DNA of 58,424 bases from Candidatus Woesearchaeota archaeon (GTDB taxonomy: Archaea > Nanobdellota > Nanobdellia > Pacearchaeales > GW2011-AR1). Below the pieces are notes generated by a model. The model was not told the origin of the DNA and did not search any database. It was given only the letters and a program-made list of their open reading frames with translations. Below, piece after piece: positions 1 to 58,424 of this stretch. Both the position numbers and the translations under genes were made by a program. The stretch is from positions 1 to 58,424 of the forward strand of contig CAYZNI010000003.1 of NCBI GenBank assembly GCA_964479755.1, in the 5' to 3' direction. How positions within the stretch are numbered: the stretch's first letter is position 1; the number at the start of each line of letters is the position of its first letter.

Positions 1-53
1 AGTCTATAACGAGCAGCCTCTAGAAGGCGAGCGGTGACTGGTGGTTCTTGAAT

Positions 54-1502
54 TTAAAATTGGAAATATATAAATTGGACTGAATGGGCTGGGGCCAAAA
101 AGAAAAGACCTAAACAAATCATTAATAGGTTTAAGATCCAATAGAACAAATCGCTCTTTGCAATTCTCTCAATTAAATCTTGATTAAAGTAAGAGTAAAT
201 ATGTAAAATCAAAAATAAACCCATAAAGATTATTGGTATACTAAACTGATCAAACATTTTTGTGAATTCTACAGCTCCATTGCTGAAATCAAATATAAGA
301 TATTTTTTGATAAGGAAGAAAAGGTCGTTCACATTTGAGACTCTAAAAAGAAGCCATCCAAAAAATACAAAAAACTGAGTTATAATAATTGATAGATATT
401 TCCCAAAACCCTTTAGATAATCAAATAATTTGGTTATTCTCAATACTTCAGCAATTCTGTGTACAGATAAAATTAGTCCTTGGTAGAAACCCCAGAATAA
501 GAAATTCCAAGCAGCTCCGTGCCAAAGTCCACCAAGAATCATGGTAATCATTAAATTAATATAAGTTCTAATTTTACCTTTCTTATTCCCGCCAAGAGGA
601 ATATAGAGATAATCTTTAAGGAAAGAAGATAATGAAATATGCCATTTTCTCCAAAATTCTGCGATGTTTTTTGCAAAATAAGGTCTGTCAAAATTAATAG
701 GAAGCTTCACTCCCATTACTCTTGCAACTCCTATGGCTATTCCAGAATATCCAGAAAAATCACAGTAAATCTGTATCCCAAACGCTAAAGCTCCCACAAA
801 AACAGGTATGCTACTTTGATATATCTGAGGATTTAGAAAATAAGCATTCGCGAGTATCGCAATATTATCAGCGAAAATCACTTTCTTAACTAATCCCCAG
901 CCAATTTCTGTAAGACCTGTTTTGATATTCTCTGGGAGAATTTGTATTCTGTTTCTTATCTGCGGGAGAAAATTAGATGCTCTCAAGATTGGGCCAGCAA
1001 CTAAATGTGGAAAAAATGTTATAAAAAGAGAGTATTGCAAAAGAGAGTCACAGGGTTTTAGCTCTCTTTTGTAAATATCAATTGTATAACTAAGTGAGCA
1101 AAAAGTATAGAAAGAAATACCAATTGGAAGAATAATATTCAGAGCAGGTATAAAAATGCTTCCGTGTAATGCTTTAGCAAAATAATTAAAGCTCTCAATA
1201 AAAAAATTAGTGTACTTGAAAATAAACAAAATACCCAAGTTACAAACTAAACTAAGAATAAAGAATCTCTTTCTCATTTTATCAGTTTTTGTGTTATAAA
1301 TCGCTTTTCCTATGTTATAGTCCATAACTATCGATATGAATAAAAGAACTAGCAATGAGCCGCTAGTGTACCAATAGAAATAACAACTCGCAACAAGAAG
1401 AAACAGGTGCTGATATGTTCTATTCCTTATTATAATAAGTAAGCTTACAACAACTATAAAAAAGAAAAGGAAAGCAATGCTGTTAAATAACATTTTTCTC
1501 AA
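54..1502 (-). CDS. MBOAT-family membrane O-acyltransferase (AlgI/DltB/PatA-like)
   Basis: 482-aa polytopic ORF. MBOAT core 'FWRKWHISLSSFLKDYLYIPLGGNKKG' with the conserved His, then 'GLWHGAAWNF'. Overlaps the upstream partner gene by 20 nt. Confidence 0.9.
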   Translation of the reverse strand: MRKMLFNSIAFLFFFIVVVSLLIIIRNRTYQHLFLLVASCYFYWYTSGSLLVLLFISIVMDYNIGKAIYNTKTDKMRKRFFILSLVCNLGILFIFKYTNFFIESFNYFAKALHGSIFIPALNIILPIGISFYTFCSLSYTIDIYKRELKPCDSLLQYSLFITFFPHLVAGPILRASNFLPQIRNRIQILPENIKTGLTEIGWGLVKKVIFADNIAILANAYFLNPQIYQSSIPVFVGALAFGIQIYCDFSGYSGIAIGVARVMGVKLPINFDRPYFAKNIAEFWRKWHISLSSFLKDYLYIPLGGNKKGKIRTYINLMITMILGGLWHGAAWNFLFWGFYQGLILSVHRIAEVLRITKLFDYLKGFGKYLSIIITQFFVFFGWLLFRVSNVNDLFFLIKKYLIFDFSNGAVEFTKMFDQFSIPIIFMGLFLILHIYSYFNQDLIERIAKSDLFYWILNLLMICLGLFFLAPAHSVQFIYFQF

Positions 1503-2490
1503 TCACCTCTAAGATTACAGGAGAGAACTTTTCCCTTCCTTTCTCATTTAAGTGGGACAAGTCATTAAAATTGTCTGAAGTTAGTCCATTTCTATAGTTT
1601 AAATAAGCTGCGTCTGAATTTCTTGCTATTTTTTTTAACAACCTAAAATATGATTCACTAGAACTATTATCAATTTTTTCCAATATTAAAGGATTCAAAG
1701 GAGCTTCTATTATCACAACTTTAATTCCACTAGATGACAGGCTTTTAACTAGGTACTGAAAAGATTTAATCTCTCTTTCAGATCTCTCATCATATAAAAA
1801 TAGTTTCGTTATATTATTATCCTCTGTTTTGTTTTTCAACTCTTCATCTGATTGTGCTGAGTTAAAAAGGTAAGGGTTCTCAAAATTACCTATTTTTGAC
1901 TCACTTTGACTCTTTATAAAAATGCTCTTGATTACTCCCAAATAAAATTGCATTATAAATTTTCTTTTATACAATACTTTATCTAACGGCGTCATGAAAA
2001 TAATGGCTTTCTCATCTTTATTCAGCATAGCAACCAAATTATTATTGTATTTAAGTTTCTCATCGTTTATAAAAAAAAATAAGTCATTATTTCTGTTGAT
2101 TTTATCAGAGAAAAAAAGAGGAGAAACTGTCAAAACCACTGCTTTTGGTTTTGACTCCGCAATCAAATTAGACATAAAAGCTAATTGCAAGGGAGATATT
2201 CCCTCGATACCAAAATTAAAACAAGGGTTATTTTTTTTAAATATTAGACCACAATCTATATCTTCTCTAGTTTGACTATCTCCTAAAAAAAATACAGAGT
2301 TAACTGGAATATCCTTAATTTTTTTTGTTACAGCTAAGAACCTCGTACTTGTTATATCATACCCTTTGAAATTATAAATAAAAAATAGATAAATAACAAA
2401 AGAAATAAAGATAATGAAGAAAACTAATATTATTAGAAAGTTAATGGATTTTTGATTACTTTCTCTTCTAAGTGAAATTTCTTTCTCCAT
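1483..2490 (-). CDS. Membrane-anchored SGNH/DltD/AlgJ-like partner of the MBOAT
   Basis: N-terminal TM helix. Block I-like 'FFLGDSQT' and C-terminal 'DLSHLNEKG' (D-x-x-H). Operonic with and overlapping the MBOAT gene. Confidence 0.6.
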   Translation of the reverse strand: MEKEISLRRESNQKSINFLIILVFFIIFISFVIYLFFIYNFKGYDITSTRFLAVTKKIKDIPVNSVFFLGDSQTREDIDCGLIFKKNNPCFNFGIEGISPLQLAFMSNLIAESKPKAVVLTVSPLFFSDKINRNNDLFFFINDEKLKYNNNLVAMLNKDEKAIIFMTPLDKVLYKRKFIMQFYLGVIKSIFIKSQSESKIGNFENPYLFNSAQSDEELKNKTEDNNITKLFLYDERSEREIKSFQYLVKSLSSSGIKVVIIEAPLNPLILEKIDNSSSESYFRLLKKIARNSDAAYLNYRNGLTSDNFNDLSHLNEKGREKFSPVILEVIEKNVI

Positions 2491-2546
2491 TTAATGTCTA
2501 AGTTTTTACCCTTACCTTCTTTTAAAAGATTGTTATAGAGCGATGT

Positions 2547-3869
2547 ATGATTCAAAATATGCAAGAATTTCGTAATGTTTATATAACCTTTAAAATAAAT
2601 ACCTCAATGAACTCGGTAGGGGGATCTTCACAATTAGGAAAGAATAATTTCTATCAAACTTTAAGTGCGGAATTAAAAAGAATCGATCTGCTTGGGACAA
2701 CAAAAAGAGAAGAAAAAATTATTGAGGGATATATAGAAAATAAGGCAATTATAAACGGAAAAAAATTTTTAGTTTTCAATTCAAATGATTATCTAGGTTT
2801 AAGATTTGACAAAAGAATCATAGCTGCTGAAGAAGTCGCAGCTAGAAAATTTGGATCTGGTCCAGGAGCTGTTCGGTTTATATCTGGTACATCAATAATC
2901 CACATTGAGTTAGAGAAAGAAATAGCCTCTTTCCACAATAGGGAAGCAGCGCTAGTCTTTTCATCAGCATTTACTACAAATCTTGCAGTTATTTATAGCC
3001 TTTTAAAAAAACAAGCAAAAGATTCTTTGATTAATGAAAGCAGCGCAGTTATTGGAGATCAACTTAATCATCGTTGTATCATAGATGGAATTCGTCTTTC
3101 GAATCTTCAAACAGAAAATAAAATTGTATATCGGCACTTAGATCTAGAGGATCTAGAAAAAAGCATTTTTGCTCTAAAAGGAAAAGTTGACAGAATATTA
3201 CTGATTAGCGATGGTATATTCAGTATGCTTGGAGAATATGCAGAAATCAATAAAATATGTTCAATAGTCAAGAAATATGATTCAGAATTTAAAGAAGGCA
3301 TTACACTTCTTATCGACGATTCTCATGGAGTCGCTTCTTTTGGTTCTACAGGTAGAGGATGCGAAGAAAGGTGCGATGCAAAAGCAGATCTTCTTGTTGG
3401 TACTTTTGGCAAAGGGTTTGGGGTCGATGGAGGTTATGTTGTAGGTGACAAATTAATAATCAATTATTTTAAGGAGTCTGCAGCAACATATATTTATTCA
3501 AATCCAATCTCACCTAGTACAGCTGCTGCATGTCTCGAATCTGTCAGAATAGTCAAAAAAAAAGGAGCCGATTTAATAAATAAACTAAATAAGAATATAG
3601 TACATTTTAAAGAACAAGCGACTAAGAGAAAAATTTCTTTCGCGTCTTCATCAGAACATGCTATTCAACCGGTACTTATAGGAGACGCAAAAAAAGCGCA
3701 AGACCTAACAAAAAACCTGTTTGAAAAGAATATTTTAGTTACAAATATTTCTTATCCTGTTGTTCCGAAGGGAAGAGATGAAATAAGAATACAATTATCT
3801 GCTAAGCACACTGAAGAGGATCTTAACTATCTTTTAGAACAAATATCTAATTTTCAAAAAAACAATTAA
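2547..3869 (+). CDS. PLP-dependent alpha-oxoamine synthase family protein (BioF/Kbl/serine palmitoyltransferase-like)
   Basis: 'FNSNDYLGLR' substrate-site motif, 'DDSHG' and 'GTFGKGFG' (PLP-Lys region). The true start may be the internal Met near 2607. Confidence 0.8.
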   Translation: MIQNMQEFRNVYITFKINTSMNSVGGSSQLGKNNFYQTLSAELKRIDLLGTTKREEKIIEGYIENKAIINGKKFLVFNSNDYLGLRFDKRIIAAEEVAARKFGSGPGAVRFISGTSIIHIELEKEIASFHNREAALVFSSAFTTNLAVIYSLLKKQAKDSLINESSAVIGDQLNHRCIIDGIRLSNLQTENKIVYRHLDLEDLEKSIFALKGKVDRILLISDGIFSMLGEYAEINKICSIVKKYDSEFKEGITLLIDDSHGVASFGSTGRGCEERCDAKADLLVGTFGKGFGVDGGYVVGDKLIINYFKESAATYIYSNPISPSTAAACLESVRIVKKKGADLINKLNKNIVHFKEQATKRKISFASSSEHAIQPVLIGDAKKAQDLTKNLFEKNILVTNISYPVVPKGRDEIRIQLSAKHTEEDLNYLLEQISNFQKNN

Positions 3870-5137
3870 TGGCTTTCTCGAGTAGTTGACTTAACGCTCT
3901 TGGTATTAGCTGTACTATTAGTAATACCCATTTCCATTAATTTTTCGTATATCTGCTCAGCCGCCAATTGATGTCCAAGCTCATTAGGATGAGCGTCATA
4001 TTTGTTTACTACTAAATCTTGAGGCTTGTGGTCTTGGTAAGCTTCTAATATGTCTATGAAGTAAAATCCATTTTCTTTAGCTACTTCCTTAACATAAATT
4101 TGAGAAGATTCTAGAGGATACGGTTTAAAGTCAACTATCATTGGAAAATACACTAACGCAACTTTAACCTTGTTTTTATTAGCGATATTTTTAATCTGTT
4201 CATAATATCCTCGGTTTATTTCCTTGTTTTTCTCAGAAGCAAAATATTCATTAAGAAGAAAGACATAATTTTTCTTTAGCCCTAAATTCTCCATAGCTCT
4301 ATTGAGCCTTGATTCAAAATAATAATAAGTATAAATGCTATTTCTCAATACAAATCCAATATAAGGTACTTCTAAATTAATAGCCGTTTCTTTCTGTAGT
4401 TTTGGATCAACATTTTCAAGATCATTTAGAACATACCCGATAATAATAACATCCGGGTGGTATTTCATAACTTTGTCTTTAACTATTTCTAATTCGTCGT
4501 CGGAATTATACCCTGGAACTCCAAAATTAAGCACTTCAAAATTAGTTCTTGAGTTATTATTTAATTTATTTTCTAATAATTTTGAGTATACGTTATTTAC
4601 GTCCTTAACTCCAGAACCGAAAGTTATAGAATCCCCCACCACCGCAATTCTAATAGTTCCATTTGGTTTTTCAAATGTAAATTCTCTATCTCTCATTTTA
4701 TCGCTATTTAAAGAAACATATTTTTGATTAAATTTTATTGACTCCGGGCCAATTCCTGCAGAAGAAGTTTCTCCACTTATTGTTAATCTTAAAGTAATTT
4801 CTGTGATACAGAGAAAAACAAGTAGAACTAACAGAAAGATTAAAAAATTAATAATTTTCTCCTTATGCTTTGAAACAAAAGGCTTTATTTTATTTTTCCT
4901 TGATATAAAATAAATTAGAATCATTAAAAAAAATAATCCTACAATAAACGAGCCAAATCTCAACTTGTTTATTTTTTCTACTGTACTTGCTCTTAGCATT
5001 CCATCTGGGCTGTATTTCAAAAAATAGGAAGGCGAAATAATATAACTTCCAATTAGCAAAACAAAAGTAAAAAAAATAATAAAGAAAACTATAGTTTTGT
5101 TTAGAAAATTTTCATTAATTGTTTTCATCTTCATCAC
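3866..5137 (-). CDS. Membrane-anchored SGNH/GDSL hydrolase or acyltransferase family protein
   Basis: Two N-terminal TM segments. Block I 'IAVVGDSITFGSG', 'GVPGYNS', and C-terminal 'DAHPNELGH'. Confidence 0.75.
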   Translation of the reverse strand: MMKMKTINENFLNKTIVFFIIFFTFVLLIGSYIISPSYFLKYSPDGMLRASTVEKINKLRFGSFIVGLFFLMILIYFISRKNKIKPFVSKHKEKIINFLIFLLVLLVFLCITEITLRLTISGETSSAGIGPESIKFNQKYVSLNSDKMRDREFTFEKPNGTIRIAVVGDSITFGSGVKDVNNVYSKLLENKLNNNSRTNFEVLNFGVPGYNSDDELEIVKDKVMKYHPDVIIIGYVLNDLENVDPKLQKETAINLEVPYIGFVLRNSIYTYYYFESRLNRAMENLGLKKNYVFLLNEYFASEKNKEINRGYYEQIKNIANKNKVKVALVYFPMIVDFKPYPLESSQIYVKEVAKENGFYFIDILEAYQDHKPQDLVVNKYDAHPNELGHQLAAEQIYEKLMEMGITNSTANTKSVKSTTRESH

Positions 5138-5180
5138 AATGTAGCTCGGTATATAAACTAACCGCAGAATTTGTTAACTT

Positions 5181-6233
5181 TTATCGTAATAATTCTCGAA
5201 TATTTTTGTCTTTCGAAACATTCCCTTTTGAAACAATTTCATCATATATCGCTGAAGCAATTATATTGTTTCCCTTAAAACTTGCCAGCATTCCTCCAGC
5301 GCCCGAATCATAGTTTGATTCTATATCTCCCTGCATAAATTCGCGATGCAACTCTACCAATGTAATTTTTTCTCTATTAGAAATTTCACTTAGTTTAGTT
5401 TGCGGGATAGAGCGAGTTTCAAAATCACTAAGTTGCCATTTATATGGGGGCACGACTAAAATAACAGTTATATTTCTTGCCTTTAAATCAGAAGTTAAAT
5501 TAGTAATATGTTGATCATAAAAATCTGAATTTTCTGGATTCGACCACTTTTCCATTATTTCTTGAATAAGACCGGTATTGCCAATTCCTTTATGAGCTTT
5601 GATTCTTAAAAACACCGAATAAGAAAAGACACACGAATGGCAAATATTTTTTATGAAACTTACAGTAGGAGTATCTGGCACGCCGCCTCCAGAGTCACCA
5701 TATTTGTCAAAATTCTCTTTTATTATAGTCAAGTTATCATAGTTGATATCGTTTAATGAAACTAGTATAACCGCAAAGTCTGCATCATATTTTTTTAATT
5801 CAGAAAAATATCTATTATGCTCACTAAGAATTTGGTATCCTGGAACGGCCCCATTGATAACCTCCACATTATCTTCCTTCTGTCTAAATAACTCTTCGAC
5901 TTTCTTTGGAACGCTCTCCTCAACAGGTTTATCCTGACCAAAAGAAGCAGTATCGCCAATAAAAAGTATTCTAATTTGAGAGTCATTCTTCTTATAAGAA
6001 TGCTCGTAATCCCTCAAACCCTTTGAGTTAATAATTATCGGAATATCTGAATCCGGAAAGTTTCCAGAAAAACCTGGTTTTAACGCGTAGCCAGTCTGCG
6101 AGTCATAAACAAAAATGTTGGAAGGCAATGATTCTGTAGGCATGATATAGTAAATTCTCACAATAATCTCAAAAATTAAAATAATACCAACTAGAAAAAT
6201 CAAAACTAGATTAATCCTTCGCATATTTTTCAC
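5181..6233 (-). CDS. Divergent SGNH-like membrane-anchored protein (GDT instead of GDS)
   Basis: N-terminal TM. 'ILFIGDTASFG' in the block I position and 'GAVPGY' block II/III-like. No clear DxxH. Overlaps the carbamoyltransferase 3' end by 23 nt. Confidence 0.5.
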   Translation of the reverse strand: MKNMRRINLVLIFLVGIILIFEIIVRIYYIMPTESLPSNIFVYDSQTGYALKPGFSGNFPDSDIPIIINSKGLRDYEHSYKKNDSQIRILFIGDTASFGQDKPVEESVPKKVEELFRQKEDNVEVINGAVPGYQILSEHNRYFSELKKYDADFAVILVSLNDINYDNLTIIKENFDKYGDSGGGVPDTPTVSFIKNICHSCVFSYSVFLRIKAHKGIGNTGLIQEIMEKWSNPENSDFYDQHITNLTSDLKARNITVILVVPPYKWQLSDFETRSIPQTKLSEISNREKITLVELHREFMQGDIESNYDSGAGGMLASFKGNNIIASAIYDEIVSKGNVSKDKNIRELLR

Positions 6234-7971
6234 TGTCCCAAATATCTTGAGGATTATCTTCTCTTTTGATCAAGAATCTTCCCATTGCCAAATAATCAAT
6301 TCCAGTTCCCATCATACATTTATATGCATCATAAGGTGTGCAAACAATAGGCTCTCCTCTTATATTAAAAGACGTGTTAATTAATATCGGAATCTTAGAT
6401 AATTTACCGAACTGTTTTATTAAATCGTAATAAAGATGATTCTGATTTCTTCTAATTGTCTGTAATCTTCCAGAGCCATCTACATGCGTAACCGCTGGAA
6501 TTATTAAATGATATTTTTTTCTAATAGGATAAACCATCAACATAAAATCGGTCGGCTCTGGAATTGGCAAGTCACATTCAAAATATTTTTGTGCATCCTC
6601 AACACAAACTACGGGTGCAAAGGGTCTAAACTTCTCTCTATGTTTAACTTTTAAATTAAGTATTTCTTGCATATTCTTATTGCAAGGATTTGATAGAATA
6701 CTTCTTGCTCCCAAGGCTCTTGGCCCCCATTCCATTCCAGTTTGGAACCACCCAATAACGTTATTGTTGAATATCAAGTCAGCAACTTTCATAACTGCTT
6801 CTTTGTCAGAACTAAACTGCTTATAGTTTATTTTATTGTTGTCTAAAAACTCTTTAATCTCTTTATCTGAATAGCTCGGTCCAAGATAAGGGCTATTTAG
6901 TACAAAATTTCTTTTATTGCCCAAGAGCACATTATAAATATACATGGCTGCACCGATGCAAGTCCCGCCATCTCCCGGATCTGGTTGAATCCAGATTTTC
7001 TCGAATTTAGTGTTTCGAAGTATTTTGCCGTTGTAAACGCTGTTTAATCCGACTCCGCCACCTAGAACAACATTTTTGCACTTTGTCTCTTCATATACAT
7101 GATTCAATATTTTTGTCATTATTTCCTCTGTGACAAGTTGAACAGCCGCAGCAATATCTTGGTGCCTTTGGGTAATCTCAGATTCTCCTTTTCTTATTGG
7201 CCCGCCCAATAACTGGCATAATTTTCTTGAAGGCATTCTATTCTTATAATGATAAGTAAAGTAGGACATGTCAAATCTGTAGCTCCCATCTTCTTTCAAA
7301 TCAATAGTGCGCATCAATTTTTTATAGTACTCATTTGTTTTTTTGTTCATGTTTCCATAAGGTGCTAAACCCATTACTTTATACTCTGAATTGTTCACAC
7401 TAAATCCTAAATAAGCCGTTATAGCAGAATACAGTAGTCCAATAGAAGTTGGAAATTTTATTTCTTTTGTTAGCTTAATATTATTTTCATCACCAATTCC
7501 ATAAGCAGTAGTTGTCCATTCTCCGACGCCGTCTACAGTTACTATTGCGGCTTTTTTGAAAGGACTTGGTAAAAATGAACTCGCTGCGTGCGCCATATGG
7601 TGGTCGACAAAATGTATGCCTTTTTTGTATTTTAGTTTCTTTTTCACTATCTTTACTACTCTAAGCTTTTCTCCTAGCCAAGAAGGAATATTGCCCAAAA
7701 AAACCTTATAACTTCTAGGAAATGTTTCAAGATGTTGATATAAGACTCTCTCAAGTTTCAAAACTGGTTTCTCATAAAACCCGACATGGTCCAGGTCGTT
7801 TACAGTAATTTTTTCTTTTTCTAAGCAAAAGTTTATAGCATTAATAGGAAAAGAAGTGTCGTGTTTCTTCCTTGTAAATCTTTCTTCTTGCGCCGCGGCT
7901 ACAATTTGGCCATCTTTTATAAGAGCTGCAGCAGAGTCGTGATAAAAGCAACTTATTCCTAGAATGTACAT
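6211..7971 (-). CDS. Carbamoyltransferase (NodU/CmcH family)
   Basis: Characteristic N-terminus 'MYILGISCFYHDSAAALIKDGQIVAAAQEERFTRKKHD'. 586 aa, with 'VDHHMAHAASSF' and a C-terminal 'NTSFN.RGEPIV' block. Confidence 0.9.
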   Translation of the reverse strand: MYILGISCFYHDSAAALIKDGQIVAAAQEERFTRKKHDTSFPINAINFCLEKEKITVNDLDHVGFYEKPVLKLERVLYQHLETFPRSYKVFLGNIPSWLGEKLRVVKIVKKKLKYKKGIHFVDHHMAHAASSFLPSPFKKAAIVTVDGVGEWTTTAYGIGDENNIKLTKEIKFPTSIGLLYSAITAYLGFSVNNSEYKVMGLAPYGNMNKKTNEYYKKLMRTIDLKEDGSYRFDMSYFTYHYKNRMPSRKLCQLLGGPIRKGESEITQRHQDIAAAVQLVTEEIMTKILNHVYEETKCKNVVLGGGVGLNSVYNGKILRNTKFEKIWIQPDPGDGGTCIGAAMYIYNVLLGNKRNFVLNSPYLGPSYSDKEIKEFLDNNKINYKQFSSDKEAVMKVADLIFNNNVIGWFQTGMEWGPRALGARSILSNPCNKNMQEILNLKVKHREKFRPFAPVVCVEDAQKYFECDLPIPEPTDFMLMVYPIRKKYHLIIPAVTHVDGSGRLQTIRRNQNHLYYDLIKQFGKLSKIPILINTSFNIRGEPIVCTPYDAYKCMMGTGIDYLAMGRFLIKREDNPQDIWDSEKYAKD

Positions 7972-7972
7972 T

Positions 7973-8221
7973 TTAAAATTGCTTGAAGTAGTAAGCGTTC
8001 TCCTTTTTTTCCAAATTTAATTCTTCCCAATAACTGTTCATATCATTTTTATGTTTTAGATCAAGAAAATTCTTCCCAAAAATCTTTGCAAATATACTGG
8101 TAAACCCAATTCCTATAAAATAAACAACACTTAGTAATACAGAGTTTACTATAGCAGAGGTTAGACTGGAGAAATAGTCTCTTCCTTCTTTAAATCCTTT
8201 ATAAAAATTTTTCCATTTCAT
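7973..8221 (-). CDS. Small membrane protein, resembles the C-terminal half of SxtJ-family proteins
   Basis: 82 aa with one TM. 'FAKIFGKNFLDLKHKNDMNSYWEE...KQF' matches my recollection of the SxtJ C-terminal consensus. Its stop lies 1 nt from the carbamoyltransferase start. Confidence 0.5.
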   Translation of the reverse strand: MKWKNFYKGFKEGRDYFSSLTSAIVNSVLLSVVYFIGIGFTSIFAKIFGKNFLDLKHKNDMNSYWEELNLEKKENAYYFKQF

Positions 8222-8415
8222 TCTAATATTTTTCTAAAAGTGAAACCTAATAATAAAATTATTACTGTTGCAAAGACAGCAGCAAGATAAGATAGGTCTG
8301 GAATTTTAGTAAACCTAGAGATTATGGTTAAACCAATACTAAAAATCAATGCAAAAAGTAAAAATCCCGTAATTTTGCCAAATTTCTTGTATTTCTTATC
8401 CTCTTCAAACTTCAT
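8218..8415 (-). CDS. Small two-TM membrane protein (possible N-terminal half of a split SxtJ-like protein)
   Basis: 65 aa with two hydrophobic helices. ATGA 4-nt overlap with the next ORF. Confidence 0.45.
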   Translation of the reverse strand: MKFEEDKKYKKFGKITGFLLFALIFSIGLTIISRFTKIPDLSYLAAVFATVIILLLGFTFRKILE

Positions 8416-8502
8416 TTTTGATATAAGGGAGGGTCATTTATAAACTTTATTTCGCTTTAATTCAAGTACCACAGAAACTACTGCTTAGTTATAATAAAGC
8501 TT

Positions 8503-8511
8503 TTTATATAA
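8503..8511 (+). promoter_or_regulatory. TATA-like box for the 53-aa ORF
   Basis: 'TTTATATAA' begins 27 nt upstream of the ATG at 8530. Confidence 0.4.
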
Positions 8512-8529
8512 ATAAGTTTAAGAAAAAAT

Positions 8530-8691
8530 ATGGAACAAAATAAGGGTCTATTAGGAGAACTTTGGGATTTCTTAAAAGTAAGAAAGAAATGGTGGTTGCT
8601 TCCAACAATAATACTTTTAGTTATAATGGGTCTATTAATTATCTTTGGACAAAGTAGTGCGCTATCGCCATTTATTTACGCATTAGGTTAA
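8530..8691 (+). CDS. 53-aa single-TM protein, DUF5989-like (absent from the supplied ORF track)
   Basis: Hand translation: MEQNKGLLGELWDFLKVRKKWWLLPTIILLVIMGLLIIFGQSSALSPFIYALG, with a TAA stop at 8689-8691. The pattern 'W.FL+.RKK.WLLP...GSA..PFIY' is what I recall for the small protein usually found beside carbamoyltransferase/SxtJ genes. Confidence 0.6.
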   Translation: MEQNKGLLGELWDFLKVRKKWWLLPTIILLVIMGLLIIFGQSSALSPFIYALG

Positions 8692-8717
8692 GTATATCTA
8701 TATAACTAAAAACCAAT

Positions 8718-9806
8718 TTAAAGAAATTTAGTTAGAATTTCCATTATTCTTTTGGCAGCGTTTCCATCTCCAAAAGGGTTTTCCCAATTATTCAATTTTG
8801 GGTAGTTGGCAATCATATGTAAAGTACATTCAAGTATTTTTTTAGGTTCTGTTCCTGCCAAAATATTAGCCTTATACTCAATAGTCTCTGGCCTCTCAGT
8901 ATTCTCTCTTACAGTAATGCAAGGGACTTTTAGAATAAAACATTCTTCCTGAACTCCTCCAGAATCAGTTAACGCAACTTTTGCATTTGCCTCCAACTGA
9001 AGAAATTCCAAAAATCCCAAGGGATCGATTAACGTTAAATTTTCTGGAAGTTCAATATTAAATTCTTTAATTTTATTTTTAGTCCTAGGGTGAATTGGGA
9101 AGATTAACGGTAAATTCAAATTAGTTTGAACCATCTTGAGCCCTTCTAAAATATTTCTTAACTTATCATCCTTATCGACATTTTCCGCCCTATGAATAGT
9201 AGCTAAGATATACTCATTTGGTTCTATCTTTAACTTTCTTAAAGCATCGCTTTTCTTATTAGCTATTTCCAAATTCTGATTTACAGTATCTACAATAGTA
9301 TTCCCAGTTAAAAATATTTTATCAGGTTCGCGACCTTCTTGATGTAAATTCTTCAAAGCATCAGGAGTAGGGGCAAAGAGAAAATCAGATACATGATCTG
9401 TAATTATTCTATTTGTTTCCTCCAGCATAGTGATATCATGACTTCTAAGACCTGCTTCATGATGGGCTACCTTTATGTTAAATTTTTTAGCCGCTAAAGT
9501 TCCAGCAAGCACAGAAATCGTATCGCCTTGAACGATTACCACGTCTGGTTTTTCTTTTTCTAAAATTTTAGATATTTCCTTAATCATTATTCCTACTTGT
9601 TTTCTATAAGGTTGTCCTCCAACTCCTAAATTATACCTACTTTTGGGCAATTCTAAGTCATCAAATATTTGTTCATCAAGCTCTTTACTATAGTGTTGTC
9701 CAGTATGTAAAATAAAAAAGTCTAACTTTCTTCTTTCACATTCTCTTATCAAAGAAGCCATCTTAATTATTTCAGGTCTTGTTCCTAAGACTATACAAAT
9801 TTTCAT
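8718..9806 (-). CDS. wecB: UDP-N-acetylglucosamine 2-epimerase (non-hydrolysing)
   Basis: 'MKICIVLGTRPEIIKMASLI', 'HTGQHY', 'DSGGVQEE'. 362 aa. Confidence 0.9.
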   Translation of the reverse strand: MKICIVLGTRPEIIKMASLIRECERRKLDFFILHTGQHYSKELDEQIFDDLELPKSRYNLGVGGQPYRKQVGIMIKEISKILEKEKPDVVIVQGDTISVLAGTLAAKKFNIKVAHHEAGLRSHDITMLEETNRIITDHVSDFLFAPTPDALKNLHQEGREPDKIFLTGNTIVDTVNQNLEIANKKSDALRKLKIEPNEYILATIHRAENVDKDDKLRNILEGLKMVQTNLNLPLIFPIHPRTKNKIKEFNIELPENLTLIDPLGFLEFLQLEANAKVALTDSGGVQEECFILKVPCITVRENTERPETIEYKANILAGTEPKKILECTLHMIANYPKLNNWENPFGDGNAAKRIMEILTKFL

Positions 9807-9883
9807 TAAAGTATAGCTTATACAATGTTTATAAACTAGACTATTTTGGGAACATATTTAAAGTACCCATTTTAAATGAACAA

Positions 9884-10939
9884 ATGAAGGTTTTATTTAA
9901 CACTCAACCAACCGCCTTTCAAAGTTCAATGTTCGGTGGAGCAGAAGTGCAATTACTTAAAACAAAAGAGGGCTTAGAAAAGTTAGGAATAAAAGTCAAA
10001 GGCTTCGACCCCTTTAATGACAAGTTTGAGGATTTTCAAATATTTCAAAATTTCTCTATGCAAAGAGATAGTTTCAAAGCTTTTTCTGTTGCAAAAAATT
10101 CAGGCTTAAAATTAGCATTATCTTCAATTTACTGGCCACCAGAAGAACTTTTATTTTCAGATGAAAAATTTAAGAGCTTAGGGAAGATAATATTCGAAAG
10201 ACTGGCTTTATGGAAAAATGAGAAAAACCCTTTCTACCAAATCTATCCTTACAAAGGTTATTTGGAGTTGGCCGATATAGTCCTTCCAAATTCAGAGACA
10301 GAAAAAAAGGTTCTAATAAAAAGATTCGGCATATCAGCGAGTAAAATCTCGATCGTTCCAAATGGGGTTGACAAGAAATTTTTGAGGTCTAACCCATCAG
10401 AATTTATAAAGAAATATAAGAAAAAAGACTTTGTTCTGTTTGTAGGAAGAATCGATCCTCGTAAAAATCTACTAAAATTAATCAGAGCAACAAAAGAGCT
10501 AGATCTTGAACTTGTAGTTATTGGAAATGTTGCCCCTTTTCATTCTGATTATCCGAAAAAATGCTTAGATGCTGCAAAAGGTTCAAAAACTGTCTTTTTA
10601 GGAAGTTTTCCTCCTAACTCTTCGATTTTATCTTCAGCTTATGCTGCCGCTAAAACGCTGGCTTTGCCAAGTTGGTATGAAACTCCTGGACTAGTCGCTT
10701 TAGAAGCCGGCTTAGCAGGTTGTAATCTTATGATTACCAATAGGGGAAGCACAAAAGACTACTTTGAGGGATTTGCAGAATTTTGCAACCCTGTTAATTT
10801 TGATTCTATAAAAGAAGCCCTAAATAAAGCACATTCCAGGCCCAAGTCAAAAAATCTATCTCAACATATCTTAAAAAATTATACTTGGGAAATGGTTGCT
10901 AAAAAGACTCTTGAGGCTTATAAAAAAGTATTGAAATAA
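9884..10939 (+). CDS. Glycosyltransferase family 4 (GT-B, RfaB-like)
   Basis: 'FVGRIDPRKN' and 'ETPGLVALEAGLAGCNL' (E-x7-E region). The start is moved to the ATG at 9884, which sits 29 nt after the 'TATTTAAAG' box and avoids overlap with wecB. Confidence 0.8.
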   Translation: MKVLFNTQPTAFQSSMFGGAEVQLLKTKEGLEKLGIKVKGFDPFNDKFEDFQIFQNFSMQRDSFKAFSVAKNSGLKLALSSIYWPPEELLFSDEKFKSLGKIIFERLALWKNEKNPFYQIYPYKGYLELADIVLPNSETEKKVLIKRFGISASKISIVPNGVDKKFLRSNPSEFIKKYKKKDFVLFVGRIDPRKNLLKLIRATKELDLELVVIGNVAPFHSDYPKKCLDAAKGSKTVFLGSFPPNSSILSSAYAAAKTLALPSWYETPGLVALEAGLAGCNLMITNRGSTKDYFEGFAEFCNPVNFDSIKEALNKAHSRPKSKNLSQHILKNYTWEMVAKKTLEAYKKVLK

Positions 10940-10940
10940 T

Positions 10941-12113
10941 TTATTCAAGTAATTCTGAAATCGCCTTCATAACTTCTTCAGTCGTTATAGCTAAAATACA
11001 ACTTTGATCTTCATCATCACAAGGATCTCCCCTCTCATTTGCAGGATGATATAATACTCTATAATTATCAGATTTCATCCAAGGTCTCCATTGTGAAGGA
11101 GGACTTCTGCTCATTAAATCAACAACTTTAGTTTCGCAAGCACTGGCCATATGTATTATACTAGTGTCAGGGGCAATTAAAATTTTAGTCTTGGTTAAAA
11201 GAGCAAGAAGTTCATCAATATCAAACTTGCCAGTGCCAACATAAATATCTTTTTTGTTTTTAGCACCGTCATAGATACTTTTAGCCAAACTCTCCTCATC
11301 TTGTGTGCCAGTAATTAGAACTTTCAAAGAAAATCTTTTAATTAATTGATCAGCTACTTCCGCATATCTTTTCTCTGACCATCTTCTAGAGACGTGTTTG
11401 CCTTCTTTAAATTTCCCATAACCTGGATGAATTATCGCGAAATTTTTCATTTTATTCTTTTTCAAAAACTCCTCTACTTTTTTTACCGCTTTTTTTGATG
11501 GGTTAGCCTCTAGTTTAGGATCTTTATCATCTATTTTAATTAAACCGAGAATCATCATGTTTGATTCCACAGCGTGCTTGCCGTTAAACTTCAATGGAAA
11601 AATTCTTCTAGTGAAAAAGAAAGCAGGCCCTTCCTTAACCATTTTAAAACAGCCAATGCGATATTTTATTCCGGCTAACAAACAAATCATAGTTATCCTA
11701 AGTGAACCTGGCCAGAGAATTAAAGCCAAATCATATTTTTCTCTCTTAATTGAGTTTAAATCTTCTTTGAATTTTCCAATATAAGGAATTATTTTTTCAA
11801 TATTATTATTGTTATTAAGTATCGATGAAGATCCTTCCTTTGCCATGAAATGAATCTCCGCATTTAGCTCTTCTTTTATTGCCCTTACAACTGGAGTAGC
11901 AGCCAATAACTCTCCGATCGCACCTGAATGTATAATTAAAACCCTCTTTATCTTTTCTTTTTTTATCACTTTAAACTTAGAAATATCAAATATCTGCCAA
12001 AATAAATAATCAAGAGTCAGTAAAAGCTCTCTTATTCTTTCTTTTATTTTACCCATATAAATAAAATTTATCATATGTTTAAAATGCTTTTGATTACTTT
12101 TGATTTTTTGCAA
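10941..12113 (-). CDS. Glycosyltransferase family 9 (heptosyltransferase-like)
   Basis: 'RVLIIHSGAIGELLAATPVVRAIKE' N-domain and 'IAPDTSIIHMASA' C-domain motif. The start is uncertain (internal Mets at 12074 and 12056). Confidence 0.75.
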   Translation of the reverse strand: MQKIKSNQKHFKHMINFIYMGKIKERIRELLLTLDYLFWQIFDISKFKVIKKEKIKRVLIIHSGAIGELLAATPVVRAIKEELNAEIHFMAKEGSSSILNNNNNIEKIIPYIGKFKEDLNSIKREKYDLALILWPGSLRITMICLLAGIKYRIGCFKMVKEGPAFFFTRRIFPLKFNGKHAVESNMMILGLIKIDDKDPKLEANPSKKAVKKVEEFLKKNKMKNFAIIHPGYGKFKEGKHVSRRWSEKRYAEVADQLIKRFSLKVLITGTQDEESLAKSIYDGAKNKKDIYVGTGKFDIDELLALLTKTKILIAPDTSIIHMASACETKVVDLMSRSPPSQWRPWMKSDNYRVLYHPANERGDPCDDEDQSCILAITTEEVMKAISELLE

Positions 12114-12789
12114 TTGCTAATATTTCCCATGGCTTAATATTTCCGAAAGACTTTTCTACGAAATGTCTGACCTTAGGGAATGGGAAGAGAACTCCGCTCA
12201 CTAATTGATTCAAACCAGGCCCATTGATTATTTTTACATCTGTAAATCCATTGTCCATCAAAATCCTATACAATGCCTCTCTTGGATAAGGTCTCTTATG
12301 AGTGGGGTCTTTGTAGAATTGTTTAAAACTAAAATTAGGTACTGCAATTACTAGAGTTCCATTATTGACTAGCACTCTCTTAAACTCAGAAAAAGCCTTC
12401 TCTGGGTTTTCTAAATGTTCAAGTACATGTGAACATATTAATCCATCAAAATTAGAGTCCTTAAAGGGTATTTTTTTAGTTATATCAGCAAACCAAACGT
12501 TCAAACCCTCTTTCTTTGCCAAGTCTGTCTCGCTTTTAATTACGTCAACTCCAGCAACTTGAATATTGAATGGATTCAATTTAATAAACTGACCCCTCCC
12601 ACAACCCGCATCTAAAACTCTTTTACAATCCTTAAGAAGTTTCCATTTTTCCATAAGAATCAAATTATAATGCTTCTCTGACCTTGTTTTAAAATAGTCT
12701 TTAACAGGCAGTCTTTCTTTAATAGCATACAAACCTTTCTTTTTATTAAATTCTTTTCCGCTATCAAAATAGCTTTTCTTAAATTCCAT
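12094..12789 (-). CDS. Class I SAM-dependent methyltransferase
   Basis: Motif I 'VLDAGCGRGQF' and 'LICSHVLEHL' (Methyltransf_11-like). Confidence 0.8.
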   Translation of the reverse strand: MEFKKSYFDSGKEFNKKKGLYAIKERLPVKDYFKTRSEKHYNLILMEKWKLLKDCKRVLDAGCGRGQFIKLNPFNIQVAGVDVIKSETDLAKKEGLNVWFADITKKIPFKDSNFDGLICSHVLEHLENPEKAFSEFKRVLVNNGTLVIAVPNFSFKQFYKDPTHKRPYPREALYRILMDNGFTDVKIINGPGLNQLVSGVLFPFPKVRHFVEKSFGNIKPWEILAIAKNQK

Positions 12790-12913
12790 AAAATGATTAA
12801 AATTTTACCCCTTTTAATTGTTTGTCTATAGAAAATGACTCTAACTCTCTAACTAGGCCGATTTGCATTTCATAGAATCAAAATAAATAAAAACCTCCTA
12901 ACTTAGTACTTTT

Positions 12914-14503
12914 ATGGAAAACAAAGAGGAAGTAACTATAAACGTTCACAAAGAAAAGACAAAAAATTGGCTTAACAAAAAGGAAAACTTAGTTTTTGTT
13001 CTCTTATTCATTACTGTCGTTGTAATAAGATTCTATTTTTATACTATGACTAAAAACCAGGCCCTATGGTGGGACGAGTCAGATTATATGGCCACCGCTA
13101 AGAGTCTTGCAGGACTAGGTCATTATAATCTTGAAGCAATTAGATTACCTACCTTTTCTCTGTTTGTATCAATATTTTTTAGGTTAGGTTTAACTGAACA
13201 GACAATCAGATTTATTGTTTTATACATTTCCTCATTAATTCTGATTTACTTTTTTTATTATTTACTAAAGGAGATGTATGCTGATAAAAGAATCGCATTA
13301 ATTTCTACTTTGATATTTTCAGTTCTTTGGGAACATCTTTTTTATAGTAACCGCTTCCATACAGAAAACTTTTCTTTAATATTCCAATTTCTTTCACTCA
13401 TTGTATTAGTAAAATCTTACTTAAAAAAAGAGAAATTTTTGTTCATAAGTAGCAAATACTCTTTAGTATCTGTTATTATCTTAGCAGTAATATCGGTTTT
13501 GTTCAGACCAGGAAGCTTAATGTTCGCTGTGGGATTAGTGCTCTTTCTTATACTATTAAAAGGAGATTTAATATTTAGGAATAAGAAAAATACAACCTAT
13601 ACTTTGATTTTTTTTGCTATTCTTACCATCTTATTCTTTACATTTATAGGCAAAATTCATTCGCCCTTTGTCACGTACTATTATAACTTAGACAGACCAA
13701 TAAATTACGTCCATCTCACAGTATTCAAGGGTTACTATCAACCAATCAACCCTAGCTTACCAAATTTATTATATTACTTATTTTTATTAGGAACAGTTAT
13801 AGCATTAGCAAAGATGTTTCTGAGCTATGACAAATTTAAGAAATTAAAACCAGACAAGGAATTCTTAGAGTTTAAATCAGACTTGTTAAACTTCTTATTA
13901 ATAATCTGCTTGTTAATTTCCCTTATCTTTTTTATAAGAGCCCAAGACTACGAGTTCAGATGGTTCTTCCCCCTATTACCCGGAATGCTTGCATTTACAT
14001 CTAAAGGAATCATTGATTTCTCAAGTACCATCGGAGAAAAGCTATCAAACAAAAAAATCACAACAATTCTAATAGTAGCTTTTTCCTTGTTTGGTTTTTA
14101 CACTCAGTTAGCACATGCAAACATGATTATTAATGCAAAGGTTGATTCTTACTCACAAGTAAAAGATTCTGGGATCTGGATAAAAGAACATTCAAACAAT
14201 AACGATGTGATCGTAAGCGCTTCTGTACCACAACATTCCTATTACACAGAAAGAAAAGTTTACACCTTCGCTTTTGATAATAGTTCTAATAACACCGAAG
14301 AATACTTCAATGATAAATTAAAAGAAATAAAACCAAGGTATGTCGCAGTTTCAATATTCGAACCTGTCTTTACCCCCCAATGGGCTTATACTTGGGGCCA
14401 AAAGCATAATGAAACTGTAGTTCCAGTTAAGGTTTATTTTGCAGATCAACAACAAACGCAACCGATTCTAATAGTATACGAAATTAAAAACAAATTTATT
14501 TAG
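12914..14503 (+). CDS. GT-C fold membrane glycosyltransferase (GT39/GT83, ArnT/PMT-like)
   Basis: 529 aa and polytopic. First-loop acidic motif 'LWWDESDYMATAKSL'. C-terminal soluble domain. Confidence 0.7.
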   Translation: MENKEEVTINVHKEKTKNWLNKKENLVFVLLFITVVVIRFYFYTMTKNQALWWDESDYMATAKSLAGLGHYNLEAIRLPTFSLFVSIFFRLGLTEQTIRFIVLYISSLILIYFFYYLLKEMYADKRIALISTLIFSVLWEHLFYSNRFHTENFSLIFQFLSLIVLVKSYLKKEKFLFISSKYSLVSVIILAVISVLFRPGSLMFAVGLVLFLILLKGDLIFRNKKNTTYTLIFFAILTILFFTFIGKIHSPFVTYYYNLDRPINYVHLTVFKGYYQPINPSLPNLLYYLFLLGTVIALAKMFLSYDKFKKLKPDKEFLEFKSDLLNFLLIICLLISLIFFIRAQDYEFRWFFPLLPGMLAFTSKGIIDFSSTIGEKLSNKKITTILIVAFSLFGFYTQLAHANMIINAKVDSYSQVKDSGIWIKEHSNNNDVIVSASVPQHSYYTERKVYTFAFDNSSNNTEEYFNDKLKEIKPRYVAVSIFEPVFTPQWAYTWGQKHNETVVPVKVYFADQQQTQPILIVYEIKNKFI

Positions 14504-14507
14504 CAAG

Positions 14508-15212
14508 ATGAAACGAGGTACTCTAATGTCTATTGTTTTTGAGAAGATTCCAGAGGTCTCACTAAAAAATGATTTAAGATATTTTTTAGCATTTAGCAGA
14601 TTAAGTCCAAGATTTTTGCAAGATATTTCTCCAGTAAAGGGTTATGAAAAGTATTATCAGTTAAAAAAAGGAGATTTCGTAGTAGATGCTGGTGCATATC
14701 CAGGAGATTATGCAGTTTTTGCAGCCAGAAAAGTGGGAAGAGAAGGCAAGATAATTTGCTTTGAGCCAGATACTAAAAACAGAAAAGTACTAGAAAAGAA
14801 CCTAAAAAAAGAAGGACTAAATAATTACATAATAATTCCAAAAGGCCTTTGGAATAGAAACACAACTCTAAATCTAGAAAATTCTGACGGATTACATTCT
14901 ACTTTATCGAAAAAAAAAGGATCTATAAAGATCAAAGTAGCACGTCTCGATGATGAACTAAAAGAACTTAAAATTCCTAAAATTGATGTTTTAAAAATGG
15001 ATATTGAAGGTGCAGAAATTGAAGCTGTTCAAGGAGCTAAATCGACTTTGAAAAATAATAAAGTTCATGTTGCAATAGCCTCTTATCATATAGTGAATGG
15101 AAAAACAACGTCTTTTTATTTAGAAAATTTCTTTAAAAAATTAGGATACAAATCAAAATCAGACTTTCCAAACCACCTAACTACTTATGCTTGGAAAAAT
15201 AACCAGATTTAG
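14508..15212 (+). CDS. FkbM-family methyltransferase
   Basis: 'VVDAGAYPGDYAVFAA' and 'LKMDIEGAEIEAVQGA', the FkbM signature. Confidence 0.85.
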   Translation: MKRGTLMSIVFEKIPEVSLKNDLRYFLAFSRLSPRFLQDISPVKGYEKYYQLKKGDFVVDAGAYPGDYAVFAARKVGREGKIICFEPDTKNRKVLEKNLKKEGLNNYIIIPKGLWNRNTTLNLENSDGLHSTLSKKKGSIKIKVARLDDELKELKIPKIDVLKMDIEGAEIEAVQGAKSTLKNNKVHVAIASYHIVNGKTTSFYLENFFKKLGYKSKSDFPNHLTTYAWKNNQI

Positions 15213-16200
15213 CTTTAGCAAATGAAATAATATAAGCAGCGGTTGTTCCAAAAGTTAAGGGTGCATGAAGCAACCAAGCTTTATCTTTATAGTAATAGAC
15301 CATTCTTAGAGAAGTTATAAATGCGGGTAGAAACAACAACCCCTTTAAAACTTGAAAATAAAAGTTCACTTTACCAGTCTTGCCCCAAAATCCAGAGTTC
15401 CACTTAAATTCTCTTTCTTGATTTTTAGATCTAAAGTAATATTCGCCCCACTTAATTTTTTTTCTAAGAAAATCTTTAGTGCTTTTTGTAATTAGGTGAT
15501 GAAGATGTGCATTCTTTGCTATCGCTATATTTGCACCGCCCCTCTTTTTGGACAAGCGATAGGCAACATCTACATCTCTAGTATATCCTCCTATCTCATT
15601 AAGAATTTTTTTTCTAAAGGCTAAGTAATATCCTCCAGTGATCAAAAAGTTTTTTTCAGTATTATTATACACAAAGTATTTCCCTTTGTCTTCTAATTTA
15701 ACTTTCCTTAGAGAGATATGAGGATCTAAGGAAGTATAAACAGCAAAAGGATCGGTGCCAACATATGCCAGGTATTGATTAATTAAAGGATCTGATCTAA
15801 CTACGGCTTGCCTGCAAATTGCATAATCTATTGAAGAATCATAGATTAAAGGATAAATCATTTTTCTAAGCCAATCTTTTTCAACAAGAGAGTTGTCAGA
15901 ATCAATTGTTATAACAATGTCTCCCATTGCTTTTTCACATCCTATTGATTTAGGCATGCCTTTTCCTTCCATATACCCTCTTATTTTAGTTAGTATAATT
16001 CTAGAGCCGTATTCTTTGGCTACTTCTAAAGTTCCATCAGTGGAATAACTATCTACAATTACAATTTCTACTTTTTTCTTGGGATAATCTTGTTTTCTAA
16101 TGCTTTGTAGACAAAGTTTGAGATAGTCTTTACAGTTTAAAGTACAAATAACAAAACTAACAGTTGGCAGTTTTTCGCGCTCATTCTTTTTTTGTTTCAT
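15181..16200 (-). CDS. Glycosyltransferase family 2
   Basis: 'VSFVICTLNCKDYLKLCLQSIRKQDYP' and 'TIDSDN' (DxD). C-terminal TM segments. Confidence 0.8.
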   Translation of the reverse strand: MKQKKNEREKLPTVSFVICTLNCKDYLKLCLQSIRKQDYPKKKVEIVIVDSYSTDGTLEVAKEYGSRIILTKIRGYMEGKGMPKSIGCEKAMGDIVITIDSDNSLVEKDWLRKMIYPLIYDSSIDYAICRQAVVRSDPLINQYLAYVGTDPFAVYTSLDPHISLRKVKLEDKGKYFVYNNTEKNFLITGGYYLAFRKKILNEIGGYTRDVDVAYRLSKKRGGANIAIAKNAHLHHLITKSTKDFLRKKIKWGEYYFRSKNQEREFKWNSGFWGKTGKVNFYFQVLKGLLFLPAFITSLRMVYYYKDKAWLLHAPLTFGTTAAYIISFAKAKSGYFSKHK

Positions 16201-17089
16201 TTTTATAATATTGAATTAATTTTTTTAATCCTTCGTCGAATATAATCTTTGGTTTGGATCTCATCATCGAGATGTCTGAACAGTATCTAGTCACCTCTTG
16301 AGAACTAGCAGAATTTATCTGGTAATCAGACTTGCTCTCCGATAATAAAATAATTTTTTTAGCAAGCTCAATTACAGATATCTCTTTTCCGCTTCCAATA
16401 TTTATTATTGAATTAACTTGGCTTTTCATCTCTAAAATAATATTATCTATAACATCTTCTACATGTACAAAATCCAGTGTTTGTTGCCCGCCATTTAGAC
16501 TAAGTTTTTTGTTTTCTAAGGCGCTTTTTATAAAAGTCGGTATAACTCTGCCCGGTACAAAATCCATCTCCCCGTAAACATTTGCGAGACGGAATATAGT
16601 TACGTTTAAACCTTTATTTATAAAATACTCACAAATATCCTCAGAGATTAATTTAGTCAAACCATAAAGATTTATTGGATCTTTTGGTTCTGTTTCTTTT
16701 ACTGGAATTTTTTTAGGATTTCCATAAACTTCTCTAGAAGAAAAGAATACAACCTTCTTTACTTTATTTACATGAGAGGATTTTAAGACGTTTAACGTTC
16801 CTGTAACATTTGTTGAAAAACAATATTCAGGAAATTTTATACTTTCTCTTACATTAGCAAATGCAGCAAGATGAAACACAATGTCTTTATCCTTAGTTAA
16901 ATCCATAACAACAGAAGCATCTCGTACGTCTCCATTTATGAATTTAATTTTATTTAGGAAATCAAAATTTTCTATTTTTTGTGAGTTTTTTAGATTATCT
17001 AAAACAGTTATCGAATTATTCTCTTGTAGTAATCTTTTAACAAGATTAGAACCAATAAAACCTAGACCCCCAGTAACTAATATCTTCAT
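16181..17089 (-). CDS. NAD-dependent sugar epimerase/dehydratase (extended SDR, GalE-like)
   Basis: 'MKILVTGGLGFIGSNLVKRL' and 'YGLTKLISE' (YxxxK). Confidence 0.85.
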   Translation of the reverse strand: MKILVTGGLGFIGSNLVKRLLQENNSITVLDNLKNSQKIENFDFLNKIKFINGDVRDASVVMDLTKDKDIVFHLAAFANVRESIKFPEYCFSTNVTGTLNVLKSSHVNKVKKVVFFSSREVYGNPKKIPVKETEPKDPINLYGLTKLISEDICEYFINKGLNVTIFRLANVYGEMDFVPGRVIPTFIKSALENKKLSLNGGQQTLDFVHVEDVIDNIILEMKSQVNSIINIGSGKEISVIELAKKIILLSESKSDYQINSASSQEVTRYCSDISMMRSKPKIIFDEGLKKLIQYYKNETKKE

Positions 17090-17090
17090 A

Positions 17091-18041
17091 TTAAATTCCT
17101 TCCCTTTGGCTCTTATTTACTATTCCAGATATTATTCCAGCACCATAAGAAATATGTGTTAGAAAAATTAAATAGCAAGATACAAAAAAAGACTTAGCAT
17201 TTTTATTCTTTAATGAAATCTTCAGTGCAACAATAAAAAATATAACAAAGTAGAAAAATAAAGGAATAAAAAACACTAAATATCTAGCCAAACTAATATT
17301 CTTCATAAAAGAAAAAATCATAAGTCCAATTAAAAACAATAAATATATATCGAATACTGCAGGAAAATAAAATAAAGGGTTCTTAAAAAAGCCATTTAGT
17401 TTCTCCTTCCTCGATCTAGAATTTCCAAAGAAAAATATCTGCTTAACATATCCCTTTGTATTGCTTCTACCTCTATGATAAATAAAAACCTCTGGAGTGT
17501 ATCCTACTTTAAATCCAAGTCTCCTTGCTTTATCAATTAAACTTACTTCATCTGCAGGATATTGTTTCGGATCAAATAATAAATCCTTGAAAACTTCTTT
17601 TCTACAAATTAAAAGGGCCCCGCTCAAGAAATTTGAATTCGCATTAAGACTTAAAGGGTTTTTCTTGTATCTTTTACTAATGCCCGGACAAACAAGCTCC
17701 TCCGCCATAACATCTCTATTAATTTTGGAAAAAAATGAATCGTCTTTTGGAGTTAATTGCGGACCTCCAAATATAGCTATTTCAGGGTGTTCGTTAGTAA
17801 AGGAATCAACATTTTTAAAAAAATCTTTTTCTATGATTCCGTCGTCATCTAAGAATATTAAAATCTCCCCTTTAGACTTTTTAATGCCATTATTTCTATT
17901 AATTGGCACATTCAAGCCCTTCTCTATTATTATTTCAATTTTTGAGTGGTCGTATTTAGTTTCTTTAATAGAACTTAAAATCTCAGCTTCTCTCCAGGGA
18001 GCCAAGGCAATTATCGCGGAATATTTTATTCTTTTTTTCAT
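17091..18041 (-). CDS. Glycosyltransferase family 2 with C-terminal TM domain
   Basis: GT-A region with 'ILIFLDDDG', followed by 3-4 TM helices. Confidence 0.7.
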   Translation of the reverse strand: MKKRIKYSAIIALAPWREAEILSSIKETKYDHSKIEIIIEKGLNVPINRNNGIKKSKGEILIFLDDDGIIEKDFFKNVDSFTNEHPEIAIFGGPQLTPKDDSFFSKINRDVMAEELVCPGISKRYKKNPLSLNANSNFLSGALLICRKEVFKDLLFDPKQYPADEVSLIDKARRLGFKVGYTPEVFIYHRGRSNTKGYVKQIFFFGNSRSRKEKLNGFFKNPLFYFPAVFDIYLLFLIGLMIFSFMKNISLARYLVFFIPLFFYFVIFFIVALKISLKNKNAKSFFVSCYLIFLTHISYGAGIISGIVNKSQREGI

Positions 18042-18050
18042 ACAGCCTAT

Positions 18051-18800
18051 CTAATCTTTAGCCCCCATGCTTTTCAAATGATTTAAATTTATAAGTCTTA
18101 GCCTAATCACTCCAAGAGCCATCCATGGTCCAGCAGCCCAAAAATTAATTTTTGAATATTCTTTATCAGTCCAAATTGTAGGAATTTCCTTAATTCTGAA
18201 ACCTTTCTTTTTCATCTGGTACAATAAATCAACATCAAAAGCCCATTGCGACATTGTAATCTTATGAATAACTTCTTCAACAACCCTTCTTCTGAAAATT
18301 TTAGCACCACATTGCGTGTCCTTATATGAGAGAAATAAGATGGCCCTAATTAATGTATTAAACATCCAACGCGCCACCATTCTTCTAAATAGAGGTTTAG
18401 GAGAAACAACTGCCCCCTTAATCCACCTGCTTGCTATAACACCGTCACTATTCCCCATGCTGCTTAAAAGTTTATGGTATTCTTGGGGAGAAGTCGCCAT
18501 ATCGGCATCAACAAAACCAATTAAATCATTCTCATTTTTTAGAGACTCTTTAAAGCCCTCAATAATAGCGTACCCCTTTCCCCCCCTGACTAAATTTAAG
18601 CATTTTATACGCCTATTCTTCTTGATAAATTCCCTTACTATTTTTTGTGTGCCATCACTAGTATTGTTTATACTGACTATTACCTCATAATCTAAGACCT
18701 CCTCTACCCTTAAATTCTCAAAATATTCAGAATAAGAATTAAGTGTTCTTGTTATGCGTTTTTCTTCATTGTGGGCAGGTATCACTATAGAGATTTTCAT
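18051..18800 (-). CDS. Polyprenyl/dolichyl-phosphate glycosyltransferase (GT2, DPM1/GtrB-like)
   Basis: 'MKISIVIPAHNEEKRI', 'FVDADMATSPQE' and 'QCGAKIF'. I use the ATG at 18800 instead of the TTG at 18812. Confidence 0.8.
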   Translation of the reverse strand: MKISIVIPAHNEEKRITRTLNSYSEYFENLRVEEVLDYEVIVSINNTSDGTQKIVREFIKKNRRIKCLNLVRGGKGYAIIEGFKESLKNENDLIGFVDADMATSPQEYHKLLSSMGNSDGVIASRWIKGAVVSPKPLFRRMVARWMFNTLIRAILFLSYKDTQCGAKIFRRRVVEEVIHKITMSQWAFDVDLLYQMKKKGFRIKEIPTIWTDKEYSKINFWAAGPWMALGVIRLRLINLNHLKSMGAKD

Positions 18801-18821
18801 CACAAAAAACAAAAAAACAAA

Positions 18822-18836
18822 ATATTTTAAATATAT
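18822..18836. promoter_or_regulatory. Shared bidirectional TATA-like element between the GT2 gene and the GT-C operon
   Basis: Near-palindromic 'ATTTTAAATAT' sits in the 53-nt spacer. It lies about 30 nt from the ATG at 18854 (+) and about 34 nt from the ATG at 18800 (-). Confidence 0.4.
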
Positions 18837-18853
18837 CTATAGTTAGTTGATTC

Positions 18854-20740
18854 ATGAGTGAAGAGCCAAAGGAAGATATTTTGTCCAAACTAGTAGACAA
18901 TATTTTCTCTTTAAAAAAGGAAACAATCTACCTATTTTTAATATTTCTCTTAGGAGCTATACTAAGATTAATTGCAGCTATCAACATTCAACCAAACGCA
19001 GATGAATTACATTTTGTTACTCATGCGGTAAATTTCTATTCAACAGGAAGATTGGTTACGTTTGAACAGTCTGCAGGACTGTGGTTTGGATTTACTAGCC
19101 TGATGTATAATTTAATTGGGTATACCCAATTAGCTTCCAGAATTGCTTCAATTTTGTTCGGATCATTTAGTATTTTCTTAATTTATTTAATTTCGAAAGA
19201 ATTTTTTGATGAAAAGACTTCTTTAATAGCGGCTTTCCTTCTCTCAATAGCACCATTTCATATAAGAAGCACAGTTGCAGAAATGGATGTAATGGCTATA
19301 TTTTTTACACTTCTATTTGTTTTCTTCTCAATAAAAGCAATTAAATCGGAAAGAAATATTTATTTTGCTTTAAGTGGAATATCTATCGGGCTCGCAATTT
19401 ACACAAAGGTCTATCCAGTTTTGTTTTTGCCTTCTATTCTTCTATACTTTGCATATAATAAGTACAAATTAAAAGAAAAGATTATAACGAAAAAAAATAT
19501 TCAACTAATCTCTATTCTATTAGCTTTCACCTTGGTATTTTGCCTACCAGAATTAATTTACAACTATTCTCTCTACCAAGAAAAAGGTTTTTTGGACTTG
19601 CAATTTACTAAATTCTTAAGATTAGGAGAAGATAAAGCCGCACAGTATTATTCTTGGTTAGGAAATTGGAATGAAAGTGCTGCATGGTCTGCCTTCTTGA
19701 TTCCGAAGACAAACAAAATAGATTCTTCTGGATATCCGTTAAGTATAGTGGTCTTAAAACAACTACAAGCTGTAACACCCTTTATTTTCTATACTAGTTT
19801 GTTAAGTCTCTTGCTTTTGGTTTTAAAGAAAAATTCTCTAGTTAAAGAATATTCCAAGCTATTCATTCTCTTGATACTTTTTGCTTTTCCTTTTTTAGCA
19901 AGCTCAATAGCCTTAGTTAAGCATTTTCTATTTTTTGAATTATTTATGATTCCTTTGACAGGTTCCTTATTAGTGAGTTTTATTAATCGTTCTAAAAATA
20001 AAAATCTAACAACTATTTTCTTCATAACCTTGTTTTGCATCTCTTTATTCTTATTAAGCAGACCCACGACAGTATTTATTCAAGTTTTCGGTATGGGAAG
20101 AACTGCTCAAATTATAGACTTTAGAGATAAAGCGATAAACAACATAGATCTCATAGTTTCGGATGGCAGAATTTATAGGGGCGAAACTTTCTGGGGCTTT
20201 TATGGAAAACCGTTTTTAGAAGCTACTGTCTTTCTTCAGTTAATGAATGACCAAAGCAAGTTACCGGGGAAAAATATTACAGAACAAGTCTACTTTGTTG
20301 AATGCGTATACGATGATTGCGGTTGGGGCACTATAAAAGATCAGCCAGAATTTAATGCCTCAATGGAGTCTTTAACAGACTTTTTCAAAAAGAATGGTCA
20401 ATTAGTTGACACAATCTACGAACCTAACAGAGAAAATCCTTATTTACCTCCCTTATATGGAAAAAAGGCAGAAGCAGTAAGAATATACAAATTGGCTCTT
20501 CCAATGAAATCTTCAATTGTTGAATTCGCGGCTCAACCAAAAAACTGGTTTATGTATGATATCGGATATGAACCTAAAGAAAAACAATTTGATTATTACT
20601 ATCCAACTACTTTTTTTCAATATCTTCTGGATTTGTTGGCGCATTTAATTGTTAAATTGTCGCTGATTTTGGCAATTATTTCACCTCTTACAATTCTTTA
20701 TTTAATAATAGACAACAATGATAAAACAACAGAAATTTAG
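18854..20740 (+). CDS. GT-C fold membrane glycosyltransferase (GT39/ArnT/PMT_2-like)
   Basis: 628 aa with more than 10 TM helices. First-loop 'NADELHFVTHAVNF' acidic motif and a soluble domain near the C-terminus. Confidence 0.75.
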   Translation: MSEEPKEDILSKLVDNIFSLKKETIYLFLIFLLGAILRLIAAINIQPNADELHFVTHAVNFYSTGRLVTFEQSAGLWFGFTSLMYNLIGYTQLASRIASILFGSFSIFLIYLISKEFFDEKTSLIAAFLLSIAPFHIRSTVAEMDVMAIFFTLLFVFFSIKAIKSERNIYFALSGISIGLAIYTKVYPVLFLPSILLYFAYNKYKLKEKIITKKNIQLISILLAFTLVFCLPELIYNYSLYQEKGFLDLQFTKFLRLGEDKAAQYYSWLGNWNESAAWSAFLIPKTNKIDSSGYPLSIVVLKQLQAVTPFIFYTSLLSLLLLVLKKNSLVKEYSKLFILLILFAFPFLASSIALVKHFLFFELFMIPLTGSLLVSFINRSKNKNLTTIFFITLFCISLFLLSRPTTVFIQVFGMGRTAQIIDFRDKAINNIDLIVSDGRIYRGETFWGFYGKPFLEATVFLQLMNDQSKLPGKNITEQVYFVECVYDDCGWGTIKDQPEFNASMESLTDFFKKNGQLVDTIYEPNRENPYLPPLYGKKAEAVRIYKLALPMKSSIVEFAAQPKNWFMYDIGYEPKEKQFDYYYPTTFFQYLLDLLAHLIVKLSLILAIISPLTILYLIIDNNDKTTEI

Positions 20741-21155
20741 GGAAATATTGGAAAATAAATCTAAAAAAACATCAAATCAGTTCTTTAAATATTTTTTTGC
20801 AGGAGGAATTGCTGCTATACTAGATATTTCGTCTTTTATGCTTTTTACATCAGTGTTACTTATAGATTACAGAATATCTCTCTTTTTCAGTTTTACTTTT
20901 GGAACTCTTACCAACTTCTTATTATGTAATAAGTATATTTTTAGCCGAGGAGAAATGTCAGTGATAAAAACAATGATTAGACACTATACTTCAAGTTTAG
21001 GAGGGCTGGCCACAAATGAGATAGTAGCAATTATTTTAGTTGAAATTTTGAATTTTAAATCTTTATTTATCGTTAAGATAATAGCAACTATATTTGCATT
21101 TATAATAAACTTTATATTAATCAAGTTTTATGCCTTTAACAGTAAAATAAAGTAA
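20718..21155 (+). CDS. GtrA-family polyprenyl-phosphate-sugar translocation protein
   Basis: 145 aa with 4 TM helices. 'FFKYFFAGGIAAILDISSF' is the GtrA N-terminal signature. Overlaps the GT-C gene by 23 nt. Confidence 0.85.
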   Translation: MIKQQKFREILENKSKKTSNQFFKYFFAGGIAAILDISSFMLFTSVLLIDYRISLFFSFTFGTLTNFLLCNKYIFSRGEMSVIKTMIRHYTSSLGGLATNEIVAIILVEILNFKSLFIVKIIATIFAFIINFILIKFYAFNSKIK

Positions 21156-21157
21156 AT

Positions 21158-22204
21158 ATGGCAATTAAAAGCAATATTTTAATTACAGGAGGCTCTGGAT
21201 TCTTTGGGTCTTTGTTAAAGGAAGACCTTCTTAGAAGGAGATACAATTGTGTGAATATTGATTTAGAAAGGGACTCATTTAAACATAAAAATCTTATTTC
21301 TATTCAAGGTGATATTCGAAATAAAAATCTTCTTCTAGAGGTTTTTTCGAAAAATAAATTCAGTGCCATTTATCACTGCGCAGCAATTTTAGCTCACGCA
21401 GTTAAGGATAAAAATTTTCTATGGACTTCAAACGTAAATGGGACGAGGAACATTGCGGATTTTGCTAAGGAATTTGGAGTAAAAAAAGTAGTATTTACGT
21501 CTTCAAATTGTCTTTGGGGCAATCCCTTCAATAGACTTGTTTCGGAAGAAGATCTTCCTAACCCTGTGGAGATTTATGGAAGGTCAAAATTAGAAGGAGA
21601 AAAAATATTAATGAGCAATAAAAAATATTTTAATGCAGTGATTATAAGATGTCCTACAATTATGGATGAAGGTAGGCTGGGGCTATTAGCTATACTTTTT
21701 GACTTCATCGATGAAGGAAAAAAGGTTTGGGTAGTGGGAAACGGTGAAAATAAATATCAATTTATTTATGCCAAAGATTTAATTGATGCATGCATAAAGT
21801 CTCTTAACTACAACAAATCAGAAATATTCAATATCGGATCAGACAATGTTAAAAGTTTCAAAGAGGTTTATAATAATGTCCTTAAAAAAGCAAAAACCGG
21901 TTCCAAAATAGGATATTTACCCAAAAGTCCTGCGATTTTATTAATGAAATTAGCGCATCACTTTAAGATCTCCCCTTTAGGCCCATATCAATATAAAATG
22001 ATAGCGGAAAGTTTTGTTTTTGATACCTCAAAAATCAAGCGAGAATTAAAATGGAGTCCGACCTTGACAAATGACGAGATGCTTTATAAGGCATATTTAT
22101 ATTATCATAACAATAAGGCTGATATCTTATCAAGAAAAAACGTTTCGGCACATAAAAAACAAGCAGATATGGGGATTATAAGAATATTGAGGTGGGTTTC
22201 ATAA
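21158..22204 (+). CDS. NAD-dependent epimerase/dehydratase (extended SDR)
   Basis: '[14 protein letters not shown]' and 'YGRSKLEGE' (YxxxK). Starts 2 nt after the gtrA stop. Confidence 0.8.
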
Positions 22205-23772
22205 TGAGAAATAAAATTGCACTGGTTATAGGGGCAGGTCCTGCTGGGTTAACAGCCGCCTATGAACTTTTAGAAAAAACAAAAGTAAAACCAATTGTAA
22301 TTGAAAAAAGTACATTCATGGGAGGTATTGCTAGAACCATAAATTACAAGGGAAATAGAATAGATATAGGAGGCCACAGATTTTTTTCTAAGTCTGATAG
22401 AGTAATGAAATGGTGGTTAACAATGTTGCCCTTACAGAAAGTGCAAAACCCACAAGAAAAAATAGCTTATCAAGGGCAGACACGCGATTTAGGTTTTAAG
22501 GGAAATGCAGATCCAAATAAGACGGATAAAGTTATGCTCTTACGTCCTAGAAAGTCAAGAATTTATTATACAAGAAAGTTTTTTGATTATCCAATTACAT
22601 TATCTAAAAGGACTTTAGAAAACTTAGGCTCATTTAAAGCTGCAAATATTGGCTTTAGCTATATGAAGAGCACTCTTTTCCCAATTAAACCAGAAATAAC
22701 CTTAGAAGATTTCTTTATAAATAGGTTCGGAAAAGAGCTTTATCTTACTTTTTTTAAATCATATACAGAAAAAGTCTGGGGCGTTCCATGTAATGAAATA
22801 AGCGCAGAGTGGGGCGCGCAGAGAGTTAAAGGATTATCTATTTCTAAGGCTATATTGCATTATTTAAAAAAATGGAAAGTTAAGGAAGGAGATGTTTCTC
22901 AAAAAGATACTGAAACTTCTTTGATTGAGCAGTTTTTATATCCAAAATTCGGACCTGGTCAAATGTGGGAGGCGGTTGCAAAAAAAGTTGAAAATAACGG
23001 AGGCAAAATAATAACTGAATCTGTCGTCGACGGAATCACCCTTAATGGAAATAAAATACAATCTATAAGTTTTCTTAATATAAGAACAAAAAAGAGAGTA
23101 AAAGTAAAAACCGATTTTGTTTTTTCAACTATGCCTATAAAAGAGTTGATCAAGTCTATGAAACCTCAAGTCCCTGGGGAAATAAAAAAAATATCCGAAG
23201 GCTTAATTTATAGAGATTTTATAACAGTTGGATTATTACTAAAAAAAATAAAGATAAAAGAATCTGACAATACTTTAGTCAAGGACAATTGGATCTACAT
23301 TCAAGAAGATGATGTTAAAGTTGGGAGATTACAGATTTTCAACAATTGGAGTCCCTATTTAGTTGAAAATCGCAACAATGTTTGGATAGGTTTAGAATAC
23401 TTTTGTAATGAGGGTGATGAACTTTGGACCAAACCTGAGGAAGAAATGAAAAAACTGGCAGTGCATGAATTACAGAAGATTGGAATAATAGATTCAAAAG
23501 ATGTGCTAGACTCAACCGTTATTAAAATGGAAAAAACTTATCCGGCGTATTTTGGGGAATACAAAAATTTCTCCAAAATAAGAGCGCACCTGGATAAAAT
23601 TGAAAATCTTTTTTTAATAGGAAGAAATGGAATGCACCGTTATAATAATCAAGATCATTCTATGTTAACAGCAATGACTTCAGTAGAGAATATAATAAAT
23701 GGAGTAAAATCAAAAGATAATATTTGGGCAGTGAACGCCGAGCAGGAATATCACGAAGAAAAATCTTCTTAA
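22204..23772 (+). CDS. Rossmann-type FAD-dependent oxidoreductase (amine-oxidase/UGM/protoporphyrinogen-oxidase-like)
   Basis: '[18 protein letters not shown]...[12 protein letters not shown]' dinucleotide fold and 'DIGGHRFF'. TAATG overlap with the SDR stop. Confidence 0.75.
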
Positions 23773-23773
23773 T

Positions 23774-24988
23774 TTATTTAAATAAAATAGAGATAATCAA
23801 GAAAATCAAAGATAAAATCGTAACCCCAAAGGAAAAGTTGGTTAAATTCAACACAAACATCCCAGTAGACAAATAAAAGGCAGCCAGCAGAACTAAGACA
23901 AGACTAAAGAACAATCTCGGACGCTTTATTTTATCTAAGGATAACTTTCTTATTAATATTAAATTTGTGATTGAAAGCATTGTAATACTAACACCTAAAT
24001 AAAATAAAGCCTTACTATCTTCTGTAAGTGATTTTCCACTAAAAATTCCTAAGACAAATTCGGGGTAGAAATAGAAAATACCGAGAGCTATTAAGTCTAG
24101 TACTAAAACAGTTACAAATGCGTTTAGAAAAACGTTCTTCGATTTCTTTTTTCCTTTATTATTTTCTACAGCAATGGGAAACATAACTTTACTGACAGGT
24201 TGAGTTACAAGAAAAATCATCTTTGCACAAAGAGAAGCAATTGCATAAGTTCCAGCTATTTCAGAAGAAAAAACAAGTTTCGCGAATATTATATCGAATC
24301 CATAAAAAATTAAAATCGTCAAGACAATAAAAAAAGTCGGCTTGCTATAAGAGTATATTCCTCTAGTTTCTCCTATTTTTTCTTTCGATCGAGTGTACTC
24401 TTTTAATCCAATAAAAGTTAAATAAAACGCAATAGCTCCCGCCAAAAAGGTAGCTAGTATAGCTCCAAATACATTCCACCCAAGGTAGACAAAAAACACC
24501 GCTAATAAAAACTTCGCGATAGATTCAGATATCATATTAATTCCAAGAGCCCCAAATTTTTTCTTTCCTTGTAAAACACCTCTATTAATCGGCATAAGAA
24601 AAATATTGAATATAATTAACCCAGTAAATGCAACAAGAAAATAATTTATCTTAGTTAATTTAGAAATAAAAATAGCGGCAATTAAAAAAAAGAGAAATAG
24701 ACCGAGGCAAAAAGATAAAGACTTTCTAAGTGCCCTTTTAATTATATTCTTAATCTTTCCAGGCTCTTTCTCATTTGCAGCAAACTTAGTTATCGTCATT
24801 TGAATAGATTCAGAAAAACCTCCAAGAATGTATATCATATTATTAAGAAAGGCAAGAACTCCGAAATCTGATAAACTAAGAAGTCTAGCCATGCTTGACT
24901 GAAATAAAAAGTTAAACAAGTTGTAAATTCCAAAAGAAACTAATAGAATCGCGCTTCCTTTCACCAGCTCTTTTTCTAATTTCATCAA
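23774..24988 (-). CDS. Oligosaccharide flippase (MOP/Wzx-like)
   Basis: 404 aa with about 12 TM helices. Sits directly downstream of aglH with a 4-nt overlap. Confidence 0.6.
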   Translation of the reverse strand: MMKLEKELVKGSAILLVSFGIYNLFNFLFQSSMARLLSLSDFGVLAFLNNMIYILGGFSESIQMTITKFAANEKEPGKIKNIIKRALRKSLSFCLGLFLFFLIAAIFISKLTKINYFLVAFTGLIIFNIFLMPINRGVLQGKKKFGALGINMISESIAKFLLAVFFVYLGWNVFGAILATFLAGAIAFYLTFIGLKEYTRSKEKIGETRGIYSYSKPTFFIVLTILIFYGFDIIFAKLVFSSEIAGTYAIASLCAKMIFLVTQPVSKVMFPIAVENNKGKKKSKNVFLNAFVTVLVLDLIALGIFYFYPEFVLGIFSGKSLTEDSKALFYLGVSITMLSITNLILIRKLSLDKIKRPRLFFSLVLVLLAAFYLSTGMFVLNLTNFSFGVTILSLIFLIISILFK

Positions 24989-25995
24989 AAACCTCGTCTA
25001 AATATCAAAAGCCCAATCAATATTATCAGAATCTGAAAAGTCCAAATTGAAATAACTACTCTGCTTTCAGTTGGCTTTACTCCAATTTTTTTCATTAAAC
25101 ATATTGACAAGTGGTTTACGCTGTAAATTTTGTCATATCTCAATTCCAAACTTCCATCTTTCTGTGGCAGTCCGAAACTTTGCATTTTTACATCACCACG
25201 AAGTTTTAAGATGCTCTCTAAAGCATATGGTATGAAAAAGAAAACTGCAATCTTTTCAAAATTCCCAAGAATCGCCATGCAAGCAGCTAGTCCTCCTACA
25301 GTATAAGTTAAACTATCTCCGGGAAAAACTCTTGCTGGATTGAAATTAAAAATTATGAAAGCGCAAAGTGCGGCAATCATACAAAGCCCAATCAAAGTCA
25401 GCCAGGTATCTCCAAGCATATAAGCGACTAATGAAAAACCTGACAAAACGATTATTCCTTGCCCAGCTTCCAGCCCATTAAAACCTGCTAAAATGTTGAA
25501 AGTTGTCGCTGCTCCCACAATACCTATCGGAATTATCACTAATGGATACCAAAGTCCGAGATCAATTCCTCCAAAAAACGGCAAAATTACAGAACTCCTT
25601 CCAGCGTTTATAACGATTAACGGAATTGCAGCAAAAAGCTCCAATATAATTCTCGACTTCTTAGACAAACCTCCCTTTCTCCAGCCTAATAAGTCATCAA
25701 TAAATCCAACTGTAGCTAAAAGTAAAATACAACTTAATAATGCAAAAATTTCCACAAGATTTCCATCCTTAGAATTAAATAAAAAAACTTTGTATGAAAC
25801 ATATAGCAAAACTCCGATTACAAACCCTAATACGGCTATTATTCCGCCAGACCCTGAAACAAAATACTTCTTGTATTTGTTCATGTCTTCCCAAACTAGC
25901 CCGATTTGTTTAGCCTTTTTAATCCAAGAAGGAAGCAATGCTAGTGTCGTCAAAAAACTTGCAATTATCGGAATCAGCAATATGTAAATCTTCAT
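24985..25995 (-). CDS. aglH: UDP-GlcNAc:dolichyl-phosphate GlcNAc-1-phosphate transferase (MraY/WecA/ALG7 family)
   Basis: 'GFIDDLLGW' and 'FNILAGFNGLEAGQG' motifs. Polytopic. 1-nt overlap with aglB. Confidence 0.8.
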   Translation of the reverse strand: MKIYILLIPIIASFLTTLALLPSWIKKAKQIGLVWEDMNKYKKYFVSGSGGIIAVLGFVIGVLLYVSYKVFLFNSKDGNLVEIFALLSCILLLATVGFIDDLLGWRKGGLSKKSRIILELFAAIPLIVINAGRSSVILPFFGGIDLGLWYPLVIIPIGIVGAATTFNILAGFNGLEAGQGIIVLSGFSLVAYMLGDTWLTLIGLCMIAALCAFIIFNFNPARVFPGDSLTYTVGGLAACMAILGNFEKIAVFFFIPYALESILKLRGDVKMQSFGLPQKDGSLELRYDKIYSVNHLSICLMKKIGVKPTESRVVISIWTFQILIILIGLLIFRRGF

Positions 25996-28781
25996 TATGC
26001 GTACAATATATCTGCAGGGTACTCCGTGCTGATATACTTTTTGTCATATTTAATATCCTTAGGATATTTAATTTCCCAAATTCTAATAGGCCCTCGAAGT
26101 CCTTGGTAGTAAACGAAATCACTATCAAATGTTGGATTTTGCTCTTTAATTTGCGCAACTACGATGTCGTCTTCAGAATGAGCAAGTTTGAAATATTTAT
26201 CGTCTTTTTTGTACAAATAAAGTCTTGAAAGTTGCGAATTAACTACTCTTCTGCTTAGGTAAAGCATTGCACCATCTCTCTCAATTCCGACTCCCTGTTG
26301 AGTTTGGTCAACTCTAGGGAAAAGGAAGACTCCCGCTTCCAACCCTTTACCAAAGTCCCTTAACTTTCCATCATACAAGTATCTAAGCGGAATGCTATAT
26401 TGTTGCCCATTGGCAACAAAAATTCCAATAGGCGCGGAAATTATCTGAGCGGTTGAGTTTCTCTCTATCAGAACTGCAGCCAGGCCATTGCCAGAGCCAG
26501 TAGGAATATAAATTTTGCTTCCATTCTCTTCATAAACTATATCCTCATCAAGTCCAACTCCTGCTTTATACATAAACACTGTAGAGTTCTTTTTCTCTTG
26601 AGAGTAAGTAGTGTCTCTCAGAAATGTTGGAATAAAGCTAGCTCTATCATAATGTGCATCGCTTCCAATGCTTGAAAAGGCACCATACTTTCCAATGTCG
26701 GTAGAGTCAATTAAAAAGTGAGTTGTATTATGAGCATATAAAAATTCCAAAGCTTCGGTTTCATTTGGCCCGGTTAGAGCAAACCTGCCCATCATATGAT
26801 TCCAATATGAAATCGCGTTTCCCCCATCCAAGACAGTTGCCCTTTCACCAATACTCTGAAGCCAATAACCATAGTCCCACCAATGTCCAAACACCGCATT
26901 TTTCGGAGTTTCTTCCCTCACCCAAGCCATAGCCTTCTGCCATTGCTGTGTGTAAACTGAAGGAACATAGCTTTTTCCTGTAGCCAAGGACTCTTGATAA
27001 AATGAATTTCCGGCATAAATAGCAGATAAAACAACTATTGCAAATAGACCAAGAACAGCAAATTTAACATTTTTATCTTTGACTTCCTTAGAATACCTGT
27101 AAATCTTAAAAATGCAATATCCAATTAAAATAGAAACGCTTGGAACAAGAACCATAATGGTCCTAACAGCAGCCCTGGATGAAACTATCCCAAGAAGATA
27201 AAAGAAAAAGAAGCAAAGCAGCCCGAAATCAATTTTATTTAATTTTTCTTTGCCTTTGTTGTCATATTCAAAATAGTAATATCCAAAAACCAAAACAAAT
27301 ACAATTATTCCTCCAAACAAGAAAGCTTTGCTTGCAAAATTTTCTCCATTGAACAAGCTGTCAGGAGAGTACCTGCTAAATACAAGAGCAAGCAACATAA
27401 AGGCAAATGCCAACGTTAATTTTGTTTTGTCTTTTCTGTTAAACTCTTTTAATGAGGAATAAAACAATCCGATTGAACCGGCAATCATCAGCCAGAAAGT
27501 TATTAAAAATCCTTTGAAGTTAGGTCCAAAACTTCCAGCCCATTCGCCAAAATAAGGCTGTCTATTTTCTGCAACCGTTTGAATCAGTCTAGAAGTCGCA
27601 GGTTTAATTAAAGTGTCGTAAACGCTTTTCAAGTTAGATAAAACAAAGGAAGGCCCAAAAAAGACTAAAGCCCCGACTAAACTAATTATTACCGCAAAAC
27701 AAACAACAATAAGTTTCTTAGGAACTTTTTCAAGTTTATTAAACTCTGTGTATTTTCCTAACTTAGTATTACTGATTAAATAGTCTAATGCAAAAACAAA
27801 TAAAATAAAAATTGTGAGCGCGCCTGCCTGATCTGTTATTATGTTTTTAACAGTGTACTTATAGAAAATAGAGAGAGCAATAAAAAAAGTTAAACCAAAC
27901 CAGACAAAATAAGAAAGCATTCTTTTTTTGTCATATTGCTCAAATAAAAAAGCAACAATAACAGCCGGAAGAATTGTAAAGAAGATATACAGTTTACCTC
28001 CCCAAATATGCATCATTGCAGCAGTAGAAATACCTGCCAATGCCGAAAAAACAAGTCCTGAATAAGATTTATTTCTTCTAAAAGCCGCAATAAATAAGTA
28101 AATTGATAAAAATATAAACAAAAATCCTACTGACTCTTTTTCAGGAATGCCCGCAATTGTTCTGGGCAACAGTGGTGGAAAAACTGCCAAGAAAAATGAA
28201 GCAATTAAAGCGATAAAGTTCGCATTTTTACTTCCTTCAACTTTCACAAAAATCTCCCTAGTTAAAAGAAAAAAAGCAATAATTGTAAGTGCAAACATAA
28301 AAACAGGGTAAATAATCGCAGAGTAAGTTACCGAGTCTGACATCCCAAAAAATCCGAGTATCTTATGAAACCAAGCAATCATATAAGGATGAAGCAAATA
28401 CTCTCTCTCCTGATGAAACCCTAAGGGAACGTACCTCATCACATCAGGCTCTTCCAGAATGCCGTGTGCAACAATGTCTTTCGCCCATCTCAAAAATAAA
28501 AATGGATCTAGGTCAGGACCTAATGTCCAATCATTCGTAGTTACATCTTTCAGGCCAGGAACAGGCAGCATTCTTATTTGAACAGCAAGATAAATAATGA
28601 ATGCGAGCACAATTAAAGAAATAAATAAATTGTTTTTCTTAAAAAACGCGACTATTTTCTCTTTTCTAATCTCAATTAGTTGATCTTCTGCACTTATTTC
28701 TGCTTTTTTTTCAGTGTGCTCGTGCTGTTCAGCATGTTTTTGAGCATCTTCCTGTTCTGCCATTTGCGAATAAAACAGCAT
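25995..28781 (-). CDS. aglB: Dolichyl-(mono/di)phosphooligosaccharide-protein glycotransferase AglB (STT3 family)
   Basis: 928 aa with 13-TM-type N-domain. 'HWWDYGYW' is encoded at 26862-26885, and a DxxK-like 'DIGK' lies downstream. The start could be the second Met (28763). Confidence 0.92.
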   Translation of the reverse strand: MLFYSQMAEQEDAQKHAEQHEHTEKKAEISAEDQLIEIRKEKIVAFFKKNNLFISLIVLAFIIYLAVQIRMLPVPGLKDVTTNDWTLGPDLDPFLFLRWAKDIVAHGILEEPDVMRYVPLGFHQEREYLLHPYMIAWFHKILGFFGMSDSVTYSAIIYPVFMFALTIIAFFLLTREIFVKVEGSKNANFIALIASFFLAVFPPLLPRTIAGIPEKESVGFLFIFLSIYLFIAAFRRNKSYSGLVFSALAGISTAAMMHIWGGKLYIFFTILPAVIVAFLFEQYDKKRMLSYFVWFGLTFFIALSIFYKYTVKNIITDQAGALTIFILFVFALDYLISNTKLGKYTEFNKLEKVPKKLIVVCFAVIISLVGALVFFGPSFVLSNLKSVYDTLIKPATSRLIQTVAENRQPYFGEWAGSFGPNFKGFLITFWLMIAGSIGLFYSSLKEFNRKDKTKLTLAFAFMLLALVFSRYSPDSLFNGENFASKAFLFGGIIVFVLVFGYYYFEYDNKGKEKLNKIDFGLLCFFFFYLLGIVSSRAAVRTIMVLVPSVSILIGYCIFKIYRYSKEVKDKNVKFAVLGLFAIVVLSAIYAGNSFYQESLATGKSYVPSVYTQQWQKAMAWVREETPKNAVFGHWWDYGYWLQSIGERATVLDGGNAISYWNHMMGRFALTGPNETEALEFLYAHNTTHFLIDSTDIGKYGAFSSIGSDAHYDRASFIPTFLRDTTYSQEKKNSTVFMYKAGVGLDEDIVYEENGSKIYIPTGSGNGLAAVLIERNSTAQIISAPIGIFVANGQQYSIPLRYLYDGKLRDFGKGLEAGVFLFPRVDQTQQGVGIERDGAMLYLSRRVVNSQLSRLYLYKKDDKYFKLAHSEDDIVVAQIKEQNPTFDSDFVYYQGLRGPIRIWEIKYPKDIKYDKKYISTEYPADILYA

Positions 28782-28978
28782 CGTTATATAAATCTTTCAC
28801 TCCCTATTAAATACTAGTTCAAGGGCTTAATTTTTGTTGATTATTCTAAGTATGATCCCTATATTTTCCAAAGTTTCTGTTATCAATTTTAATTGTCAAA
28901 TTCTATCTTTTTATTTATTTTTGTCCTTTCAATCTATTTTTGCAATTGCTTAATCTTTAGAGACAATACCCACAATTT

Positions 28979-29836
28979 CTAAAAAATCAAAGGTGTTACA
29001 AAAACCTCAATAATTGCAGCGGCAAAAAGTATTACAATTGCAACAATAATCAAATTCAAGGAGTCCTGTAAAACATCCCAGAATTTGCTGGTTCCAAACT
29101 CGTGATTTACGATTGCAACAGAAATAATCCCTCCGGCAAGGGCAATAATAAAGTAAGAAGCAATCTCAAAAATTCCGTGAATGAAAAATCTTGCAAATCC
29201 CAAGGGCAGTTGGGCAAGCTTGTAATCAGTGAAGATCCCCATTGCTGCTCCAATCACAGTCGCATTCCAAACAAGGATAAAAATCACTCCTGCTCCTGCA
29301 ATTAAAGAGAATATCATAGTAAAAAGCAAAACGTACATATTGTTTGTGAAAATCAAGAATAGTCTTTCTTTATTTGTCAGAAATGGAGTCAATTGCGCGG
29401 TTTCCTTAATTCCATATTGCTGCATGCAATCATTGAAATTAGCAGGGCGATTAATCTGGCAGTATGTTTCTATCTGCGTCCTAAAGCTGTCTGTAGATGG
29501 CAGAAGGGCATACCAAAATGAAAATGCCACAGTGTATCCAATAAACAACCAGAGGAAAGCATAAATTGCTCTTCTGTGATCCTTGACAAGCTGCCAGCTT
29601 CCCCTGTTCTTTCCGATTCTGTGCTCTTCAAATCTCAAAGTGTAATAAATAAAAGGCATAGAAAAAAGCACAGTGAATAAAACAACTAAAATTCCCGCGC
29701 TTTTCTTTAGCACAGCATCTTGAAGAAAAACCCATTGCACAATCACGACTGCCAAGCTAGCATAAAACAGCCCAATAAAAAACATCTCCCAAGGTCTTCT
29801 CTCGGCCTTCTTCGGCCTGATTAGCATTTCTAGCAT
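28979..29836 (-). CDS. SpoIIM-like (DUF95) integral membrane protein
   Basis: 'FTNNMYVLLFTMIFSLIAGAGVIFILVWNATVIG' is typical of the family. 285 aa with 6 TM helices. Confidence 0.55.
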   Translation of the reverse strand: MLEMLIRPKKAERRPWEMFFIGLFYASLAVVIVQWVFLQDAVLKKSAGILVVLFTVLFSMPFIYYTLRFEEHRIGKNRGSWQLVKDHRRAIYAFLWLFIGYTVAFSFWYALLPSTDSFRTQIETYCQINRPANFNDCMQQYGIKETAQLTPFLTNKERLFLIFTNNMYVLLFTMIFSLIAGAGVIFILVWNATVIGAAMGIFTDYKLAQLPLGFARFFIHGIFEIASYFIIALAGGIISVAIVNHEFGTSKFWDVLQDSLNLIIVAIVILFAAAIIEVFVTPLIF

Positions 29837-29897
29837 TTAGTCACACTCTTTTCATTAATTACAACGTCAAGCTTTTATACTTTGTTGTCAACTAAAC

Positions 29898-29906
29898 TAT
29901 TATAAA
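29898..29906 (+). promoter_or_regulatory. TATA-like box for rpiB
   Basis: 'TATTATAAA' begins 30 nt upstream of the ATG at 29928. Confidence 0.4.
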
Positions 29907-29927
29907 TCTCTCTTTCCGAATAGTTAA

Positions 29928-30383
29928 ATGAAACAAATAATCTTCCTTGCGTCCGACCACGCCGGCTTTAAGCTAAAAGAAAAAATTAAACATTATCTCT
30001 GCAAAAATAAATTCACTATTGTTGACTTTGGAGATTTCTCACCAGGCAAAAAAGATGATTACCCTGACTTTGTTATTCCGTTAGCCGAAGAAGTTTCCAA
30101 GTCGTCAAAATATCTTGGAATAGTCCTCGGTGGCTCTGGGCAAGGCGAGGCAATTGCAGCTAACAAAGTTAAAGGTGCTCGCGCAATCGTAATCTATGCC
30201 CCAAACAGAAAAATTGCAAAATTGTCAAAAGAACATAATAACGCAAATATCCTATCACTCGGCGCGAGATTCCTGACAGAAAAACAAGCCATTCAAGTTA
30301 TCGAGCCCTGGCTAAAAACTAAATTCACAAACGACAAACGCCACATCAGAAGACTGAAAAAAATCGCAAGTTACGAAAAATGA
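29928..30383 (+). CDS. rpiB: Ribose-5-phosphate isomerase B
   Basis: 'IFLASDHAGFKLKE' and 'GGSGQGEAIAANK'. 151 aa. Confidence 0.85.
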   Translation: MKQIIFLASDHAGFKLKEKIKHYLCKNKFTIVDFGDFSPGKKDDYPDFVIPLAEEVSKSSKYLGIVLGGSGQGEAIAANKVKGARAIVIYAPNRKIAKLSKEHNNANILSLGARFLTEKQAIQVIEPWLKTKFTNDKRHIRRLKKIASYEK

Positions 30384-31009
30384 AAGTCATTCCTACAATT
30401 TTCGCCACTTCAAAAACAGAATTTGAAAAAAGGTTTAACAAATTAGTAATAATCTCAAAAAATATCCAAATTGACTTTATGGACGGAAAATTCGTAGTTT
30501 CAAAATCAGTTTCAATTAAAGATATTCCAAACTTGAAAAAAATCTCAAATAATTTTGAAGCTCACTTAATGACTCTTCATCCTGAAAAATATCTTTTTAG
30601 TTTGAAACAAAAGGGTTTCAAAAAAATAATTTTTCATTTAGAATCAACTGATTACCCAGAAAAAATAATTGAAAAAATAAAAAACCTGAATTTAGAATGT
30701 TGGATAGCATTAAATCCAGAAACTAATATAAAATCTATTTTCCCGTATTTGAAAAAAGTCAACGGAATTTTATTTCTCGGAGTTCATCCAGGAAAAGAGC
30801 ATCTCTCATTCATTCCAGAGGTTTACAAAAAAATAAGTTATCTCCGAGAAAAAGACAAAAAAATAAAAATCCAAGTTGACGGCGGCGTAAACGAAAAAGT
30901 CGCTCATAAATTAGCAAAGCTAAAAGTCAATGCAATTAACTCCGGCTCTTACGTCGCAGATTCTCCAGCTCCAAAAGAAGCAATCAGGAAATTATCTAAA
31001 ATAAGATGA
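30380..31009 (+). CDS. rpe: Ribulose-phosphate 3-epimerase-like protein
   Basis: 'DFMDGKFV', 'AHLM', 'FHLE', 'ALNPET', 'VHPGKE' and 'QVDGGVN' occur in canonical order. 4-nt overlap with rpiB. Confidence 0.75.
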   Translation: MKVIPTIFATSKTEFEKRFNKLVIISKNIQIDFMDGKFVVSKSVSIKDIPNLKKISNNFEAHLMTLHPEKYLFSLKQKGFKKIIFHLESTDYPEKIIEKIKNLNLECWIALNPETNIKSIFPYLKKVNGILFLGVHPGKEHLSFIPEVYKKISYLREKDKKIKIQVDGGVNEKVAHKLAKLKVNAINSGSYVADSPAPKEAIRKLSKIR

Positions 31010-31208
31010 TTAGTTCTATTACCGAATAAACCTTTTCATTTTTGGCATTTAAAGTCTCTAATTTCTTCATAAATAATAGTTTTGAAACGCAAGTAATATT
31101 AGAGGTTTTCAATTAATTATATTCGTTGTTAATTGCTATTGGGCTATTTTTTTATGTGAAAAATTTCATCACCATAATTAATATATAATTACTTCGCCAT
31201 CTATAAAA

Positions 31209-31409
31209 ATGCTGGAAAAGGTTGTGTTGGACATGCCGGACAGATTCAGAGGTCGAAGGGAAGAACCTCCATTAAAAAAAGAAAATCTTACTAGGCCAAT
31301 TGCTATAGGTTTACTTTTACTAACTCTAGTAATATCATACTTTGTTTTCAATCCAGAAAAATGCAACTATCATTATCAAACCGGAATTTATCAAACGCAC
31401 AATCAATAA
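31209..31409 (+). CDS. Possible small single-TM protein upstream of the ABC operon
   Basis: 66-aa ORF with a basic N-terminus and one hydrophobic helix ('PIAIGLLLLTLVISYFVF'). No homology recognised, and an antisense ORF competes with it. Confidence 0.25.
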   Translation: MLEKVVLDMPDRFRGRREEPPLKKENLTRPIAIGLLLLTLVISYFVFNPEKCNYHYQTGIYQTHNQ

Positions 31410-31410
31410 C

Positions 31411-31418
31411 TATTTAAT
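31411..31418 (+). promoter_or_regulatory. TATA-like box for the ABC operon
   Basis: 'TATTTAAT' begins 29 nt upstream of the ATG at 31440. Confidence 0.35.
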
Positions 31419-31439
31419 CTTCAACTTCTATTTTACTAA

Positions 31440-32150
31440 ATGTCAACTCTAATTGAACTCCGGGATGTAAAAAAGCACTATGAAATGGGCGAGAATACAG
31501 TCAAGGCAGTTGACGGAGTTTCACTCAAGATAGAAAAAGGAGACTTCGTGGCAATTATGGGTCCATCTGGAAGCGGCAAATCAACTATGATGAATCTTGT
31601 TGGCTCCCTTGATTTGGCTACAGAGGGAGAAATTTTTCTTGGCGGGAAAGATATAGAACACCTTACTGAATCTGATCTTGCACAATTGCGCGGAAAAAAA
31701 ATCGGCTTTATCTTTCAAAGCTTTAATCTGATTCCGAATCTAACGGCAAAAGAAAATATCATGTTGCCAATGTTGTTTCAAGGCACGACAAAAGAGCAGC
31801 GGGAAAGAAAAGCCGAAGAGCTGCTTAAATTAGTAGGCCTGCAGGATCGCGAGGATCACTATCCAAATCAGCTTTCAGGAGGCCAACAGCAGCGAGTGGC
31901 AATCGCGCGCTCTCTTTCGAACAACCCTGAAGTTATCTTAGCCGACGAACCTACTGGAAATCTTGACACGAAAACTGGAGAAATGGTTATGTCCTTCTTA
32001 GAAAAACTAAACAAAGAGGGAAAAACAATCATAATGGTTACTCACGACCCTCAAAAGGCTCAAATGCACGCCAAAAAAGTATTTTGGCTAAAAGACGGCA
32101 AAGTTGAAAAAATTACAAAGATGGTAAAGGGGCGTTGGGTTAGGCAATAG
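31440..32150 (+). CDS. ABC transporter ATP-binding protein (MacB/LolD class)
   Basis: Walker A 'GPSGSGKST', signature '[15 protein letters not shown]', Walker B '[11 protein letters not shown]'. Confidence 0.92.
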
Positions 32151-32194
32151 CTAAGCATAGTCAAAATTAAATACATTAAAACTTTCAGAAATAA

Positions 32195-33409
32195 ATGAAA
32201 GACTATTTTTTTATCGCTTCGAAAAATGTGCGTAAGAGAGGCATCCGCTCCTGGTTGACAATGCTGGGAATTTTTTTAGGAATTGCAGCAGTAGTTTCGC
32301 TTATTTCACTTGGGCAGGGCCTTAGAACAGCAATAACTGGGCAGTTTTCAACTTTGTCCACTGACACCTTGACAATAACAAGCGCTGACACCGGGTTTTC
32401 TCCTCCTGGGAGCACGGCAGTTAGAATACTCACAGACCGGGACCTGAAAATAGTCGAGTCAGTTCAAGGTGTAAGGATTACAATTCCCAGATTGTTAAGA
32501 GTCGCAAAAGTTGAATACAATAGATTGCAGCAGTTTAGTTACGTGGTAAGTATGCCTCCAGAAAAAGAAAAAATTGCGGAAGTCTACTCTGCTATGAACA
32601 TAAAAGTTCAAGACGGCCGTCTTCTTCGCGCTGATGATGATGGTAAAGTTCTTCTCGGAAATGACTTTGTTTCAAACAATGCCTTCGAAAAAAAACTGAG
32701 AGTTGGCTCAAAAATTACAATTCAAGGATCAGAATTCGAAGTCGTCGGCTTCTTGAAAAAAGCCAGCACATTTACTATTAACTCTGCAATTATAATGCCT
32801 GAAAAAGATATGAAAAAAGTCTTCAATATAGGGGATGAAATAGATTTAATAGTAGCACGAGTTTTTGATGAGTCTCAAACAAACTCTGTCGCAGAGGAAA
32901 TTTCAAAAAAAATGCGGCGCGACCGGGACCAAAAGCTTGGAGAGGAAGATTTTTTGGTTCAATCCCCAGTTCAGGCCCTCGGAACTGTCAAGACGATAAT
33001 AAATGTGATAAATATCGTAGTTGCCGGAATAGCGGCAATTTCTCTTTTGGTCGGAGGAATCGGAATTGCAAACACAATGTTTACTTCTGTCTTGGAAAGA
33101 ACCCGTGAAATCGGCGTGATGAAAGCCATCGGGGCAAGAAACTCCGACATTTTATCCGTTTTCATTATCGAGGCTGCTTTGCTAGGATTAATAGGAGGCC
33201 TCATAGGAGCTTTCATAGGTTTATCTTTGGCATTTGCTGCCTCCTCGATAGCAAATTCGGCTTTGGGAGAAACCATTCTGACCGTAAGTCCATCTATGCC
33301 CCTCATATTCGGCTCAATCTCGTTCTCCTTGCTTATTGGCATCGCCTCTGGAATAATCCCTGCGCTTCAAGCGTCTAAACTAAACCCTGTGGATGCCCTT
33401 AGAAAATGA
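32195..33409 (+). CDS. FtsX/MacB-type ABC permease, paralog 1
   Basis: TM1, a ~230-aa extracytoplasmic domain, then 3 C-terminal TM helices. 'ANTMFTSVLERTREIGVMKAIGA' is the FtsX-domain motif. Confidence 0.88.
   Translation: MKDYFFIASKNVRKRGIRSWLTMLGIFLGIAAVVSLISLGQGLRTAITGQFSTLSTDTLTITSADTGFSPPGSTAVRILTDRDLKIVESVQGVRITIPRLLRVAKVEYNRLQQFSYVVSMPPEKEKIAEVYSAMNIKVQDGRLLRADDDGKVLLGNDFVSNNAFEKKLRVGSKITIQGSEFEVVGFLKKASTFTINSAIIMPEKDMKKVFNIGDEIDLIVARVFDESQTNSVAEEISKKMRRDRDQKLGEEDFLVQSPVQALGTVKTIINVINIVVAGIAAISLLVGGIGIANTMFTSVLERTREIGVMKAIGARNSDILSVFIIEAALLGLIGGLIGAFIGLSLAFAASSIANSALGETILTVSPSMPLIFGSISFSLLIGIASGIIPALQASKLNPVDALRK
33068..33154 (+). repeat. 87-nt segment 81/87 identical to 34270-34356
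   Basis: Hand alignment. Encodes the identical peptide ANTMFTSVLERTREIGVMKAIGARNSDIL in both permease genes. Confidence 0.9.
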
Positions 33410-34614
33410 TTTCCGATTATTTTAAGCTCGCAGTAAAAAATATTGCTAAAAGAAGGCTAAGAACTTTTCTCACTTTAATTGGCATCTTGATTTCTATAGC
33501 CACAATTTTTGTATTGATAAGCCTCTCGCTTGGACTAGACGCCACTGTAAAAGGCGAGTTTCAAAAGCTCGGCTCGGACAAGTTTTTCATCCAGCCGCGA
33601 GGCCAATTTGGCCCTCCTGGCTCCACGTCAACCGGCTCAATTCTTACACAAGATGATGTGGATGTCGTGAAAAAAGTTGCGGGAGTTAAAGATGTCAGCT
33701 ATTACACCGTTGGTAATGCAAAAATTGAGCATCGTGGTAAAATCAGATTTATTTCAGTAGTTGGAGCAAATCTAGAAAATCCAGAGCTTCTTTTTTCTTC
33801 TTTCGATTTGGATGAAGGCAGGCTTATAGAAAAATCAGACCGCGGAAAAATCTTCATTGGCTCACAATACAAAGAAAATAATTATCTTGGAAATCCAGTT
33901 GGCTTAAGAGCCACAATTACAATTCAGGGTTCGGAATTTAATGTTGTAGGAATAGCAAAAACTCGCGGAACTCCGCAGGATGACAGGTTGATATTCATGC
34001 CAGAAGATGAATTTCGGGAGCTTTTCAACATCTCGGAAAGAGTTGATTTTGTAATAGTTCAAGTTGAAGAAGGCTACGACTTAAACTCAGTTGCGTCAAA
34101 CGCTAAGAAAAGGCTGATGAAATCTCGCGACGTCAATTCCAAGAATATTGATTTTACAATTCTAACCCCTGAAGAGCTTCTAGCGACTATCGCAACAGTC
34201 CTGAATATAATAACCGCCTTTTTGTTCGGAATAGCAGCAATTTCTCTTCTAGTAGGCGGGATTAATATAGCAAATACAATGTTTACTTCTGTCTTGGAAA
34301 GAACCCGCGAAATCGGCGTGATGAAAGCCATTGGCGCGAGAAATTCCGACATTTTAATAATATTTTTGATTGAAGCAGGCCTTCTTGGTTTAGTGGGGGG
34401 CTTAGTGGGAGTTGCTCTTGGATTTTCATTGGCGAAATCCGTGGAATACATCGCAGTCAATATGCTGGCAACAACTCTTCTAAGGCCATCAACTCCGTTT
34501 TACTTATTTGCGGGCTGCTTGGTTTTCGCCTTTCTTGCCGGAACTGTCTCAGGTCTCTGGCCTGCTTGGCGGGCAACAAAAATCAAGCCAGTTGAAGCTC
34601 TAAGATATGAATAA
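33406..34614 (+). CDS. FtsX/MacB-type ABC permease, paralog 2
   Basis: Same architecture as paralog 1. 4-nt overlap with paralog 1. Confidence 0.88.
   Translation: MISDYFKLAVKNIAKRRLRTFLTLIGILISIATIFVLISLSLGLDATVKGEFQKLGSDKFFIQPRGQFGPPGSTSTGSILTQDDVDVVKKVAGVKDVSYYTVGNAKIEHRGKIRFISVVGANLENPELLFSSFDLDEGRLIEKSDRGKIFIGSQYKENNYLGNPVGLRATITIQGSEFNVVGIAKTRGTPQDDRLIFMPEDEFRELFNISERVDFVIVQVEEGYDLNSVASNAKKRLMKSRDVNSKNIDFTILTPEELLATIATVLNIITAFLFGIAAISLLVGGINIANTMFTSVLERTREIGVMKAIGARNSDILIIFLIEAGLLGLVGGLVGVALGFSLAKSVEYIAVNMLATTLLRPSTPFYLFAGCLVFAFLAGTVSGLWPAWRATKIKPVEALRYE
34270..34356 (+). repeat. Second copy of the 87-nt permease segment
   Basis: Six mismatches to 33068-33154, all synonymous. Confidence 0.9.
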
Positions 34615-34622
34615 AAAATTTT

Positions 34623-34674
34623 AAAGAGAAATTTGAATAATTCAGTTTCCACGAAGAAGTTTTAAAATTCCTCC
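34623..34674. repeat. ~52-nt intergenic element, copy A (similar to 54216-54267)
   Basis: Ungapped hand alignment gives 40/52 identities with copy B. Begins 9 nt after the permease stop. Confidence 0.5.
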
Positions 34675-34907
34675 AAGCCCTGGTAATTTTCTATTTCGAA
34701 CATTTTAATGAATAACTGCCGAGTTTTTAGCACATATATTAACAATTTTCAAGACAGGGAGATGCAAAATCAAAAAGTCCAAACAAAGCAGTTGTCTGTA
34801 TTTAATAAAAAAAGGTTAGAGGTCTTTATTGATAATATTAAAACAGAGTTTTCCAAAATTCAGGCAAATTAATTTCTAATATTATGTCGATTGACAAGCC
34901 AGTAATT

Positions 34908-35633
34908 TTATTCGGTGCTGGTGCTCGCCTTCGCCTGAACAATCATTTCAACCATCAACTTTTCAACTGCAGGCATAATTTCGCAGTTCGCGACTTTTAT
35001 GCTATAGCAATTTCCCATTATGTCAACTCGAGTTTCCTCGCCTCCAGTAATCTCAATCACGGGATTGTTTGGCCTGTTTTCACAAGTCACATATTTTAAA
35101 TTGTTTTTTTCGGCTTCTTCTTTGTTCATTAAAGCGCCCTCAATTTTAATTCCATTAGCTGTTAAAAATCCGGAAAGCGAGGCAAATCCCACGCTGCCAT
35201 ATTCGCATCCAGTTAACCCTTTTTCGTCTGTTACAATAAAAACAGTCTTCTTTTTTGCAAGGTCGATTTCTCCAATCAATGGCACGTGATTTTCCCTGGG
35301 ATCTCCTCTTAAAATCATTTTAACAGCTTTAACATTTGCTTGGCTAGTCGCTCTTCCTGTTATTGGAGTGACAAGATTGTAGGAATATGTGTAAAGCGGG
35401 ATATTTTCAAGGGACTCTTTAGTGAAAGTCATCCCCCGATATTCAAACGTTTTCATGCTCTTCAAGACTGAAGTTGACAGGAAAAAACTTACAAAAATCA
35501 CAACCATAACTCCAAGCACCCAATAAAGTTGTCTAGAATAATTAGGAGCTTCTTTCTTTGCTTCAGTTTCCTTTTTTGATTTTTCAGAGATTAGTTCTTT
35601 CTTATCTTCAGTTTCATTTTTCTTTTTTGCCAT
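34908..35633 (-). CDS. N-terminally anchored extracytoplasmic protein (hypothetical, 4 Cys)
   Basis: 241 aa with a Lys/Glu-rich N-tail and one TM. TAATG overlap with the upstream gene. The C-terminal region is paralogous to the 180-aa neighbour. Confidence 0.6.
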   Translation of the reverse strand: MAKKKNETEDKKELISEKSKKETEAKKEAPNYSRQLYWVLGVMVVIFVSFFLSTSVLKSMKTFEYRGMTFTKESLENIPLYTYSYNLVTPITGRATSQANVKAVKMILRGDPRENHVPLIGEIDLAKKKTVFIVTDEKGLTGCEYGSVGFASLSGFLTANGIKIEGALMNKEEAEKNNLKYVTCENRPNNPVIEITGGEETRVDIMGNCYSIKVANCEIMPAVEKLMVEMIVQAKASTSTE

Positions 35634-36175
35634 TAGTTTTTCCCCATCAATTTGAAAACAAGTGCATCAACCGCCCTTGAATCACCCTCAATGAAAACAC
35701 AGCTTTCATTTTTGAAGACTTTATTTTCCTCGCTATCTTTCCAAATTATCAGGTTTTCAGAGCATTCTTTCTCAGGAAGGTCTTTTTCACAAGGGCCGTA
35801 GCACGCTTCTTGTATTTTGGACGAGTACTTTGAAAGAAACTGAAGAGCATCAGTCAAAACGCTGGGGTTTTCAGCAGCAATATAAAGAGTTTTGCCAACA
35901 TAATCATTCAAGTTGTAGTTTCCCTCGATAGAAACATTGTTAACCTGCTCAATTGTGTTTGAAAAATAAAAAGTTTGCCCTTCAAATTCAACGCCGCCTT
36001 CTAAATTTTGCTGCCCATTTTGTGTTCCATCGCTATTTCCTTGAAAAGTTGAAAAAGCATATCCGATGGTTCCAAGAACTAAAACCGCGAGCATAAACAG
36101 GCTTATATAAGTCGCATTTTTCTTCTTTTTCTCCTCCAAATGCTGTTCCATTCCAACCTTTCTCATATTTCTCAT
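35633..36175 (-). CDS. N-terminally anchored extracytoplasmic protein (hypothetical, 4 Cys)
   Basis: 180 aa with one TM after a basic N-terminus. Lies downstream of the S-layer gene. Confidence 0.6.
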   Translation of the reverse strand: MRNMRKVGMEQHLEEKKKKNATYISLFMLAVLVLGTIGYAFSTFQGNSDGTQNGQQNLEGGVEFEGQTFYFSNTIEQVNNVSIEGNYNLNDYVGKTLYIAAENPSVLTDALQFLSKYSSKIQEACYGPCEKDLPEKECSENLIIWKDSEENKVFKNESCVFIEGDSRAVDALVFKLMGKN

Positions 36176-36403
36176 AAAGAATGAGGGTTTAAAAGAATTG
36201 CGAACATAGAGAGTTTCAAGAATTCAGGGCTTAGGGTTTTTGAGATTTAGAGCTTTTTTTAATGCAAATAGTTGAATGAGGCACTTCGCAAATTTCTAAT
36301 AAGTCTCTGCAAAATTTAAATTGAGAAAACACTTCCAGAATAATCTTCAACTAAAACTTGATGCAATAATTGTGAAAAAAATATTCAAGTTCACACCACC
36401 TCA

Positions 36404-36447
36404 AGAAAAAATAAAAACAAAAAAGAAAAAAAATAAAATTAACTTAT
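36404..36447 (-). terminator. Oligo-T termination tract after the S-layer gene
   Basis: The minus strand reads ATAAGTTAATTTTATTTTTTTTCTTTTTTGTTTTTATTTTTTCT, with runs of T8, T6, T5 and T6, immediately after the TAA stop. Confidence 0.5.
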
Positions 36448-38859
36448 TTAAGCTGTGGTAACTACCGGAGTAATTGCTGTAGCAACTGTTCCAGTGTACT
36501 TCTTGCCAGGCGTTGTGTCAACTGTTAGAGTTTTCAATGCAGTTGCAGCATTAGTTGTATCGCCAGCATTATAACCAGCTACTAATGTTGCTACCTTTCC
36601 TCCAGTTCTTGCGAAAGTCTGGATTAAGTATTGACCGTCTCCAACCATCGTTGCATCAGTGAAGCCCTGTCCGCAAAGAGCTGTTGCGCTTCCAAGAAGT
36701 TCAGCAGCCATTGTGTTGACGCAAGAGCCTCCAACAACAATTAAGTTTTGGTTGCTTAACGTTGCCGCTTCTGTGTCAGTGACTGGCACCGCCACAGTGG
36801 TTGTTCCTCCTCCTTCAGAGGATACCATTGCGTTAACTTCAGACAAGAATACATCTGCATAGGATTCATCACCGTGGTATGTAAGTTCAAGATCATCTTG
36901 ATCTCCGCCAGTGTCTCGCATTGTCTTTGTCGCCAAAGGCGAGTTCACATAGCCGATATATTTATCAGAACCATCGGCAGTTTCGAATTCATCGCTTCCG
37001 CTTAATGAAGCAAGTGAAATTCCGCTCACCGTAGGATCACCAGAGTTAGGGCTTAAAGTAGCCGTAAGTGATGCGCCATCGTTGATGTTTCCATCTTCAT
37101 CTTCCTCAGTGAAGTTCATTGTGAAGGATGTAGGAGGTGCATGAGTTATGTTAATTATTCCGTCACCTGTAGCGGTTACACTATCAACTGGTAGCTGTAT
37201 CTTCAAACCTTCTTTGGTGATTAATCTGTCAGCATAAGCCGTTGCAGATCCCGAACCAGATAAGGCAATAGTCGCAGCTTCAGTACCGCCGTTTTTAGTA
37301 GCAGCACTAAGAGTGACTTCTACATCACCCCAAGATTCAGTTTCTCCAATATCAAGTGTTTTAGTTGAACCGTCAGCTAGATTCTTGATAGTTGTAGTGT
37401 TCTTGGCAGGTGTGCTTGTATCAACTTTTGTGATTTGGAATAGATAGGACTCACCATCATCTCCGCTAATAGCTGTAGCCGGAATCCACTCTACATTATC
37501 AATGTTTGTAAGAGTTAATGTAGGGTCGCTTCCTGTCGCGGTAAGCAATTGCTTCGTTGATGAATCTCCCAATCCTGCAATTCCTGTTCCAGTACTATTA
37601 AGATATAAAAGATTCAAGTCAATATCGCCGTCCTTTATCTCAGTTCTTAACTTCCAGGAATCGCTTCCATCAGGCTCGACTTTTGTCATCTCCTCTTTTG
37701 GAAAGACAAATCCTCCCATCGAAATCTTGATTGTGTTGAAGCCAGGCATTACAAGGTCCTTTCCAGGAACAATCCAGGCGTCATCATCAAGATTCCATTC
37801 AAGAGTTATGCTGTCAAGGTCTGTGGAGCTGTTTGTTAAATAAGCAGTCACAATATGTGAGTAGCCATTAGCATCTTCATTAGCGCTAATATCCTCTCCA
37901 TTTACCTGAACTTCTTGTCCATTTTCCAAGACAATTTTTCCAGTTCCAAGAGTAAATGTCACTTTGCTTATTCCGCTATCTCTTGCGCTGTACAGGACAT
38001 CCTTGACTCCAATGTAGGTGTCTTCAGCTACTTTTTGGGTAGCTCCCTCCGTGAGTTTCTTTGTCGTAACTCCGTTGACTGTAAACATTGCTTCATTGTC
38101 ATCAATGAATGTTGCAGATACATCATAACTTTGGTCTCCAACTGTAACTGTCGTAGTTTCTCCTTCAGCAACAATTGCTTCATTAGCAGTGTCTAAAAGA
38201 GTCAACTTGACTCCATTAGCTGTGTTGTCTGCTTGAGAGATATAGAATGTTTTTCCAAGAAGGGTTATATCTGTTGTTTCAAGGTCATCAAAGTCAGTCG
38301 TTGTTCCTTCTGCAGCATCGCTAAAATCTAGAGTATAGTTCAATACATGAGCTCCCGAAGCAAGGTTTAATCCTATCTTAGGGTCATATTCATTAAACTC
38401 CGAATCTGCGAAGTGAGTTAATGTCAAAGCACTACCAGGTGTAATTGTTTGATCATAGTCAAACTCATCAAAATTGAGGTTTTGGTATGTTCCAGATGCA
38501 AGAACTGTTGACAATTCTCCATCATCCAGAGTGGAGTAAAAGTCCGTAAAGTCCTCTCCAAGGTTGAATTTATTGTTTGTTTTTTCAATCTTAACAAAAT
38601 CTCCCCCGCTGACTGTTGACTCTTCACCCGTTGATGTTCCGACAGAAGCAGTTAGTTTGCTGCTTAAATCAGATTGCACGCCAGTAGCTGCAACTAGATC
38701 TGATGCTGCTGCATCAGTACCTCCGTAAACTATAGCAACATTAGCAGTATTTCCGCTGACAAATGGCGCAGGATAGTTTGCTGCCGCAGCTATTCCAACT
38801 GTAGAACCAATCATTAAAGCGCTTGTAACCAAGCTAGCAATTTTTTTAAATTGTATCAT
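36448..38859 (-). CDS. S-layer protein (Methanococcus-type S_layer_N/S_layer_C-like ends)
   Basis: Sec signal peptide. N-terminus 'ANYPAPFVSGNTANVAIVYGGTDAAASDLVAA' and C-terminus 'NQNLIVVGGSCVNTMAAELLG'. Acidic, Thr/Ser/Gly-rich, with only 2 Cys and six N-x-S/T sequons. Strong AGGAGG Shine-Dalgarno, long leader and T-rich terminator. Confidence 0.75.
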   Translation of the reverse strand: MIQFKKIASLVTSALMIGSTVGIAAAANYPAPFVSGNTANVAIVYGGTDAAASDLVAATGVQSDLSSKLTASVGTSTGEESTVSGGDFVKIEKTNNKFNLGEDFTDFYSTLDDGELSTVLASGTYQNLNFDEFDYDQTITPGSALTLTHFADSEFNEYDPKIGLNLASGAHVLNYTLDFSDAAEGTTTDFDDLETTDITLLGKTFYISQADNTANGVKLTLLDTANEAIVAEGETTTVTVGDQSYDVSATFIDDNEAMFTVNGVTTKKLTEGATQKVAEDTYIGVKDVLYSARDSGISKVTFTLGTGKIVLENGQEVQVNGEDISANEDANGYSHIVTAYLTNSSTDLDSITLEWNLDDDAWIVPGKDLVMPGFNTIKISMGGFVFPKEEMTKVEPDGSDSWKLRTEIKDGDIDLNLLYLNSTGTGIAGLGDSSTKQLLTATGSDPTLTLTNIDNVEWIPATAISGDDGESYLFQITKVDTSTPAKNTTTIKNLADGSTKTLDIGETESWGDVEVTLSAATKNGGTEAATIALSGSGSATAYADRLITKEGLKIQLPVDSVTATGDGIINITHAPPTSFTMNFTEEDEDGNINDGASLTATLSPNSGDPTVSGISLASLSGSDEFETADGSDKYIGYVNSPLATKTMRDTGGDQDDLELTYHGDESYADVFLSEVNAMVSSEGGGTTTVAVPVTDTEAATLSNQNLIVVGGSCVNTMAAELLGSATALCGQGFTDATMVGDGQYLIQTFARTGGKVATLVAGYNAGDTTNAATALKTLTVDTTPGKKYTGTVATAITPVVTTA

Positions 38860-38945
38860 TTTTTTACTAGCCTCCTTTCAACTTTTTACCAATTTGCAGT
38901 CCCGCAGGACACCCCCTAAGGGAAGTCGTTTCCGACTCGCTATTG
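38860..38945 (-). promoter_or_regulatory. S-layer mRNA leader with Shine-Dalgarno and a GC-rich structured island
   Basis: Minus strand: AGGAGG ends 12 nt before the ATG. Positions 38897-38940 are GC-rich and contain AGUCG-GAAA-CGACU (GNRA loop), GUCC-UGCG-GGAC (UNCG-type loop) and CCC-UUA-GGG. Confidence 0.45.
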
Positions 38946-39152
38946 ATTAATTCCTTAGAGGAAAGTAGTTTAAAAAGCTTTCTATATTAATTGTCAATTT
39001 TCAACCTTTTACCCCGAAATTTTTAATTTTATTTATAAATTTGATGTTGTTACTAAGAAGTTTTTCATTTCATTTCATTTTTCATTTAGAGATATCTGAT
39101 TTTATACAAATATATGTTAGAAAAACACATATATCTTTGATTCATGCGAAAA

Positions 39153-39161
39153 CTATATATA
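39153..39161 (+). promoter_or_regulatory. TATA-like box for the wHTH gene
   Basis: 'CTATATATA' begins 32 nt upstream of the ATG at 39185. Confidence 0.4.
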
Positions 39162-39184
39162 GGAGAAAAAACCATATATGTAAA

Positions 39185-39541
39185 ATGGCAGAAAAAACTA
39201 AAACTCGGGAAGTAACAATTGTCGACGAGGGAGGCACGTTTAACACATTTTTTAAAATGTTCAAAACAGAACAGAGTTTCGATTTTGAAGGTCTCGCCAC
39301 CTTAAGGAAAATTTTGAGTAATGAGAAGGCAAAAATTCTTCACACTATCAAGGCAAAAAAACCAAAGTCGATTTACGAGCTTGCAAAACAGCTGGATCGG
39401 GATTTCAAGTCAGTCCTAGATGATGTCAAACTCCTCGTGAAATTCGGATTCATTGATATGATAGCCGAAAAAAGCGGCAAGCGAGAAAGGCTGCGCCCGA
39501 TTGTAGCTGTGGACTCAATGCACATTTACATTAAAATTTAA
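39185..39541 (+). CDS. Winged-helix (ArsR/MarR-like) DNA-binding protein
   Basis: 118 aa from the ATG at 39185. 'KILHTIKAKKPKSIYELAKQLDRDFKSVLDDVKLLVKFGFI' fits an HTH plus wing. Sits between the S-layer and pilin-like genes on the opposite strand. Confidence 0.6.
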   Translation: MAEKTKTREVTIVDEGGTFNTFFKMFKTEQSFDFEGLATLRKILSNEKAKILHTIKAKKPKSIYELAKQLDRDFKSVLDDVKLLVKFGFIDMIAEKSGKRERLRPIVAVDSMHIYIKI

Positions 39542-39790
39542 GATTATTATAGCCAAAGTTAAGTCAGCTCACCTTAAATTATCAATACCCATAAATCAAA
39601 ATCTCTAACTGTCACTTTCTCGATAAAAAGCCCTATAATAAATATTTTTTAGGGTAATATTGAAAAAATTAATTATATGAAAAGTATTAGGGATTTCTCT
39701 AATTTCCAATCAAAGTTTTCAAGTCAATAATTTAAATTTTAACATTCACAAAATGAACAATTGAGCTTTTTTTATTACTTCAATTTAAAT

Positions 39791-40276
39791 TTAGTTCAAG
39801 CAAATCTTTAAGTTAAAACTGACTTCCTGCAATGGTTTGCCCCCGCTTCCTCTAGAAGAACTGCAAGCACCTCCAGAACCTTGTGATACTAGTGTTGTGT
39901 TCCCGGCTTTTATTGTAAATCTATAGGCTCTATTCGGGCTGTTGCTCCCAAAAACCCACGAAGATTCTATTGCTTCTTTGGTAGAGTTCTTTAAAACCTC
40001 ACAAGCACTCTTTCCATTTTCACAAAGAGAGTTGCTTGTAGCGCAATTTGTTGCCAAATCCCCTAGGTTTTCATAACTAAATCCTTGATTAAGAGAACAA
40101 TCGCTGCTATATTGCATCATCGCCTCCACAAATTGCGAAACCTCAGAGCTCTCGACACTCAAGTCCTTGTTCTTTCCGCTAAGGTAAATCCCTAAAAAAA
40201 TGACAAGAATTACTGTAATAAGTAAAACTATCAATACAAATCCTACAATTTCCTCCTGTCCTTTTTTGCTTTTCAT
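39791..40276 (-). CDS. Class III signal-peptide (archaeal type IV pilin-like) protein, 6 Cys
   Basis: 'MKSKKGQ|EEIVGFVLIVLLITVILVIFLGIY' is a short basic leader, G-Q, then a hydrophobic helix. 4-nt overlap with the upstream gene. Confidence 0.65.
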   Translation of the reverse strand: MKSKKGQEEIVGFVLIVLLITVILVIFLGIYLSGKNKDLSVESSEVSQFVEAMMQYSSDCSLNQGFSYENLGDLATNCATSNSLCENGKSACEVLKNSTKEAIESSWVFGSNSPNRAYRFTIKAGNTTLVSQGSGGACSSSRGSGGKPLQEVSFNLKICLN

Positions 40277-40803
40277 TCTATTTTTTTGGCCGAAGCGTGA
40301 ATCTTCCCCATTTCATACTGATATTTCCCTAATTCCCTGTCCCAATAAGCCAAAGCTATAAAAGCACTTTTTGCATTTACACTGCCCCCATCATCCAATA
40401 CACTTATCTTATCACACTCTGGAAAATTGAATCTAGTGCACTCAACCTTTGGCTTCTCAGGGTAAACTATCTCTATCTGCAAATATCCCAGATTCCAAAA
40501 CTTGTTGTAAGTCCCAAACTGCTTGTTCAAGTCAGCCAGCATCAAAGACTTCTCCAAGTCAACGCAAGAATTGCAATCGCTGGAAGAAGTAAACGCTAAT
40601 TCAGGAGAAGATGCAAGTTTCTTTGCGAGTTCTCTGGCCTCATTTTCTCTAAGCGTGTTCGCGCTGTCTTTAAGTCCTGCCAGTGAAAAAACAACCACGA
40701 GTATCCCCACCATCGCGAAAAATACCACTAGCCCGACTAGCATAAACGCCATCTGCTGTATTTTCATCTGTCCCCTAGAACAGTCTGCAATCAAGCCCTT
40801 CAT
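40273..40803 (-). CDS. Class III signal-peptide (pilin-like) protein, 4 Cys in the mature part
   Basis: 'MKGLIADCSRGQ|MKIQQMAFMLVGLVVFFAMVGIL'. An alternative start at 40767 (AGGGGA Shine-Dalgarno) would remove the RGQ leader. Confidence 0.55.
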   Translation of the reverse strand: MKGLIADCSRGQMKIQQMAFMLVGLVVFFAMVGILVVVFSLAGLKDSANTLRENEARELAKKLASSPELAFTSSSDCNSCVDLEKSLMLADLNKQFGTYNKFWNLGYLQIEIVYPEKPKVECTRFNFPECDKISVLDDGGSVNAKSAFIALAYWDRELGKYQYEMGKIHASAKKIE

Positions 40804-41779
40804 TTTTCAGTTTCAAGTCCTCCGCTTCAATTTCCAATTGAGTTAAATCTCCGGTTAGAGAAATAGAACTTGATTTGTCGATATAATTCTGCAAAGAAAC
40901 CGGAAGCAGCGGCGCCGACCTGCACTTTCCAGTTGAAGTCAGGTAATTAGACTTTAACTTAAGCAGATTTGCCAAGTTTGAAGCCCTCGCCGCAAGCCTT
41001 CTATTCTCGCAATTGAACTTTTCTGGAGAAGAAAATATTGCCGCCAGCATAAGTCCATACTTGTTCGTGGGATCACTAGCATCTGTGTAACTTTCTTGCT
41101 GATTTCCAAATTCAGGGTAGCTGACAATGTTCCCGTTCTTCACAACAACATCGCAGTCTGAACCAGAAACATAGAAGCAAACTCTGATGCTTCCCACATC
41201 GCAACTCGAAACCGAGTTTACAAATGCAACATTCTTCTTGTCCACACCCGCATCTTTAAGTTCCTGCTCAAGTTCAGGAATTGTGTCAACAAAGCAATAT
41301 TTCTGTGTGTCGGGCCAGACAATTATCAAGTCAGCAATTTTAAACGGATATATAAGAGGCTTCGACAGCACATAAAACTCTTTTTCTGCCTCTATGTCAT
41401 CTCGCGCGAAAAGATATTTGTTGTGAAAGCTGCTGCTTACTCCTGGCTCTGGCTGCCAGGTCGACCCGACTCCAGATTTTACCAAAGCGCTTATTTTTTG
41501 TGTTCCAAATATATTTTCAGCACTTGGAGCAATGCAATCATTGAACAGCCTAGTATGCTGATTTCTTGGGAGCCCCAAAACTGCAAATTTTATATCTTCA
41601 AGCCCGGTCTCGCTCGGCGTCAGCAAATTCCCAATTTCTTTCGCCCTGGTCGTGTCGCTACCCAGTCTTCCAATTTCAACAATCTTGAACACAGCATAAA
41701 TCGCCAGGAAAATAATAAACGCTCCGACTAAAACCGCAAAAATCCAAGCAAAGCTGAACTCATATCCTTTCTTGTTCAT
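40775..41779 (-). CDS. Pilin-like or N-anchored surface protein, 8 Cys
   Basis: From the ATG at 41779: 'MNKKG|YEFSFAWIFAVLVGAFIIFLAIYAV'. 334 aa. Starts 1 nt after the upstream stop. Confidence 0.6.
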   Translation of the reverse strand: MNKKGYEFSFAWIFAVLVGAFIIFLAIYAVFKIVEIGRLGSDTTRAKEIGNLLTPSETGLEDIKFAVLGLPRNQHTRLFNDCIAPSAENIFGTQKISALVKSGVGSTWQPEPGVSSSFHNKYLFARDDIEAEKEFYVLSKPLIYPFKIADLIIVWPDTQKYCFVDTIPELEQELKDAGVDKKNVAFVNSVSSCDVGSIRVCFYVSGSDCDVVVKNGNIVSYPEFGNQQESYTDASDPTNKYGLMLAAIFSSPEKFNCENRRLAARASNLANLLKLKSNYLTSTGKCRSAPLLPVSLQNYIDKSSSISLTGDLTQLEIEAEDLKLKNEGLDCRLF

Positions 41780-41780
41780 T

Positions 41781-42308
41781 TTAAGTTTTGGAGAGTATGA
41801 CAAATATCCCATTATTAGAGGCTGAAGTCTCCAGGTTCACATTGAATTTTCCTTTGGTGTCTTTTGAAATACAGAAAAATCCTCCGGTAACTTTCACATG
41901 CTCCAGAACATTAGTGCACATGTCTCCGCCGCACGCTTTTTGCGGCGGATACATAAACACGTTGTTTCTTCCTCCATTGTCATCGCAATTGCTGTCTCTC
42001 AATGTTCTTTGCACGTTAGCATCTGCTCCTGAGACACTCTGGCTCAGGTTGCCAAAGCAAACTTTTTCAATTTTAGAGGGCAAATTGCCTTTGAAAACAT
42101 CCCTGTACTGGTCCGCATTCCACGCCTTGTCTATTTCGCCTTTCAAATCATTATAATACGTTCCTATTTTTCCGCAATTCGCAAGTTCCATAAAATGGGA
42201 AATTGCGTAAAATGCAACAGCAATAATCACAACTATTAAGATTATTGAGAAAATGACTCCATAGGACATTCCAAGGACTTCCTGCCCTCTTTTATTCTCT
42301 CTTTGCAT
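41781..42308 (-). CDS. Class III signal-peptide (pilin-like) protein, 6 Cys
   Basis: 'MQRENKRGQ|EVLGMSYGVIFSIILIVVIIAVAFYAI'. First gene of the four-gene string. Confidence 0.65.
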   Translation of the reverse strand: MQRENKRGQEVLGMSYGVIFSIILIVVIIAVAFYAISHFMELANCGKIGTYYNDLKGEIDKAWNADQYRDVFKGNLPSKIEKVCFGNLSQSVSGADANVQRTLRDSNCDDNGGRNNVFMYPPQKACGGDMCTNVLEHVKVTGGFFCISKDTKGKFNVNLETSASNNGIFVILSKT

Positions 42309-42596
42309 GCAACTAGAAACTTTCCCGCTTTAAATTTCTATCCCTTGAGGAATTCAAAACTTTTTGTCCTTCTATTTTATGATTATCTTGTCTGGAGTAA
42401 TCACATAATTTATATAATTACTGCAAACCCAAATGCTCGCCATCTAATTATTTTTAATTCCATTGATTGTTATACGAAATCTTCAAAATTACCCTTTAAA
42501 GAATTCTTCATGCTTCATTTTCAAATTTAATTGCAAGGAGAAATAATCATTCTTGGCGTTTTATCAAAGAAGCAACGCTTAGAATTTAATCGAAAA

Positions 42597-42875
42597 TTAC
42601 TTCTTCTCTAATCCTTTCAATGTCCCTGAAACTTTCAGAACTTTAATCTCCTCTTTAGACATTTCGAATGCAGCTCTTACGCTTTCAAGAGACTTTCTCT
42701 CAACAGCCAGGACTAGTTCGCCTTCTCTTTGAGAAACAAAAAACGGAACAGCCTTAGTCCACCCAAGAATCCCAATATAATCTAAAATTGCTCTTTCAAC
42801 AATTTCCTTTTTCTTAACTTTCAACAGCAAGTATCTCCTGTTCATTCTCGCAGAGGGTTTTAGTTTTAGTTTCAT
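42597..42875 (-). CDS. rnp2: RNase P protein component 2 (Pop5/Rpp14 family)
   Basis: 'LKPSARMNRRYLLLKV...ILDYIGILG' matches the Pop5 N-terminal pattern. Short at 92 aa. 4-nt overlap with the htrA-like gene. Confidence 0.65.
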   Translation of the reverse strand: MKLKLKPSARMNRRYLLLKVKKKEIVERAILDYIGILGWTKAVPFFVSQREGELVLAVERKSLESVRAAFEMSKEEIKVLKVSGTLKGLEKK

Positions 42876-43750
42876 TTTATCAAAGTGTTATTTGCAATCG
42901 AGTTGATTGCGTTTCTAACAGAATTGCTCTCAATCGCAAACCCAATTGCTTCAGCATCTCCTATCTTGAAATTATTCACACCGATTACTTTTCCTTGAAT
43001 ATTGATCAAAGGCCCTCCTGAATTTCCCGGATTTAGAGGCACGTCAGTCTGAATATATTCATTCAGGCCGTTTGGTCCAGGCCTATGCAATCCAGAAACA
43101 ATTCCCTCAGTTACTGTGTAAGACAGTCCTAGAGGATTTCCAATTGCGATTACTTTCTCTCCCACTTGAGTTTCATCAGAATTGGCAATGGAAATAGCGT
43201 CAAATGTTCCATTTGTTTTCAGCAACGCCAAGTCTCTACTTTCGTCTTTCCCCACTAATTGCGCTGTAAAAGAATTTCTGTCGAAATCAATGATTTTTAA
43301 CTTGCCAGCCGAATCAGAGACAACATGATAGTTCGTAACGATATATCCATTTTTATCGATGACAAAACCCGTACCTACAGATTTGTCAGTAGTCACAGTC
43401 ACGACAGACTTGACAGCACTCTGAATAACCTCAGTGAAGTCGTCTTTCGAAGTCTTTAGCAGGTTAATCTCTTGTTGAAAATCAGCCTTCTGAGAAGAGA
43501 GGAGTTTAGAAATATCGCTAAAACTTTCTTGATAGAGAGAATCATACTTTTGAATCATTGAGTCTGTATATTTCCTGGAATTTAATCCAGATTTTTGAAT
43601 GGCAGAATCAAGTTTCAAGTTCAGTTTGGAAACTTGTATGCTCACAAAAATTAATGATGCAATCTGTATTATCGCCAGCAGTACAACAAGCGAGTAAAGA
43701 ACATTCCTGTGCTTTCTATGACTTCTGTGCACATCTTTTTCAGATATCAT
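42872..43750 (-). CDS. Membrane-anchored trypsin-like serine protease (HtrA/DegP S1C, no PDZ)
   Basis: N-terminal TM. His region 'TNYHVV', 'DLALLK', and Ser motif 'GNSGGPLI'. Confidence 0.88.
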   Translation of the reverse strand: MISEKDVHRSHRKHRNVLYSLVVLLAIIQIASLIFVSIQVSKLNLKLDSAIQKSGLNSRKYTDSMIQKYDSLYQESFSDISKLLSSQKADFQQEINLLKTSKDDFTEVIQSAVKSVVTVTTDKSVGTGFVIDKNGYIVTNYHVVSDSAGKLKIIDFDRNSFTAQLVGKDESRDLALLKTNGTFDAISIANSDETQVGEKVIAIGNPLGLSYTVTEGIVSGLHRPGPNGLNEYIQTDVPLNPGNSGGPLINIQGKVIGVNNFKIGDAEAIGFAIESNSVRNAINSIANNTLIK

Positions 43751-43773
43751 CTCTCAATTTGGATTTTTATGCT

Positions 43774-43806
43774 TTTATAGTTTGCGAAGTCAATAACTTA
43801 TATAAA
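43774..43806. promoter_or_regulatory. Divergent TATA-like boxes for the htrA-like gene (-) and rnj (+)
   Basis: 'TTATATAAA' (43798-43806) begins 30 nt before the ATG at 43828. On the minus strand 'CTATAAAAG' (43774-43782) lies about 30 nt before the ATG at 43750. Confidence 0.45.
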
Positions 43807-43827
43807 CCGACTTTTTCTCCTGTATAA

Positions 43828-45162
43828 ATGAAAATACATGCAATTGGCGGATATGACGAAGTCGGAAAAAATATGACTGCCTTGGAAATAGATGACGATG
43901 TAATTCTCTTTGATTGTGGTCTGTTCTTGCCGGCCATAGTAGGAGTCAGTGAAAGAGAAAAAATCCCGACTGAAAAAGGAATGAGGAGCTTAGGTGCTTT
44001 GCCCAATGATCACTATCTAGACGATAAATCGCTAAGAGATAAAGTTCGGGCAATAGTGGTTTCTCATGCTCACTTGGACCATATAGGCGCAATTCCATAC
44101 ATTGCGCCAAGATACAACGCCCCAATAATAGGCACTCCCTACACAACCGAAGTTCTAAAAGTCCTGATGAAAGATAACAATCAATCAATAAAAAACAAAA
44201 TAATCACAATTAAGCTCGGGAATTCATTCAAGGTCAAAGGAAAAAGCGGAGATTATTTAATTGAATTAATCAGCATAACTCACTCAACTTTGGATTCCGC
44301 AATCGTGGCAGTCCATACAAAGGAGGGAGTCATCTTGTATGCAAACGACTATAAGCTGGACAACTCCCCAATATTAGGCCAGAAGCCTGACTATAAAAAA
44401 CTTAAAGACTTGTCAAAAAAAGGAATCAAAGCGCTCATTGTTGACTGCCTTTACGCTCCTGACGACAGAAAAACTCCCTCTGAAAAAATCGCCCGTGGCT
44501 TGCTTGAAGACGTTTTCTTCACGACTGAAAACAGGAACTCTGGAATGATAATCACCACTTTTTCATCGCATATAGCAAGACTTTCAACAATATCTGAATT
44601 CGGAAAGCGCCTAAGGCGTGAAGTAATTTTTCTCGGAAGAAGTCTCGGCAAATACACTCAAGCTGCAAAAAACATCGGTAAAGGCGGCTTTACCAAAAAC
44701 GTCAGAATTTTCACTTATAGAAGACAGGTAGAAAAAGCTCTTGAAAGAGTAAACAAAAACAAAAATCGTTACTTAGTTGTTTGTACAGGCCATCAGGGCG
44801 AGCCCGGTTCAATACTTGAAAGAATATCAAGAAATCAATTTAATTTCAGATTGTCAAAAGAAGACCAGATTATTTTCTCTTCGAAAACAATTCCAACTCC
44901 TCAAAACGAGGAAAACAGGAAAATGTTGGAAGAAAAACTTAGAAGATTTCAAGTCCGAATTTTTGACAATGTTCACGTTTCAGGCCATGGGGGCAGGGAA
45001 GATTTAAGGGATTTGATCAAACTCACAAGGCCGCAGCATGTAATTCCATCTCACGGCGATCTTAGCAAGACCTCTGCAGGTGCACGCCTTGCAGAAGAGA
45101 TGGGGTATAATTTAAATAAAACCGTTCACTTGATGTCTAATAGCTCAATGATAGAAATATGA
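43828..45162 (+). CDS. rnj: Archaeal RNase J (metallo-beta-lactamase/beta-CASP)
   Basis: 'MKIHAIGGYDEVGKNMTALE', 'SHAHLDHIGA' and a C-terminal 'HVSGHG' motif. 444 aa. Confidence 0.88.
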   Translation: MKIHAIGGYDEVGKNMTALEIDDDVILFDCGLFLPAIVGVSEREKIPTEKGMRSLGALPNDHYLDDKSLRDKVRAIVVSHAHLDHIGAIPYIAPRYNAPIIGTPYTTEVLKVLMKDNNQSIKNKIITIKLGNSFKVKGKSGDYLIELISITHSTLDSAIVAVHTKEGVILYANDYKLDNSPILGQKPDYKKLKDLSKKGIKALIVDCLYAPDDRKTPSEKIARGLLEDVFFTTENRNSGMIITTFSSHIARLSTISEFGKRLRREVIFLGRSLGKYTQAAKNIGKGGFTKNVRIFTYRRQVEKALERVNKNKNRYLVVCTGHQGEPGSILERISRNQFNFRLSKEDQIIFSSKTIPTPQNEENRKMLEEKLRRFQVRIFDNVHVSGHGGREDLRDLIKLTRPQHVIPSHGDLSKTSAGARLAEEMGYNLNKTVHLMSNSSMIEI

Positions 45163-45503
45163 GGGAAGAAATAATTGTTGGAATGAGAAACGCTCTCGAG
45201 CGCGGAGAGAGCATAGAACGCGCCGTTCAGACTTTCATCAACGCCGGCTATAATCCTTTTGAAGTGCGTGCCGCCGCCCAGATGATTTCTGGCTACAATA
45301 ACGCCAGCACTCCAATTGCAAACCCCCAATCAGCTCCAGTCCAGTATCAAACGCCGCAGCAGCCCCCGATAATCCAGTTTCAATCTCAGGAGCCTGAAAA
45401 AAAAAGCGGCAAAACAATCCTTATTATAGGGATTGCAATTTCTACGTTAATTTTGCTTTCTGCTATCAGCTATCTGGCTTTTGCTTTGCTTTCAAAACCA
45501 TGA
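45159..45503 (+). CDS. Tail-anchored small protein with an N-terminal 'G-x-S-x-E...GY...EV' helical module
   Basis: 114 aa with a Pro/Gln linker and a C-terminal TM. The module is shared with the 55802-56065 product. Confidence 0.55.
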   Translation: MREEIIVGMRNALERGESIERAVQTFINAGYNPFEVRAAAQMISGYNNASTPIANPQSAPVQYQTPQQPPIIQFQSQEPEKKSGKTILIIGIAISTLILLSAISYLAFALLSKP

Positions 45504-46219
45504 GCGATAAATCTATGTTTTCATTAGTGAAAAGCTCTTTAGCAAACTTTTTTAGAAGCCCTATTCTTATCGCATTAGGGGTAGTTCTTTTTTTCTTCTT
45601 TTTTGTCTATTCCAAATTCGGTGGCACGGCCGCGCATTATTTTCAGACAACTTTTTCAAACCTTTTTTGGGTTTTATTCTCAACAGCTGTTTTTATCTTG
45701 GTTAGCGGAGTATTTACAACATTGTTTATTTTTTATTCCCAAAAAGACTGTAAAATTTTGAAAATAAAAGCTCAATCAGCAATTAAAAAATTCTGGCTCA
45801 AGAACTCTTTGGTTGTATTCCTTTATCTGATTTTTTTCAATTTAGTGAATTTAACTCTTCTTCTCTTTACTAGGCTCCTGATTTATCTTTCCCCCCACTT
45901 CAGGATTTCTGTGGAAATGTTCAGGCTTTCCAGCACAATTATAGCCTTCGTTTGGGTTGCAGCAATTATAATTTTTTTGAGCTTCGTTTCTTTTTTCATT
46001 GTCCTTGAAAACCTGCCTTTTTTTTCAGCAATAAGAAGTTCAATTAATTTTGTCAAATGGAATTATATTCCAACTTTGTCTTTGACAGTTATTTTTTACG
46101 TTGTAATCTTTTTTATTAATAAAATAAACAATGCTTACGCCGATTTTTTAAATTATGCCTTGGTCTTGCCGTTTATGTTCCTATTGCTCACTCGATTCGT
46201 AATTGAGTTTAGAAAATGA
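45500..46219 (+). CDS. Polytopic membrane protein (hypothetical)
   Basis: 239 aa with about 6 TM helices. 4-nt overlaps on both sides. Confidence 0.55.
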   Translation: MSDKSMFSLVKSSLANFFRSPILIALGVVLFFFFFVYSKFGGTAAHYFQTTFSNLFWVLFSTAVFILVSGVFTTLFIFYSQKDCKILKIKAQSAIKKFWLKNSLVVFLYLIFFNLVNLTLLLFTRLLIYLSPHFRISVEMFRLSSTIIAFVWVAAIIIFLSFVSFFIVLENLPFFSAIRSSINFVKWNYIPTLSLTVIFYVVIFFINKINNAYADFLNYALVLPFMFLLLTRFVIEFRK

Positions 46220-46749
46220 TTTACCAACCTTCAGATGACTCTTATCTCTTGCAAGAGCAAGTCAAAAAATTCTCAAAAGGAAAAAAAGTTCTCGATCTTG
46301 GCACAGGCAGCGGAATCCAGGCCGTCGCGGCTGAAAAATCCGGAGCAAAAAAAGTTCTCGCGACAGATACAGAAGAGGAGTCGATAAAAGCGGTAAAAAA
46401 GCTTGGTATTCCTGCAATTAAGAGCAATTTGTTTCAAAAAATCAGGGGCAAGTTTGATTTAATAATTTTCAATCCGCCTTACCTGCCGCAAGATTTAAGG
46501 GAAGATTCAGAAAGTTCCAGAGCTACCACGGGCGGAAAAAAAGGCGACGAATTGATATTAAAATTCCTGAAACAGTCTATTGAGCATATTAGGAGCGATG
46601 GTATCATTTTATTAATTGTATCTTCATTAACTCCTAAAATAAGAATTAACAATTTCTTGAAAAAAAATATTCTTGTCTGCAAAGTTTTGTCTGAAAAAAA
46701 GATTTTCTTTGAAAAACTACAAGTCTGGAAAATTTGCAAATGCGGATAA
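46216..46749 (+). CDS. HemK/Mtq2-like N5-glutamine methyltransferase
   Basis: 'YQPSDDSYLL', 'VLDLGTGSGIQA' and 'IFNPPYLP' (NPPY). Confidence 0.75.
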   Translation: MIYQPSDDSYLLQEQVKKFSKGKKVLDLGTGSGIQAVAAEKSGAKKVLATDTEEESIKAVKKLGIPAIKSNLFQKIRGKFDLIIFNPPYLPQDLREDSESSRATTGGKKGDELILKFLKQSIEHIRSDGIILLIVSSLTPKIRINNFLKKNILVCKVLSEKKIFFEKLQVWKICKCG

Positions 46750-46789
46750 AAAATGTTAAACTTGGGTGAAAATTTCAAGATTGATACTG

Positions 46790-47173
46790 CTATTCCTCAA
46801 TTTTTCTTCTTGTGCATTCACTATAATTGCTTCTGAATATTTTTCCCTCTTCCGTGAGTTCATAAACCTTGTTTGGAATTTTTTGGTTGAACCCAGTAAA
46901 ACTGGCAGCTCCATCCCTGACTCTGAAAATCTCGGCTTTGACAAGTAAAGAAAGTGCTTTTTCTATTTGCGACCTGTTTCCTGCAAGGACATTTTCTGCA
47001 AAATCCCTCCCAGTTATCTCTTTCTTTTCGTCCATGTAGTCCAGCAGATGGTAAATTACCAAAAGGTATCTGTTTCCCTTAAAGTAAATCTTTTTCCCGC
47101 TGCTGATATTTTCAATTCGTCTTATTAATTCCTCCCTTAGTTCTCTGCCGAAAAAGTTATCTATTGATATCAT
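46790..47173 (-). CDS. Winged-helix transcriptional regulator (PadR/MarR-like)
   Basis: 'LLVIYHLLDYMDEKKEITGRDFAENV...IEKALSLLVKAEIFRV...VYELTEEGK'. Confidence 0.5.
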   Translation of the reverse strand: MISIDNFFGRELREELIRRIENISSGKKIYFKGNRYLLVIYHLLDYMDEKKEITGRDFAENVLAGNRSQIEKALSLLVKAEIFRVRDGAASFTGFNQKIPNKVYELTEEGKIFRSNYSECTRRKIEE

Positions 47174-47193
47174 AAATTCTCGTCAAAAACAAG

Positions 47194-47202
47194 CTTTAAA
47201 AG
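47194..47202 (+). promoter_or_regulatory. TATA-like box for pfdA
   Basis: 'CTTTAAAAG' begins 30 nt upstream of the ATG at 47224. Confidence 0.4.
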
Positions 47203-47223
47203 CATTGTTAGCCTTCAAAACAC

Positions 47224-47613
47224 ATGGAAGAATTAGTTCAAAGAGCCTCTCAACTTCGGAGTGAGAGCGAGCAAATCGAAAAACAAATCGAGTTCATTTC
47301 TCAGCAAATATCAAGTCTCGAAGACTTTTCAAAGAGTCTGGAATTCATTTCAAGAAACTCTGATAATAAGTTTATGGCTCCGATGACTCGCGGAGTTTTT
47401 GTAGAAGGAGAGATGAACAAGAGCTCCAAGCTCTTAGTTGAAGTAGGTGCTGGTGTATTCATAAAAAAATCTCCAAATGAGACTTCAGAAATAATCGAAG
47501 CACAAATTAGAAGGTTTAAAGAATTTAAAATTCAGCTTGAGACAAATCTCCAGGAGTATATATCTGATTTTTATGAAATGCTTCAACAAGTTGAAGAACT
47601 AAAGAAAAATTAA
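47224..47613 (+). CDS. pfdA: Prefoldin alpha subunit
   Basis: Coiled-coil, beta-hairpin ('LLVEVGAGVFIKK'), coiled-coil layout. 129 aa. Confidence 0.75.
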   Translation: MEELVQRASQLRSESEQIEKQIEFISQQISSLEDFSKSLEFISRNSDNKFMAPMTRGVFVEGEMNKSSKLLVEVGAGVFIKKSPNETSEIIEAQIRRFKEFKIQLETNLQEYISDFYEMLQQVEELKKN

Positions 47614-47812
47614 GAAAGAAAATTTGGAATAACTTATTTTTTGAAGAATTTGTTTTGGATTAAAATACAGATTAATTATATAGTAATGTTTTGTTGTGGA
47701 TATTAATTATTAATCAAATTGTGGCTATTTTTTATTAGACATTGATTGTGTAAAAACAGAGTTTTTCATAATTCTCGAAAGAGTTATATAGTTATTTCCC
47801 TGATTATTGTAA

Positions 47813-47926
47813 ATGATAGATTTAATTTTTTGCAAGGAGTGTGGTTTTCCAATTCAAAAAGGTAATAGCAATAGCAAAATGATTAAAAAAAACTTCAAGA
47901 AGAATTTATTAAATTCTTATAATTAA
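47813..47926 (+). CDS. Candidate 37-aa leader ORF abutting tkt
   Basis: MIDLIFCKECGFPIQKGNSNSKMIKKNFKKNLLNSYN. 'TTATATAG' (47784-47791) begins 29 nt upstream of its ATG, and its TAA is directly followed by the tkt ATG. No homology recognised. Confidence 0.25.
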   Translation: MIDLIFCKECGFPIQKGNSNSKMIKKNFKKNLLNSYN

Positions 47927-49732
47927 ATGGAACAAAAAGAACTCCAAGACGTTGCCAATTTGCTTCGCAGAGATGTTCTCAAAATGACCTCTGCAGCAGG
48001 CAGCGGCCACCCAACATCTTGTTTATCTTGCGCAGAATTAATTTCAGTAATTTTTTTCAATGAACTTAGGCTTTCTGGCGAACTAAACTCAGATGAATTC
48101 GTTTTGAGTAAAGGCCATGCAGCGCCCATCTTGTATGCAGCCCTTTCTCGTTCTGGTATGGTTAAAGAAAATCTGCAAACTTTGAGGAGATTAAACTCAG
48201 CTCTCGAAGGCCATCCAATTCCAGGCAAATTGCCCCGCATTAAAGTGGCTACCGGCTCCTTAGGACAAGGCCTTTCAGTCGGTGTTGGCCTGGCACTTGC
48301 CTCAAAAAAACTTTCTTCAGACTCAAAGACTTATGTCTTGATAGGGGACAGCGAAATGGCAGAAGGCTCTTTATATGAAGCTTTTCAGTTGGCGTCGTAC
48401 TATCATTTAAATAATCTTTGCGCTATCATTGATGTAAATCGCCTCGGCCAAAGCGGTGAAACGATGCTCGGCCACGATCTTGAAACCTACAAAAAAAGAA
48501 TAGAGTCATTCGGCTGGCAGGTTGAGAAAATAAATGGCCATGATACCTCACAAATTTCTTCATCCTTGCAAAAACTTAAATCTTCAGAAAAGCCGTTAGC
48601 AATTTTAGCCAAAACTGTTAAAGGAAAAGGCGTTTCATTTCTTGAAGACAGGGAAGGCTGGCACGGCAAAGTTCTGAATAAACTCGAACTTGAAAAAGCC
48701 CTCAAAGAAATTCCTTCCCCAAAAATGCCTCAAATCAAGCTTCGCAATCCAGAGCCGCTTCAAATTAAAGTTAAAAAATCAAAACTGGACTTGACAAAAT
48801 ACAGGCTTGGTCAAAATGTTTCCACAAGAGAATCCTATGGGGCTGCTCTTGCAAATCTCTGCCTCTCCAGTTCTGATGTTCTGGCTCTTGACGGCGAAGT
48901 CTCAAACTCTACCTTCTCCCAAAAAGTCAAGGTTTTGGTTCCAGAGCAATTTGTCGAATGTTTTATCGCAGAGCAGAATCTGGTAGGAATGGCTCTAGGC
49001 TTGTCAAAAAAGTCATTCAACGTGTTCGCCTCAACTTTTGCCGCCTTTCTTACACGTGCCCACGACCAATTAAGAATGGCTGCCCTCTCCCAGCCCAGTT
49101 TAACTTTCTGCGGCTCTCACGCCGGTGTCTCGATTGGTGAAGACGGAGCCTCGCAAATGGGTTTGGAAGATTTGGCTATGTTCCGTTCCCTGCCAAATTC
49201 AATTGTCTTTTATCCTTCTGACGCGGTTTCAACTGGAAAACTAGTTGAACTCTCAGCCAAAACTCCGGGATTGAAATATCTGCGTTTAACTCGTGGCAAG
49301 ACTCCAGTTATTTACAAAGAAGACGAAAAATTCTCTGTCGGGGACTTCAAAATACTAAAAGAATCTAAATCCGATGCCATAGTTTTAATTGGAGCAGGAG
49401 TAACTCTTCACGAGGCTATAAAAGCGAGTCAGGAACTAAAAAAGAAAAAGCTCAACGCCGCAGTCATAGACCTGTACTGCATTAAACCTTTGAACGCAAA
49501 AAAACTTATTCAATTCATTAAAACTCATGGAAATAAAATAATCATTGCAGAAGACCATTACAAGGAAGGCGGGATTGGAGAAATGCTTTCCTCAGAATTA
49601 ATTAACTCCGGAATTAGTATCGAATCTTTGGCGATTAAAGAAATCCCTCATTCCGGCACTCCAGAACAATTACTCGAGAAATATCAAATAAATGCAAAAT
49701 CAATTGAAAATGCAGCAATTAACTTAGTCTAG
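47927..49732 (+). CDS. tkt: Transketolase (single polypeptide corresponding to the split N- and C-terminal subunit type)
   Basis: 'AGSGHPTSCLSCAELISVIF' and 'GDSEMAEGSLYEA' (ThDP motif), followed by Pyr and C-terminal domains. 601 aa. Confidence 0.9.
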   Translation: MEQKELQDVANLLRRDVLKMTSAAGSGHPTSCLSCAELISVIFFNELRLSGELNSDEFVLSKGHAAPILYAALSRSGMVKENLQTLRRLNSALEGHPIPGKLPRIKVATGSLGQGLSVGVGLALASKKLSSDSKTYVLIGDSEMAEGSLYEAFQLASYYHLNNLCAIIDVNRLGQSGETMLGHDLETYKKRIESFGWQVEKINGHDTSQISSSLQKLKSSEKPLAILAKTVKGKGVSFLEDREGWHGKVLNKLELEKALKEIPSPKMPQIKLRNPEPLQIKVKKSKLDLTKYRLGQNVSTRESYGAALANLCLSSSDVLALDGEVSNSTFSQKVKVLVPEQFVECFIAEQNLVGMALGLSKKSFNVFASTFAAFLTRAHDQLRMAALSQPSLTFCGSHAGVSIGEDGASQMGLEDLAMFRSLPNSIVFYPSDAVSTGKLVELSAKTPGLKYLRLTRGKTPVIYKEDEKFSVGDFKILKESKSDAIVLIGAGVTLHEAIKASQELKKKKLNAAVIDLYCIKPLNAKKLIQFIKTHGNKIIIAEDHYKEGGIGEMLSSELINSGISIESLAIKEIPHSGTPEQLLEKYQINAKSIENAAINLV

Positions 49733-50105
49733 GTACAGCCCAGCCCAAGACACTGTCCGGGTTAATATGCTCGTATAAACTAGTGCCATTAAGCAGCTCT
49801 TCATAAACGGCTCTTATAAAAGGCTTGCCTTGGGCTATGCATTGTCTTTCAATAAAATCCATCTCTAAATCTACAAGTCTTTTTTCTGCATCTGTAATCA
49901 AAGGTAATTCGCCAACATGGCAGCCAAATGGCAGGGATTTTAATTTTTTAGGCCTTTGACCCGCTCCATCAGTTTTATAAGAATCATCACTTTTTCCAAG
50001 CAAACTATAGCCTAAGCCTAACATCACAGCGTCCCTATCAACAACTTCATGAAATGCTCTGTATCCTTCTTGCGTTCTCCGTGCACCTCTATTGTGCTGT
50101 GGCAT
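49719..50105 (-). CDS. Hypothetical protein
   Basis: 128-aa ORF lying 8 nt downstream of the archaeosortase-like gene. Its 3' end overlaps tkt convergently by 14 nt. No motif recognised. Confidence 0.4.
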   Translation of the reverse strand: MPQHNRGARRTQEGYRAFHEVVDRDAVMLGLGYSLLGKSDDSYKTDGAGQRPKKLKSLPFGCHVGELPLITDAEKRLVDLEMDFIERQCIAQGKPFIRAVYEELLNGTSLYEHINPDSVLGWAVPRLS

Positions 50106-50112
50106 TGCAAAA

Positions 50113-50676
50113 TTAAAATATGACTGTATTTAAACCTTTCTCTTCTGTGTTTTTAAGTCGGTCAATCACTTCTTTAACGTCGCTATAAATCGGAATTTCT
50201 TTAAGCTTGTAAATCCAGACATTAATGAACCACAAGGCGACAACAATTACCGTGCTTCCAAAATACCATACAAACTTGTGAGCGATATCAAAATATTGTT
50301 TTCCAGCGACGAAAAAAGCAAGAAAAATTACTATTCTTGAAATGTTTATTGCAAGAAAAGAAAAATAAAGAAAAGCCAGACTCCTTAATCTTGAAGTTAT
50401 TCTCATCGGTGTTGAAAGATTCAATATTGTAAGGAGATACAATGCAGCTCCGGCAATGCAAGCCGCAATTATTTCAGCATATTCGCCTGAAAAGAACACT
50501 AAATTTCCCGGCAAGAGTCTAGCATTAGGATCAAGCAATAAAGTTATCCAATAAACCGGATATATTGTCAGCGGTGTAAAGATAAGATAAAAAATACCCA
50601 AGTTGAACAATCCCAAAGCGAGCAGTATCAGGTACCTGGCTAAAAGTCCAGCAACCCAGTAGTTTTCTTTGTCCAT
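50113..50676 (-). CDS. Minimal exosortase/archaeosortase-family protein (candidate)
   Basis: 187 aa with about 5-6 TM helices. 'EIIAACIAGA' (Cys73 within a TM, CxxG-like), 'AINISRIVIF' (Arg114, 41 residues later, N-x-x-R-I pattern) and 'IAHKFVWYFG' (His133). The neighbouring gene product carries a C-terminal tripartite sorting signal. Confidence 0.5.
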   Translation of the reverse strand: MDKENYWVAGLLARYLILLALGLFNLGIFYLIFTPLTIYPVYWITLLLDPNARLLPGNLVFFSGEYAEIIAACIAGAALYLLTILNLSTPMRITSRLRSLAFLYFSFLAINISRIVIFLAFFVAGKQYFDIAHKFVWYFGSTVIVVALWFINVWIYKLKEIPIYSDVKEVIDRLKNTEEKGLNTVIF

Positions 50677-50706
50677 TAATTACAAGAGAAAAACAAGTTT
50701 AAAATC

Positions 50707-50985
50707 CTATCCTGTAGACTTATCTCTGGGAATTAATGCAATCCCCCTAGCCCTGCAAGTTAAATATACAGTACCTCTTCCTGATGTTCCATATTTTACT
50801 TCAGTTTTATATCTTGTGACCACTTCAGCTTCAGAAGAAACTTTCTCTGCAAATTCATGAATTAATCCCTATTCAAATCCAATTTCAACATGCACGCATC
50901 TTAATTTATTTTCTGAAATATCTTTTCCTTCTGATTTGCAATAATCATCAATACCACAATTCAAAATCTTTTCTAAAGGGAATGC
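50707..50985 (-). pseudogene. Protein-like reading frame without ATG/GTG start, interrupted by an in-frame TAG (50869-50871)
   Basis: Hand translation: AFPLEKILNCGIDDYCKSEGKDISENKLRCVHVEIGFE*GLIHEFAEKVSSEAEVVTRYKTEVKYGTSGRGTVYLTCRARGIALIPRDKSTG*. Confidence 0.3.
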
Positions 50986-50989
50986 TATT

Positions 50990-52930
50990 TTATCTTCTCG
51001 AAATTCTAACAGCCACAACAATTATCAAAATTATCAGGATGACATTTACTGCGCCGATTATCCACAAGTAAGTGTTTCCTCCGCCCAGATTGAATGAGAA
51101 TCCCTGGCTCTGTTTAGGAGCAACTTCAACCGTGACATCTCTTGATTCAGTCTTTCCATTAGATATAGTTTCAATCGTAAAGCTCTGGTCGCCTTCAGCG
51201 TCTTCATTGACCTTGAACTTGATTGTAACTTCAGCTTCTTCTCCAGAATCAAGAGTTAGGCTTTTCTTTGATATGCTGTCCAATTCAGCCCAAGAGTCAA
51301 AGCCATTTACATCAAGAACATAAGTATTCTTTGTCGCGCCAACATTTGTAATCTTTGCCTTTACGCTAAAAGTCTCCCCGGCAATAGAATCTGAACCAAG
51401 TGAAGCGCTTATCAAAGCAGTTCTTCCGGTTGCACCGCTTCCACTTCCACCAGTTCCGTTGTTACCGCCAGTTGAACCTCCGGCGCATCCAAGAACCTTC
51501 AAGGTGACAGGAGTATCTTCATCAGAGTCCTGCCTGTAAGTATTGCTGCTGCTCCTATAGTCGTACTCGGAACTTAATAGCAAAGTGTAGGCTTTGTTTT
51601 GCGCATTTTGTGGAACCGTGAAATCAAATCTTATTTGCTGGCTATCTCCCTTGTCCAAGTTGTTTCTTATTTCAACTGATTGATCAATCTTAAGCTCAGA
51701 ATTTTTCAGATTAATCTTAACTTGATCCTGATCCTTGTCTCCAACGTTCAATACATCCAACATCAAGGACACGCTATCTCCGCAAGTTGCCTCAGTTGGG
51801 CTGGACTGAATCTTGTCAAATAAGATGAATCTTCCTTCATCACTGGTTCTTTTTACCTTTATCTCTCGGAATTGGTCTCCATCAAGAAGGTCTGTGCATT
51901 GTGTTGATTCCGCTCCGTCAGAATAAGCTTTCGCAATTAGTCTGTAATTTCCGGAATCAATGTCAGCAGGGACCCTGAATTCGAACGTGACTGTGTCATC
52001 ATCGCCATCGCCTAAATCTCCAATGTTGATTTCATCTTCATCACTATTCGTAAAATCAAAATCATTCACAACGTTTTTTCCATTGCCGTCAAGTATTCCT
52101 AATCTGACATTTACATCATCTATGTCATCATCTCCTGTGTTTTCAGCCTTAACCTGTACACTTATAGTGTCAAGTAATTCCCATTCATCATCTTTTCCAG
52201 TTCCAGTGTTATCAATCTTAAATTTTGTAATCTCTAATTCTCCAAGATTTCCGTTCTTGCAGAAATTGATTGTTCCAAATGTAGCAGTTACAGACTTGGC
52301 TGCATTCATAGTTACTGTGCAAGTTGAGCTTGTTCCAGAGCAAGCGCCGCTCCATCCTGAGAATGAAGAGCCGCTTGACGCTGCTGCAGTTAATATAACG
52401 TTAGTTCCGCTCGCATAACTTTCAGCGCAGTCGCTTCCACAATTAATTCCAGATGGTGAGGATGTTATTATTCCGCTGCCCGCTCCGGCTTTTGCAACTG
52501 TCAATGCGAAGTTGCTGGATCCGCCTGTTACAGGTACGCTAAATTGTACTGAATCAGCAGTAGCGGTTCCCGAAGGGTTTCCAATTATTGTTCCAGCGAT
52601 GTTTCCAGATTGTCCGGCAGGAATATTGACTGTTGCTGTGATTGTTATTGTCTGTCCAATTGCCAAGTTTATAGGGTTTGACTCGCTAAACGTCATTGAA
52701 CTTATTGTTCCAGAAACGGTCGAACTTGAAAGGTTAAAATTAAAGCTGTCAGAAGTTCCTGTATATGTAGCATTAAATACCACTTGAAATGAAGTTGCGG
52801 TAGATTGAACACTGGCAGGTTGTGAAACCAAGTCCATATTGAAAACTTGGGCGCTGCCAAATCCAGCAGCAAAAGTTATGACTAAAAATGAAAATGCGCT
52901 TAAAATCAAAAAATTTGTTTTGCTGTTCAT
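50990..52930 (-). CDS. Secreted surface protein with an InlB-B-repeat-like domain, CARDB-like domains and a C-terminal sorting signal
   Basis: Sec signal peptide. 'GSGIITSSPSGINCGSDCAESYASGTNVILTAAASSGSSFSGWSGACSGTSSTCTVTMNAAKSVTATF' fits the divergent InlB B-repeat pattern. A Gly/Ser linker follows, and the C-terminus is 'LGGGNTYLWIIGAVNVILIILIIVVAVRISRR'. Confidence 0.7.
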   Translation of the reverse strand: MNSKTNFLILSAFSFLVITFAAGFGSAQVFNMDLVSQPASVQSTATSFQVVFNATYTGTSDSFNFNLSSSTVSGTISSMTFSESNPINLAIGQTITITATVNIPAGQSGNIAGTIIGNPSGTATADSVQFSVPVTGGSSNFALTVAKAGAGSGIITSSPSGINCGSDCAESYASGTNVILTAAASSGSSFSGWSGACSGTSSTCTVTMNAAKSVTATFGTINFCKNGNLGELEITKFKIDNTGTGKDDEWELLDTISVQVKAENTGDDDIDDVNVRLGILDGNGKNVVNDFDFTNSDEDEINIGDLGDGDDDTVTFEFRVPADIDSGNYRLIAKAYSDGAESTQCTDLLDGDQFREIKVKRTSDEGRFILFDKIQSSPTEATCGDSVSLMLDVLNVGDKDQDQVKINLKNSELKIDQSVEIRNNLDKGDSQQIRFDFTVPQNAQNKAYTLLLSSEYDYRSSSNTYRQDSDEDTPVTLKVLGCAGGSTGGNNGTGGSGSGATGRTALISASLGSDSIAGETFSVKAKITNVGATKNTYVLDVNGFDSWAELDSISKKSLTLDSGEEAEVTIKFKVNEDAEGDQSFTIETISNGKTESRDVTVEVAPKQSQGFSFNLGGGNTYLWIIGAVNVILIILIIVVAVRISRR

Positions 52931-53062
52931 TTTAATGTTGTAATTTTATAGTTACACATATGCTATTTAAACTTTTCTGTGATTGACTACACACATCAAC
53001 CTTGCATTTCCTCAGCAAGAAAATTTAAATAAATATATATGCACTAAAATATAGGTGAAAAA

Positions 53063-53440
53063 ATGCCAATCAAGTCTCGTGAAAATCTTTTGGGCGCCTG
53101 GGCTTTCCTCGTCGGAATTATCCTGGCTATTGCCGCAGGAATCTTTTCAGGCTTGCGAGCCAATTCCTGGGTGTTTACAGTTCTTGCCGCTCTGGGAGTT
53201 GCCGTCGGATACTTTGTATCAGAAAAAGAATCTAGAACTTTCCTTATAGCCGCAGTTGCTCTAGTAATAGTAAGTTTTGCAGGGATACAGGGAATGGTTC
53301 TGGATTCCGCGATTCGCGGCATCGCAATTGGAAAAATGGTTTCTGCAGTCCTTGGAGCTCTTTTGATTATGTTTGTCCCCGCAGCAATCATCGTCGCGCT
53401 TAAGACGGTTTTCGCAATCTCCACGATTGGGAAGGAATGA
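53063..53440 (+). CDS. Small 4-TM membrane protein (hypothetical)
   Basis: 125 aa with regular hydrophobic helices. Preferred over the fully overlapping antisense ORF 53044-53457. Confidence 0.5.
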   Translation: MPIKSRENLLGAWAFLVGIILAIAAGIFSGLRANSWVFTVLAALGVAVGYFVSEKESRTFLIAAVALVIVSFAGIQGMVLDSAIRGIAIGKMVSAVLGALLIMFVPAAIIVALKTVFAISTIGKE

Positions 53441-53793
53441 TTTTGAAAAACTGCCAAACTTATTAAAAAGTTCTAGCCCAAAAAGACTTATTGCTGTTAT
53501 TCTATCTTGTTCAGACTTGAAAACATCAATTAAGTGGATGGTTTTTGCATAAAAAAATAAAACTATCTCTTTGCAGAAGAGAAAAAAGAGGGCTGTAATT
53601 TTTAATGAAAAATTCCCTGCCCTTCATATTTACTTATGAGTCAAGATTCAAGAAAGCCAAGATGTTATCCAGTGCAGTAATTCTCTTGTGGCTTTTTGTT
53701 TGGCAGGGTTTGTTTTAAAACACGAAAATGGCTTAACTCTCTGTTCTTTTAAAGAACTTTGCAAAATTGGTCTTGAAAAATATGGGAAATAGA

Positions 53794-54171
53794 TTAACTC
53801 AAGAAATCCGGCTTTTCTTTCGGCTTTCTCTCAACCGGCTTGTGTATATGAGCAAACGCAGGAGTAGCAATTATAGTGTTGTCTCCAAAGCCCGCAATAC
53901 TTCCTTCAAGAGCTTCAACTGTTTTCTTAATTTTAGAAATTGCTCTCTTAAGTTCAACAACATCTTTAGTCTTTATAGGCTTAATATCTATAATTGCAAT
54001 TGTGTATCCCTCTCGCAACGCGTTAAGAATGTCATCAACACCCTCTGAGGTCTTAAGAATAAAAGGCTTGACCATAATCTTCTCGTCCTTGGTTTTTACA
54101 GACTCTAAATCAATCTCAACATATTCATCCTCGTCATCCTTGCCAAACATTTTCCTCAAATTAAATGCCAT
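53794..54171 (-). CDS. sepF: Cell division protein SepF (archaeal FtsZ anchor, DUF552)
   Basis: 'VKPFILKTSEGVDDILNALREGYTIAIIDIKPIKTKDVVELKRAISKIKKTVEALEGSIAGFGDNTIIATP'. An N-terminal amphipathic segment begins 'MAFNLRKMFG'. Confidence 0.85.
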   Translation of the reverse strand: MAFNLRKMFGKDDEDEYVEIDLESVKTKDEKIMVKPFILKTSEGVDDILNALREGYTIAIIDIKPIKTKDVVELKRAISKIKKTVEALEGSIAGFGDNTIIATPAFAHIHKPVERKPKEKPDFLS

Positions 54172-54219
54172 AACAAATTATTGATAGCTGACTATATAAA
54201 TATTATTGTTTGCCTAAAG

Positions 54220-54265
54220 AGAAGTTTGAATAATCAAATTTCTACGAAAAAATTTTCAAACTTCT
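54220..54265. repeat. Perfect 11-bp inverted repeat (AGAAGTTTGAA / TTCAAACTTCT) with a 24-nt loop; also part of repeat copy B (54216-54267)
   Basis: Arms at 54220-54230 and 54255-54265, checked by hand. Confidence 0.8.
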
Positions 54266-54267
54266 TG

Positions 54268-54300
54268 TTAGAGAATTTTGACTTTTGTAAAATTCTCTAA
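54268..54300 (-). terminator. Perfect 12-bp hairpin overlapping the pfdB stop codon
   Basis: TTAGAGAATTTT (54268-54279) pairs with AAAATTCTCTAA (54289-54300) across a 9-nt loop. It lies between the pfdB stop and the sepF TATA-like box ('ATATTTATATAG', minus strand, about 54192-54203). Confidence 0.45.
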
Positions 54301-54629
54301 ACTATTTTTTTTGCCTTTCCTGAAGCAATGGAACTTATCTCTTTTTTTAATTCATCTGCGCGTTTTTCCAGCAACTTCTCTTGCTTTTCTATTGCTAGTA
54401 CCTTAGTCTCGGTAATTTTCTTTTTTTCCTTCAACTCTGCAAGAATTTTATCCTTGTCAGTCCTTAGTAGCATCCCAGAAACAAGTTTGTAAATCTCATC
54501 TTTGTAGTCCTTTAGCTCTTGCAGCGCATTGTCAATCTCATTCAATTCCATCTGAAAGTTCTGTCTTTGGGAAAGAAAGTTTTGCAAGTTGTTTTCAAGA
54601 ATTTGTAGTTCCTGAATTTTTTCGTTCAT
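54297..54629 (-). CDS. pfdB: Prefoldin beta subunit
   Basis: 'IQELQILENNLQNFLSQRQNFQMELNEIDNALQELK' followed by a second coiled coil. 110 aa. Confidence 0.8.
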   Translation of the reverse strand: MNEKIQELQILENNLQNFLSQRQNFQMELNEIDNALQELKDYKDEIYKLVSGMLLRTDKDKILAELKEKKKITETKVLAIEKQEKLLEKRADELKKEISSIASGKAKKIV

Positions 54630-54630
54630 C

Positions 54631-54768
54631 TCAAATCGCCTTCAATTTAACAATTTTGCTTCTGGGTTTGTAAAAAATTCTTGAGCCGCAGTTCGGGCAG
54701 ACGAATCTCTTGTCAAGAACTTTGCTGCTTATCGGTTTCTCGCAATCAAAACATTTGTATTGTGCCAT
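54631..54768 (-). CDS. rpoP: DNA-directed RNA polymerase subunit P (Rpo12/RpoP; absent from the ORF track)
   Basis: Hand translation: MAQYKCFDCEKPISSKVLDKRFVCPNCGSRIFYKPRSKIVKLKAI. Zinc ribbon CxxC...CPxCG.RI..K.R. Its stop lies 1 nt before the pfdB start. Confidence 0.8.
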   Translation of the reverse strand: MAQYKCFDCEKPISSKVLDKRFVCPNCGSRIFYKPRSKIVKLKAI

Positions 54769-54856
54769 TCTTTTTCTAGCTTTTCAAGTTTTTTAAACCT
54801 TTACTTTCAGGAAACAAAAAATTTATAAAGAAAAGCGCTCAGTCAGTGGAAAGAAA

Positions 54857-54973
54857 ATGGTGGTAAAAGGGGTGTCAAAAGTTGAAAATTTTAATAGCTC
54901 TTTTCCCGACGAGGTTGATTTAGAGGATGATGACCCGTTCGAAGGTCTTGAGTCAACAAGGGAAGAAGAGTGA
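54857..54973 (+). CDS. Candidate 38-aa acidic mini-protein
   Basis: MVVKGVSKVENFNSSFPDEVDLEDDDPFEGLESTREEE. 'TTTATAAA' (54822-54829) lies about 30 nt upstream. No homology recognised. Confidence 0.25.
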   Translation: MVVKGVSKVENFNSSFPDEVDLEDDDPFEGLESTREEE

Positions 54974-55164
54974 TTCTTCTTTGTTTTTTTTGTTTAATGC
55001 TCAATTAATTAACTTTATGCAGACTTTTCCAACGTTTTTCAACGAATTTAGCATCAAAAAAATAAATTGAAATTTATTAAAGATCTTTTGTATTAGCAAC
55101 CTTTTTTGCAAGTTGTAATGCTGCGATTTTGTTCAACCTTATTCGGGATTGCCAGATTCCCCGG

Positions 55165-55719
55165 TTAATATTGCCCTTTCAAAGAATAATACTCTTTTAA
55201 TTTTCCAAGCTTTTCATATAACGGCAATAGTTCGTTGGAGACTTCCTTTCTGTCAACATCAGAAATCTCAAACCCGAGAAGTTTTTCATAAACTTCAGTT
55301 GCATATTTTCTTTTGTCGTTTTTGGTTGCGTTTCTAGCTTCGCTTTTCATCATATTGACAACTTTGTTAGTAATATCTTTTTTTTCATTTCCAGTTGCAA
55401 TGCTCAGAGCCTTTTTATAAGTGAATTCCAGTTCGTCAAAATGCGCTCCTTTGGCAAAAAGCTCAATAGATTTCATAAATTCCTCAATTTTTGTCTTATA
55501 GGATGTATTAATCTCTGCAGAAACTCTGAAGCACTTTCCAGCCTCCCTAAACATTTTCCTGTTCTCGTAAAGCCCTGCGAGTTTTATTAATACAAATTTC
55601 TTTGCGTCAAAGTCAAGATTTTTTTTCAGGCACTCTGATAAATAGCCCATCTTAACATAGTCTCCCATGCCAGCAATCTTCTCCTCAATTTCACGCCGAG
55701 TGTTTTCTCTTACATTCAT
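55165..55719 (-). CDS. Hypothetical helical (TPR-like?) protein
   Basis: 184-aa soluble, helix-rich ORF with no recognisable motif. Confidence 0.45.
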   Translation of the reverse strand: MNVRENTRREIEEKIAGMGDYVKMGYLSECLKKNLDFDAKKFVLIKLAGLYENRKMFREAGKCFRVSAEINTSYKTKIEEFMKSIELFAKGAHFDELEFTYKKALSIATGNEKKDITNKVVNMMKSEARNATKNDKRKYATEVYEKLLGFEISDVDRKEVSNELLPLYEKLGKLKEYYSLKGQY

Positions 55720-55801
55720 TGAAATTCCTAGTATCGCGGCTTTTTAATTTTTGTTGTTCAGGTCTGACAAAGTATTTAAATTTCAGTTTTCTTTAATTCC
55801 T

Positions 55802-56065
55802 ATGATAAAACGAAAAGATATGATGACCGATATTACTGATTACATCCTTAAAAATTTAAAAAAAGGCTATACCAAAGAATCCTTAAAGTGGGCGCTAATC
55901 AATCAAGGTTATTCGCGAATTGAAGTTGTTAAGGCCATCCAAAGAGCCGAAGAGCTTATGGCCTCAAAAGCTCCTCTCCTGAGAGCCAAACCGGAGATTG
56001 AGCATAAAATTGAGCCAGTTGAAGAAGAGCCAAAAAAAAGTTTCTGGAAAAAACTTTTCGGATAA
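55802..56065 (+). CDS. Small protein with the 'KKGYTKESL...NQGYSRIEVVKAIQ' module
   Basis: The start is set to the ATG at 55802, 29 nt after 'TATTTAAAT' (55773-55781). 87 aa. Confidence 0.5.
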   Translation: MIKRKDMMTDITDYILKNLKKGYTKESLKWALINQGYSRIEVVKAIQRAEELMASKAPLLRAKPEIEHKIEPVEEEPKKSFWKKLFG

Positions 56066-56083
56066 GATTTTTTATTCACAAAA

Positions 56084-56091
56084 TTTATAAA
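56084..56091 (+). promoter_or_regulatory. TATA-like box for the DAC-domain gene
   Basis: 'TTTATAAA' begins 29 nt upstream of the ATG at 56113. Confidence 0.4.
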
Positions 56092-56112
56092 ACATCATTG
56101 ACAAATTTACAA

Positions 56113-56691
56113 ATGATAAAACAAGAATATAAAAGACTCGAGGAAACTCTCGTCCAAGTTGGGCTGAGAATTGCAAAGCGCGGCGAGGGAGCGCTCTTTG
56201 TCGTAGGCAAAGTAAAATACAAACCGCTGATTGACCAATCAGTTCCAGCTTTTAAGGCTACAGAAAATCCAAAGTTACTTGAGTCTCTTGCATTGATTGA
56301 CGGTGCTGTAATAATTAACCCCAAGGGATTCGTTGAATCTTACGGCGTAATGATAAAATCTACCGAGACTTTTAAAAACTTCGGCACAAGGCACAGCGCC
56401 GCACTTTCTGCATCAAAAACTAAAGGAAACCTTGTAGTAATAGTATCTGAAGAAGACAAAAAAGTCAAAATCCTGAAGGAAGGAAAGATGGTAATGCAGC
56501 TGGATGCATTGCAAAAAGATGTTGAAAAATCAGTTGACAAAGCTGTAGCAATTTTGGAATCTGTCGGTGCCGGAACTCTAGGCACGATTGGCACAAGTCT
56601 TTTGGTTCCAAGTCTTGGTCTCGCACTTCTACCAGGCGTCGTAGTCTTCGGCTCAGCTTATTATCTGGCTAAAGTTCTTAGAAGAAACTAA
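56113..56691 (+). CDS. Diadenylate cyclase (DAC/DisA_N) domain protein with a C-terminal membrane anchor
   Basis: 'RGEGALFVVG', 'LIDGAVIINPKG' (DGA motif), 'GTRHSAALSAS' (RHR position reads RHS) and 'VVIVSEEDKKVKILKEGK'. C-terminal hydrophobic 'LGLALLPGVVVFGSAYYLA'. Confidence 0.65.
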   Translation: MIKQEYKRLEETLVQVGLRIAKRGEGALFVVGKVKYKPLIDQSVPAFKATENPKLLESLALIDGAVIINPKGFVESYGVMIKSTETFKNFGTRHSAALSASKTKGNLVVIVSEEDKKVKILKEGKMVMQLDALQKDVEKSVDKAVAILESVGAGTLGTIGTSLLVPSLGLALLPGVVVFGSAYYLAKVLRRN

Positions 56692-57447
56692 TCAAACTCT
56701 AGCAACTCTCGATCCTTTTTCTCTATACATATCAATCATAGTTTCTCCCTCAATCAAATGGGAAGCGCCAACGACTACAACACTCTTCGAGCAACCTAAA
56801 TATGGCAATGATCTTTTAACCATATTCTTATTTCTCCAAGTAGAGTCAATATAATCAATTTCTACTTCTCTCCGTGCCGCAAGTAGTTCTGCAGCATCTC
56901 CGCGCATATATGCTCTTAAAATATTATGATAGACTTTTTTAATAAATCCTGGAGATTTTAGTTCTTCCCTTATTACGTACAAAGTTCGAAAGGCATCATG
57001 CTCAGCATTCTCCATAATAAATTTTTTTTGCTCATTTGGGGATTCCAGACCTAATACGTTTAATCCATCATTTATTGCTCTTTCAAATAAACCAGTATCA
57101 ATGGGTTCAAAAGGCAAGTTACTTTCCTTTAGGGCCTGACCGAATAAAATATTCTCAACTCTTGAGTAATTTAAATCCCTAATTCTACTAATTGGTCTTT
57201 CAAGTCTTTTTGCTAACTCTTCCTGTTCCTCAGCTGTAAAAAGAGCAAAAACTCTACTGGGTCTTACCTTATCTAGAAATGGTTTACTAGAACCGACACA
57301 CTCAACTAAAAGAGTTTTTTTATTTGCAAGTAATTTTTTAGCAGCTCTAGAAAAAACCTTAGGTGCATAGTGCAAAGTCCCTACTAAATGCGATACAACT
57401 CCATTATATTCAAGTTCCCAAACAAATGGTAATCTTCTTTGAATCAT
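56692..57447 (-). CDS. TraB/GumN family protein
   Basis: 'FVWELEYNGVVSHLVGTLHYAP' and 'VVVVGASHLIEGETMIDMYREKG'. Confidence 0.65.
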   Translation of the reverse strand: MIQRRLPFVWELEYNGVVSHLVGTLHYAPKVFSRAAKKLLANKKTLLVECVGSSKPFLDKVRPSRVFALFTAEEQEELAKRLERPISRIRDLNYSRVENILFGQALKESNLPFEPIDTGLFERAINDGLNVLGLESPNEQKKFIMENAEHDAFRTLYVIREELKSPGFIKKVYHNILRAYMRGDAAELLAARREVEIDYIDSTWRNKNMVKRSLPYLGCSKSVVVVGASHLIEGETMIDMYREKGSRVARV

Positions 57448-57480
57448 AAAACTCGATAAAGAGTCCGCTTTTAAATCTTA

Positions 57481-58131
57481 TTATTTCAATTTATATTTCT
57501 TGAATTCAGAACAAAAATCCTTCCTTCCTGCTAAGTAAAACGCATGTGCAGAATCAATAATCTCCACAACTTCCTCTGCATTCTTGGCCACAAAGATAGC
57601 GTGCATATCTTTCTTCTCAAAATACTTGCTCTTCAGCGGATTTTCTTCCATCCATTTTATGAGGCCATGCCACATATTTCCTAAAAGTATTACTGGAATG
57701 CTCTCGATCTGTTCAACCTGAACAAGCTGCCATGTGTAAAACAATTCAAGCAACGTCCCAAGACCTCCAGGTGCAACGACAACCGCATTAGAAAGTAACA
57801 TAAAATTGTCAAGTCTCTTTGAAAATCTCGTAAACTCCCTGACCAAATTAACATTTTTATTTGCTTTTTGCTCATGCGGAAGTTTGATATTCAGGCCAAT
57901 AGCCATCGCTCCAGTTCCATTTCTTCCGAGTTTGTGTCCCGCGCTTACAGCGTTCATCAATCCAGGTCCTCCGCCATCAACAATATCAATTCCTCTAACT
58001 CCCAGCATTTTCCCAATCTGAAAAACTTCTTTGTAAATCTTTTCACTTTTCTTTATTCTTGCCGAGCCAAAAATTGTAACTCTAAATTTCTTCCTTCTTT
58101 TCTCATTATAAAACTCATCTCTCTTTTTCAT
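57481..58131 (-). CDS. LOG family / TIGR00730 Rossmann-fold nucleotide-binding protein
   Basis: 'VTIFGSARI', 'GGGPGLMNAVSAG' and 'APGGLGTLLELF' (PGGxGTxxE). Confidence 0.85.
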   Translation of the reverse strand: MKKRDEFYNEKRRKKFRVTIFGSARIKKSEKIYKEVFQIGKMLGVRGIDIVDGGGPGLMNAVSAGHKLGRNGTGAMAIGLNIKLPHEQKANKNVNLVREFTRFSKRLDNFMLLSNAVVVAPGGLGTLLELFYTWQLVQVEQIESIPVILLGNMWHGLIKWMEENPLKSKYFEKKDMHAIFVAKNAEEVVEIIDSAHAFYLAGRKDFCSEFKKYKLK

Positions 58132-58424
58132 TTTTCTAATTAGATTTAGAGTTATTTAAAGTTGTTGAAGTATTGATTAAAGTTAGTAATCCCAGTTCAT
58201 TCTTGCTCCGTCACATAAAGGATGTTTTGCTGTTGATTTACCTTTAATATTATCTTGAATATAGCCATAATAACTTAATTTGTAACTCATCATTAACTTT
58301 TTCTTAACTTCTTTATGAACCGAATAATCTTTTATTGTAACATTCAACAAGAAAAATCTTTGAATAATATTAGGTGATTAGCTAAATTCCGCACTAAACT
58401 AACCTCCTCATACATATATCAAAC

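Follow-up and report, generated by a model that had tools for sequence, protein, structure and literature searches.

The window, meaning the whole 58,424-nucleotide stretch of Candidatus Woesearchaeota DNA that was analysed, carries a GT2 gene (18051-18800, minus strand; 249 aa counted from its ATG; PF00535, 1.7e-23) that diverges across a 53-nt spacer from four plus-strand genes. A TTG at 18812 would be an alternative GT2 start, giving 253 aa. The plus-strand genes encode a GT-C enzyme (18854-20740; 628 aa; PMT_2 4e-19, STT3 1e-7, Agl23 TIGR03663 6e-11), GtrA (20718-21155; 145 aa; PF04138 9e-15), an extended SDR (21158-22204; 348 aa; PF01370 2e-39) and a flavoprotein (22204-23772; 522 aa; NAD_binding_8 4e-12, Amino_oxidase 1e-13). 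Re-reading the open reading frames and sequence confirmed what an earlier note on this DNA says of the five genes and of their sizes, the spacer and the junctions, and Pfam matches from profile-HMM searches bear out its parts list. A 23-nt overlap joins the GT-C and GtrA genes, 2 nt lie between GtrA and the SDR gene, and the SDR and flavoprotein genes overlap by 1 nt (TAATG), with a Shine-Dalgarno-like GAGGTG lying 9 nt 5' of the flavoprotein ATG; the junctions support the view that these genes form one translationally coupled unit. Within the spacer (18801-18853), the octamer TTTAAATA (18826-18833) sits in an AT palindrome 20 nt 5' of the GT-C ATG. The spacer is probably a bidirectional archaeal promoter, and the argument for this is purely one of position, since at 25 copies, against 21.8 expected, the octamer is no commoner in the window than chance would make it. 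Beyond the flavoprotein gene lie three minus-strand genes that provide an N-glycosylation backbone context, each identified by Pfam and NCBIfam: a convergent Wzx-type flippase gene (23774-24988), whose stop is 1 nt from the flavoprotein stop, a GT4 phosphosugar transferase (24985-25995) and an AglB/STT3 oligosaccharyltransferase (25995-28781). The window further encodes an S_layer_C protein and an archaeal-type HemK2.

By a hydropathy-window scan the GT-C has about 9 TM segments and GtrA has 4, and the GT2, the SDR and the flavoprotein have none. Among proteins of solved structure, the GT2 comes closest to the polyprenyl-phosphate glycosyltransferases PfDPMS (5mlz, 1.4e-12), ArnC (1.4e-7) and GtrB (1.4e-5), and the enzyme is probably a DPM1/DPMS-like dolichyl-phosphate sugar synthase. 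With these nearest relatives, the GtrA/GtrB/GtrC-like three-component logic proposed in the earlier note proves right. GtrA is a putative flippase or escort of a lipid-linked sugar. The GT-C, with about 9 or more TM segments, an outside domain of about 180 aa and an invariant D50 in its first outside loop, has only 122 homologues, of which the named ones are all from Pacearchaeota or Nanoarchaeota; its family is specific to DPANN archaea. Together with the AglB/STT3, S_layer_C and HemK2 genes of the window, these homologues make the host very probably a DPANN archaeon.

The flavoprotein matches the NCBIfam family NF005546 (PRK07208.1-2) with 840 bits against a cut-off of 418, a PDB sequence search with it finds the UDP-galactopyranose mutase (UGM) of T. 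cruzi at 3e-15, and its family profile matches AfUGM at 2e-20. The top 34 Foldseek matches of its AF2 model (pLDDT 82.6) are all UGMs (TM 0.71/0.79), so structure prediction returned a UGM fold and not a DprE1-like oxidase. When mapped onto the AfUGM active-site positions (Table 2 of PMC3322874), the protein has the same or an equivalent residue at 18 of 20 (one ambiguous) and differs from UGM at two, in the 206/207 loop. The same pattern recurs in 35 SDR-linked homologues, the most distant of them 41% identical. The protein keeps the non-redox catalytic set of UGM (the His loop and the equivalents of R182, R327, R447, Y419, Y453 and N457), the two diphosphate-positioning Arg and three phosphate-binding Tyr are invariant among homologues, Thr188 corresponds to the Thr of bacterial UGMs where AfUGM has N163, and there is no conserved counterpart of Gln107, through which AfUGM hydrogen-bonds uracil. 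Because sequence, fold and active-site mapping agree, we consider the flavoprotein a relative of eukaryote-type UGM and a probable pyranose-to-furanose mutase, as the earlier note had suggested by way of an alternative; its first suggestion, that the protein is an oxidase like DprE1 and works with a DprE2-like reductase, receives no support from the same evidence. Positions 206/207, which adjoin the sugar, differ from those of UGM. In Methylomagnum and Gloeothece, members of the family are translationally coupled to Leloir GT-A/GT2 genes; others are fused to a GT4 glycosyltransferase or a UXS-like SDR, and at least 7 full-length members from several independent samples are fused to GtrA, an odd partner for a soluble UDP-sugar enzyme.

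The SDR represents a distinct and very conserved family, with homologues 63-72% identical across phyla, that is marked by S115/Y140/K144, an invariant C-terminal tail and an invariant Tyr-Gln (Y200-Q201) where GalE has Arg-Asp. Its fold is nearest that of NDP-sugar epimerases (TM 0.73/0.81); a Pfam profile search gave no adh_short match, and the protein is of the extended GalE-fold rather than the classical DprE2 type. Literature searches found no biochemistry for any member of this family or any PRK07208 flavoprotein. In rhizobia, a full-length homologue (36% identical) is encoded by the first gene of an operon that also holds an SMR flippase pair and a GMC flavoprotein and that adjoins genes for a 10-TM protein and a HAD-UbiA fusion; among full-length NCBIfam matches, HpnA and OleD, both lipid SDRs, are the best relatives of this homologue. 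The rhizobial cluster has the architecture of characterised pentofuranose systems of the PRPP/UbiA-type, lipid-linked kind. The window SDR is probably an NAD-dependent epimerase or reductase of a furanose sugar and likely acts at the lipid-linked stage, an idea already voiced in the earlier note and made plausible by context, namely the membrane-protein and GtrA neighbours, the rhizobial cluster and the HpnA/OleD relatives. The Tyr-Gln in place of the GalE Arg-Asp also speaks for a membrane or lipid step.

The locus is a mosaic. Five related archaea have the divergent GT2 and GT-C genes without the GtrA-SDR-flavoprotein trio; the window GT2 is 53-58% identical to the divergent GT2 beside the GT-C in loci L171-L173, L171 has the Wzx, GT4 and AglB genes in synteny and at 56-65% identity, and their order is kept in L171-L177. 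The GT2/GT-C pair is part of an N-glycosylation backbone conserved in DPANN archaea (GT2, GT-C, Wzx, GT4, AglB), and the trio occupies a slot where the relatives have a second small GT2. The trio, of which GtrA (56% identical to the GtrA of L087) is the first gene, is a mobile, horizontally spread and uncharacterised cassette that crosses domains, occurring in many bacteria and archaea. The reading of the five genes as a tight module finds no support, since the backbone pair occurs without the trio and the flavoprotein mostly occurs without the other members: in 79 genomes picked through it, it is nearly always without GtrA, GT-C or an SDR of the window's family (GtrA in 1 of the 79 loci, the SDR in none).

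From the side of the SDR, the neighbourhood does recur elsewhere. When 122 genes directly beside SDR homologues were sorted by Pfam family, with genes in metagenome loci called by a simple greedy ORF method, GtrA came up 22 times, the flavoprotein 20, PMT_2 10 and any other family at most 4; GtrA was the commonest across phyla, and its gene and that of the SDR often overlap at the stop and start codons. Of the 42 non-redundant loci that extend 2 kb or more past the SDR on each side, 34 have as an immediate neighbour GtrA, the flavoprotein or a polytopic protein (400 aa or longer, with 7 or more TM segments counted by hydropathy window), and a large polytopic membrane protein adjoins it in 62% of loci. 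Where at least 6.5 kb of flank was present on each side, the flavoprotein was found less than 6.5 kb from the SDR in 13 of 24 loci, in varying order and orientation. GT2 genes near the trio are only moderately frequent (7 of 129 genes within 5 kb), and this modest frequency implies that the step from UDP-furanose to Dol-P-furanose would have no dedicated conserved enzyme.

We propose, with about an even chance of being right, that the locus is a furanose-specialised, extracytoplasmic three-component branch of an archaeal N-glycosylation island, with a mosaic origin. The family and fold assignments, the retained active site, the gene coupling, the neighbourhood counts and the mosaic make-up come from the analysis itself; we infer every biochemical step of this route, as well as the identity of the sugar and whether the SDR acts on a UDP-linked or a lipid-linked substrate. 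With reduced FAD, the UGM-like flavoprotein would turn a UDP-sugar, which may be galactose-like or a UDP-pentose, into its ring-contracted furanose form, and the DPMS-like GT2 would load the sugar onto dolichyl phosphate. The SDR would then re-epimerise or reduce one sugar position through a keto intermediate with bound NAD, its substrate most likely being the lipid-linked furanose, as proposed for Citrobacter youngae O2 ORF13. GtrA would move the dolichyl-P-furanose across the membrane, and the GT-C would hand the furanose to an outside acceptor, probably an AglB-installed N-glycan or an S-layer protein. The GtrA-SDR-flavoprotein cassette would have replaced a second small GT2. In relatives, the orthologues of the window GT2 and GT-C do without the trio, and their donor sugar may be unrelated to the furanose; the SDR, with its fold nearest NDP-sugar epimerases, could be a UDP-sugar 4-epimerase upstream of the mutase.

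These observations also suit an account that we consider unlikely, in which the SDR and the mutase serve only to supply UDP-furanose, the other GT2 and GT4 enzymes of the island, as cytoplasmic Leloir glycosyltransferases, build this furanose into the lipid-linked N-glycan, and the GT2, GtrA and GT-C form an ordinary Dol-P-hexose (pyranose) side-branch, adjacency reflecting no more than glycan-gene clustering. The general independence of the flavoprotein from GtrA, GT-C and the window-type SDR, its place beside or in fusion with Leloir glycosyltransferases, the backbone pair without the trio in five relatives and the closeness of the SDR fold to UDP-sugar 4-epimerases are all consistent with it, but the prominence of GtrA and of large polytopic proteins beside the SDR, the flavoprotein-GtrA fusions and, in the window, the translational coupling of GtrA to both its neighbours, the GT-C and the SDR, argue against it. 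Those same fusions, from independent samples, would fit a mutase that works on the lipid itself: the GT2 would make a dolichyl-P-hexopyranose, whose ring the flavoprotein, working with GtrA, would contract at the membrane before the SDR epimerised and the GT-C transferred the sugar. We know of no mutase of such a kind and judge this improbable. That the trio displaced a small GT2 and usually comes without a GT2 of its own points towards it, as do the loss of Gln107 and a 'uridine pocket' kept mostly aromatic (F183, F184, Y187, W192, Y129), which could bind an isoprenoid too; the invariant Arg and Tyr residues, Thr188, the fusions to GT4 and a UXS-like UDP-sugar enzyme, and the coupling to Leloir glycosyltransferases point away from it.

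If, on the other hand, the flavoprotein introduced a keto group by oxidising a dolichyl-P-sugar hydroxyl, and the SDR reduced that group with inversion before GtrA and the GT-C acted, the locus would be an analogue of DprE1/DprE2, which we hold to be very improbable. The parts list is that of Rv3789-dprE1-dprE2-aftA in M. tuberculosis, and the rhizobial cluster, with its SDR of the same family followed by flippase pair and GMC flavoprotein in a PRPP/UbiA setting, indicates that an SDR-flippase-flavoprotein trio with another flavoprotein fold exists. Yet a Pfam profile search found no VAO/FAD_binding_4 or ALO domain in the window flavoprotein, which keeps the non-redox catalytic set of UGM; the SDR is not of the classical type, and the window holds no UbiA/PPPRS gene.

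The furanose branch that we favour would, if true, be a PRPP-independent variant of known three-component furanose systems. Bacterial three-component systems for pentofuranoses that include an SDR epimerase resembling GalE, absent from the earlier note, were described in 2024; in Citrobacter youngae O1/O2 they comprise a PRP-PPPRS (ORF15), a MATE flippase, a GT-C (ORF12/GT136) and an SDR epimerase (ORF13) (Kelly et al. 2024, PMC11127046). The window is proposed to share with them a lipid-linked furanose donor, a flippase, an outside-acting GT-C and an auxiliary GalE-like SDR that alters the identity of the furanose, and the rhizobial cluster with the homologue of the window SDR is of the same architecture. 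Unlike C. youngae, the window yielded no UbiA/PRPP synthase or HAD phosphatase in profile searches; its furanose ring would come from a UDP-sugar via the flavin mutase and be loaded by the GT2, its flippase is GtrA rather than MATE, its GT-C is PMT_2-like and DPANN-specific, and its host is an archaeon with dolichol.

The flavoprotein shares with eukaryote-type UGM (A. fumigatus, T. cruzi; EC 5.4.99.9) its fold (TM 0.71-0.79), the GGH loop, the eukaryote-specific W315/Y317, and R182, R327, R447, Y419, Y453, N457 and Q458. It is nevertheless only 18-19% identical, is placed by NCBIfam in a different family (PRK07208), none of whose members is characterised, has Leu/Ile in place of P206/N207 (beside the sugar C4-OH), has lost Q107, and carries an insertion of about 25 aa around residues 90-115; links of its family to UXS and UGDH hint at a UDP-sugar other than that of UGM. 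SDR and UGM-homologue pairs make nucleotide-furanoses in GalE+Glf and in Fcf1+Fcf2 (dTDP-fucofuranose, E. coli O52), and in the window, too, an SDR step and a flavin mutase step are encoded together. Those SDRs are canonical NDP-sugar enzymes, whereas the family of the window SDR has no counterpart of the GalE Arg-Asp, carries an additional conserved tail and is associated with GtrA and polytopic membrane proteins.

In mycobacteria, Rv3789 (GtrA-like), DprE1, DprE2 and AftA make up an arabinan pathway that uses PRPP-derived ribose, a VAO-type oxidase and a classical SDR. Here, as there, a small GtrA-family protein, a flavoprotein and an SDR are encoded together and the GT-C would use a lipid-linked furanose donor, but the window flavoprotein is UGM-type, the SDR extended, and the route would do without PRPP-derived ribose. 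In Haloferax volcanii AglD/AglR/AglS, the archaeal three-component Dol-P-mannose step of N-glycosylation (PMC3871713), and in the phage and enterobacterial GtrA/GtrB/GtrC systems, a GT2 charges dolichyl or undecaprenyl phosphate with one sugar, which a flippase moves and a membrane transferase joins to a glycan already exported; the window genes would follow this plan, and they adjoin AglB, Wzx and GT4. Those systems use pyranoses straight from nucleotide sugars, with neither mutase nor SDR, and Haloferax AglR is Wzx-like, unlike the window GtrA. The earlier note knew of no characterised archaeal system of this kind and did not mention AglD/AglR/AglS, which is such a three-component step; the furanose variant proposed here, as yet uncharacterised, would be new for archaea.

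The five open reading frames described in the earlier note lie where it placed them, and profile searches return the families it had named: a GT2 glycosyltransferase (18051-18800, minus strand; PF00535, 1.7e-23), a GT-C enzyme (18854-20740, plus strand; PMT_2, 4e-19, and STT3, 1e-7), GtrA (20718-21155, plus; PF04138, 9e-15), a 348-aa extended SDR (21158-22204, plus; PF01370, Epimerase, 2e-39), and a 522-aa Rossmann flavoprotein (22204-23772, plus; NAD_binding_8 and Amino_oxidase). The junctions also read on the sequence as claimed: a 53-nt spacer separates the divergent GT2 and GT-C, the GT-C and GtrA reading frames share 23 nt, a 2-nt gap separates GtrA from the SDR, and the SDR and flavoprotein overlap by 1 nt in a TAATG preceded by GAGGTG. 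The flavoprotein and the Wzx gene beyond it are convergent, with stop codons 1 nt apart. The TATA-like element is present in the spacer (TTTAAATA, 18826-18833, 20 nt before the GT-C start), but the octamer is not over-represented across the AT-rich window (25 found vs 21.8 expected), and only its position suggests a promoter. An Rfam scan of the window gave no match.

The flavoprotein falls in a family labelled "hypothetical protein" by NCBI and "protoporphyrinogen oxidase" by JGI. Its score on NCBIfam NF005546 (PRK07208.1-2, "hypothetical protein") is 840 bits, well above the cut-off of 418, but it fails the curated UDP-galactopyranose mutase (UGM) model TIGR00031, which was built on bacterial-type UGMs, reaching 38.8 bits against a cut-off of 303.75 over the C-terminal part only. 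Against all PDB sequences, however, the best match is the UGM of T. cruzi (4dsg, 3e-15), followed by that of A. fumigatus (AfUGM, 1e-13) and then by bacterial UGMs, and a 34-member family profile strengthens the AfUGM match to 2e-20. The AlphaFold (AF2) model (pLDDT 82.6, pTM 0.84) shows the three domains of UGM, including the Rossmann domain that binds FAD, and UGM structures of T. cruzi and A. fumigatus take the first 34 places among its Foldseek matches in the PDB (E 2e-27, TM 0.71/0.79). Protoporphyrinogen oxidases (PPOX) come next, with weaker E values (1e-21) and similar TM scores, and because of this similarity the fold alone is not decisive.

We regard the active site as the decisive test for UGM type. 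Van Straaten et al. tabulated 20 active-site residues of AfUGM (Table 2, PMC3322874), which we mapped by hand from pairwise HMMER/HMM alignments rather than by structural superposition. The flavoprotein is identical at 16 positions: H58 (AfUGM H63), F61 (F66), F183 (F158), Y187 (Y162), W192 (W167), R207 (R182), W363 (W315), Y365 (Y317), R375 (R327), E398 (E373), Y446 (Y419), R474 (R447), Y480 (Y453), N482 (N457), Q483 (Q458), and Y129, the counterpart of the uracil-stacking Y104, which stands outside the 20 of Table 2. It thus retains Arg182, the His63 loop, and the essential Arg327, whose R327A variant is inactive. Two further positions carry equivalent residues (M159 is F184, and N163 is T188, a Thr in bacterial UGMs as well), and R91 is ambiguous, aligning with R119 or a Lys. 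The only clear departures are P206/N207, in the loop beside the galactose C4-OH, which are replaced by L240/I241 and are invariantly Leu/Ile in the flavoprotein family. Apart from Q483, which varies, the mapped UGM residues are invariant family-wide and in 35 SDR-adjacent homologues, among them a 475-aa subfamily only 41% identical. Since these residues are kept and no VAO-type domain is present, the protein carries the catalytic set of a non-redox pyranose/furanose mutase, and we consider it very probable that the flavoprotein is one. The UGM-like mutase that the earlier note had offered as its alternative is supported by the closest PDB relatives, the Foldseek ranking, and the active site alike. 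We set aside a PPOX or phytoene desaturase, for which structures are comparable but sequence scores far weaker; the UGM catalytic set is present. If this is a mutase, its substrate may be other than UDP-Gal, given the altered 206/207 positions, a fusion to a UXS-like SDR, and UGDH and UXS neighbours.

At E values up to 1e-30 the flavoprotein family comprises 1,569 representative clusters, and identity stays at 60-67% between members from Woesearchaeota, CPR bacteria, Acidobacteriota, Bacteroidota, Planctomycetota, and cyanobacteria. More distant members, carried on Methylomagnum and Gloeothece plasmids, show translational coupling to Leloir glycosyltransferases, and others are fusion proteins: with a GT4 (970 aa), with a UXS-like SDR bearing an STSEVYG motif (802 aa, Sphingomonadales), with a methyltransferase (794 aa), with long C-termini of 500-1300 aa that lack any Pfam match, and with GtrA (679 aa, 59% identical, at least seven full-length members from several sources). 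The UXS fusion, together with UGDH and UXS neighbours in a few loci, hints at a UDP-pentose as a possible substrate, a weak clue to the sugar, with UXS-like/UGDH-like genes in only 4/79 and 3/84 loci. Chitinophaga oryziterrae carries three flavoprotein paralogues within about 8 kb (NZ_WRXO01000012.1), each at about E 1e-207 to the query. On a Woesearchaeota contig a B12-binding radical SAM gene adjoins the flavoprotein, and such genes recur in related DPANN glycosylation islands (L171, L174, L087, and L001, this contig included).

The SDR belongs to a family annotated as "UDP-glucose 4-epimerase", with homologues 63-72% identical in Parcubacteria, Bacteroidota, Endomicrobia, Melainabacteria, Firmicutes, Verrucomicrobiota, and Altiarchaeia and a mean column identity of 74%, and with a further homologue (P0236) in the cultured Ereboglobus sp.; both it and the flavoprotein family are 60-70% identical across domains. 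Its nearest structures are NDP-sugar 4-epimerases/dehydratases (TM 0.73/0.81, about 22% identity), its catalytic residues are S115, Y140, and K144, and the Thr-x-Glu dehydratase motif is absent. An invariant Tyr200-Gln201 replaces the Arg-Asp of GalE-type enzymes (GDGxxxRDYxxV). Conservation runs through the C-terminal tail as far as its final residue (S330, H332, G339, I341, W346, S348), and the tail is modelled at low confidence (residues 326-348, pLDDT 59-70). Because a hydrophobic-moment scan for amphipathic helices did not rank this tail among its top windows, membrane binding is unsupported; the tail may dock on a partner.

Whether GT-C, GtrA, SDR, and flavoprotein travel together depends on the gene from which one looks. 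Around the flavoprotein, in 79 GTDB genomes picked via this protein, the quartet is not conserved and the other three genes are almost always missing; family HMMs recover GtrA in 1/79 loci and the family SDR in 0/79. Anchoring the scan on the SDR reversed the picture, in a sample of 80 metagenome loci and 4 others in which the 80-locus set is biased by identity to the query and metagenome genes were called by a greedy longest-ORF method. Of the 24 loci whose flanks reach at least 6.5 kb in each direction, 13 have the flavoprotein within that distance of the SDR, 11 have GtrA, and 7 have a GT-C, in varying order and orientation. Among 42 non-redundant loci flanked by 2 kb or more in each direction, 34 have GtrA (10), the flavoprotein (11), or a polytopic protein of at least 400 aa with 7 or more predicted transmembrane (TM) segments (26) directly beside the SDR. 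Counted by Pfam family, the 122 distinct genes immediately adjoining the SDR are led by GtrA (22), Amino_oxidase (20), and PMT_2 (10), with every other family at 4 or fewer, and many of those without a Pfam match encode large proteins (470-680 aa, 7-13 predicted TM segments) from several unrelated families. Of 129 additional genes situated up to 5 kb from SDR and flavoprotein pairs, the most frequent are extra NDP-sugar SDRs (11), PMT_2 (10), and GT2 (7). The downstream gene overlaps the SDR stop by exactly 12 nt in nine loci (L090, L099, L105, L116, L126, L157, L158, L162, and L167), and the genes so placed are varied: some encode GtrA, some encode polytopic membrane proteins from more than one family, and others differ again. 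Fusions of SDR with flavoprotein or of GtrA with SDR were not found in the metagenome loci; an apparent fusion in L099 is an over-extended ORF in another frame. By sequence and setting, this SDR forms a separate family linked to a membrane step.

A distant relative bears on what this SDR acts upon. A rhizobial homologue, 36% identical over its full length and retaining the KYQF and SPLGPY motifs, is encoded on the symbiosis plasmids pNGR234a of Sinorhizobium fredii NGR234 (beside nodS, in the locus 299521-314549) and pMLa of Mesorhizobium japonicum; its best full-length NCBIfam relatives are the lipid SDRs HpnA and OleD. It is the first gene of an operon that continues with an SMR flippase/transporter pair and a GMC flavoprotein (GMC oxidoreductase), and convergent with this operon are a 10-TM, 658-aa "hypothetical protein", a second SDR, and a HAD-UbiA fusion. 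The cluster is unannotated on the symbiosis plasmids. The same layout is seen in the characterised PRPP-dependent three-component pentofuranose systems, in which the GalE-like SDR ORF13 turns undecaprenyl-P-ribofuranose into a xylofuranose donor (Kelly et al. 2024, PMC11127046). Taken together, the neighbourhood of the SDR, its sequence features, and this relative make a lipid-linked furanose its most likely substrate, a UDP-sugar being the other option.

All of the best solved relatives of the GT2 are polyprenyl-phosphate glycosyltransferases (PfDPMS, 1.4e-12, ArnC, and GtrB), every NCBIfam match lying far below its cut-off. By hydropathy window, the method used for TM counts throughout, GtrA has 4 segments, GT-C has about 9 or more, and GT2, SDR, and flavoprotein have 0; the PF04138 match of GtrA covers the full length of the model. 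Besides its PMT_2/STT3 matches, GT-C has an acidic residue in its first outside loop, D50, which is invariant in 80 homologues; no solved relative was found by sequence. Its homologues number only 122, and those with a named source all come from Pacearchaeota or Nanoarchaeota. In the outside C-terminal domain of DPANN GT-C, residues 483-492 read invariantly E483-C484-x-x-D487-D488-C489-G-W-G, possibly a disulfide or metal site. We think it likely that the locus follows a three-component logic.

The five-gene set is a mosaic. The earlier note had read them as a tight five-gene module, but five related DPANN archaea (L171, L172, L173, L175/176, and L177) have the backbone without the trio of GtrA, SDR, and flavoprotein: GT2 on the minus strand diverges from GT-C on the plus strand, and a second small GT2 (232-244 aa) follows, co-oriented with and overlapping GT-C in 4/5 and on the opposite strand in L173. 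Beyond it come Wzx, GT4 (missing in L173), and AglB, all on the minus strand, and then SpoIIM (minus) where the locus extends that far (L171-L173). The window genes share 53-58% (GT2), 50% (GT-C), 56% (Wzx), 65% (GT4), and 56% (AglB) identity with their L171-L173 orthologues, and the trio fills the exact slot of the second small GT2, with the coupling to GT-C retained. This placement within an orthologous backbone identifies the divergent GT2 and GT-C as a lineage backbone and the trio as an accessory cassette found across domains. In L087/88/91/92, a more remote GT-C family member (36% identical) again precedes GtrA-SDR, with a convergent 475-aa flavoprotein, and other orders that include GT-C occur in L095 and L100; the association is therefore recurrent and not a single accident.

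Positions 54-6233 hold an O-acylation-type gene set within an archaeal glycan island: a DltB-like MBOAT (TIGR04091, 1e-47), a DltD-like protein, a BioF/Kbl-like PLP acyltransferase, and two GDSL esterases. Next, within 6211-15212, come a carbamoyltransferase (6211-7971) and a UDP-GlcNAc 2-epimerase (8718-9806). The same stretch encodes a GT4-family glycosyltransferase, a GT9, a pair of methyltransferases of which one is FkbM-type, and, at 12914-14503, a 529-aa protein that has about 7 TM segments and matches nothing in Pfam or NCBIfam. The window also encodes AglB/STT3, an archaeal-type HemK2, and an 803-aa protein with an S_layer_C match (PF05124; 36448-38859), which is a plausible acceptor of the island's glycans. 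With the taxonomy of the GT-C homologues, these genes make it very probable that the host belongs to the DPANN archaea.

If the flavoprotein makes a UDP-furanose, then the DPMS-like GT2 could charge dolichyl phosphate with this sugar, the SDR would epimerise it, probably at the lipid level, GtrA would translocate the lipid-linked sugar, and GT-C, with its invariant D50, would add it to an N-glycan or S-layer protein outside the cell. We infer every biochemical step here, and give the five-step model as a whole an even chance of being right. The flavoprotein could instead do no more than supply UDP-furanose to cytoplasmic glycosyltransferases, its adjacency to the other genes reflecting clustering. 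A nucleotide-sugar enzyme agrees with its links to glycosyltransferases and UXS, while the GtrA fusion is unaccounted for by a purely soluble flavoprotein, and we consider supply alone unlikely. A mutase acting at the lipid level, which we hold to be less probable still, is suggested by the same fusion and by the missing dedicated GT2.

Least probable of all, in our judgement, is the main reading of the earlier note, a redox pair in the manner of DprE1 and DprE2. DprE1 is a VAO-type flavoprotein (FAD_binding_4 and ALO) and DprE2 a classical short SDR (adh_short), and a UbiA-family polyprenyl-phosphoribose synthase supplies their lipid-linked ribofuranose. The flavoprotein here has no FAD_binding_4 or ALO, its Pfam matches being only Amino_oxidase, NAD_binding_8, and other Rossmann FAD families, and its UGM active site contradicts a redox role; the SDR is extended, with a GalE fold and no adh_short match, and the UbiA-family synthase has no counterpart among the scanned ORFs of the window.

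A broader reading, which we put forward tentatively and rate somewhat below the five-step model, is that the trio is an autonomous, horizontally mobile cassette of DPANN archaea, CPR, and many bacterial phyla that makes a polyprenyl- or dolichyl-phosphate-linked furanose from a UDP-sugar. In its boldest form, the flavoprotein would contract the ring on the lipid-linked sugar, or hand its flavin-bound sugar to the lipid phosphate, either of which would explain both why flavoprotein-GtrA fusions exist and why no dedicated GT2 is present. To our knowledge, lipid-linked furanose donors have so far been reached only by the PRPP route, as in mycobacterial decaprenyl-P-arabinose, a drug target, and Pseudomonas pilin arabinosylation. 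The ribo- and xylofuranose side chains of O-antigens, described in 2024, are a further example (PMC11127046). If the cassette reading is true, GT-C enzymes would have a second, PRPP-independent source of such donors, which would be the first in archaea. With a UDP-sugar/mutase route, extracytoplasmic glycosylation would gain a new donor class as well as hexofuranoses, and the use of lipid-linked furanoses would reach archaeal N-glycans and S-layers. Cassette exchange within a conserved DPANN glycosylation backbone illustrates the means by which these host-dependent archaea vary their surface. We know of no characterised member of either the flavoprotein or the SDR family, and a testable function for both would correct thousands of annotations. 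A limited literature search found no paper on the PRK07208 family, lipid-linked galactofuranose, or the trio cassette, and nothing on this module under UGM with GtrA and archaea or UGM with DPANN or CPR; a 2024 review of archaeal N-glycosylation mentions neither furanoses nor AglS.

Among systems that use furanoses, the locus is similar to the mycobacterial DPA pathway and to the pentofuranose systems described in 2024. With the GT136-type systems of Kelly et al. (2024) the window shares flippase, GT-C, and SDR, but it is without their PRP-PPPRS (HAD-UbiA) donor synthase: no UbiA-family ORF occurs among the scanned window ORFs, and UbiA is not among the top neighbour families in the 79 and 84 related loci; only the distant rhizobial branch has one. 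Lacking this synthase, the locus falls outside the PRPP-based systems, although the logic is shared. That logic is also the logic of GtrABC systems and of Haloferax AglD/AglR/AglS (PMC3871713), and its combination with a UGM-type flavoprotein in place of any UbiA, for which we found no paper, would make this a PRPP-independent, mutase-fed form of three-component furanosylation, noted here first in an archaeon.

What the first reader, a model, noticed from the sequence alone, without database searches (positions are those of the whole stretch)
39791..42308. Four tandem class III signal-peptide (pilin-like), even-Cys proteins with no assembly genes, next to the S-layer gene
Seen: four consecutive minus-strand genes are joined by a 1-nt gap, a 29-nt overlap (or a 7-nt gap with the alternative start) and a 4-nt overlap. 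Each begins with a short basic leader, then Gly, then a ~20-25 residue hydrophobic helix. Three carry [KR]GQ (KRGQ-EVLG, SRGQ-MKIQ, KKGQ-EEIV) and one carries KKG-YEFS. The predicted mature parts contain 6, 8, 4 and 6 cysteines, always an even number. Established: [KR]G followed by Q at +1 is the prepilin-peptidase site of archaeal (EppA/PibD-processed, DUF361-type) pilins. Inference: this may be a set of major and minor pilin-like subunits forming a disulfide-stabilised fibre or surface complex. No PilB/PilC-type ATPase or platform and no prepilin peptidase lies in the window. The only neighbours are a divergent wHTH regulator and the S-layer gene. In a putatively episymbiotic DPANN cell this block is a plausible host-attachment apparatus, and I recognise no similarity to characterised pilins beyond the N-terminus.
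Basis: partly seen in the sequence, partly recalled or inferred. Interest (0 to 1): 0.72.

Follow-up and report, generated by a model that had tools for sequence, protein, structure and literature searches.

The report
Four pilin-like genes beside S-layer gene
Four tightly packed genes in a tiny DPANN archaeon encode unrelated membrane-anchored surface proteins that share a pilin-type N-terminus; the block sits beside the cell-wall (S-layer) gene in about 80 related species, so it is probably a new envelope module rather than a proven attachment pilus.

Summary
Four co-oriented, overlapping or abutting genes (42308-39791, minus strand) each encode a basic leader, [KR]G, Q or Y, and a hydrophobic helix. 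Their mature parts carry 6, 8, 4 and 6 cysteines. This is not chance. In 80 species-level relatives (Pacearchaeota/Woesearchaeota-type DPANN) the order g1-g2-g3-g4, wHTH, S-layer gene and two further anchored paralogues is kept almost without exception. The -1 residue is only G, A or S. Q at +1 is invariant in g3 and g4 and present in 33 of 35 scored g1. The N-terminal segment is the best-conserved part of each protein, as in type IV pilins, but not in the two neighbouring anchor proteins. The four mature domains are unrelated to each other. They match no Pfam or NCBIfam family. Two confident AlphaFold models match nothing in the PDB. No ATPase, platform or prepilin peptidase lies in the window or near the cluster in relatives. 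The one exception is a bacterial-type PilB-like ATPase adjacent to it in one species.

Best reading: a lineage-specific operon of class III signal-peptide, pilin-like subunits forming a hetero-oligomeric, disulfide-stabilised module tied to the S-layer. The fibre and host-attachment roles are untested. It is a new variant of a known kind.

The parts
41781..42308 (-). g1: 175-aa pilin-like protein. Leader MQRENKRG, then QEVLGMSYGVIFSIILIVVIIAVAF. Family consensus [KR][GAS]Q-x-x-[LI]SFGMIFSIILI. 6 Cys in the window protein, 2 conserved.
40775..41779 (-). g2: 334-aa pilin-like protein (start MNKKG; the longest ORF would start at 41812). Consensus [KR][GA]-[YF]E[FM]SF[AS]W[IL]FA. 8 conserved Cys. 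AF2 model: a 43-residue N-terminal helix, a beta-rich domain and a C-terminal helical bundle. No PDB or BFVD match. The family has about 1,860 clusters at 50% identity.
40273..40803 (-). g3: 176-aa pilin-like protein. Consensus [KR][GAS]Q[LM]KIQQMAF[MV]L. Overlaps g2 by 29 nt. 4 Cys after the motif.
39791..40276 (-). g4: 161-aa pilin-like protein. Consensus [KR][GAS]QEE[MI]VGF, with Q7, E8, E9, V11, G12 and F13 invariant. 4 conserved Cys. AF2 model: an N-terminal helix, three short helices and a 4-stranded antiparallel sheet. No PDB match.
39185..39541 (+). Winged-helix regulator of the HVO_A0114 family (PF25212). Convergent with g4 and divergent from the S-layer gene. Present in 66 of 68 loci with room for it.
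36448..38859 (-). S-layer protein (PF05124 S_layer_C, Methanococcales type). Has a Sec-type signal peptide and a strong GGAGG ribosome-binding site, and no membrane anchor. Present in 46 of 48 loci with at least 4 kb after g4.
35633..36175 (-). d1: 180-aa N-terminally anchored protein with 4 conserved Cys. Follows the S-layer gene in relatives. Lacks the [KR][GAS]Q motif and has a poorly conserved TM segment.
34908..35633 (-). d2: 241-aa paralogue of d1 (hhalign probability 93%). Long basic cytoplasmic N-terminus, one TM segment, 4 conserved Cys.

Best explanation
The block is a lineage-specific operon of four different type IV pilin-like proteins carrying class III signal-peptide-like N-termini. 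It is found in Pacearchaeota/Woesearchaeota-type DPANN archaea.

Shown:
- Four tightly coupled genes encode bitopic proteins.
- Their only common feature is a basic leader, a small residue (G/A/S), Q or an aromatic residue, and then a highly conserved hydrophobic helix.
- The extracellular domains are mutually unrelated, cysteine-paired and of unknown fold.
- The operon is fixed next to wHTH, the S-layer gene, d1 and d2.

Inferred:
- A prepilin-type (GxGD) peptidase encoded elsewhere removes the leader after the G/A/S residue. This leaves an N-terminal Gln, possibly cyclised.
- The four mature proteins are made in roughly equal amounts. They pack through their conserved N-terminal helices into one hetero-oligomeric, disulfide-stabilised pilin-like module. 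This would resemble a minor-pilin or pseudopilus tip or stalk more than a long homopolymeric fibre.
- The module sits in, or passes through, the S-layer and works with it. Possible roles are an envelope-spanning or S-layer-associated structure, or the primer or tip of a filament whose major subunit and motor are encoded elsewhere.
For: - Gene structure and junctions.
- Motif statistics: -1 is only G/A/S (g3 31/43/3; g4 25/40/10). Q at +1 occurs in 77/77 g3, 75/75 g4 and 33/35 g1. K/R at -2 occurs in most.
- The same motif occurs in a fifth unrelated family (about 250-300 aa; [KR][GAS]Q[VI]T[IL]F) encoded upstream of g1 in the more distant clade.
- d1 and d2, in the same loci, lack the motif. 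This is an internal control.
- The N-terminal segment is the best-conserved part of g1-g4 (0.70-0.72 against 0.47-0.56). This is not so in d1 and d2.
- Mature domains of g1-g4 are mutually unrelated by hhalign, so the shared N-terminus is not due to paralogy.
- AF2 models are confident: g2 pLDDT 92.9 with a 43-residue N-terminal helix leading into a beta domain; g4 pLDDT 87.9.
- Conserved even cysteine sets.
- Synteny with wHTH, S-layer gene, d1 and d2 holds in essentially every locus long enough.
- A PilB/GspE-family ATPase (PF00437, E=3e-109) lies directly beside g1 in one species. Orphan copies lie among archaeal housekeeping genes in other contigs, one of them labelled Pacearchaeota.
- Background: pilin genes away from assembly loci and S-layer-like genes in T4P loci are known in archaea (PMC4858521). 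TFF 'system 1' (Epd-like, with its own dedicated signal peptidase) is reported in Methanococcales, Thermococcales and DPANN (bioRxiv 10.64898/2026.04.22.720090).
Against: - No prepilin peptidase, platform protein or ATPase was found in the window.
- No GxGD polytopic A24-like ORF was found in about 1.3 Mb of related loci.
- The ATPase adjacency is seen in 1 of about 85 loci, and the other copies are orphans.
- A groundwater study states that type IV pilus components are missing from DPANN genomes (bioRxiv 10.1101/2020.05.14.094862).
- The Pfam and NCBIfam scans listed no pilin, archaellin or class III signal-peptide family.
- Foldseek finds no pilin-like structure for g2 or g4.
- In the g4 model the N-terminal helix ends at residue 34 and does not run on into the globular domain as in classical pilins.
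- The residues just after the putative cleavage site are polar or charged (QEE, QLKIQQ, YE), which is atypical.
- Cleavage, oligomerisation and the S-layer link are all inferred.
Confidence: 0.5

Rival explanations
1. The four proteins are ordinary uncleaved signal-anchored (type II) membrane proteins. Together with d1 and d2 they form an S-layer anchoring or assembly complex that has nothing to do with type IV filament machinery. In this view the [KR][GAS]Q motif is a juxtamembrane interaction or topology motif.
For: - Strict linkage to an S-layer gene whose product has no membrane anchor of its own.
- No peptidase, platform or ATPase in the window or in nearly all related loci.
- No pilin family or fold match.
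- A published statement that DPANN lack T4P components (10.1101/2020.05.14.094862).
- In the g4 model the TM helix is separated from the globular domain by a loop.
Against: - It is hard to explain why five unrelated families share exactly K/R, then G/A/S, then Q before the helix, while the co-located anchors d1 and d2 do not.
- Simple anchors do not usually have TM segments more conserved than their ectodomains.
- Some relatives do carry a PilB-family ATPase, once directly adjacent to the cluster.
Confidence: 0.25
2. One reading: the four genes are major and minor subunits of a true extended, disulfide-stabilised adhesive pilus used for attachment to a host cell.
For: - Pilin-like N-termini and conserved helices.
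- In the distant clade the block is preceded by very large, Cys-rich secreted proteins that could be adhesins, plus a fifth pilin-like gene.
- A PilB-like ATPase exists in some relatives.
- Other DPANN lineages are reported to have type IV pili (PMC8561730).
Against: - No candidate major pilin stands out. All four genes are single-copy, translationally coupled and conserved one-to-one.
- The ectodomains are well conserved (g2 mean column identity 37% among 30 sequences), unlike fast-evolving major pilins.
- Nothing here ties the block to a host or to attachment.
- The conserved partner is the S-layer gene, not an assembly machine.
Confidence: 0.15
3. A bindosome-like arrangement. The proteins carry class III signal peptides but are functional surface proteins (binding proteins or enzymes) tethered near the S-layer, as with the Sulfolobus sugar-binding proteins, and are not structural subunits.
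For: - Class III-like signals sit on four unrelated globular domains.
- SPIII-bearing binding proteins are reported as widespread in archaea (10.64898/2026.04.22.720090).
Against: - No substrate-binding or enzymatic family is detected.
- The fixed four-gene order, tight coupling and universal presence beside the S-layer gene fit a structural complex better.
Confidence: 0.07
4. Chance resemblance or mis-called ORFs.
For: None beyond the shortness of the motif.
Against: Protein-level conservation in more than 100 homologues per family, conserved synteny and conserved motif.
Confidence: 0.01

Closest known systems
Archaeal type IV pilins and other class III signal-peptide proteins, especially the Methanococcus maripaludis Epd system (minor pilins EpdA-C, major pilin EpdE, dedicated peptidase EppA; Q at +1; DUF361)
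   Same: Short basic leader, a small residue at -1, Gln at +1, a conserved hydrophobic N-terminal helix, several different pilin-like genes in tandem, and pilin genes located away from the assembly genes. The neighbouring S-layer protein is also of the Methanococcales type (PF05124).
   Different: The Pfam and NCBIfam scans listed no pilin or class III signal-peptide family. The residues after the cleavage site are polar or charged. The ectodomains are Cys-paired and have no detectable pilin or Ig-like fold match. No peptidase, ATPase or platform is linked. The block is locked to the main S-layer gene rather than to a TFF locus.
Bacterial minor (pseudo)pilin sets such as GspH-I-J-K (T2SS) or FimU-PilV-W-X (T4P)
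   Same: Four different pilin-like genes in one tightly packed operon. One of them is about 330 aa and carries an extra helical domain (GspK is 327 aa). The set is expected to form a 1:1:1:1 tip or priming complex through N-terminal helices. The only linked ATPase found in a relative is of the bacterial PilB/GspE type.
   Different: No sequence or profile similarity (hhalign probabilities of 4% or less). There is no G-F-T-L-x-E motif with E5. There is no Foldseek match. The host is an archaeon with an S-layer and no outer membrane or secretin.
Sulfolobus bindosome (class III signal-peptide sugar-binding proteins assembled by BasEF close to the S-layer)
   Same: Class III-type signals on non-filament surface proteins that function in the S-layer space.
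   Different: No binding-protein domains here, and no Bas-like genes are linked.
SlaB-type S-layer membrane anchors (Sulfolobales)
   Same: Membrane-anchored proteins encoded next to an anchor-less S-layer protein. This applies best to d1 and d2.
   Different: SlaB has a Sec signal, a coiled-coil stalk and a C-terminal TM segment. The proteins here have N-terminal helices and compact Cys-paired domains. No homology was detected.

Membership tests
Archaeal type IV pilin / class III signal-peptide protein | N-terminal basic leader, G/A (rarely S) at -1, followed by a hydrophobic stretch of about 20 residues | tested here: met
   Met in the window and in 56-78 homologues per family. Position -1 is only G, A or S, -2 is mostly K/R, and +1 is Q. 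Caveat: 2-6 polar residues follow the site before the hydrophobic core.
Archaeal type IV pilin / class III signal-peptide protein | Match to curated N-terminal pilin or archaellin models in Pfam or NCBIfam | tested here: not met
   The scans listed no pilin, archaellin or class III signal-peptide family at E<=1 (Pfam) or E<=10 (NCBIfam).
Archaeal type IV pilin / class III signal-peptide protein | N-terminal helix is the most conserved part of the protein | tested here: met
   Top-residue frequency is 0.70-0.72 in the N-terminal segment against 0.47-0.56 in the rest for g1-g4. The control anchors d1 and d2 give 0.55 and 0.41 against 0.51 and 0.47.
Archaeal type IV pilin / class III signal-peptide protein | Leader removed by a prepilin peptidase (PibD/FlaK/EppA, peptidase A24) present in the genome | not testable with these tools
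   The window is the whole 58-kb contig. It contains no A24 hit. A heuristic scan found no A24-like ORF in the related loci held. The genomes themselves could not be searched.
Archaeal type IV pilin / class III signal-peptide protein | Cognate assembly ATPase (PilB/FlaI family) and platform protein (TadC/FlaJ/PilC) | tested here: inconclusive
   None in the window. A T2SSE ATPase lies next to g1 in L016 only. Orphan T2SSE genes occur among archaeal housekeeping genes on other contigs, one of them labelled Pacearchaeota. No T2SSF was seen.
Archaeal type IV pilin / class III signal-peptide protein | Pilin fold: a long N-terminal helix projecting from a beta-rich globular domain similar to solved pilins or archaellins | tested here: inconclusive
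   g2 has helix 21-63 followed by a beta domain. g4 has helix 6-34, a loop, then an alpha/beta domain with a 4-stranded sheet. Foldseek finds no pilin; the best E-values are 0.07 and 0.48, with TM-scores of 0.3 or less.
DUF361 / EppA-substrate pilins | Gln at +1 | tested here: met
   Q at +1 in g1, g3 and g4, and in all g3 and g4 homologues. g2 has Y, F or L instead.
DUF361 / EppA-substrate pilins | Sequence match to a curated class III signal-peptide (DUF361-type) Pfam model | tested here: not met
   The Pfam scan at E<=1 listed no such family for any of the four proteins.
Bacterial T2SS/T4P minor (pseudo)pilins | G at -1, F/M at +1, E at +5, and profile similarity | tested here: not met
   The N-termini differ: E is at +2 or +3, and there is no FTLxE. 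hhalign against E. coli GspG-K gives probabilities of 4% or less.
S-layer anchor (SlaB-like) | Sec signal, coiled-coil stalk, C-terminal TM segment | tested here: not met
   All six small proteins have an N-terminal TM helix and no C-terminal anchor.

The most novel reading that the evidence does not exclude
Pacearchaeota/Woesearchaeota-type DPANN archaea have turned type IV pilin-like subunits into a fixed, non-filamentous, disulfide-stapled four-subunit pillar. This pillar, together with d1 and d2, anchors or organises the S-layer, or forms a gated passage through it. If so, it is a pilin-derived envelope organelle of new folds, processed by a prepilin-type peptidase but assembled without a dedicated linked TFF motor. 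It may also be the contact device of these episymbionts.
Probability: 0.2. Interest if true: 0.8.

Novelty: new variant of a known kind. Interest (0 to 1): 0.58.

Why it matters
No DPANN S-layer or envelope complex has been resolved. The way Pacearchaeota and Woesearchaeota hold their S-layer and touch other cells is unknown.

This work defines a concrete eight-gene envelope module: four pilin-like proteins, a regulator, the S-layer protein and two anchors. The module is present in at least 133 species-level genomes, and its g2 marker family has about 1,860 clusters at 50% identity. The folds are confidently predicted but unprecedented.

It yields directly testable targets for AF-Multimer, metaproteomics and cryo-ET. 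It also widens the range of proteins that carry class III-type signals.

If the peptidase proves absent from these genomes, the conserved [KR][GAS]Q motif would itself need a new explanation.

Tried and rejected
- **Family scans.** Pfam and NCBIfam scans of all four proteins, d1 and d2 gave only sub-threshold noise.
- **PDB sequence searches.** Profile searches with the g2 and g4 alignments gave only TM-helix noise.
- **Structure searches.** Foldseek of the g2 and g4 models against the PDB, and of g2 against BFVD, gave nothing.
- **Homology among the four.** hhalign of the mature domains found none, so the idea that they are paralogues is rejected. Only d1 and d2 are related.
- **Bacterial pseudopilins.** hhalign against E. 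coli GspG-K found nothing.
- **Fishing an archaeal prepilin peptidase.** I queried the PDB with E. coli GspO to reach FlaK, without success. phmmer with GspO and GspF on all held loci found nothing. A GxGD polytopic-ORF heuristic found only an SPP/presenilin-type protein in L087. The peptidase question therefore stays open.
- **Assembly genes around the ATPase.** I looked at the neighbourhoods of three archaeal PilB-like ATPases. All are orphan genes among housekeeping genes.
- **Literature.** Searches for this cluster (Pacearchaeota with S-layer and pilin; DPANN with class III signal peptide, PibD or prepilin peptidase) found no description of it. The supplements of the 2026 TFF preprint are not held.
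- **RNA genes.** tRNA and Rfam scans of the window found nothing.
- **Promoters.** Inspecting the g1 upstream region by eye gave no decisive TATA/BRE call. The sigma-70 scanner was not used because it does not apply to archaea.
Full report
**1. Observation**

| Gene | Coordinates | Length |
|---|---|---|
| g1 | 42308..41781 | 175 aa |
| g2 | 41812..40775 | 345 aa; 334 aa from the conserved start MNKKG at 41779 |
| g3 | 40803..40273 | 176 aa |
| g4 | 40276..39791 | 161 aa |

With the starts that homologues support, the junctions are a 1-nt gap, a 29-nt overlap and a 4-nt overlap.

The N-termini read:
- g1: MQRENKRG|QEVLGMSYGVIFSIILIVVIIAVAF
- g2: MNKKG|YEFSFAWIFAVLVGAFIIFLAIYAV
- g3: MKGLIADCSRG|QMKIQQMAFMLVGLVVFFAMVGILVVVF
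- g4: MKSKKG|QEEIVGFVLIVLLITVILVIFLGIYL

After the motif the proteins contain 6, 8, 4 and 6 cysteines. A loose class-III-like pattern matches only seven ORFs in the 58-kb window, and four of them are these genes.

**2. The genes are real and conserved as a unit**

- g2 has 120 listed homologues at 29-60% identity over 97% of its length. All that carry a name are labelled hypothetical protein. Every organism label among them is Pacearchaeota, Nanoarchaeota or simply 'archaeon'.
- A full HMMER scan of 1.84 billion cluster representatives finds 1,858 clusters at E<=1e-3 and 1,022 at E<=1e-10. All 150 listed are single-domain proteins of about 290-370 aa.
- g4 has 88 homologues; those with organism labels are again Pacearchaeota, Nanoarchaeota or 'archaeon'.
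- Scanning one genome per GTDB species gave 133 species with a g2 relative. I analysed the best 80 loci.
- In these loci the order g1-g2-g3-g4 (+), wHTH (-), S-layer gene (+), d1 (+), d2 (+) is kept in essentially every contig long enough.
- The wHTH gene follows g4 in 66 of 68 loci. The S-layer gene follows in 46 of 48 loci. One of the two exceptions is a contig end; the other (L030) has insertions. All seven genes from g2 to d2 are present in 43 loci.
- Independent metagenome contigs show the same layout down to 29-33% identity.
- The g1/g2, g2/g3 and g3/g4 junctions are -4, +1 or -7 nt in most loci. This marks an operon with translational coupling.
- In the window, the wHTH gene (39185-39541, PF25212) is convergent with g4 and divergent from the S-layer gene across a 325-bp spacer.

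**3. What the four proteins share, and what they do not**

The N-terminal motif is conserved within each family:

| Family | Consensus |
|---|---|
| g1 | [KR][GAS]Q-x-x-[LI]SFGMIFSIILI |
| g2 | [KR][GA]-[YF]E[FM]SF[AS]W[IL]FA |
| g3 | [KR][GAS]Q[LM]KIQQMAF[MV]L |
| g4 | [KR][GAS]QEE[MI]VGF |

- Position -1 is only G, A or S (g3: 31 G, 43 A, 3 S; g4: 25 G, 40 A, 10 S).
- Position +1 is Q in 77/77 g3, 75/75 g4 and 33/35 g1.
- Position -2 is K or R in most sequences.

From established knowledge, basic residues, then G/A at -1, then a hydrophobic helix is the recognition site of archaeal prepilin peptidases (PibD, FlaK, EppA). EppA substrates have Q at +1.

Three controls make a shared recognition signal the most economical explanation:
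- The mature domains of g1-g4 are not related to each other by profile-profile comparison, with probabilities below 3%. The common N-terminus is therefore not inherited from a common ancestor gene.
- d1 and d2 are membrane-anchored proteins in the same loci. They lack the motif.
- The N-terminal segment of g1-g4 is their best-conserved part (0.70-0.72 against 0.47-0.56), as in pilins. The TM segments of d1 and d2 are no better conserved than the rest of those proteins.

In addition, a fifth unrelated family (about 250-300 aa) is encoded upstream of g1 in the more distant clade. It again starts with [KR][GAS]Q[VI]T[IL]F.

**4. Structure and family membership**

- None of the four proteins, nor d1 or d2, reaches any Pfam or NCBIfam threshold. 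The scans listed no archaeal pilin, archaellin or class III signal-peptide family.
- The AlphaFold2 model of g2 is confident (118-sequence alignment, pLDDT 92.9, pTM 0.87). It shows a 43-residue N-terminal helix (21-63) running into a beta-rich domain, followed by a C-terminal helical bundle.
- The g4 model (83 sequences, pLDDT 87.9) shows helix 6-34, a lower-confidence linker, three short helices and a four-stranded antiparallel sheet.
- Foldseek finds no significant match for either model in the PDB (best E 0.07 and 0.48), and none for g2 among viral models.
- PDB profile searches and hhalign against E. coli GspG-K are also empty.
- The conserved cysteines number 2 (g1), 8 (g2), 3 to 6 (g3), 4 (g4), 4 (d1) and 4 (d2). 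This fits extracellular disulfides.

The proteins therefore behave like pilins at the N-terminus. By any sequence or fold test available here, they are not members of a described pilin family.

**5. Assembly and processing genes**

All window ORFs of about 180 aa or more were scanned against Pfam. There is no T2SSE, T2SSF or Peptidase_A24 hit. The rest of the window encodes:
- a large protein-glycosylation and glycan island (1-29 kb, with two STT3-like genes);
- a MacB-type ABC transporter;
- housekeeping genes.

The window is the whole contig (longest_contig 58424), so the genome could not be searched further.

In about 1.3 Mb of related loci, phmmer with E. coli GspE, GspF and GspO found one hit. 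It is a 609-aa PilB/GspE-family ATPase (PF00437, E=3e-109) in L016, lying directly between Pop5 and g1 on the opposite strand.

Among the few relatives that carry organism labels, most are Patescibacteria (CPR) or other bacteria, and one is labelled Pacearchaeota. Copies of about 600 aa sit among archaeal housekeeping genes (FtsZ, Spt4/5, ribosomal proteins, fibrillarin) on three further contigs. None of these has a platform or peptidase gene nearby.

A heuristic for polytopic GxGD proteins found only a presenilin/SPP-type gene.

The literature is divided:
- A groundwater study states that T4P components are missing in DPANN (10.1101/2020.05.14.094862).
- Other work reports type IV pili in several DPANN lineages (PMC8561730), and TFF systems 1 and 4A and Aap-like systems in some DPANN (10.64898/2026.04.22.720090).
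- Makarova et al. show that pilin genes outside T4P operons, and S-layer-like genes inside T4P loci, are common in archaea (PMC4858521).

I found no paper that describes this cluster.

**6. Interpretation**

Shown: a conserved operon of four unrelated bitopic proteins with a common, highly conserved pilin-type N-terminus. It is fixed beside a regulator, the S-layer gene and two paralogous anchors.

Inferred:
- The leaders are removed after G/A/S by a prepilin-type peptidase encoded elsewhere.
- The four subunits are produced in similar amounts. They assemble through their family-specific N-terminal helices into one hetero-oligomeric, disulfide-stabilised module. Note the conserved acidic +2/+3 residues in g4 and g2 and the conserved Lys at +3 in g3.
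- The module works in or through the S-layer.

The nearest functional analogy is a minor-pilin or pseudopilus tip set, such as GspH-I-J-K or the Epd minor pilins. A long homopolymeric fibre is less likely, because no gene looks like a fast-evolving, duplicated major pilin.

In the more distant clade the block is extended upstream by a fifth pilin-like gene and three very large secreted proteins, two of which are very Cys-rich (for example 73 Cys in 1,350 aa). This fits a larger surface structure. That extension is absent from the window.

The main rival is that the proteins are uncleaved signal anchors forming an S-layer anchoring complex. The absence of linked machinery and of pilin folds favours this. 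The motif statistics and the conservation controls disfavour it.

**7. Novelty and score**

Class III signal-peptide proteins and tandem pilin genes are a known kind. The new elements are:
- four (or five) unannotated families with confident but unmatched folds;
- their invariant linkage to the main S-layer gene across at least 80, and probably 133 or more, species of one DPANN lineage;
- the apparent lack of a linked assembly system.

I rate this a new variant of a known kind, with interest about 0.58. The decisive missing test is a whole-genome search for the prepilin peptidase, ATPase and platform in genomes that carry the cluster. Multimer modelling and N-terminal proteomics should follow.

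Noticed in passing
window 1-29000: Large protein-glycosylation and glycan biosynthesis island. It has two STT3/AglB-like genes (18854-20740 and 25995-28781), many GT2/GT4/GT9 glycosyltransferases, a flippase (23774-24988), epimerases/dehydratases, a carbamoyltransferase (6211-7971) and a UDP-GlcNAc 2-epimerase. It lies a few kb from the S-layer cluster, so the contig reads as one envelope-biogenesis region.
   Followed up: partly
window 54-6233: MBOAT (54-1502) and a DltD-like protein (1483-2490), plus two GDSL-type acylhydrolases (3866-5137 and 5181-6233). This is a bacterial-style O-acylation or D-alanylation-like set in an archaeon.
   Followed up: no
window 31440-34614: MacB-type ABC transporter (an ATPase plus two MacB_PCD/FtsX permeases) right next to d2. 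The same trio lies beyond d2 on the 215-kb contig carrying P0005, so in close relatives it may belong to the same envelope neighbourhood.
   Followed up: partly
L016:7489-9318 (also L085:10001-11821, L086:5101-6954, L087:10001-11911): Bacterial-type PilB/GspE ATPase (PF00437) in contigs that are otherwise typically archaeal. Among the few relatives with organism labels, most are Patescibacteria (CPR) or other bacteria. It lies directly beside g1 in L016. Elsewhere it is an orphan gene among archaeal housekeeping genes, with no PilC or peptidase nearby. This may be a CPR-to-DPANN transfer.
   Followed up: partly
L001:200-9192 (similar in 30-46 other loci; two copies of part of it in L083:1385-9331): In the more distant clade, g1 is preceded by conserved genes for secreted proteins of 1,350, 615 and 751 aa with no Pfam family. 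Two are extremely Cys-rich (73 and 45 Cys). There is also a fifth pilin-like family (about 250-300 aa) with the N-terminus [KR][GAS]Q[VI]T[IL]F. None of these has a relative in the window.
   Followed up: partly
window 50990-52930: 646-aa surface protein with InlB B-repeat (Flg_new_2), CARDB, NPCBM_assoc and Ig-like domains. A CARDB-type protein of 530-560 aa also lies just beyond d2 in L001, L083 and L088.
   Followed up: no
L087:394-1335: A presenilin/SPP-type GxGD intramembrane protease (PF06550, motif GGGDV) about 9 kb from the orphan PilB-like ATPase. It was the only GxGD polytopic ORF found in all held loci. It is probably unrelated to the finding, but it belongs to the same mechanistic class as prepilin peptidases.
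   Followed up: no
window 56098-56691: Diadenylate cyclase (DAC domain) gene, implying c-di-AMP signalling in this reduced genome.
   Followed up: no
L030:5818-10342 and L028:10921-12565: Rare disruptions of the block. In L030, four unrelated genes are inserted between g2 and g3, and no wHTH or S-layer gene follows within 6 kb. In L028, one 169-aa gene is inserted between g3 and g4. In L083 a 663-aa alpha/beta-hydrolase gene sits between g4 and wHTH.
   Followed up: partly
L075 (DAOTCN010000002.1) and L073 (MWBV01000002.1): Records titled 'Candidatus Paceibacterota bacterium' and 'Candidatus Diapherotrites archaeon' carry the full Pacearchaeota-type cluster. The bacterial label in particular looks like a taxonomic mislabel or a mis-binned contig.
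   Followed up: no
window 53044-53457 (-) / 53063-53440 (+): Two almost fully overlapping ORFs on opposite strands. The plus-strand ORF begins MPIKS-RENLLGAWAFLVGIILAIAAGIF and was picked up by my loose signal pattern. Which strand codes was not resolved.
   Followed up: no
window 38860-39184: 325-bp divergent spacer between the HVO_A0114-type regulator and the S-layer gene. The S-layer gene has a strong GGAGG ribosome-binding site, while g1 has none that is obvious. Regulator binding sites were not searched for.
   Followed up: no

Follow-up and report, generated by a model that had tools for sequence, protein, structure and literature searches.

The 187-aa polytopic protein encoded in the window (the whole stretch of DNA analysed, 58,424 nucleotides) very probably belongs to the pacearchaeosortases, which form a compact branch within the exosortase/archaeosortase superfamily of polytopic cysteine endopeptidases or transpeptidases, and the neighboring 646-aa PACE-CTERM protein is very probably its single dedicated target. 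Direct observations cover the family membership, the conserved residues, the linkage of the genes, and the single target in the genome, and the 646-aa surface protein is most likely what the sortase clips and anchors in this tiny DPANN (Pacearchaeota) archaeon. Both halves of the pair are already named by curated NCBI models; the identification is correct and already known. The features are listed in Table 1.

Table 1. Positions of the enzyme, the surface protein, and associated features in the window
Feature	Position	Strand	Basis or remark
Pacearchaeosortase gene, 187 aa	50113..50676	(-)	NF033505 match; sole copy in genome
His133 codon CAC	50278..50280	(-)	Motif H-x-x-x-W-Y; invariant in 35/35 homologues
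Arg114 codon AGA	50335..50337	(-)	Motif N-x-x-R-I; invariant in 35/35 homologues
Cys73 codon TGC	50458..50460	(-)	Predicted nucleophile; motif A-C-x-A-G; invariant in 35/35 homologues
Remnant of small conserved gene in spacer	50707..51021	(-)	Without ATG; one in-frame TAG at 50869-50871
PACE-CTERM-PROT gene, 646 aa, secreted surface protein, predicted substrate	50990..52930	(-)	NF033506 match
C-terminal sorting region FNLGGGNTYLWIIGAVNVILIILIIVVAVRISRR, residues 613-646	50993..51094	(-)	Tail-profile match and logo
Sec signal peptide (predicted), residues 1-27, N-terminus MNSKTNFLILSAFSFLVITFAAGFGSA	52850..52930	(-)	Inspection of sequence only

Family assignment and conserved residues of the enzyme

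Among the NCBIfam models, the 187-aa protein matched NF033505 ("pacearchaeosortase") at 193.5 bits (E 2.7e-57), well above the curated cut-off (80 bits) and over positions 3-164 of the 167 in the model, and a six-frame search of the 888-kb genome with the same model returned one copy (193.3 bits). The 646-aa protein matched NF033506 ("PACE-CTERM-PROT, putative S-layer protein") at 486.8 bits (E 1.1e-145; curated cut-off 110 bits), over positions 3-627 of the 627-position model. Scores of this order, for enzyme and partner alike, are not attributable to chance. The initial annotation had suggested that small DPANN-specific archaeosortase subfamilies have been modelled, and the existence of NF033505 bears this out. 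It had also described the enzyme as unusually small, which does not hold within the family, as the model itself has only 167 positions and the homologues are mostly 170-207 aa long.

At the superfamily level, TIGR04178 (exo_archaeo) aligned residues 68-154 of the enzyme with model positions 2-94 of 97 at 20.1 bits (E 5.8e-04), slightly below its 23-bit cut-off, and was matched by all 35 enzyme homologues at E <= 0.01 (best 1.4e-09). Other models matched fewer of the homologues, including ArtE (TIGR04124; 26/35), heimdallarchaeosortase (NF045528; 21/35), exosortase X (NF046081; 12/35), and ArtA (TIGR04125; 1/35, E 0.0027). The Pfam scan of the enzyme gave no match to Exosortase_EpsH (PF09721) at E <= 1, nor to any other Pfam family, and PF09721 matched just four of the 35 homologues at E <= 0.1. 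PF09721 was dropped as a membership test in favor of the NCBIfam models, the Pfam model being too narrow for the pacearchaeosortase branch. Of the two kinds of HMM search that had been suggested for this protein, the NCBIfam archaeosortase models gave matches, and the Pfam model gave none and would be misleading if used alone.

Cys73, Arg114, and His133 lie where they had initially been placed, within the motifs IIAACIAGA (from residue 69), AINISRIVIF (from residue 109), and IAHKFVWYFG (from residue 131), and 41 residues separate Cys73 from Arg114. The conservation check that had been proposed for Cys and Arg was passed by His133 as well, with no substitution at any of the three positions in the aligned homologues. 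Cys, Arg, and His form the suspected triad of the exosortase/archaeosortase superfamily (bioRxiv 10.1101/2023.06.07.544157). The AlphaFold2 model of the enzyme is confident (mean pLDDT 89.5). It contains helices at residues 3-23, 27-48, 71-88, 93-124, 126-155, and 162-184 and, at 53-68, a beta-hairpin; about five of the helices are taken as membrane-spanning, followed by an amphipathic helix at the C-terminus. Judging from the positive-inside rule and the modelled helix order, the three residues are predicted to lie on helices 3, 4, and 5, each in the half nearer the outer membrane face. A PDB sequence search with the enzyme found nothing at E <= 10, and Foldseek with the enzyme model against the PDB gave a best E of 4.9, the rhodopsins and DgkA listed being noise; these searches therefore yielded no structural template for the superfamily.

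The surface protein and its predicted C-terminal sorting signal

The 646-aa protein is matched in Pfam by the divergent InlB B-repeat (Flg_new_2, PF18998; 3.3e-13), CARDB (PF07705; 2.2e-07), and NPCBM_assoc (PF10633; 7.6e-10), and it contains a Gly/Ser linker, GGSTGGNNGTGGSGSGATG, near residue 485, in agreement with the InlB-B-repeat-like and CARDB-like domains and the linker described earlier. Its C-terminus (...GFSFNLGGGNTYLWIIGAVNVILIILIIVVAVRISRR) passes from ...FNLGGGNTY through a hydrophobic helix to RISRR; the tripartite tail reported for this secreted protein, as well as its position upstream of the enzyme gene, agrees with the sequence and coordinates. The PGF motif is absent from the tail.

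Among relatives, the tail follows the conserved signature G-[DG]-N-x-[YF]-[LI]-W-[IV]-I-G-x-V-N-V-x-L...[RK]-x-[SA]-R-R, which according to the logo lies mostly within the helix. The most conserved positions (W, G, N, L, II, and A) are inside the helix, where the polar Asn and Gly are also strongly conserved, and the Gly run ahead of the helix is variable, so that the label of a "GGGN-type" signal given by the initial annotation does not describe the best-conserved part of the tail. Elsewhere in the order, the tail motif of other families diverges until little remains beyond an Asn or Asp near the helix start, the helix, and basic residues.

A tail profile built from the tails of 27 relatives matched the 646-aa protein at 60.6 bits (E 2.9e-17), and this was the single significant match among the 8317 six-frame ORFs of the genome, which is 91% complete. 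As the profile finds one protein in the genome, the enzyme and the 646-aa protein appear to constitute a dedicated one-enzyme, one-target system. Candidates with an "LGG/GGG + helix" tail on C1, C12, C14, and C19, which had come from simple scans, were all rejected by the profile. The lack of any other protein sharing the tail had been listed in advance as an outcome that would speak against the pairing; the pairing nonetheless stands, because it is supported by synteny in 43 genomes instead.

We consider it unlikely that the enzyme acts on additional or other proteins in this genome and that the adjacent protein is not its sole substrate. The two proteins in question are the C14 paralogue (FNLGG...helix...TRKPETKEEFGESYY), which aligns at 53.7 bits with the C-terminal half of the NF033506 model as far as its position 627 and has GF-NLGG ahead of the helix as the 646-aa protein does, and a partial C43 protein (TYLYIIGALILLIIIWRIIVRVRKKKNK), whose tail is the second-best match to the tail profile (E 0.06). 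However, both tails score below significance against the profile, both genes are unlinked to the sortase, and members of the C14 family carry a longer, invariant cytoplasmic tail of their own and lack the W-x-x-G-x-x-N face.

The intrahelical conservation of the tail would also fit a stable helix-helix interaction, in which case the 646-aa protein could be a type I membrane protein that stays anchored by its helix for good and the polytopic protein a non-cleaving, sortase-derived partner, such as a chaperone, an insertase, or a scaffold for envelope assembly. Consistent with this, a paralogous family of ~420-aa proteins retains a clearly permanent helix and a conserved cytoplasmic ...ESYY tail, and our literature search found no demonstrated processing in the pacearchaeosortase family. 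However, the invariance of the precise Cys/Arg/His set belonging to the catalytic superfamily is hard to explain without catalysis, and the tail of the 646-aa protein stops directly after the basic cluster, like cleaved sorting signals, and we regard a non-cleaving partner as improbable, slightly more so than additional targets.

Gene linkage and distribution

The enzyme gene lies 313 nt downstream of the gene for the 646-aa protein on the same strand. Across the 61 related genomes, whose contigs are titled Candidatus Pacearchaeota, the enzyme was found in 58 and the partner in 59; more broadly, among 401 genomes sampled from the phylum, NF033505 scored above its cut-off in 91. The partner is located within 2.5 kb of the enzyme gene in 45 of the 58 genomes, and in 43 of these 58 it precedes the enzyme gene on the same strand within that distance (34 of 36 when only genomes of the same GTDB family are counted). 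The proposal that the adjacency of the sortase and the surface protein is coincidental and their functions unrelated could draw on the 313 nt and the degraded gene that separate the pair in the window, and on the 13 of 58 genomes in which the two genes do not lie within 2.5 kb of each other (on different contigs in 10 of the 13). However, order and strand are retained in those 43 genomes, which represent at least nine GTDB families, a synteny count that effectively refutes coincidence and leaves it a negligible probability; in addition, NCBI curates NF033505 and NF033506 as a named pair.

In relatives, the surface-protein gene and the sortase gene follow each other head-to-tail and converge on the S-layer operon, in the order SUB> small> SRT> [DedA>] <p234 <p182 <S-layer. 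In this genome, by contrast, neither the DedA gene nor the p234/p182/S-layer operon adjoins the sortase; both lie elsewhere, and the spacer holds a degraded version of the small gene. In tblastn searches, intact ~110-aa genes located between substrate and sortase in relatives matched the spacer at E 1.8e-06 and 2.1e-05. The intact proteins match no Pfam or NCBIfam family, and a YbjQ-like identity suggested for the small gene by its ...GTALIP ending was dropped for that reason. The 128-aa ORF immediately downstream of the sortase has no NCBIfam or Pfam family and no homologue in 60 relatives, and it was left out as a component of the system.

Proposed processing and comparison with known systems

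By analogy with ArtA of Haloferax volcanii, the pacearchaeosortase may cleave and re-anchor its target. After Sec-dependent export, the C-terminal helix of the target would keep it in the membrane, its RISRR end in the cytoplasm. The enzyme would then recognize the tail mostly inside the bilayer, by the conserved helix face W-I-I-G-x-V-N-V-x-L together with G-[DG]-N-x-[YF] just outside, and Cys73, with the aid of Arg114 and His133, would cleave it. The new C-terminus would probably be transferred to a membrane lipid, as in the ArtA system, so that a lipid anchor would retain the Ig-like ectodomain at the cell surface. Our literature search found no paper or experiment on pacearchaeosortase or PACE-CTERM, and no paper on heimdallarchaeosortase.

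We tentatively suggest that pacearchaeosortase might read its signal mainly in the membrane, via a W-x-x-G-x-x-N-x-x-L helix face, and not through an extramembrane motif of the PGF or PEP type, and that genome-reduced DPANN cells might have in this pair a minimal module for envelope anchoring, with one enzyme and one target. In this tentative scheme, the target could be a second, lipid-anchored envelope component and not the S-layer lattice protein, since the genome has a separate PF05124 S-layer gene. The product of that gene (36448-38859; S_layer_C) ends in ...ITPVVTTA without a hydrophobic tail at its C-terminus, as the initial annotation had observed in stating that it lacks a sorting signal.

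The analysis adds little to what the NCBI annotation pipeline would already provide, as it would name the enzyme gene "pacearchaeosortase" and its neighbor "putative S-layer protein." With very small members (about 170-190 aa) and a single substrate, the family is possibly a convenient minimal system for studying recognition, cleavage, and the acceptor in exo/archaeosortases, and it is also relevant to the construction of the DPANN envelope, the surface that contacts their hosts.

Among characterized systems, ArtA/PGF-CTERM of H. volcanii belongs to the same superfamily, given the TIGR04178 matches of the pacearchaeosortase homologues. Cys173 and Arg214 of ArtA, both needed for its activity (PMC9263693), are 41 residues apart, the same spacing as Cys73-Arg114, and its target is likewise a major surface glycoprotein-like protein ending in a motif, a helix, and a basic cluster. 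Experiments have established that ArtA is needed both for cleavage at the C-terminus and for lipid anchoring (PMC6098224). The two differ in that ArtA has several targets, nine in H. volcanii (PMC6098224), and pacearchaeosortase one per genome, in the near absence of TIGR04125 matches among the homologues, and in the missing PGF motif. The next-best models are ArtE, heimdallarchaeosortase, and exosortase X, the latter two being similarly short (199 and 168 positions, respectively), but the window enzyme falls far under the cut-offs of these other small exo/archaeosortase models (19.5 vs. 130; 15.5 vs. 170). By comparison, the enzyme and surface protein of the window are the same as the NF033505/NF033506 pair, both scoring well above the cut-offs over the full models, in the same organism group and with the same gene order; there is no essential difference, only local peculiarities.

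Identity of the sortase and its putative target

The 187-aa predicted sortase and the 646-aa secreted surface protein are both encoded on the minus strand with a gap of 313 nt between them, as the initial annotation had described (coordinates in the table), and a script verified Cys73 within IIAACIAGA, Arg114 41 residues further on in AINISRIVIF, His133 in IAHKFVWYFG, and a target C-terminus reading ...GFSFNLGGGNTYLWIIGAVNVILIILIIVVAVRISRR. The InlB B-repeat-like and CARDB-like domains assigned to the target are backed by Pfam (divergent InlB B-repeat PF18998, 3.3e-13; CARDB PF07705, 2.2e-07), with a further match to NPCBM_assoc (PF10633, 7.6e-10). The window's other S-layer-type protein ends in ...ITPVVTTA and, as claimed, lacks a hydrophobic tail.

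Against NCBIfam, the sortase scored 193.5 bits with NF033505, "pacearchaeosortase" (cut-off 80 bits), the alignment covering model positions 3-164 of 167 (E 2.7e-57). The target scored 486.8 bits with NF033506, "PACE-CTERM-PROT, putative S-layer protein" (cut-off 110 bits; E 1.1e-145), over positions 3-627 of 627. The sortase's next NCBIfam matches, in the same region, are all exo/archaeosortase models (the TIGR04178 signature at 20.1 bits, heimdallarchaeosortase, and exosortase X); it has no match in Pfam. When 35 homologues were scanned singly, TIGR04178 was matched by all 35 (best E 1.4e-09), ArtE by 26, heimdallarchaeosortase by 21, and XrtX by 12, with the model of ArtA, the Haloferax volcanii archaeosortase A, matched by only one and Pfam PF09721 by only four. 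The proposed archaeosortase-family membership is thus borne out by the NF033505 match and by TIGR04178 in every homologue. Judged from these family scans, the predicted sortase belongs fully to a DPANN-specific branch of the exosortase/archaeosortase superfamily that has already been curated. Its size, which had been called unusually small, is the norm for pacearchaeosortases. NCBIfam already curates the enzyme and target as a family pair, though without publication, and our literature search on the pacearchaeosortase family found no paper or experiment.

Coordinates of the genes and sequence elements discussed (window positions unless a contig, C, or a locus, L, is named)
Feature	Location	Strand	Remark
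Sortase gene	50113-50676	-	187 aa; ORF listing
Target gene	50990-52930	-	646 aa; ORF listing
Other S-layer-type protein	36448-38859	-	PF05124
Remnant of ~110-aa gene	50707-51021	-	tblastn homology to intact genes of relatives
Intact small gene, relatives	L010:2055-2387; L008:2349-2741; L017:826-1317; L025:2079-2429		
A/T box ATTTTAAA	50677-50710	-	~27 nt upstream of sortase ATG
128-aa ORF	49719-50105	-	starts 8 nt past sortase stop
p234 homologue	34908-35633	-	
p182 homologue	35645-36166	-	
DedA/VTT gene, relatives	L018:2046-2678	+	after sortase; likewise L004, L005, L014, L019
DedA copy, own genome	C17:251-619		unlinked to sortase
Target paralogue, own genome	C14:755-2017 (L003)	-	~420-aa family; relatives L079-L098
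Partial CARDB-like ORF, own genome	C43:2-742	+	contig edge; ends TYLYIIGALILLIIIWRIIVRVRKKKNK

The C-terminal signal and the number of targets

Alignment of the tails of 28 family-level relatives gave the consensus G-[DG]-N-x-[YF]-[LI]-W-[IV]-I-G-x-V-N-V-[IV]-L-[IV]-[IV]-L-I-I-x-V-A-V-[RK]-[VI]-[SA]-R-R-end. The W, G, N, L, II, and A are almost invariant while the upstream Gly run is variable, and therefore the "GGGN-type" label first given to the signal falls on its least conserved part. Conservation peaks inside the helix, as would be expected for a deeply membrane-embedded protease, an argument made for other systems (bioRxiv 10.1101/2023.06.07.544157). Tails diverge in the order's other families (e.g., ...LSNLSGFDLATVNIVLVVAIVLVFAWIMRVRRAY), where all that is left of the signal is an Asn or Asp close to where the helix begins, plus the helix itself and some basic residues.

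A profile of 27 relatives' tails, excluding the window's own, was searched against the 8317 six-frame ORFs of the whole genome, and its sole match was the adjacent target (E 2.9e-17). On this evidence, the sortase and its predicted target are a dedicated one-to-one pair. The initial annotation had looked to further proteins with the same tail, which the scan did not yield; its observation is confirmed and its dedicated-pair interpretation is supported, but its signal motif needs the correction given above. The runner-up was the partial ORF on contig C43 (E 0.06), whose loosely PACE-like tail lacks the Trp and Asn; as a second target, it is a weak candidate.

Contig C14 encodes a member of a ~420-aa family paralogous to the target's C-terminal half; it scored 53.7 bits with NF033506, under that model's cut-off. 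The family's tail, highly conserved and unlike that of the target, consists of a helix followed by TRKPETKEE.GESYY, and 19 of 20 relatives spanning the order retain the final YY (ESYY in most). These are probably surface proteins that remain permanently anchored and whose cytoplasmic tail serves for recognition.

Distribution and organization of the locus

The genome carrying the window comprises 888 kb in 53 contigs and is 91% complete. Within the same order, the enzyme scored above cut-off in 58 of 61 relatives and the target family was present in 59 of 61; across the phylum, the enzyme was found above cut-off in 91 of 401 evenly drawn, high-quality genomes, including many families outside the order. 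When enzyme and target coordinates were combined across genomes, the two genes lay no more than 2.5 kb apart in 45/58, and the target was upstream on the same strand in 43/58, rising to 34/36 within the same GTDB family, where both exceptions are genes split across short contigs.

Several relatives carry an intact ~110-aa gene between target and sortase, with a product ending in ...G[TI]ALIP and no family in Pfam or NCBIfam. The window's spacer holds a homologous frame (tblastn E 1.8e-06 and 2.1e-05) with no ATG and one in-frame TAG (50869-50871), which identifies the broken frame as a degraded copy of this conserved small gene. The A/T box upstream of the sortase agrees with the window's usual TATA-to-ATG spacing, which suggests that transcription of the sortase starts from a leaderless promoter of its own instead of depending on read-through from the target gene.

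In relatives, target, small gene, and sortase run in one direction, usually followed directly by a DedA/VTT gene and then by convergent ~234-aa and ~182-aa genes (p234 and p182). The DedA/VTT product resembles the undecaprenyl-phosphate transporter UptA (best NCBIfam match, 125.6 bits, below the model cut-off). A PAP2-like gene on the opposite strand often lies between target and sortase. In our genome, the p234 and p182 homologues lie directly downstream of the PF05124 S-layer gene, 14.5 kb from the sortase, and DedA is encoded on separate contigs (C17, C20, and C23); a split or rearrangement has thus affected the envelope locus. The 128-aa ORF following the sortase has no family match and no homologue among 60 related genomes, which leaves an orphan gene or a spurious ORF. 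It overlaps the 3' end of the convergent transketolase gene by 14 nt.

Conserved residues and proposed processing

The 35 homologues share 33-57% identity with the window sortase. In their alignment, R14, Y15, T37, A72, C73, G76, A78, L82, L85, R96, N111, R114, H133, W137, W149, P162, and D166 are invariant, and these include all three residues initially singled out. A confident AlphaFold2 model from the homologue alignment (mean pLDDT 89.5, pTM 0.79) has helices at 3-23, 27-48, 71-88, 93-124, 126-155, and 162-184 and a beta-hairpin at 53-68; neither sequence search nor fold search found a solved structure resembling it. Loop 89-99 (PMRITSRLRS) is probably cytoplasmic because it is strongly basic, and, on the helix order, Cys73, Arg114, and His133 would lie in helices 3, 4, and 5, each in the outer half.

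The analysis establishes family membership for this pair, invariant catalytic-type residues, a gene arrangement conserved between genomes, conservation of the tail, and only one target. By homology to ArtA (PMC6098224), the target would be exported via Sec and anchored transiently by its helix, the tail would be cleaved by Cys73 together with Arg114 and His133, and the new C-terminus would probably be passed to a lipid. In exosortases and archaeosortases, Cys, Arg, and His are suspected to form the triad (Haft, bioRxiv 10.1101/2023.06.07.544157). Activity of H. volcanii ArtA requires Cys173, Arg214, and Arg253 (PMC9263693), and the Cys-to-Arg spacing of 41 is common to ArtA and the window sortase.
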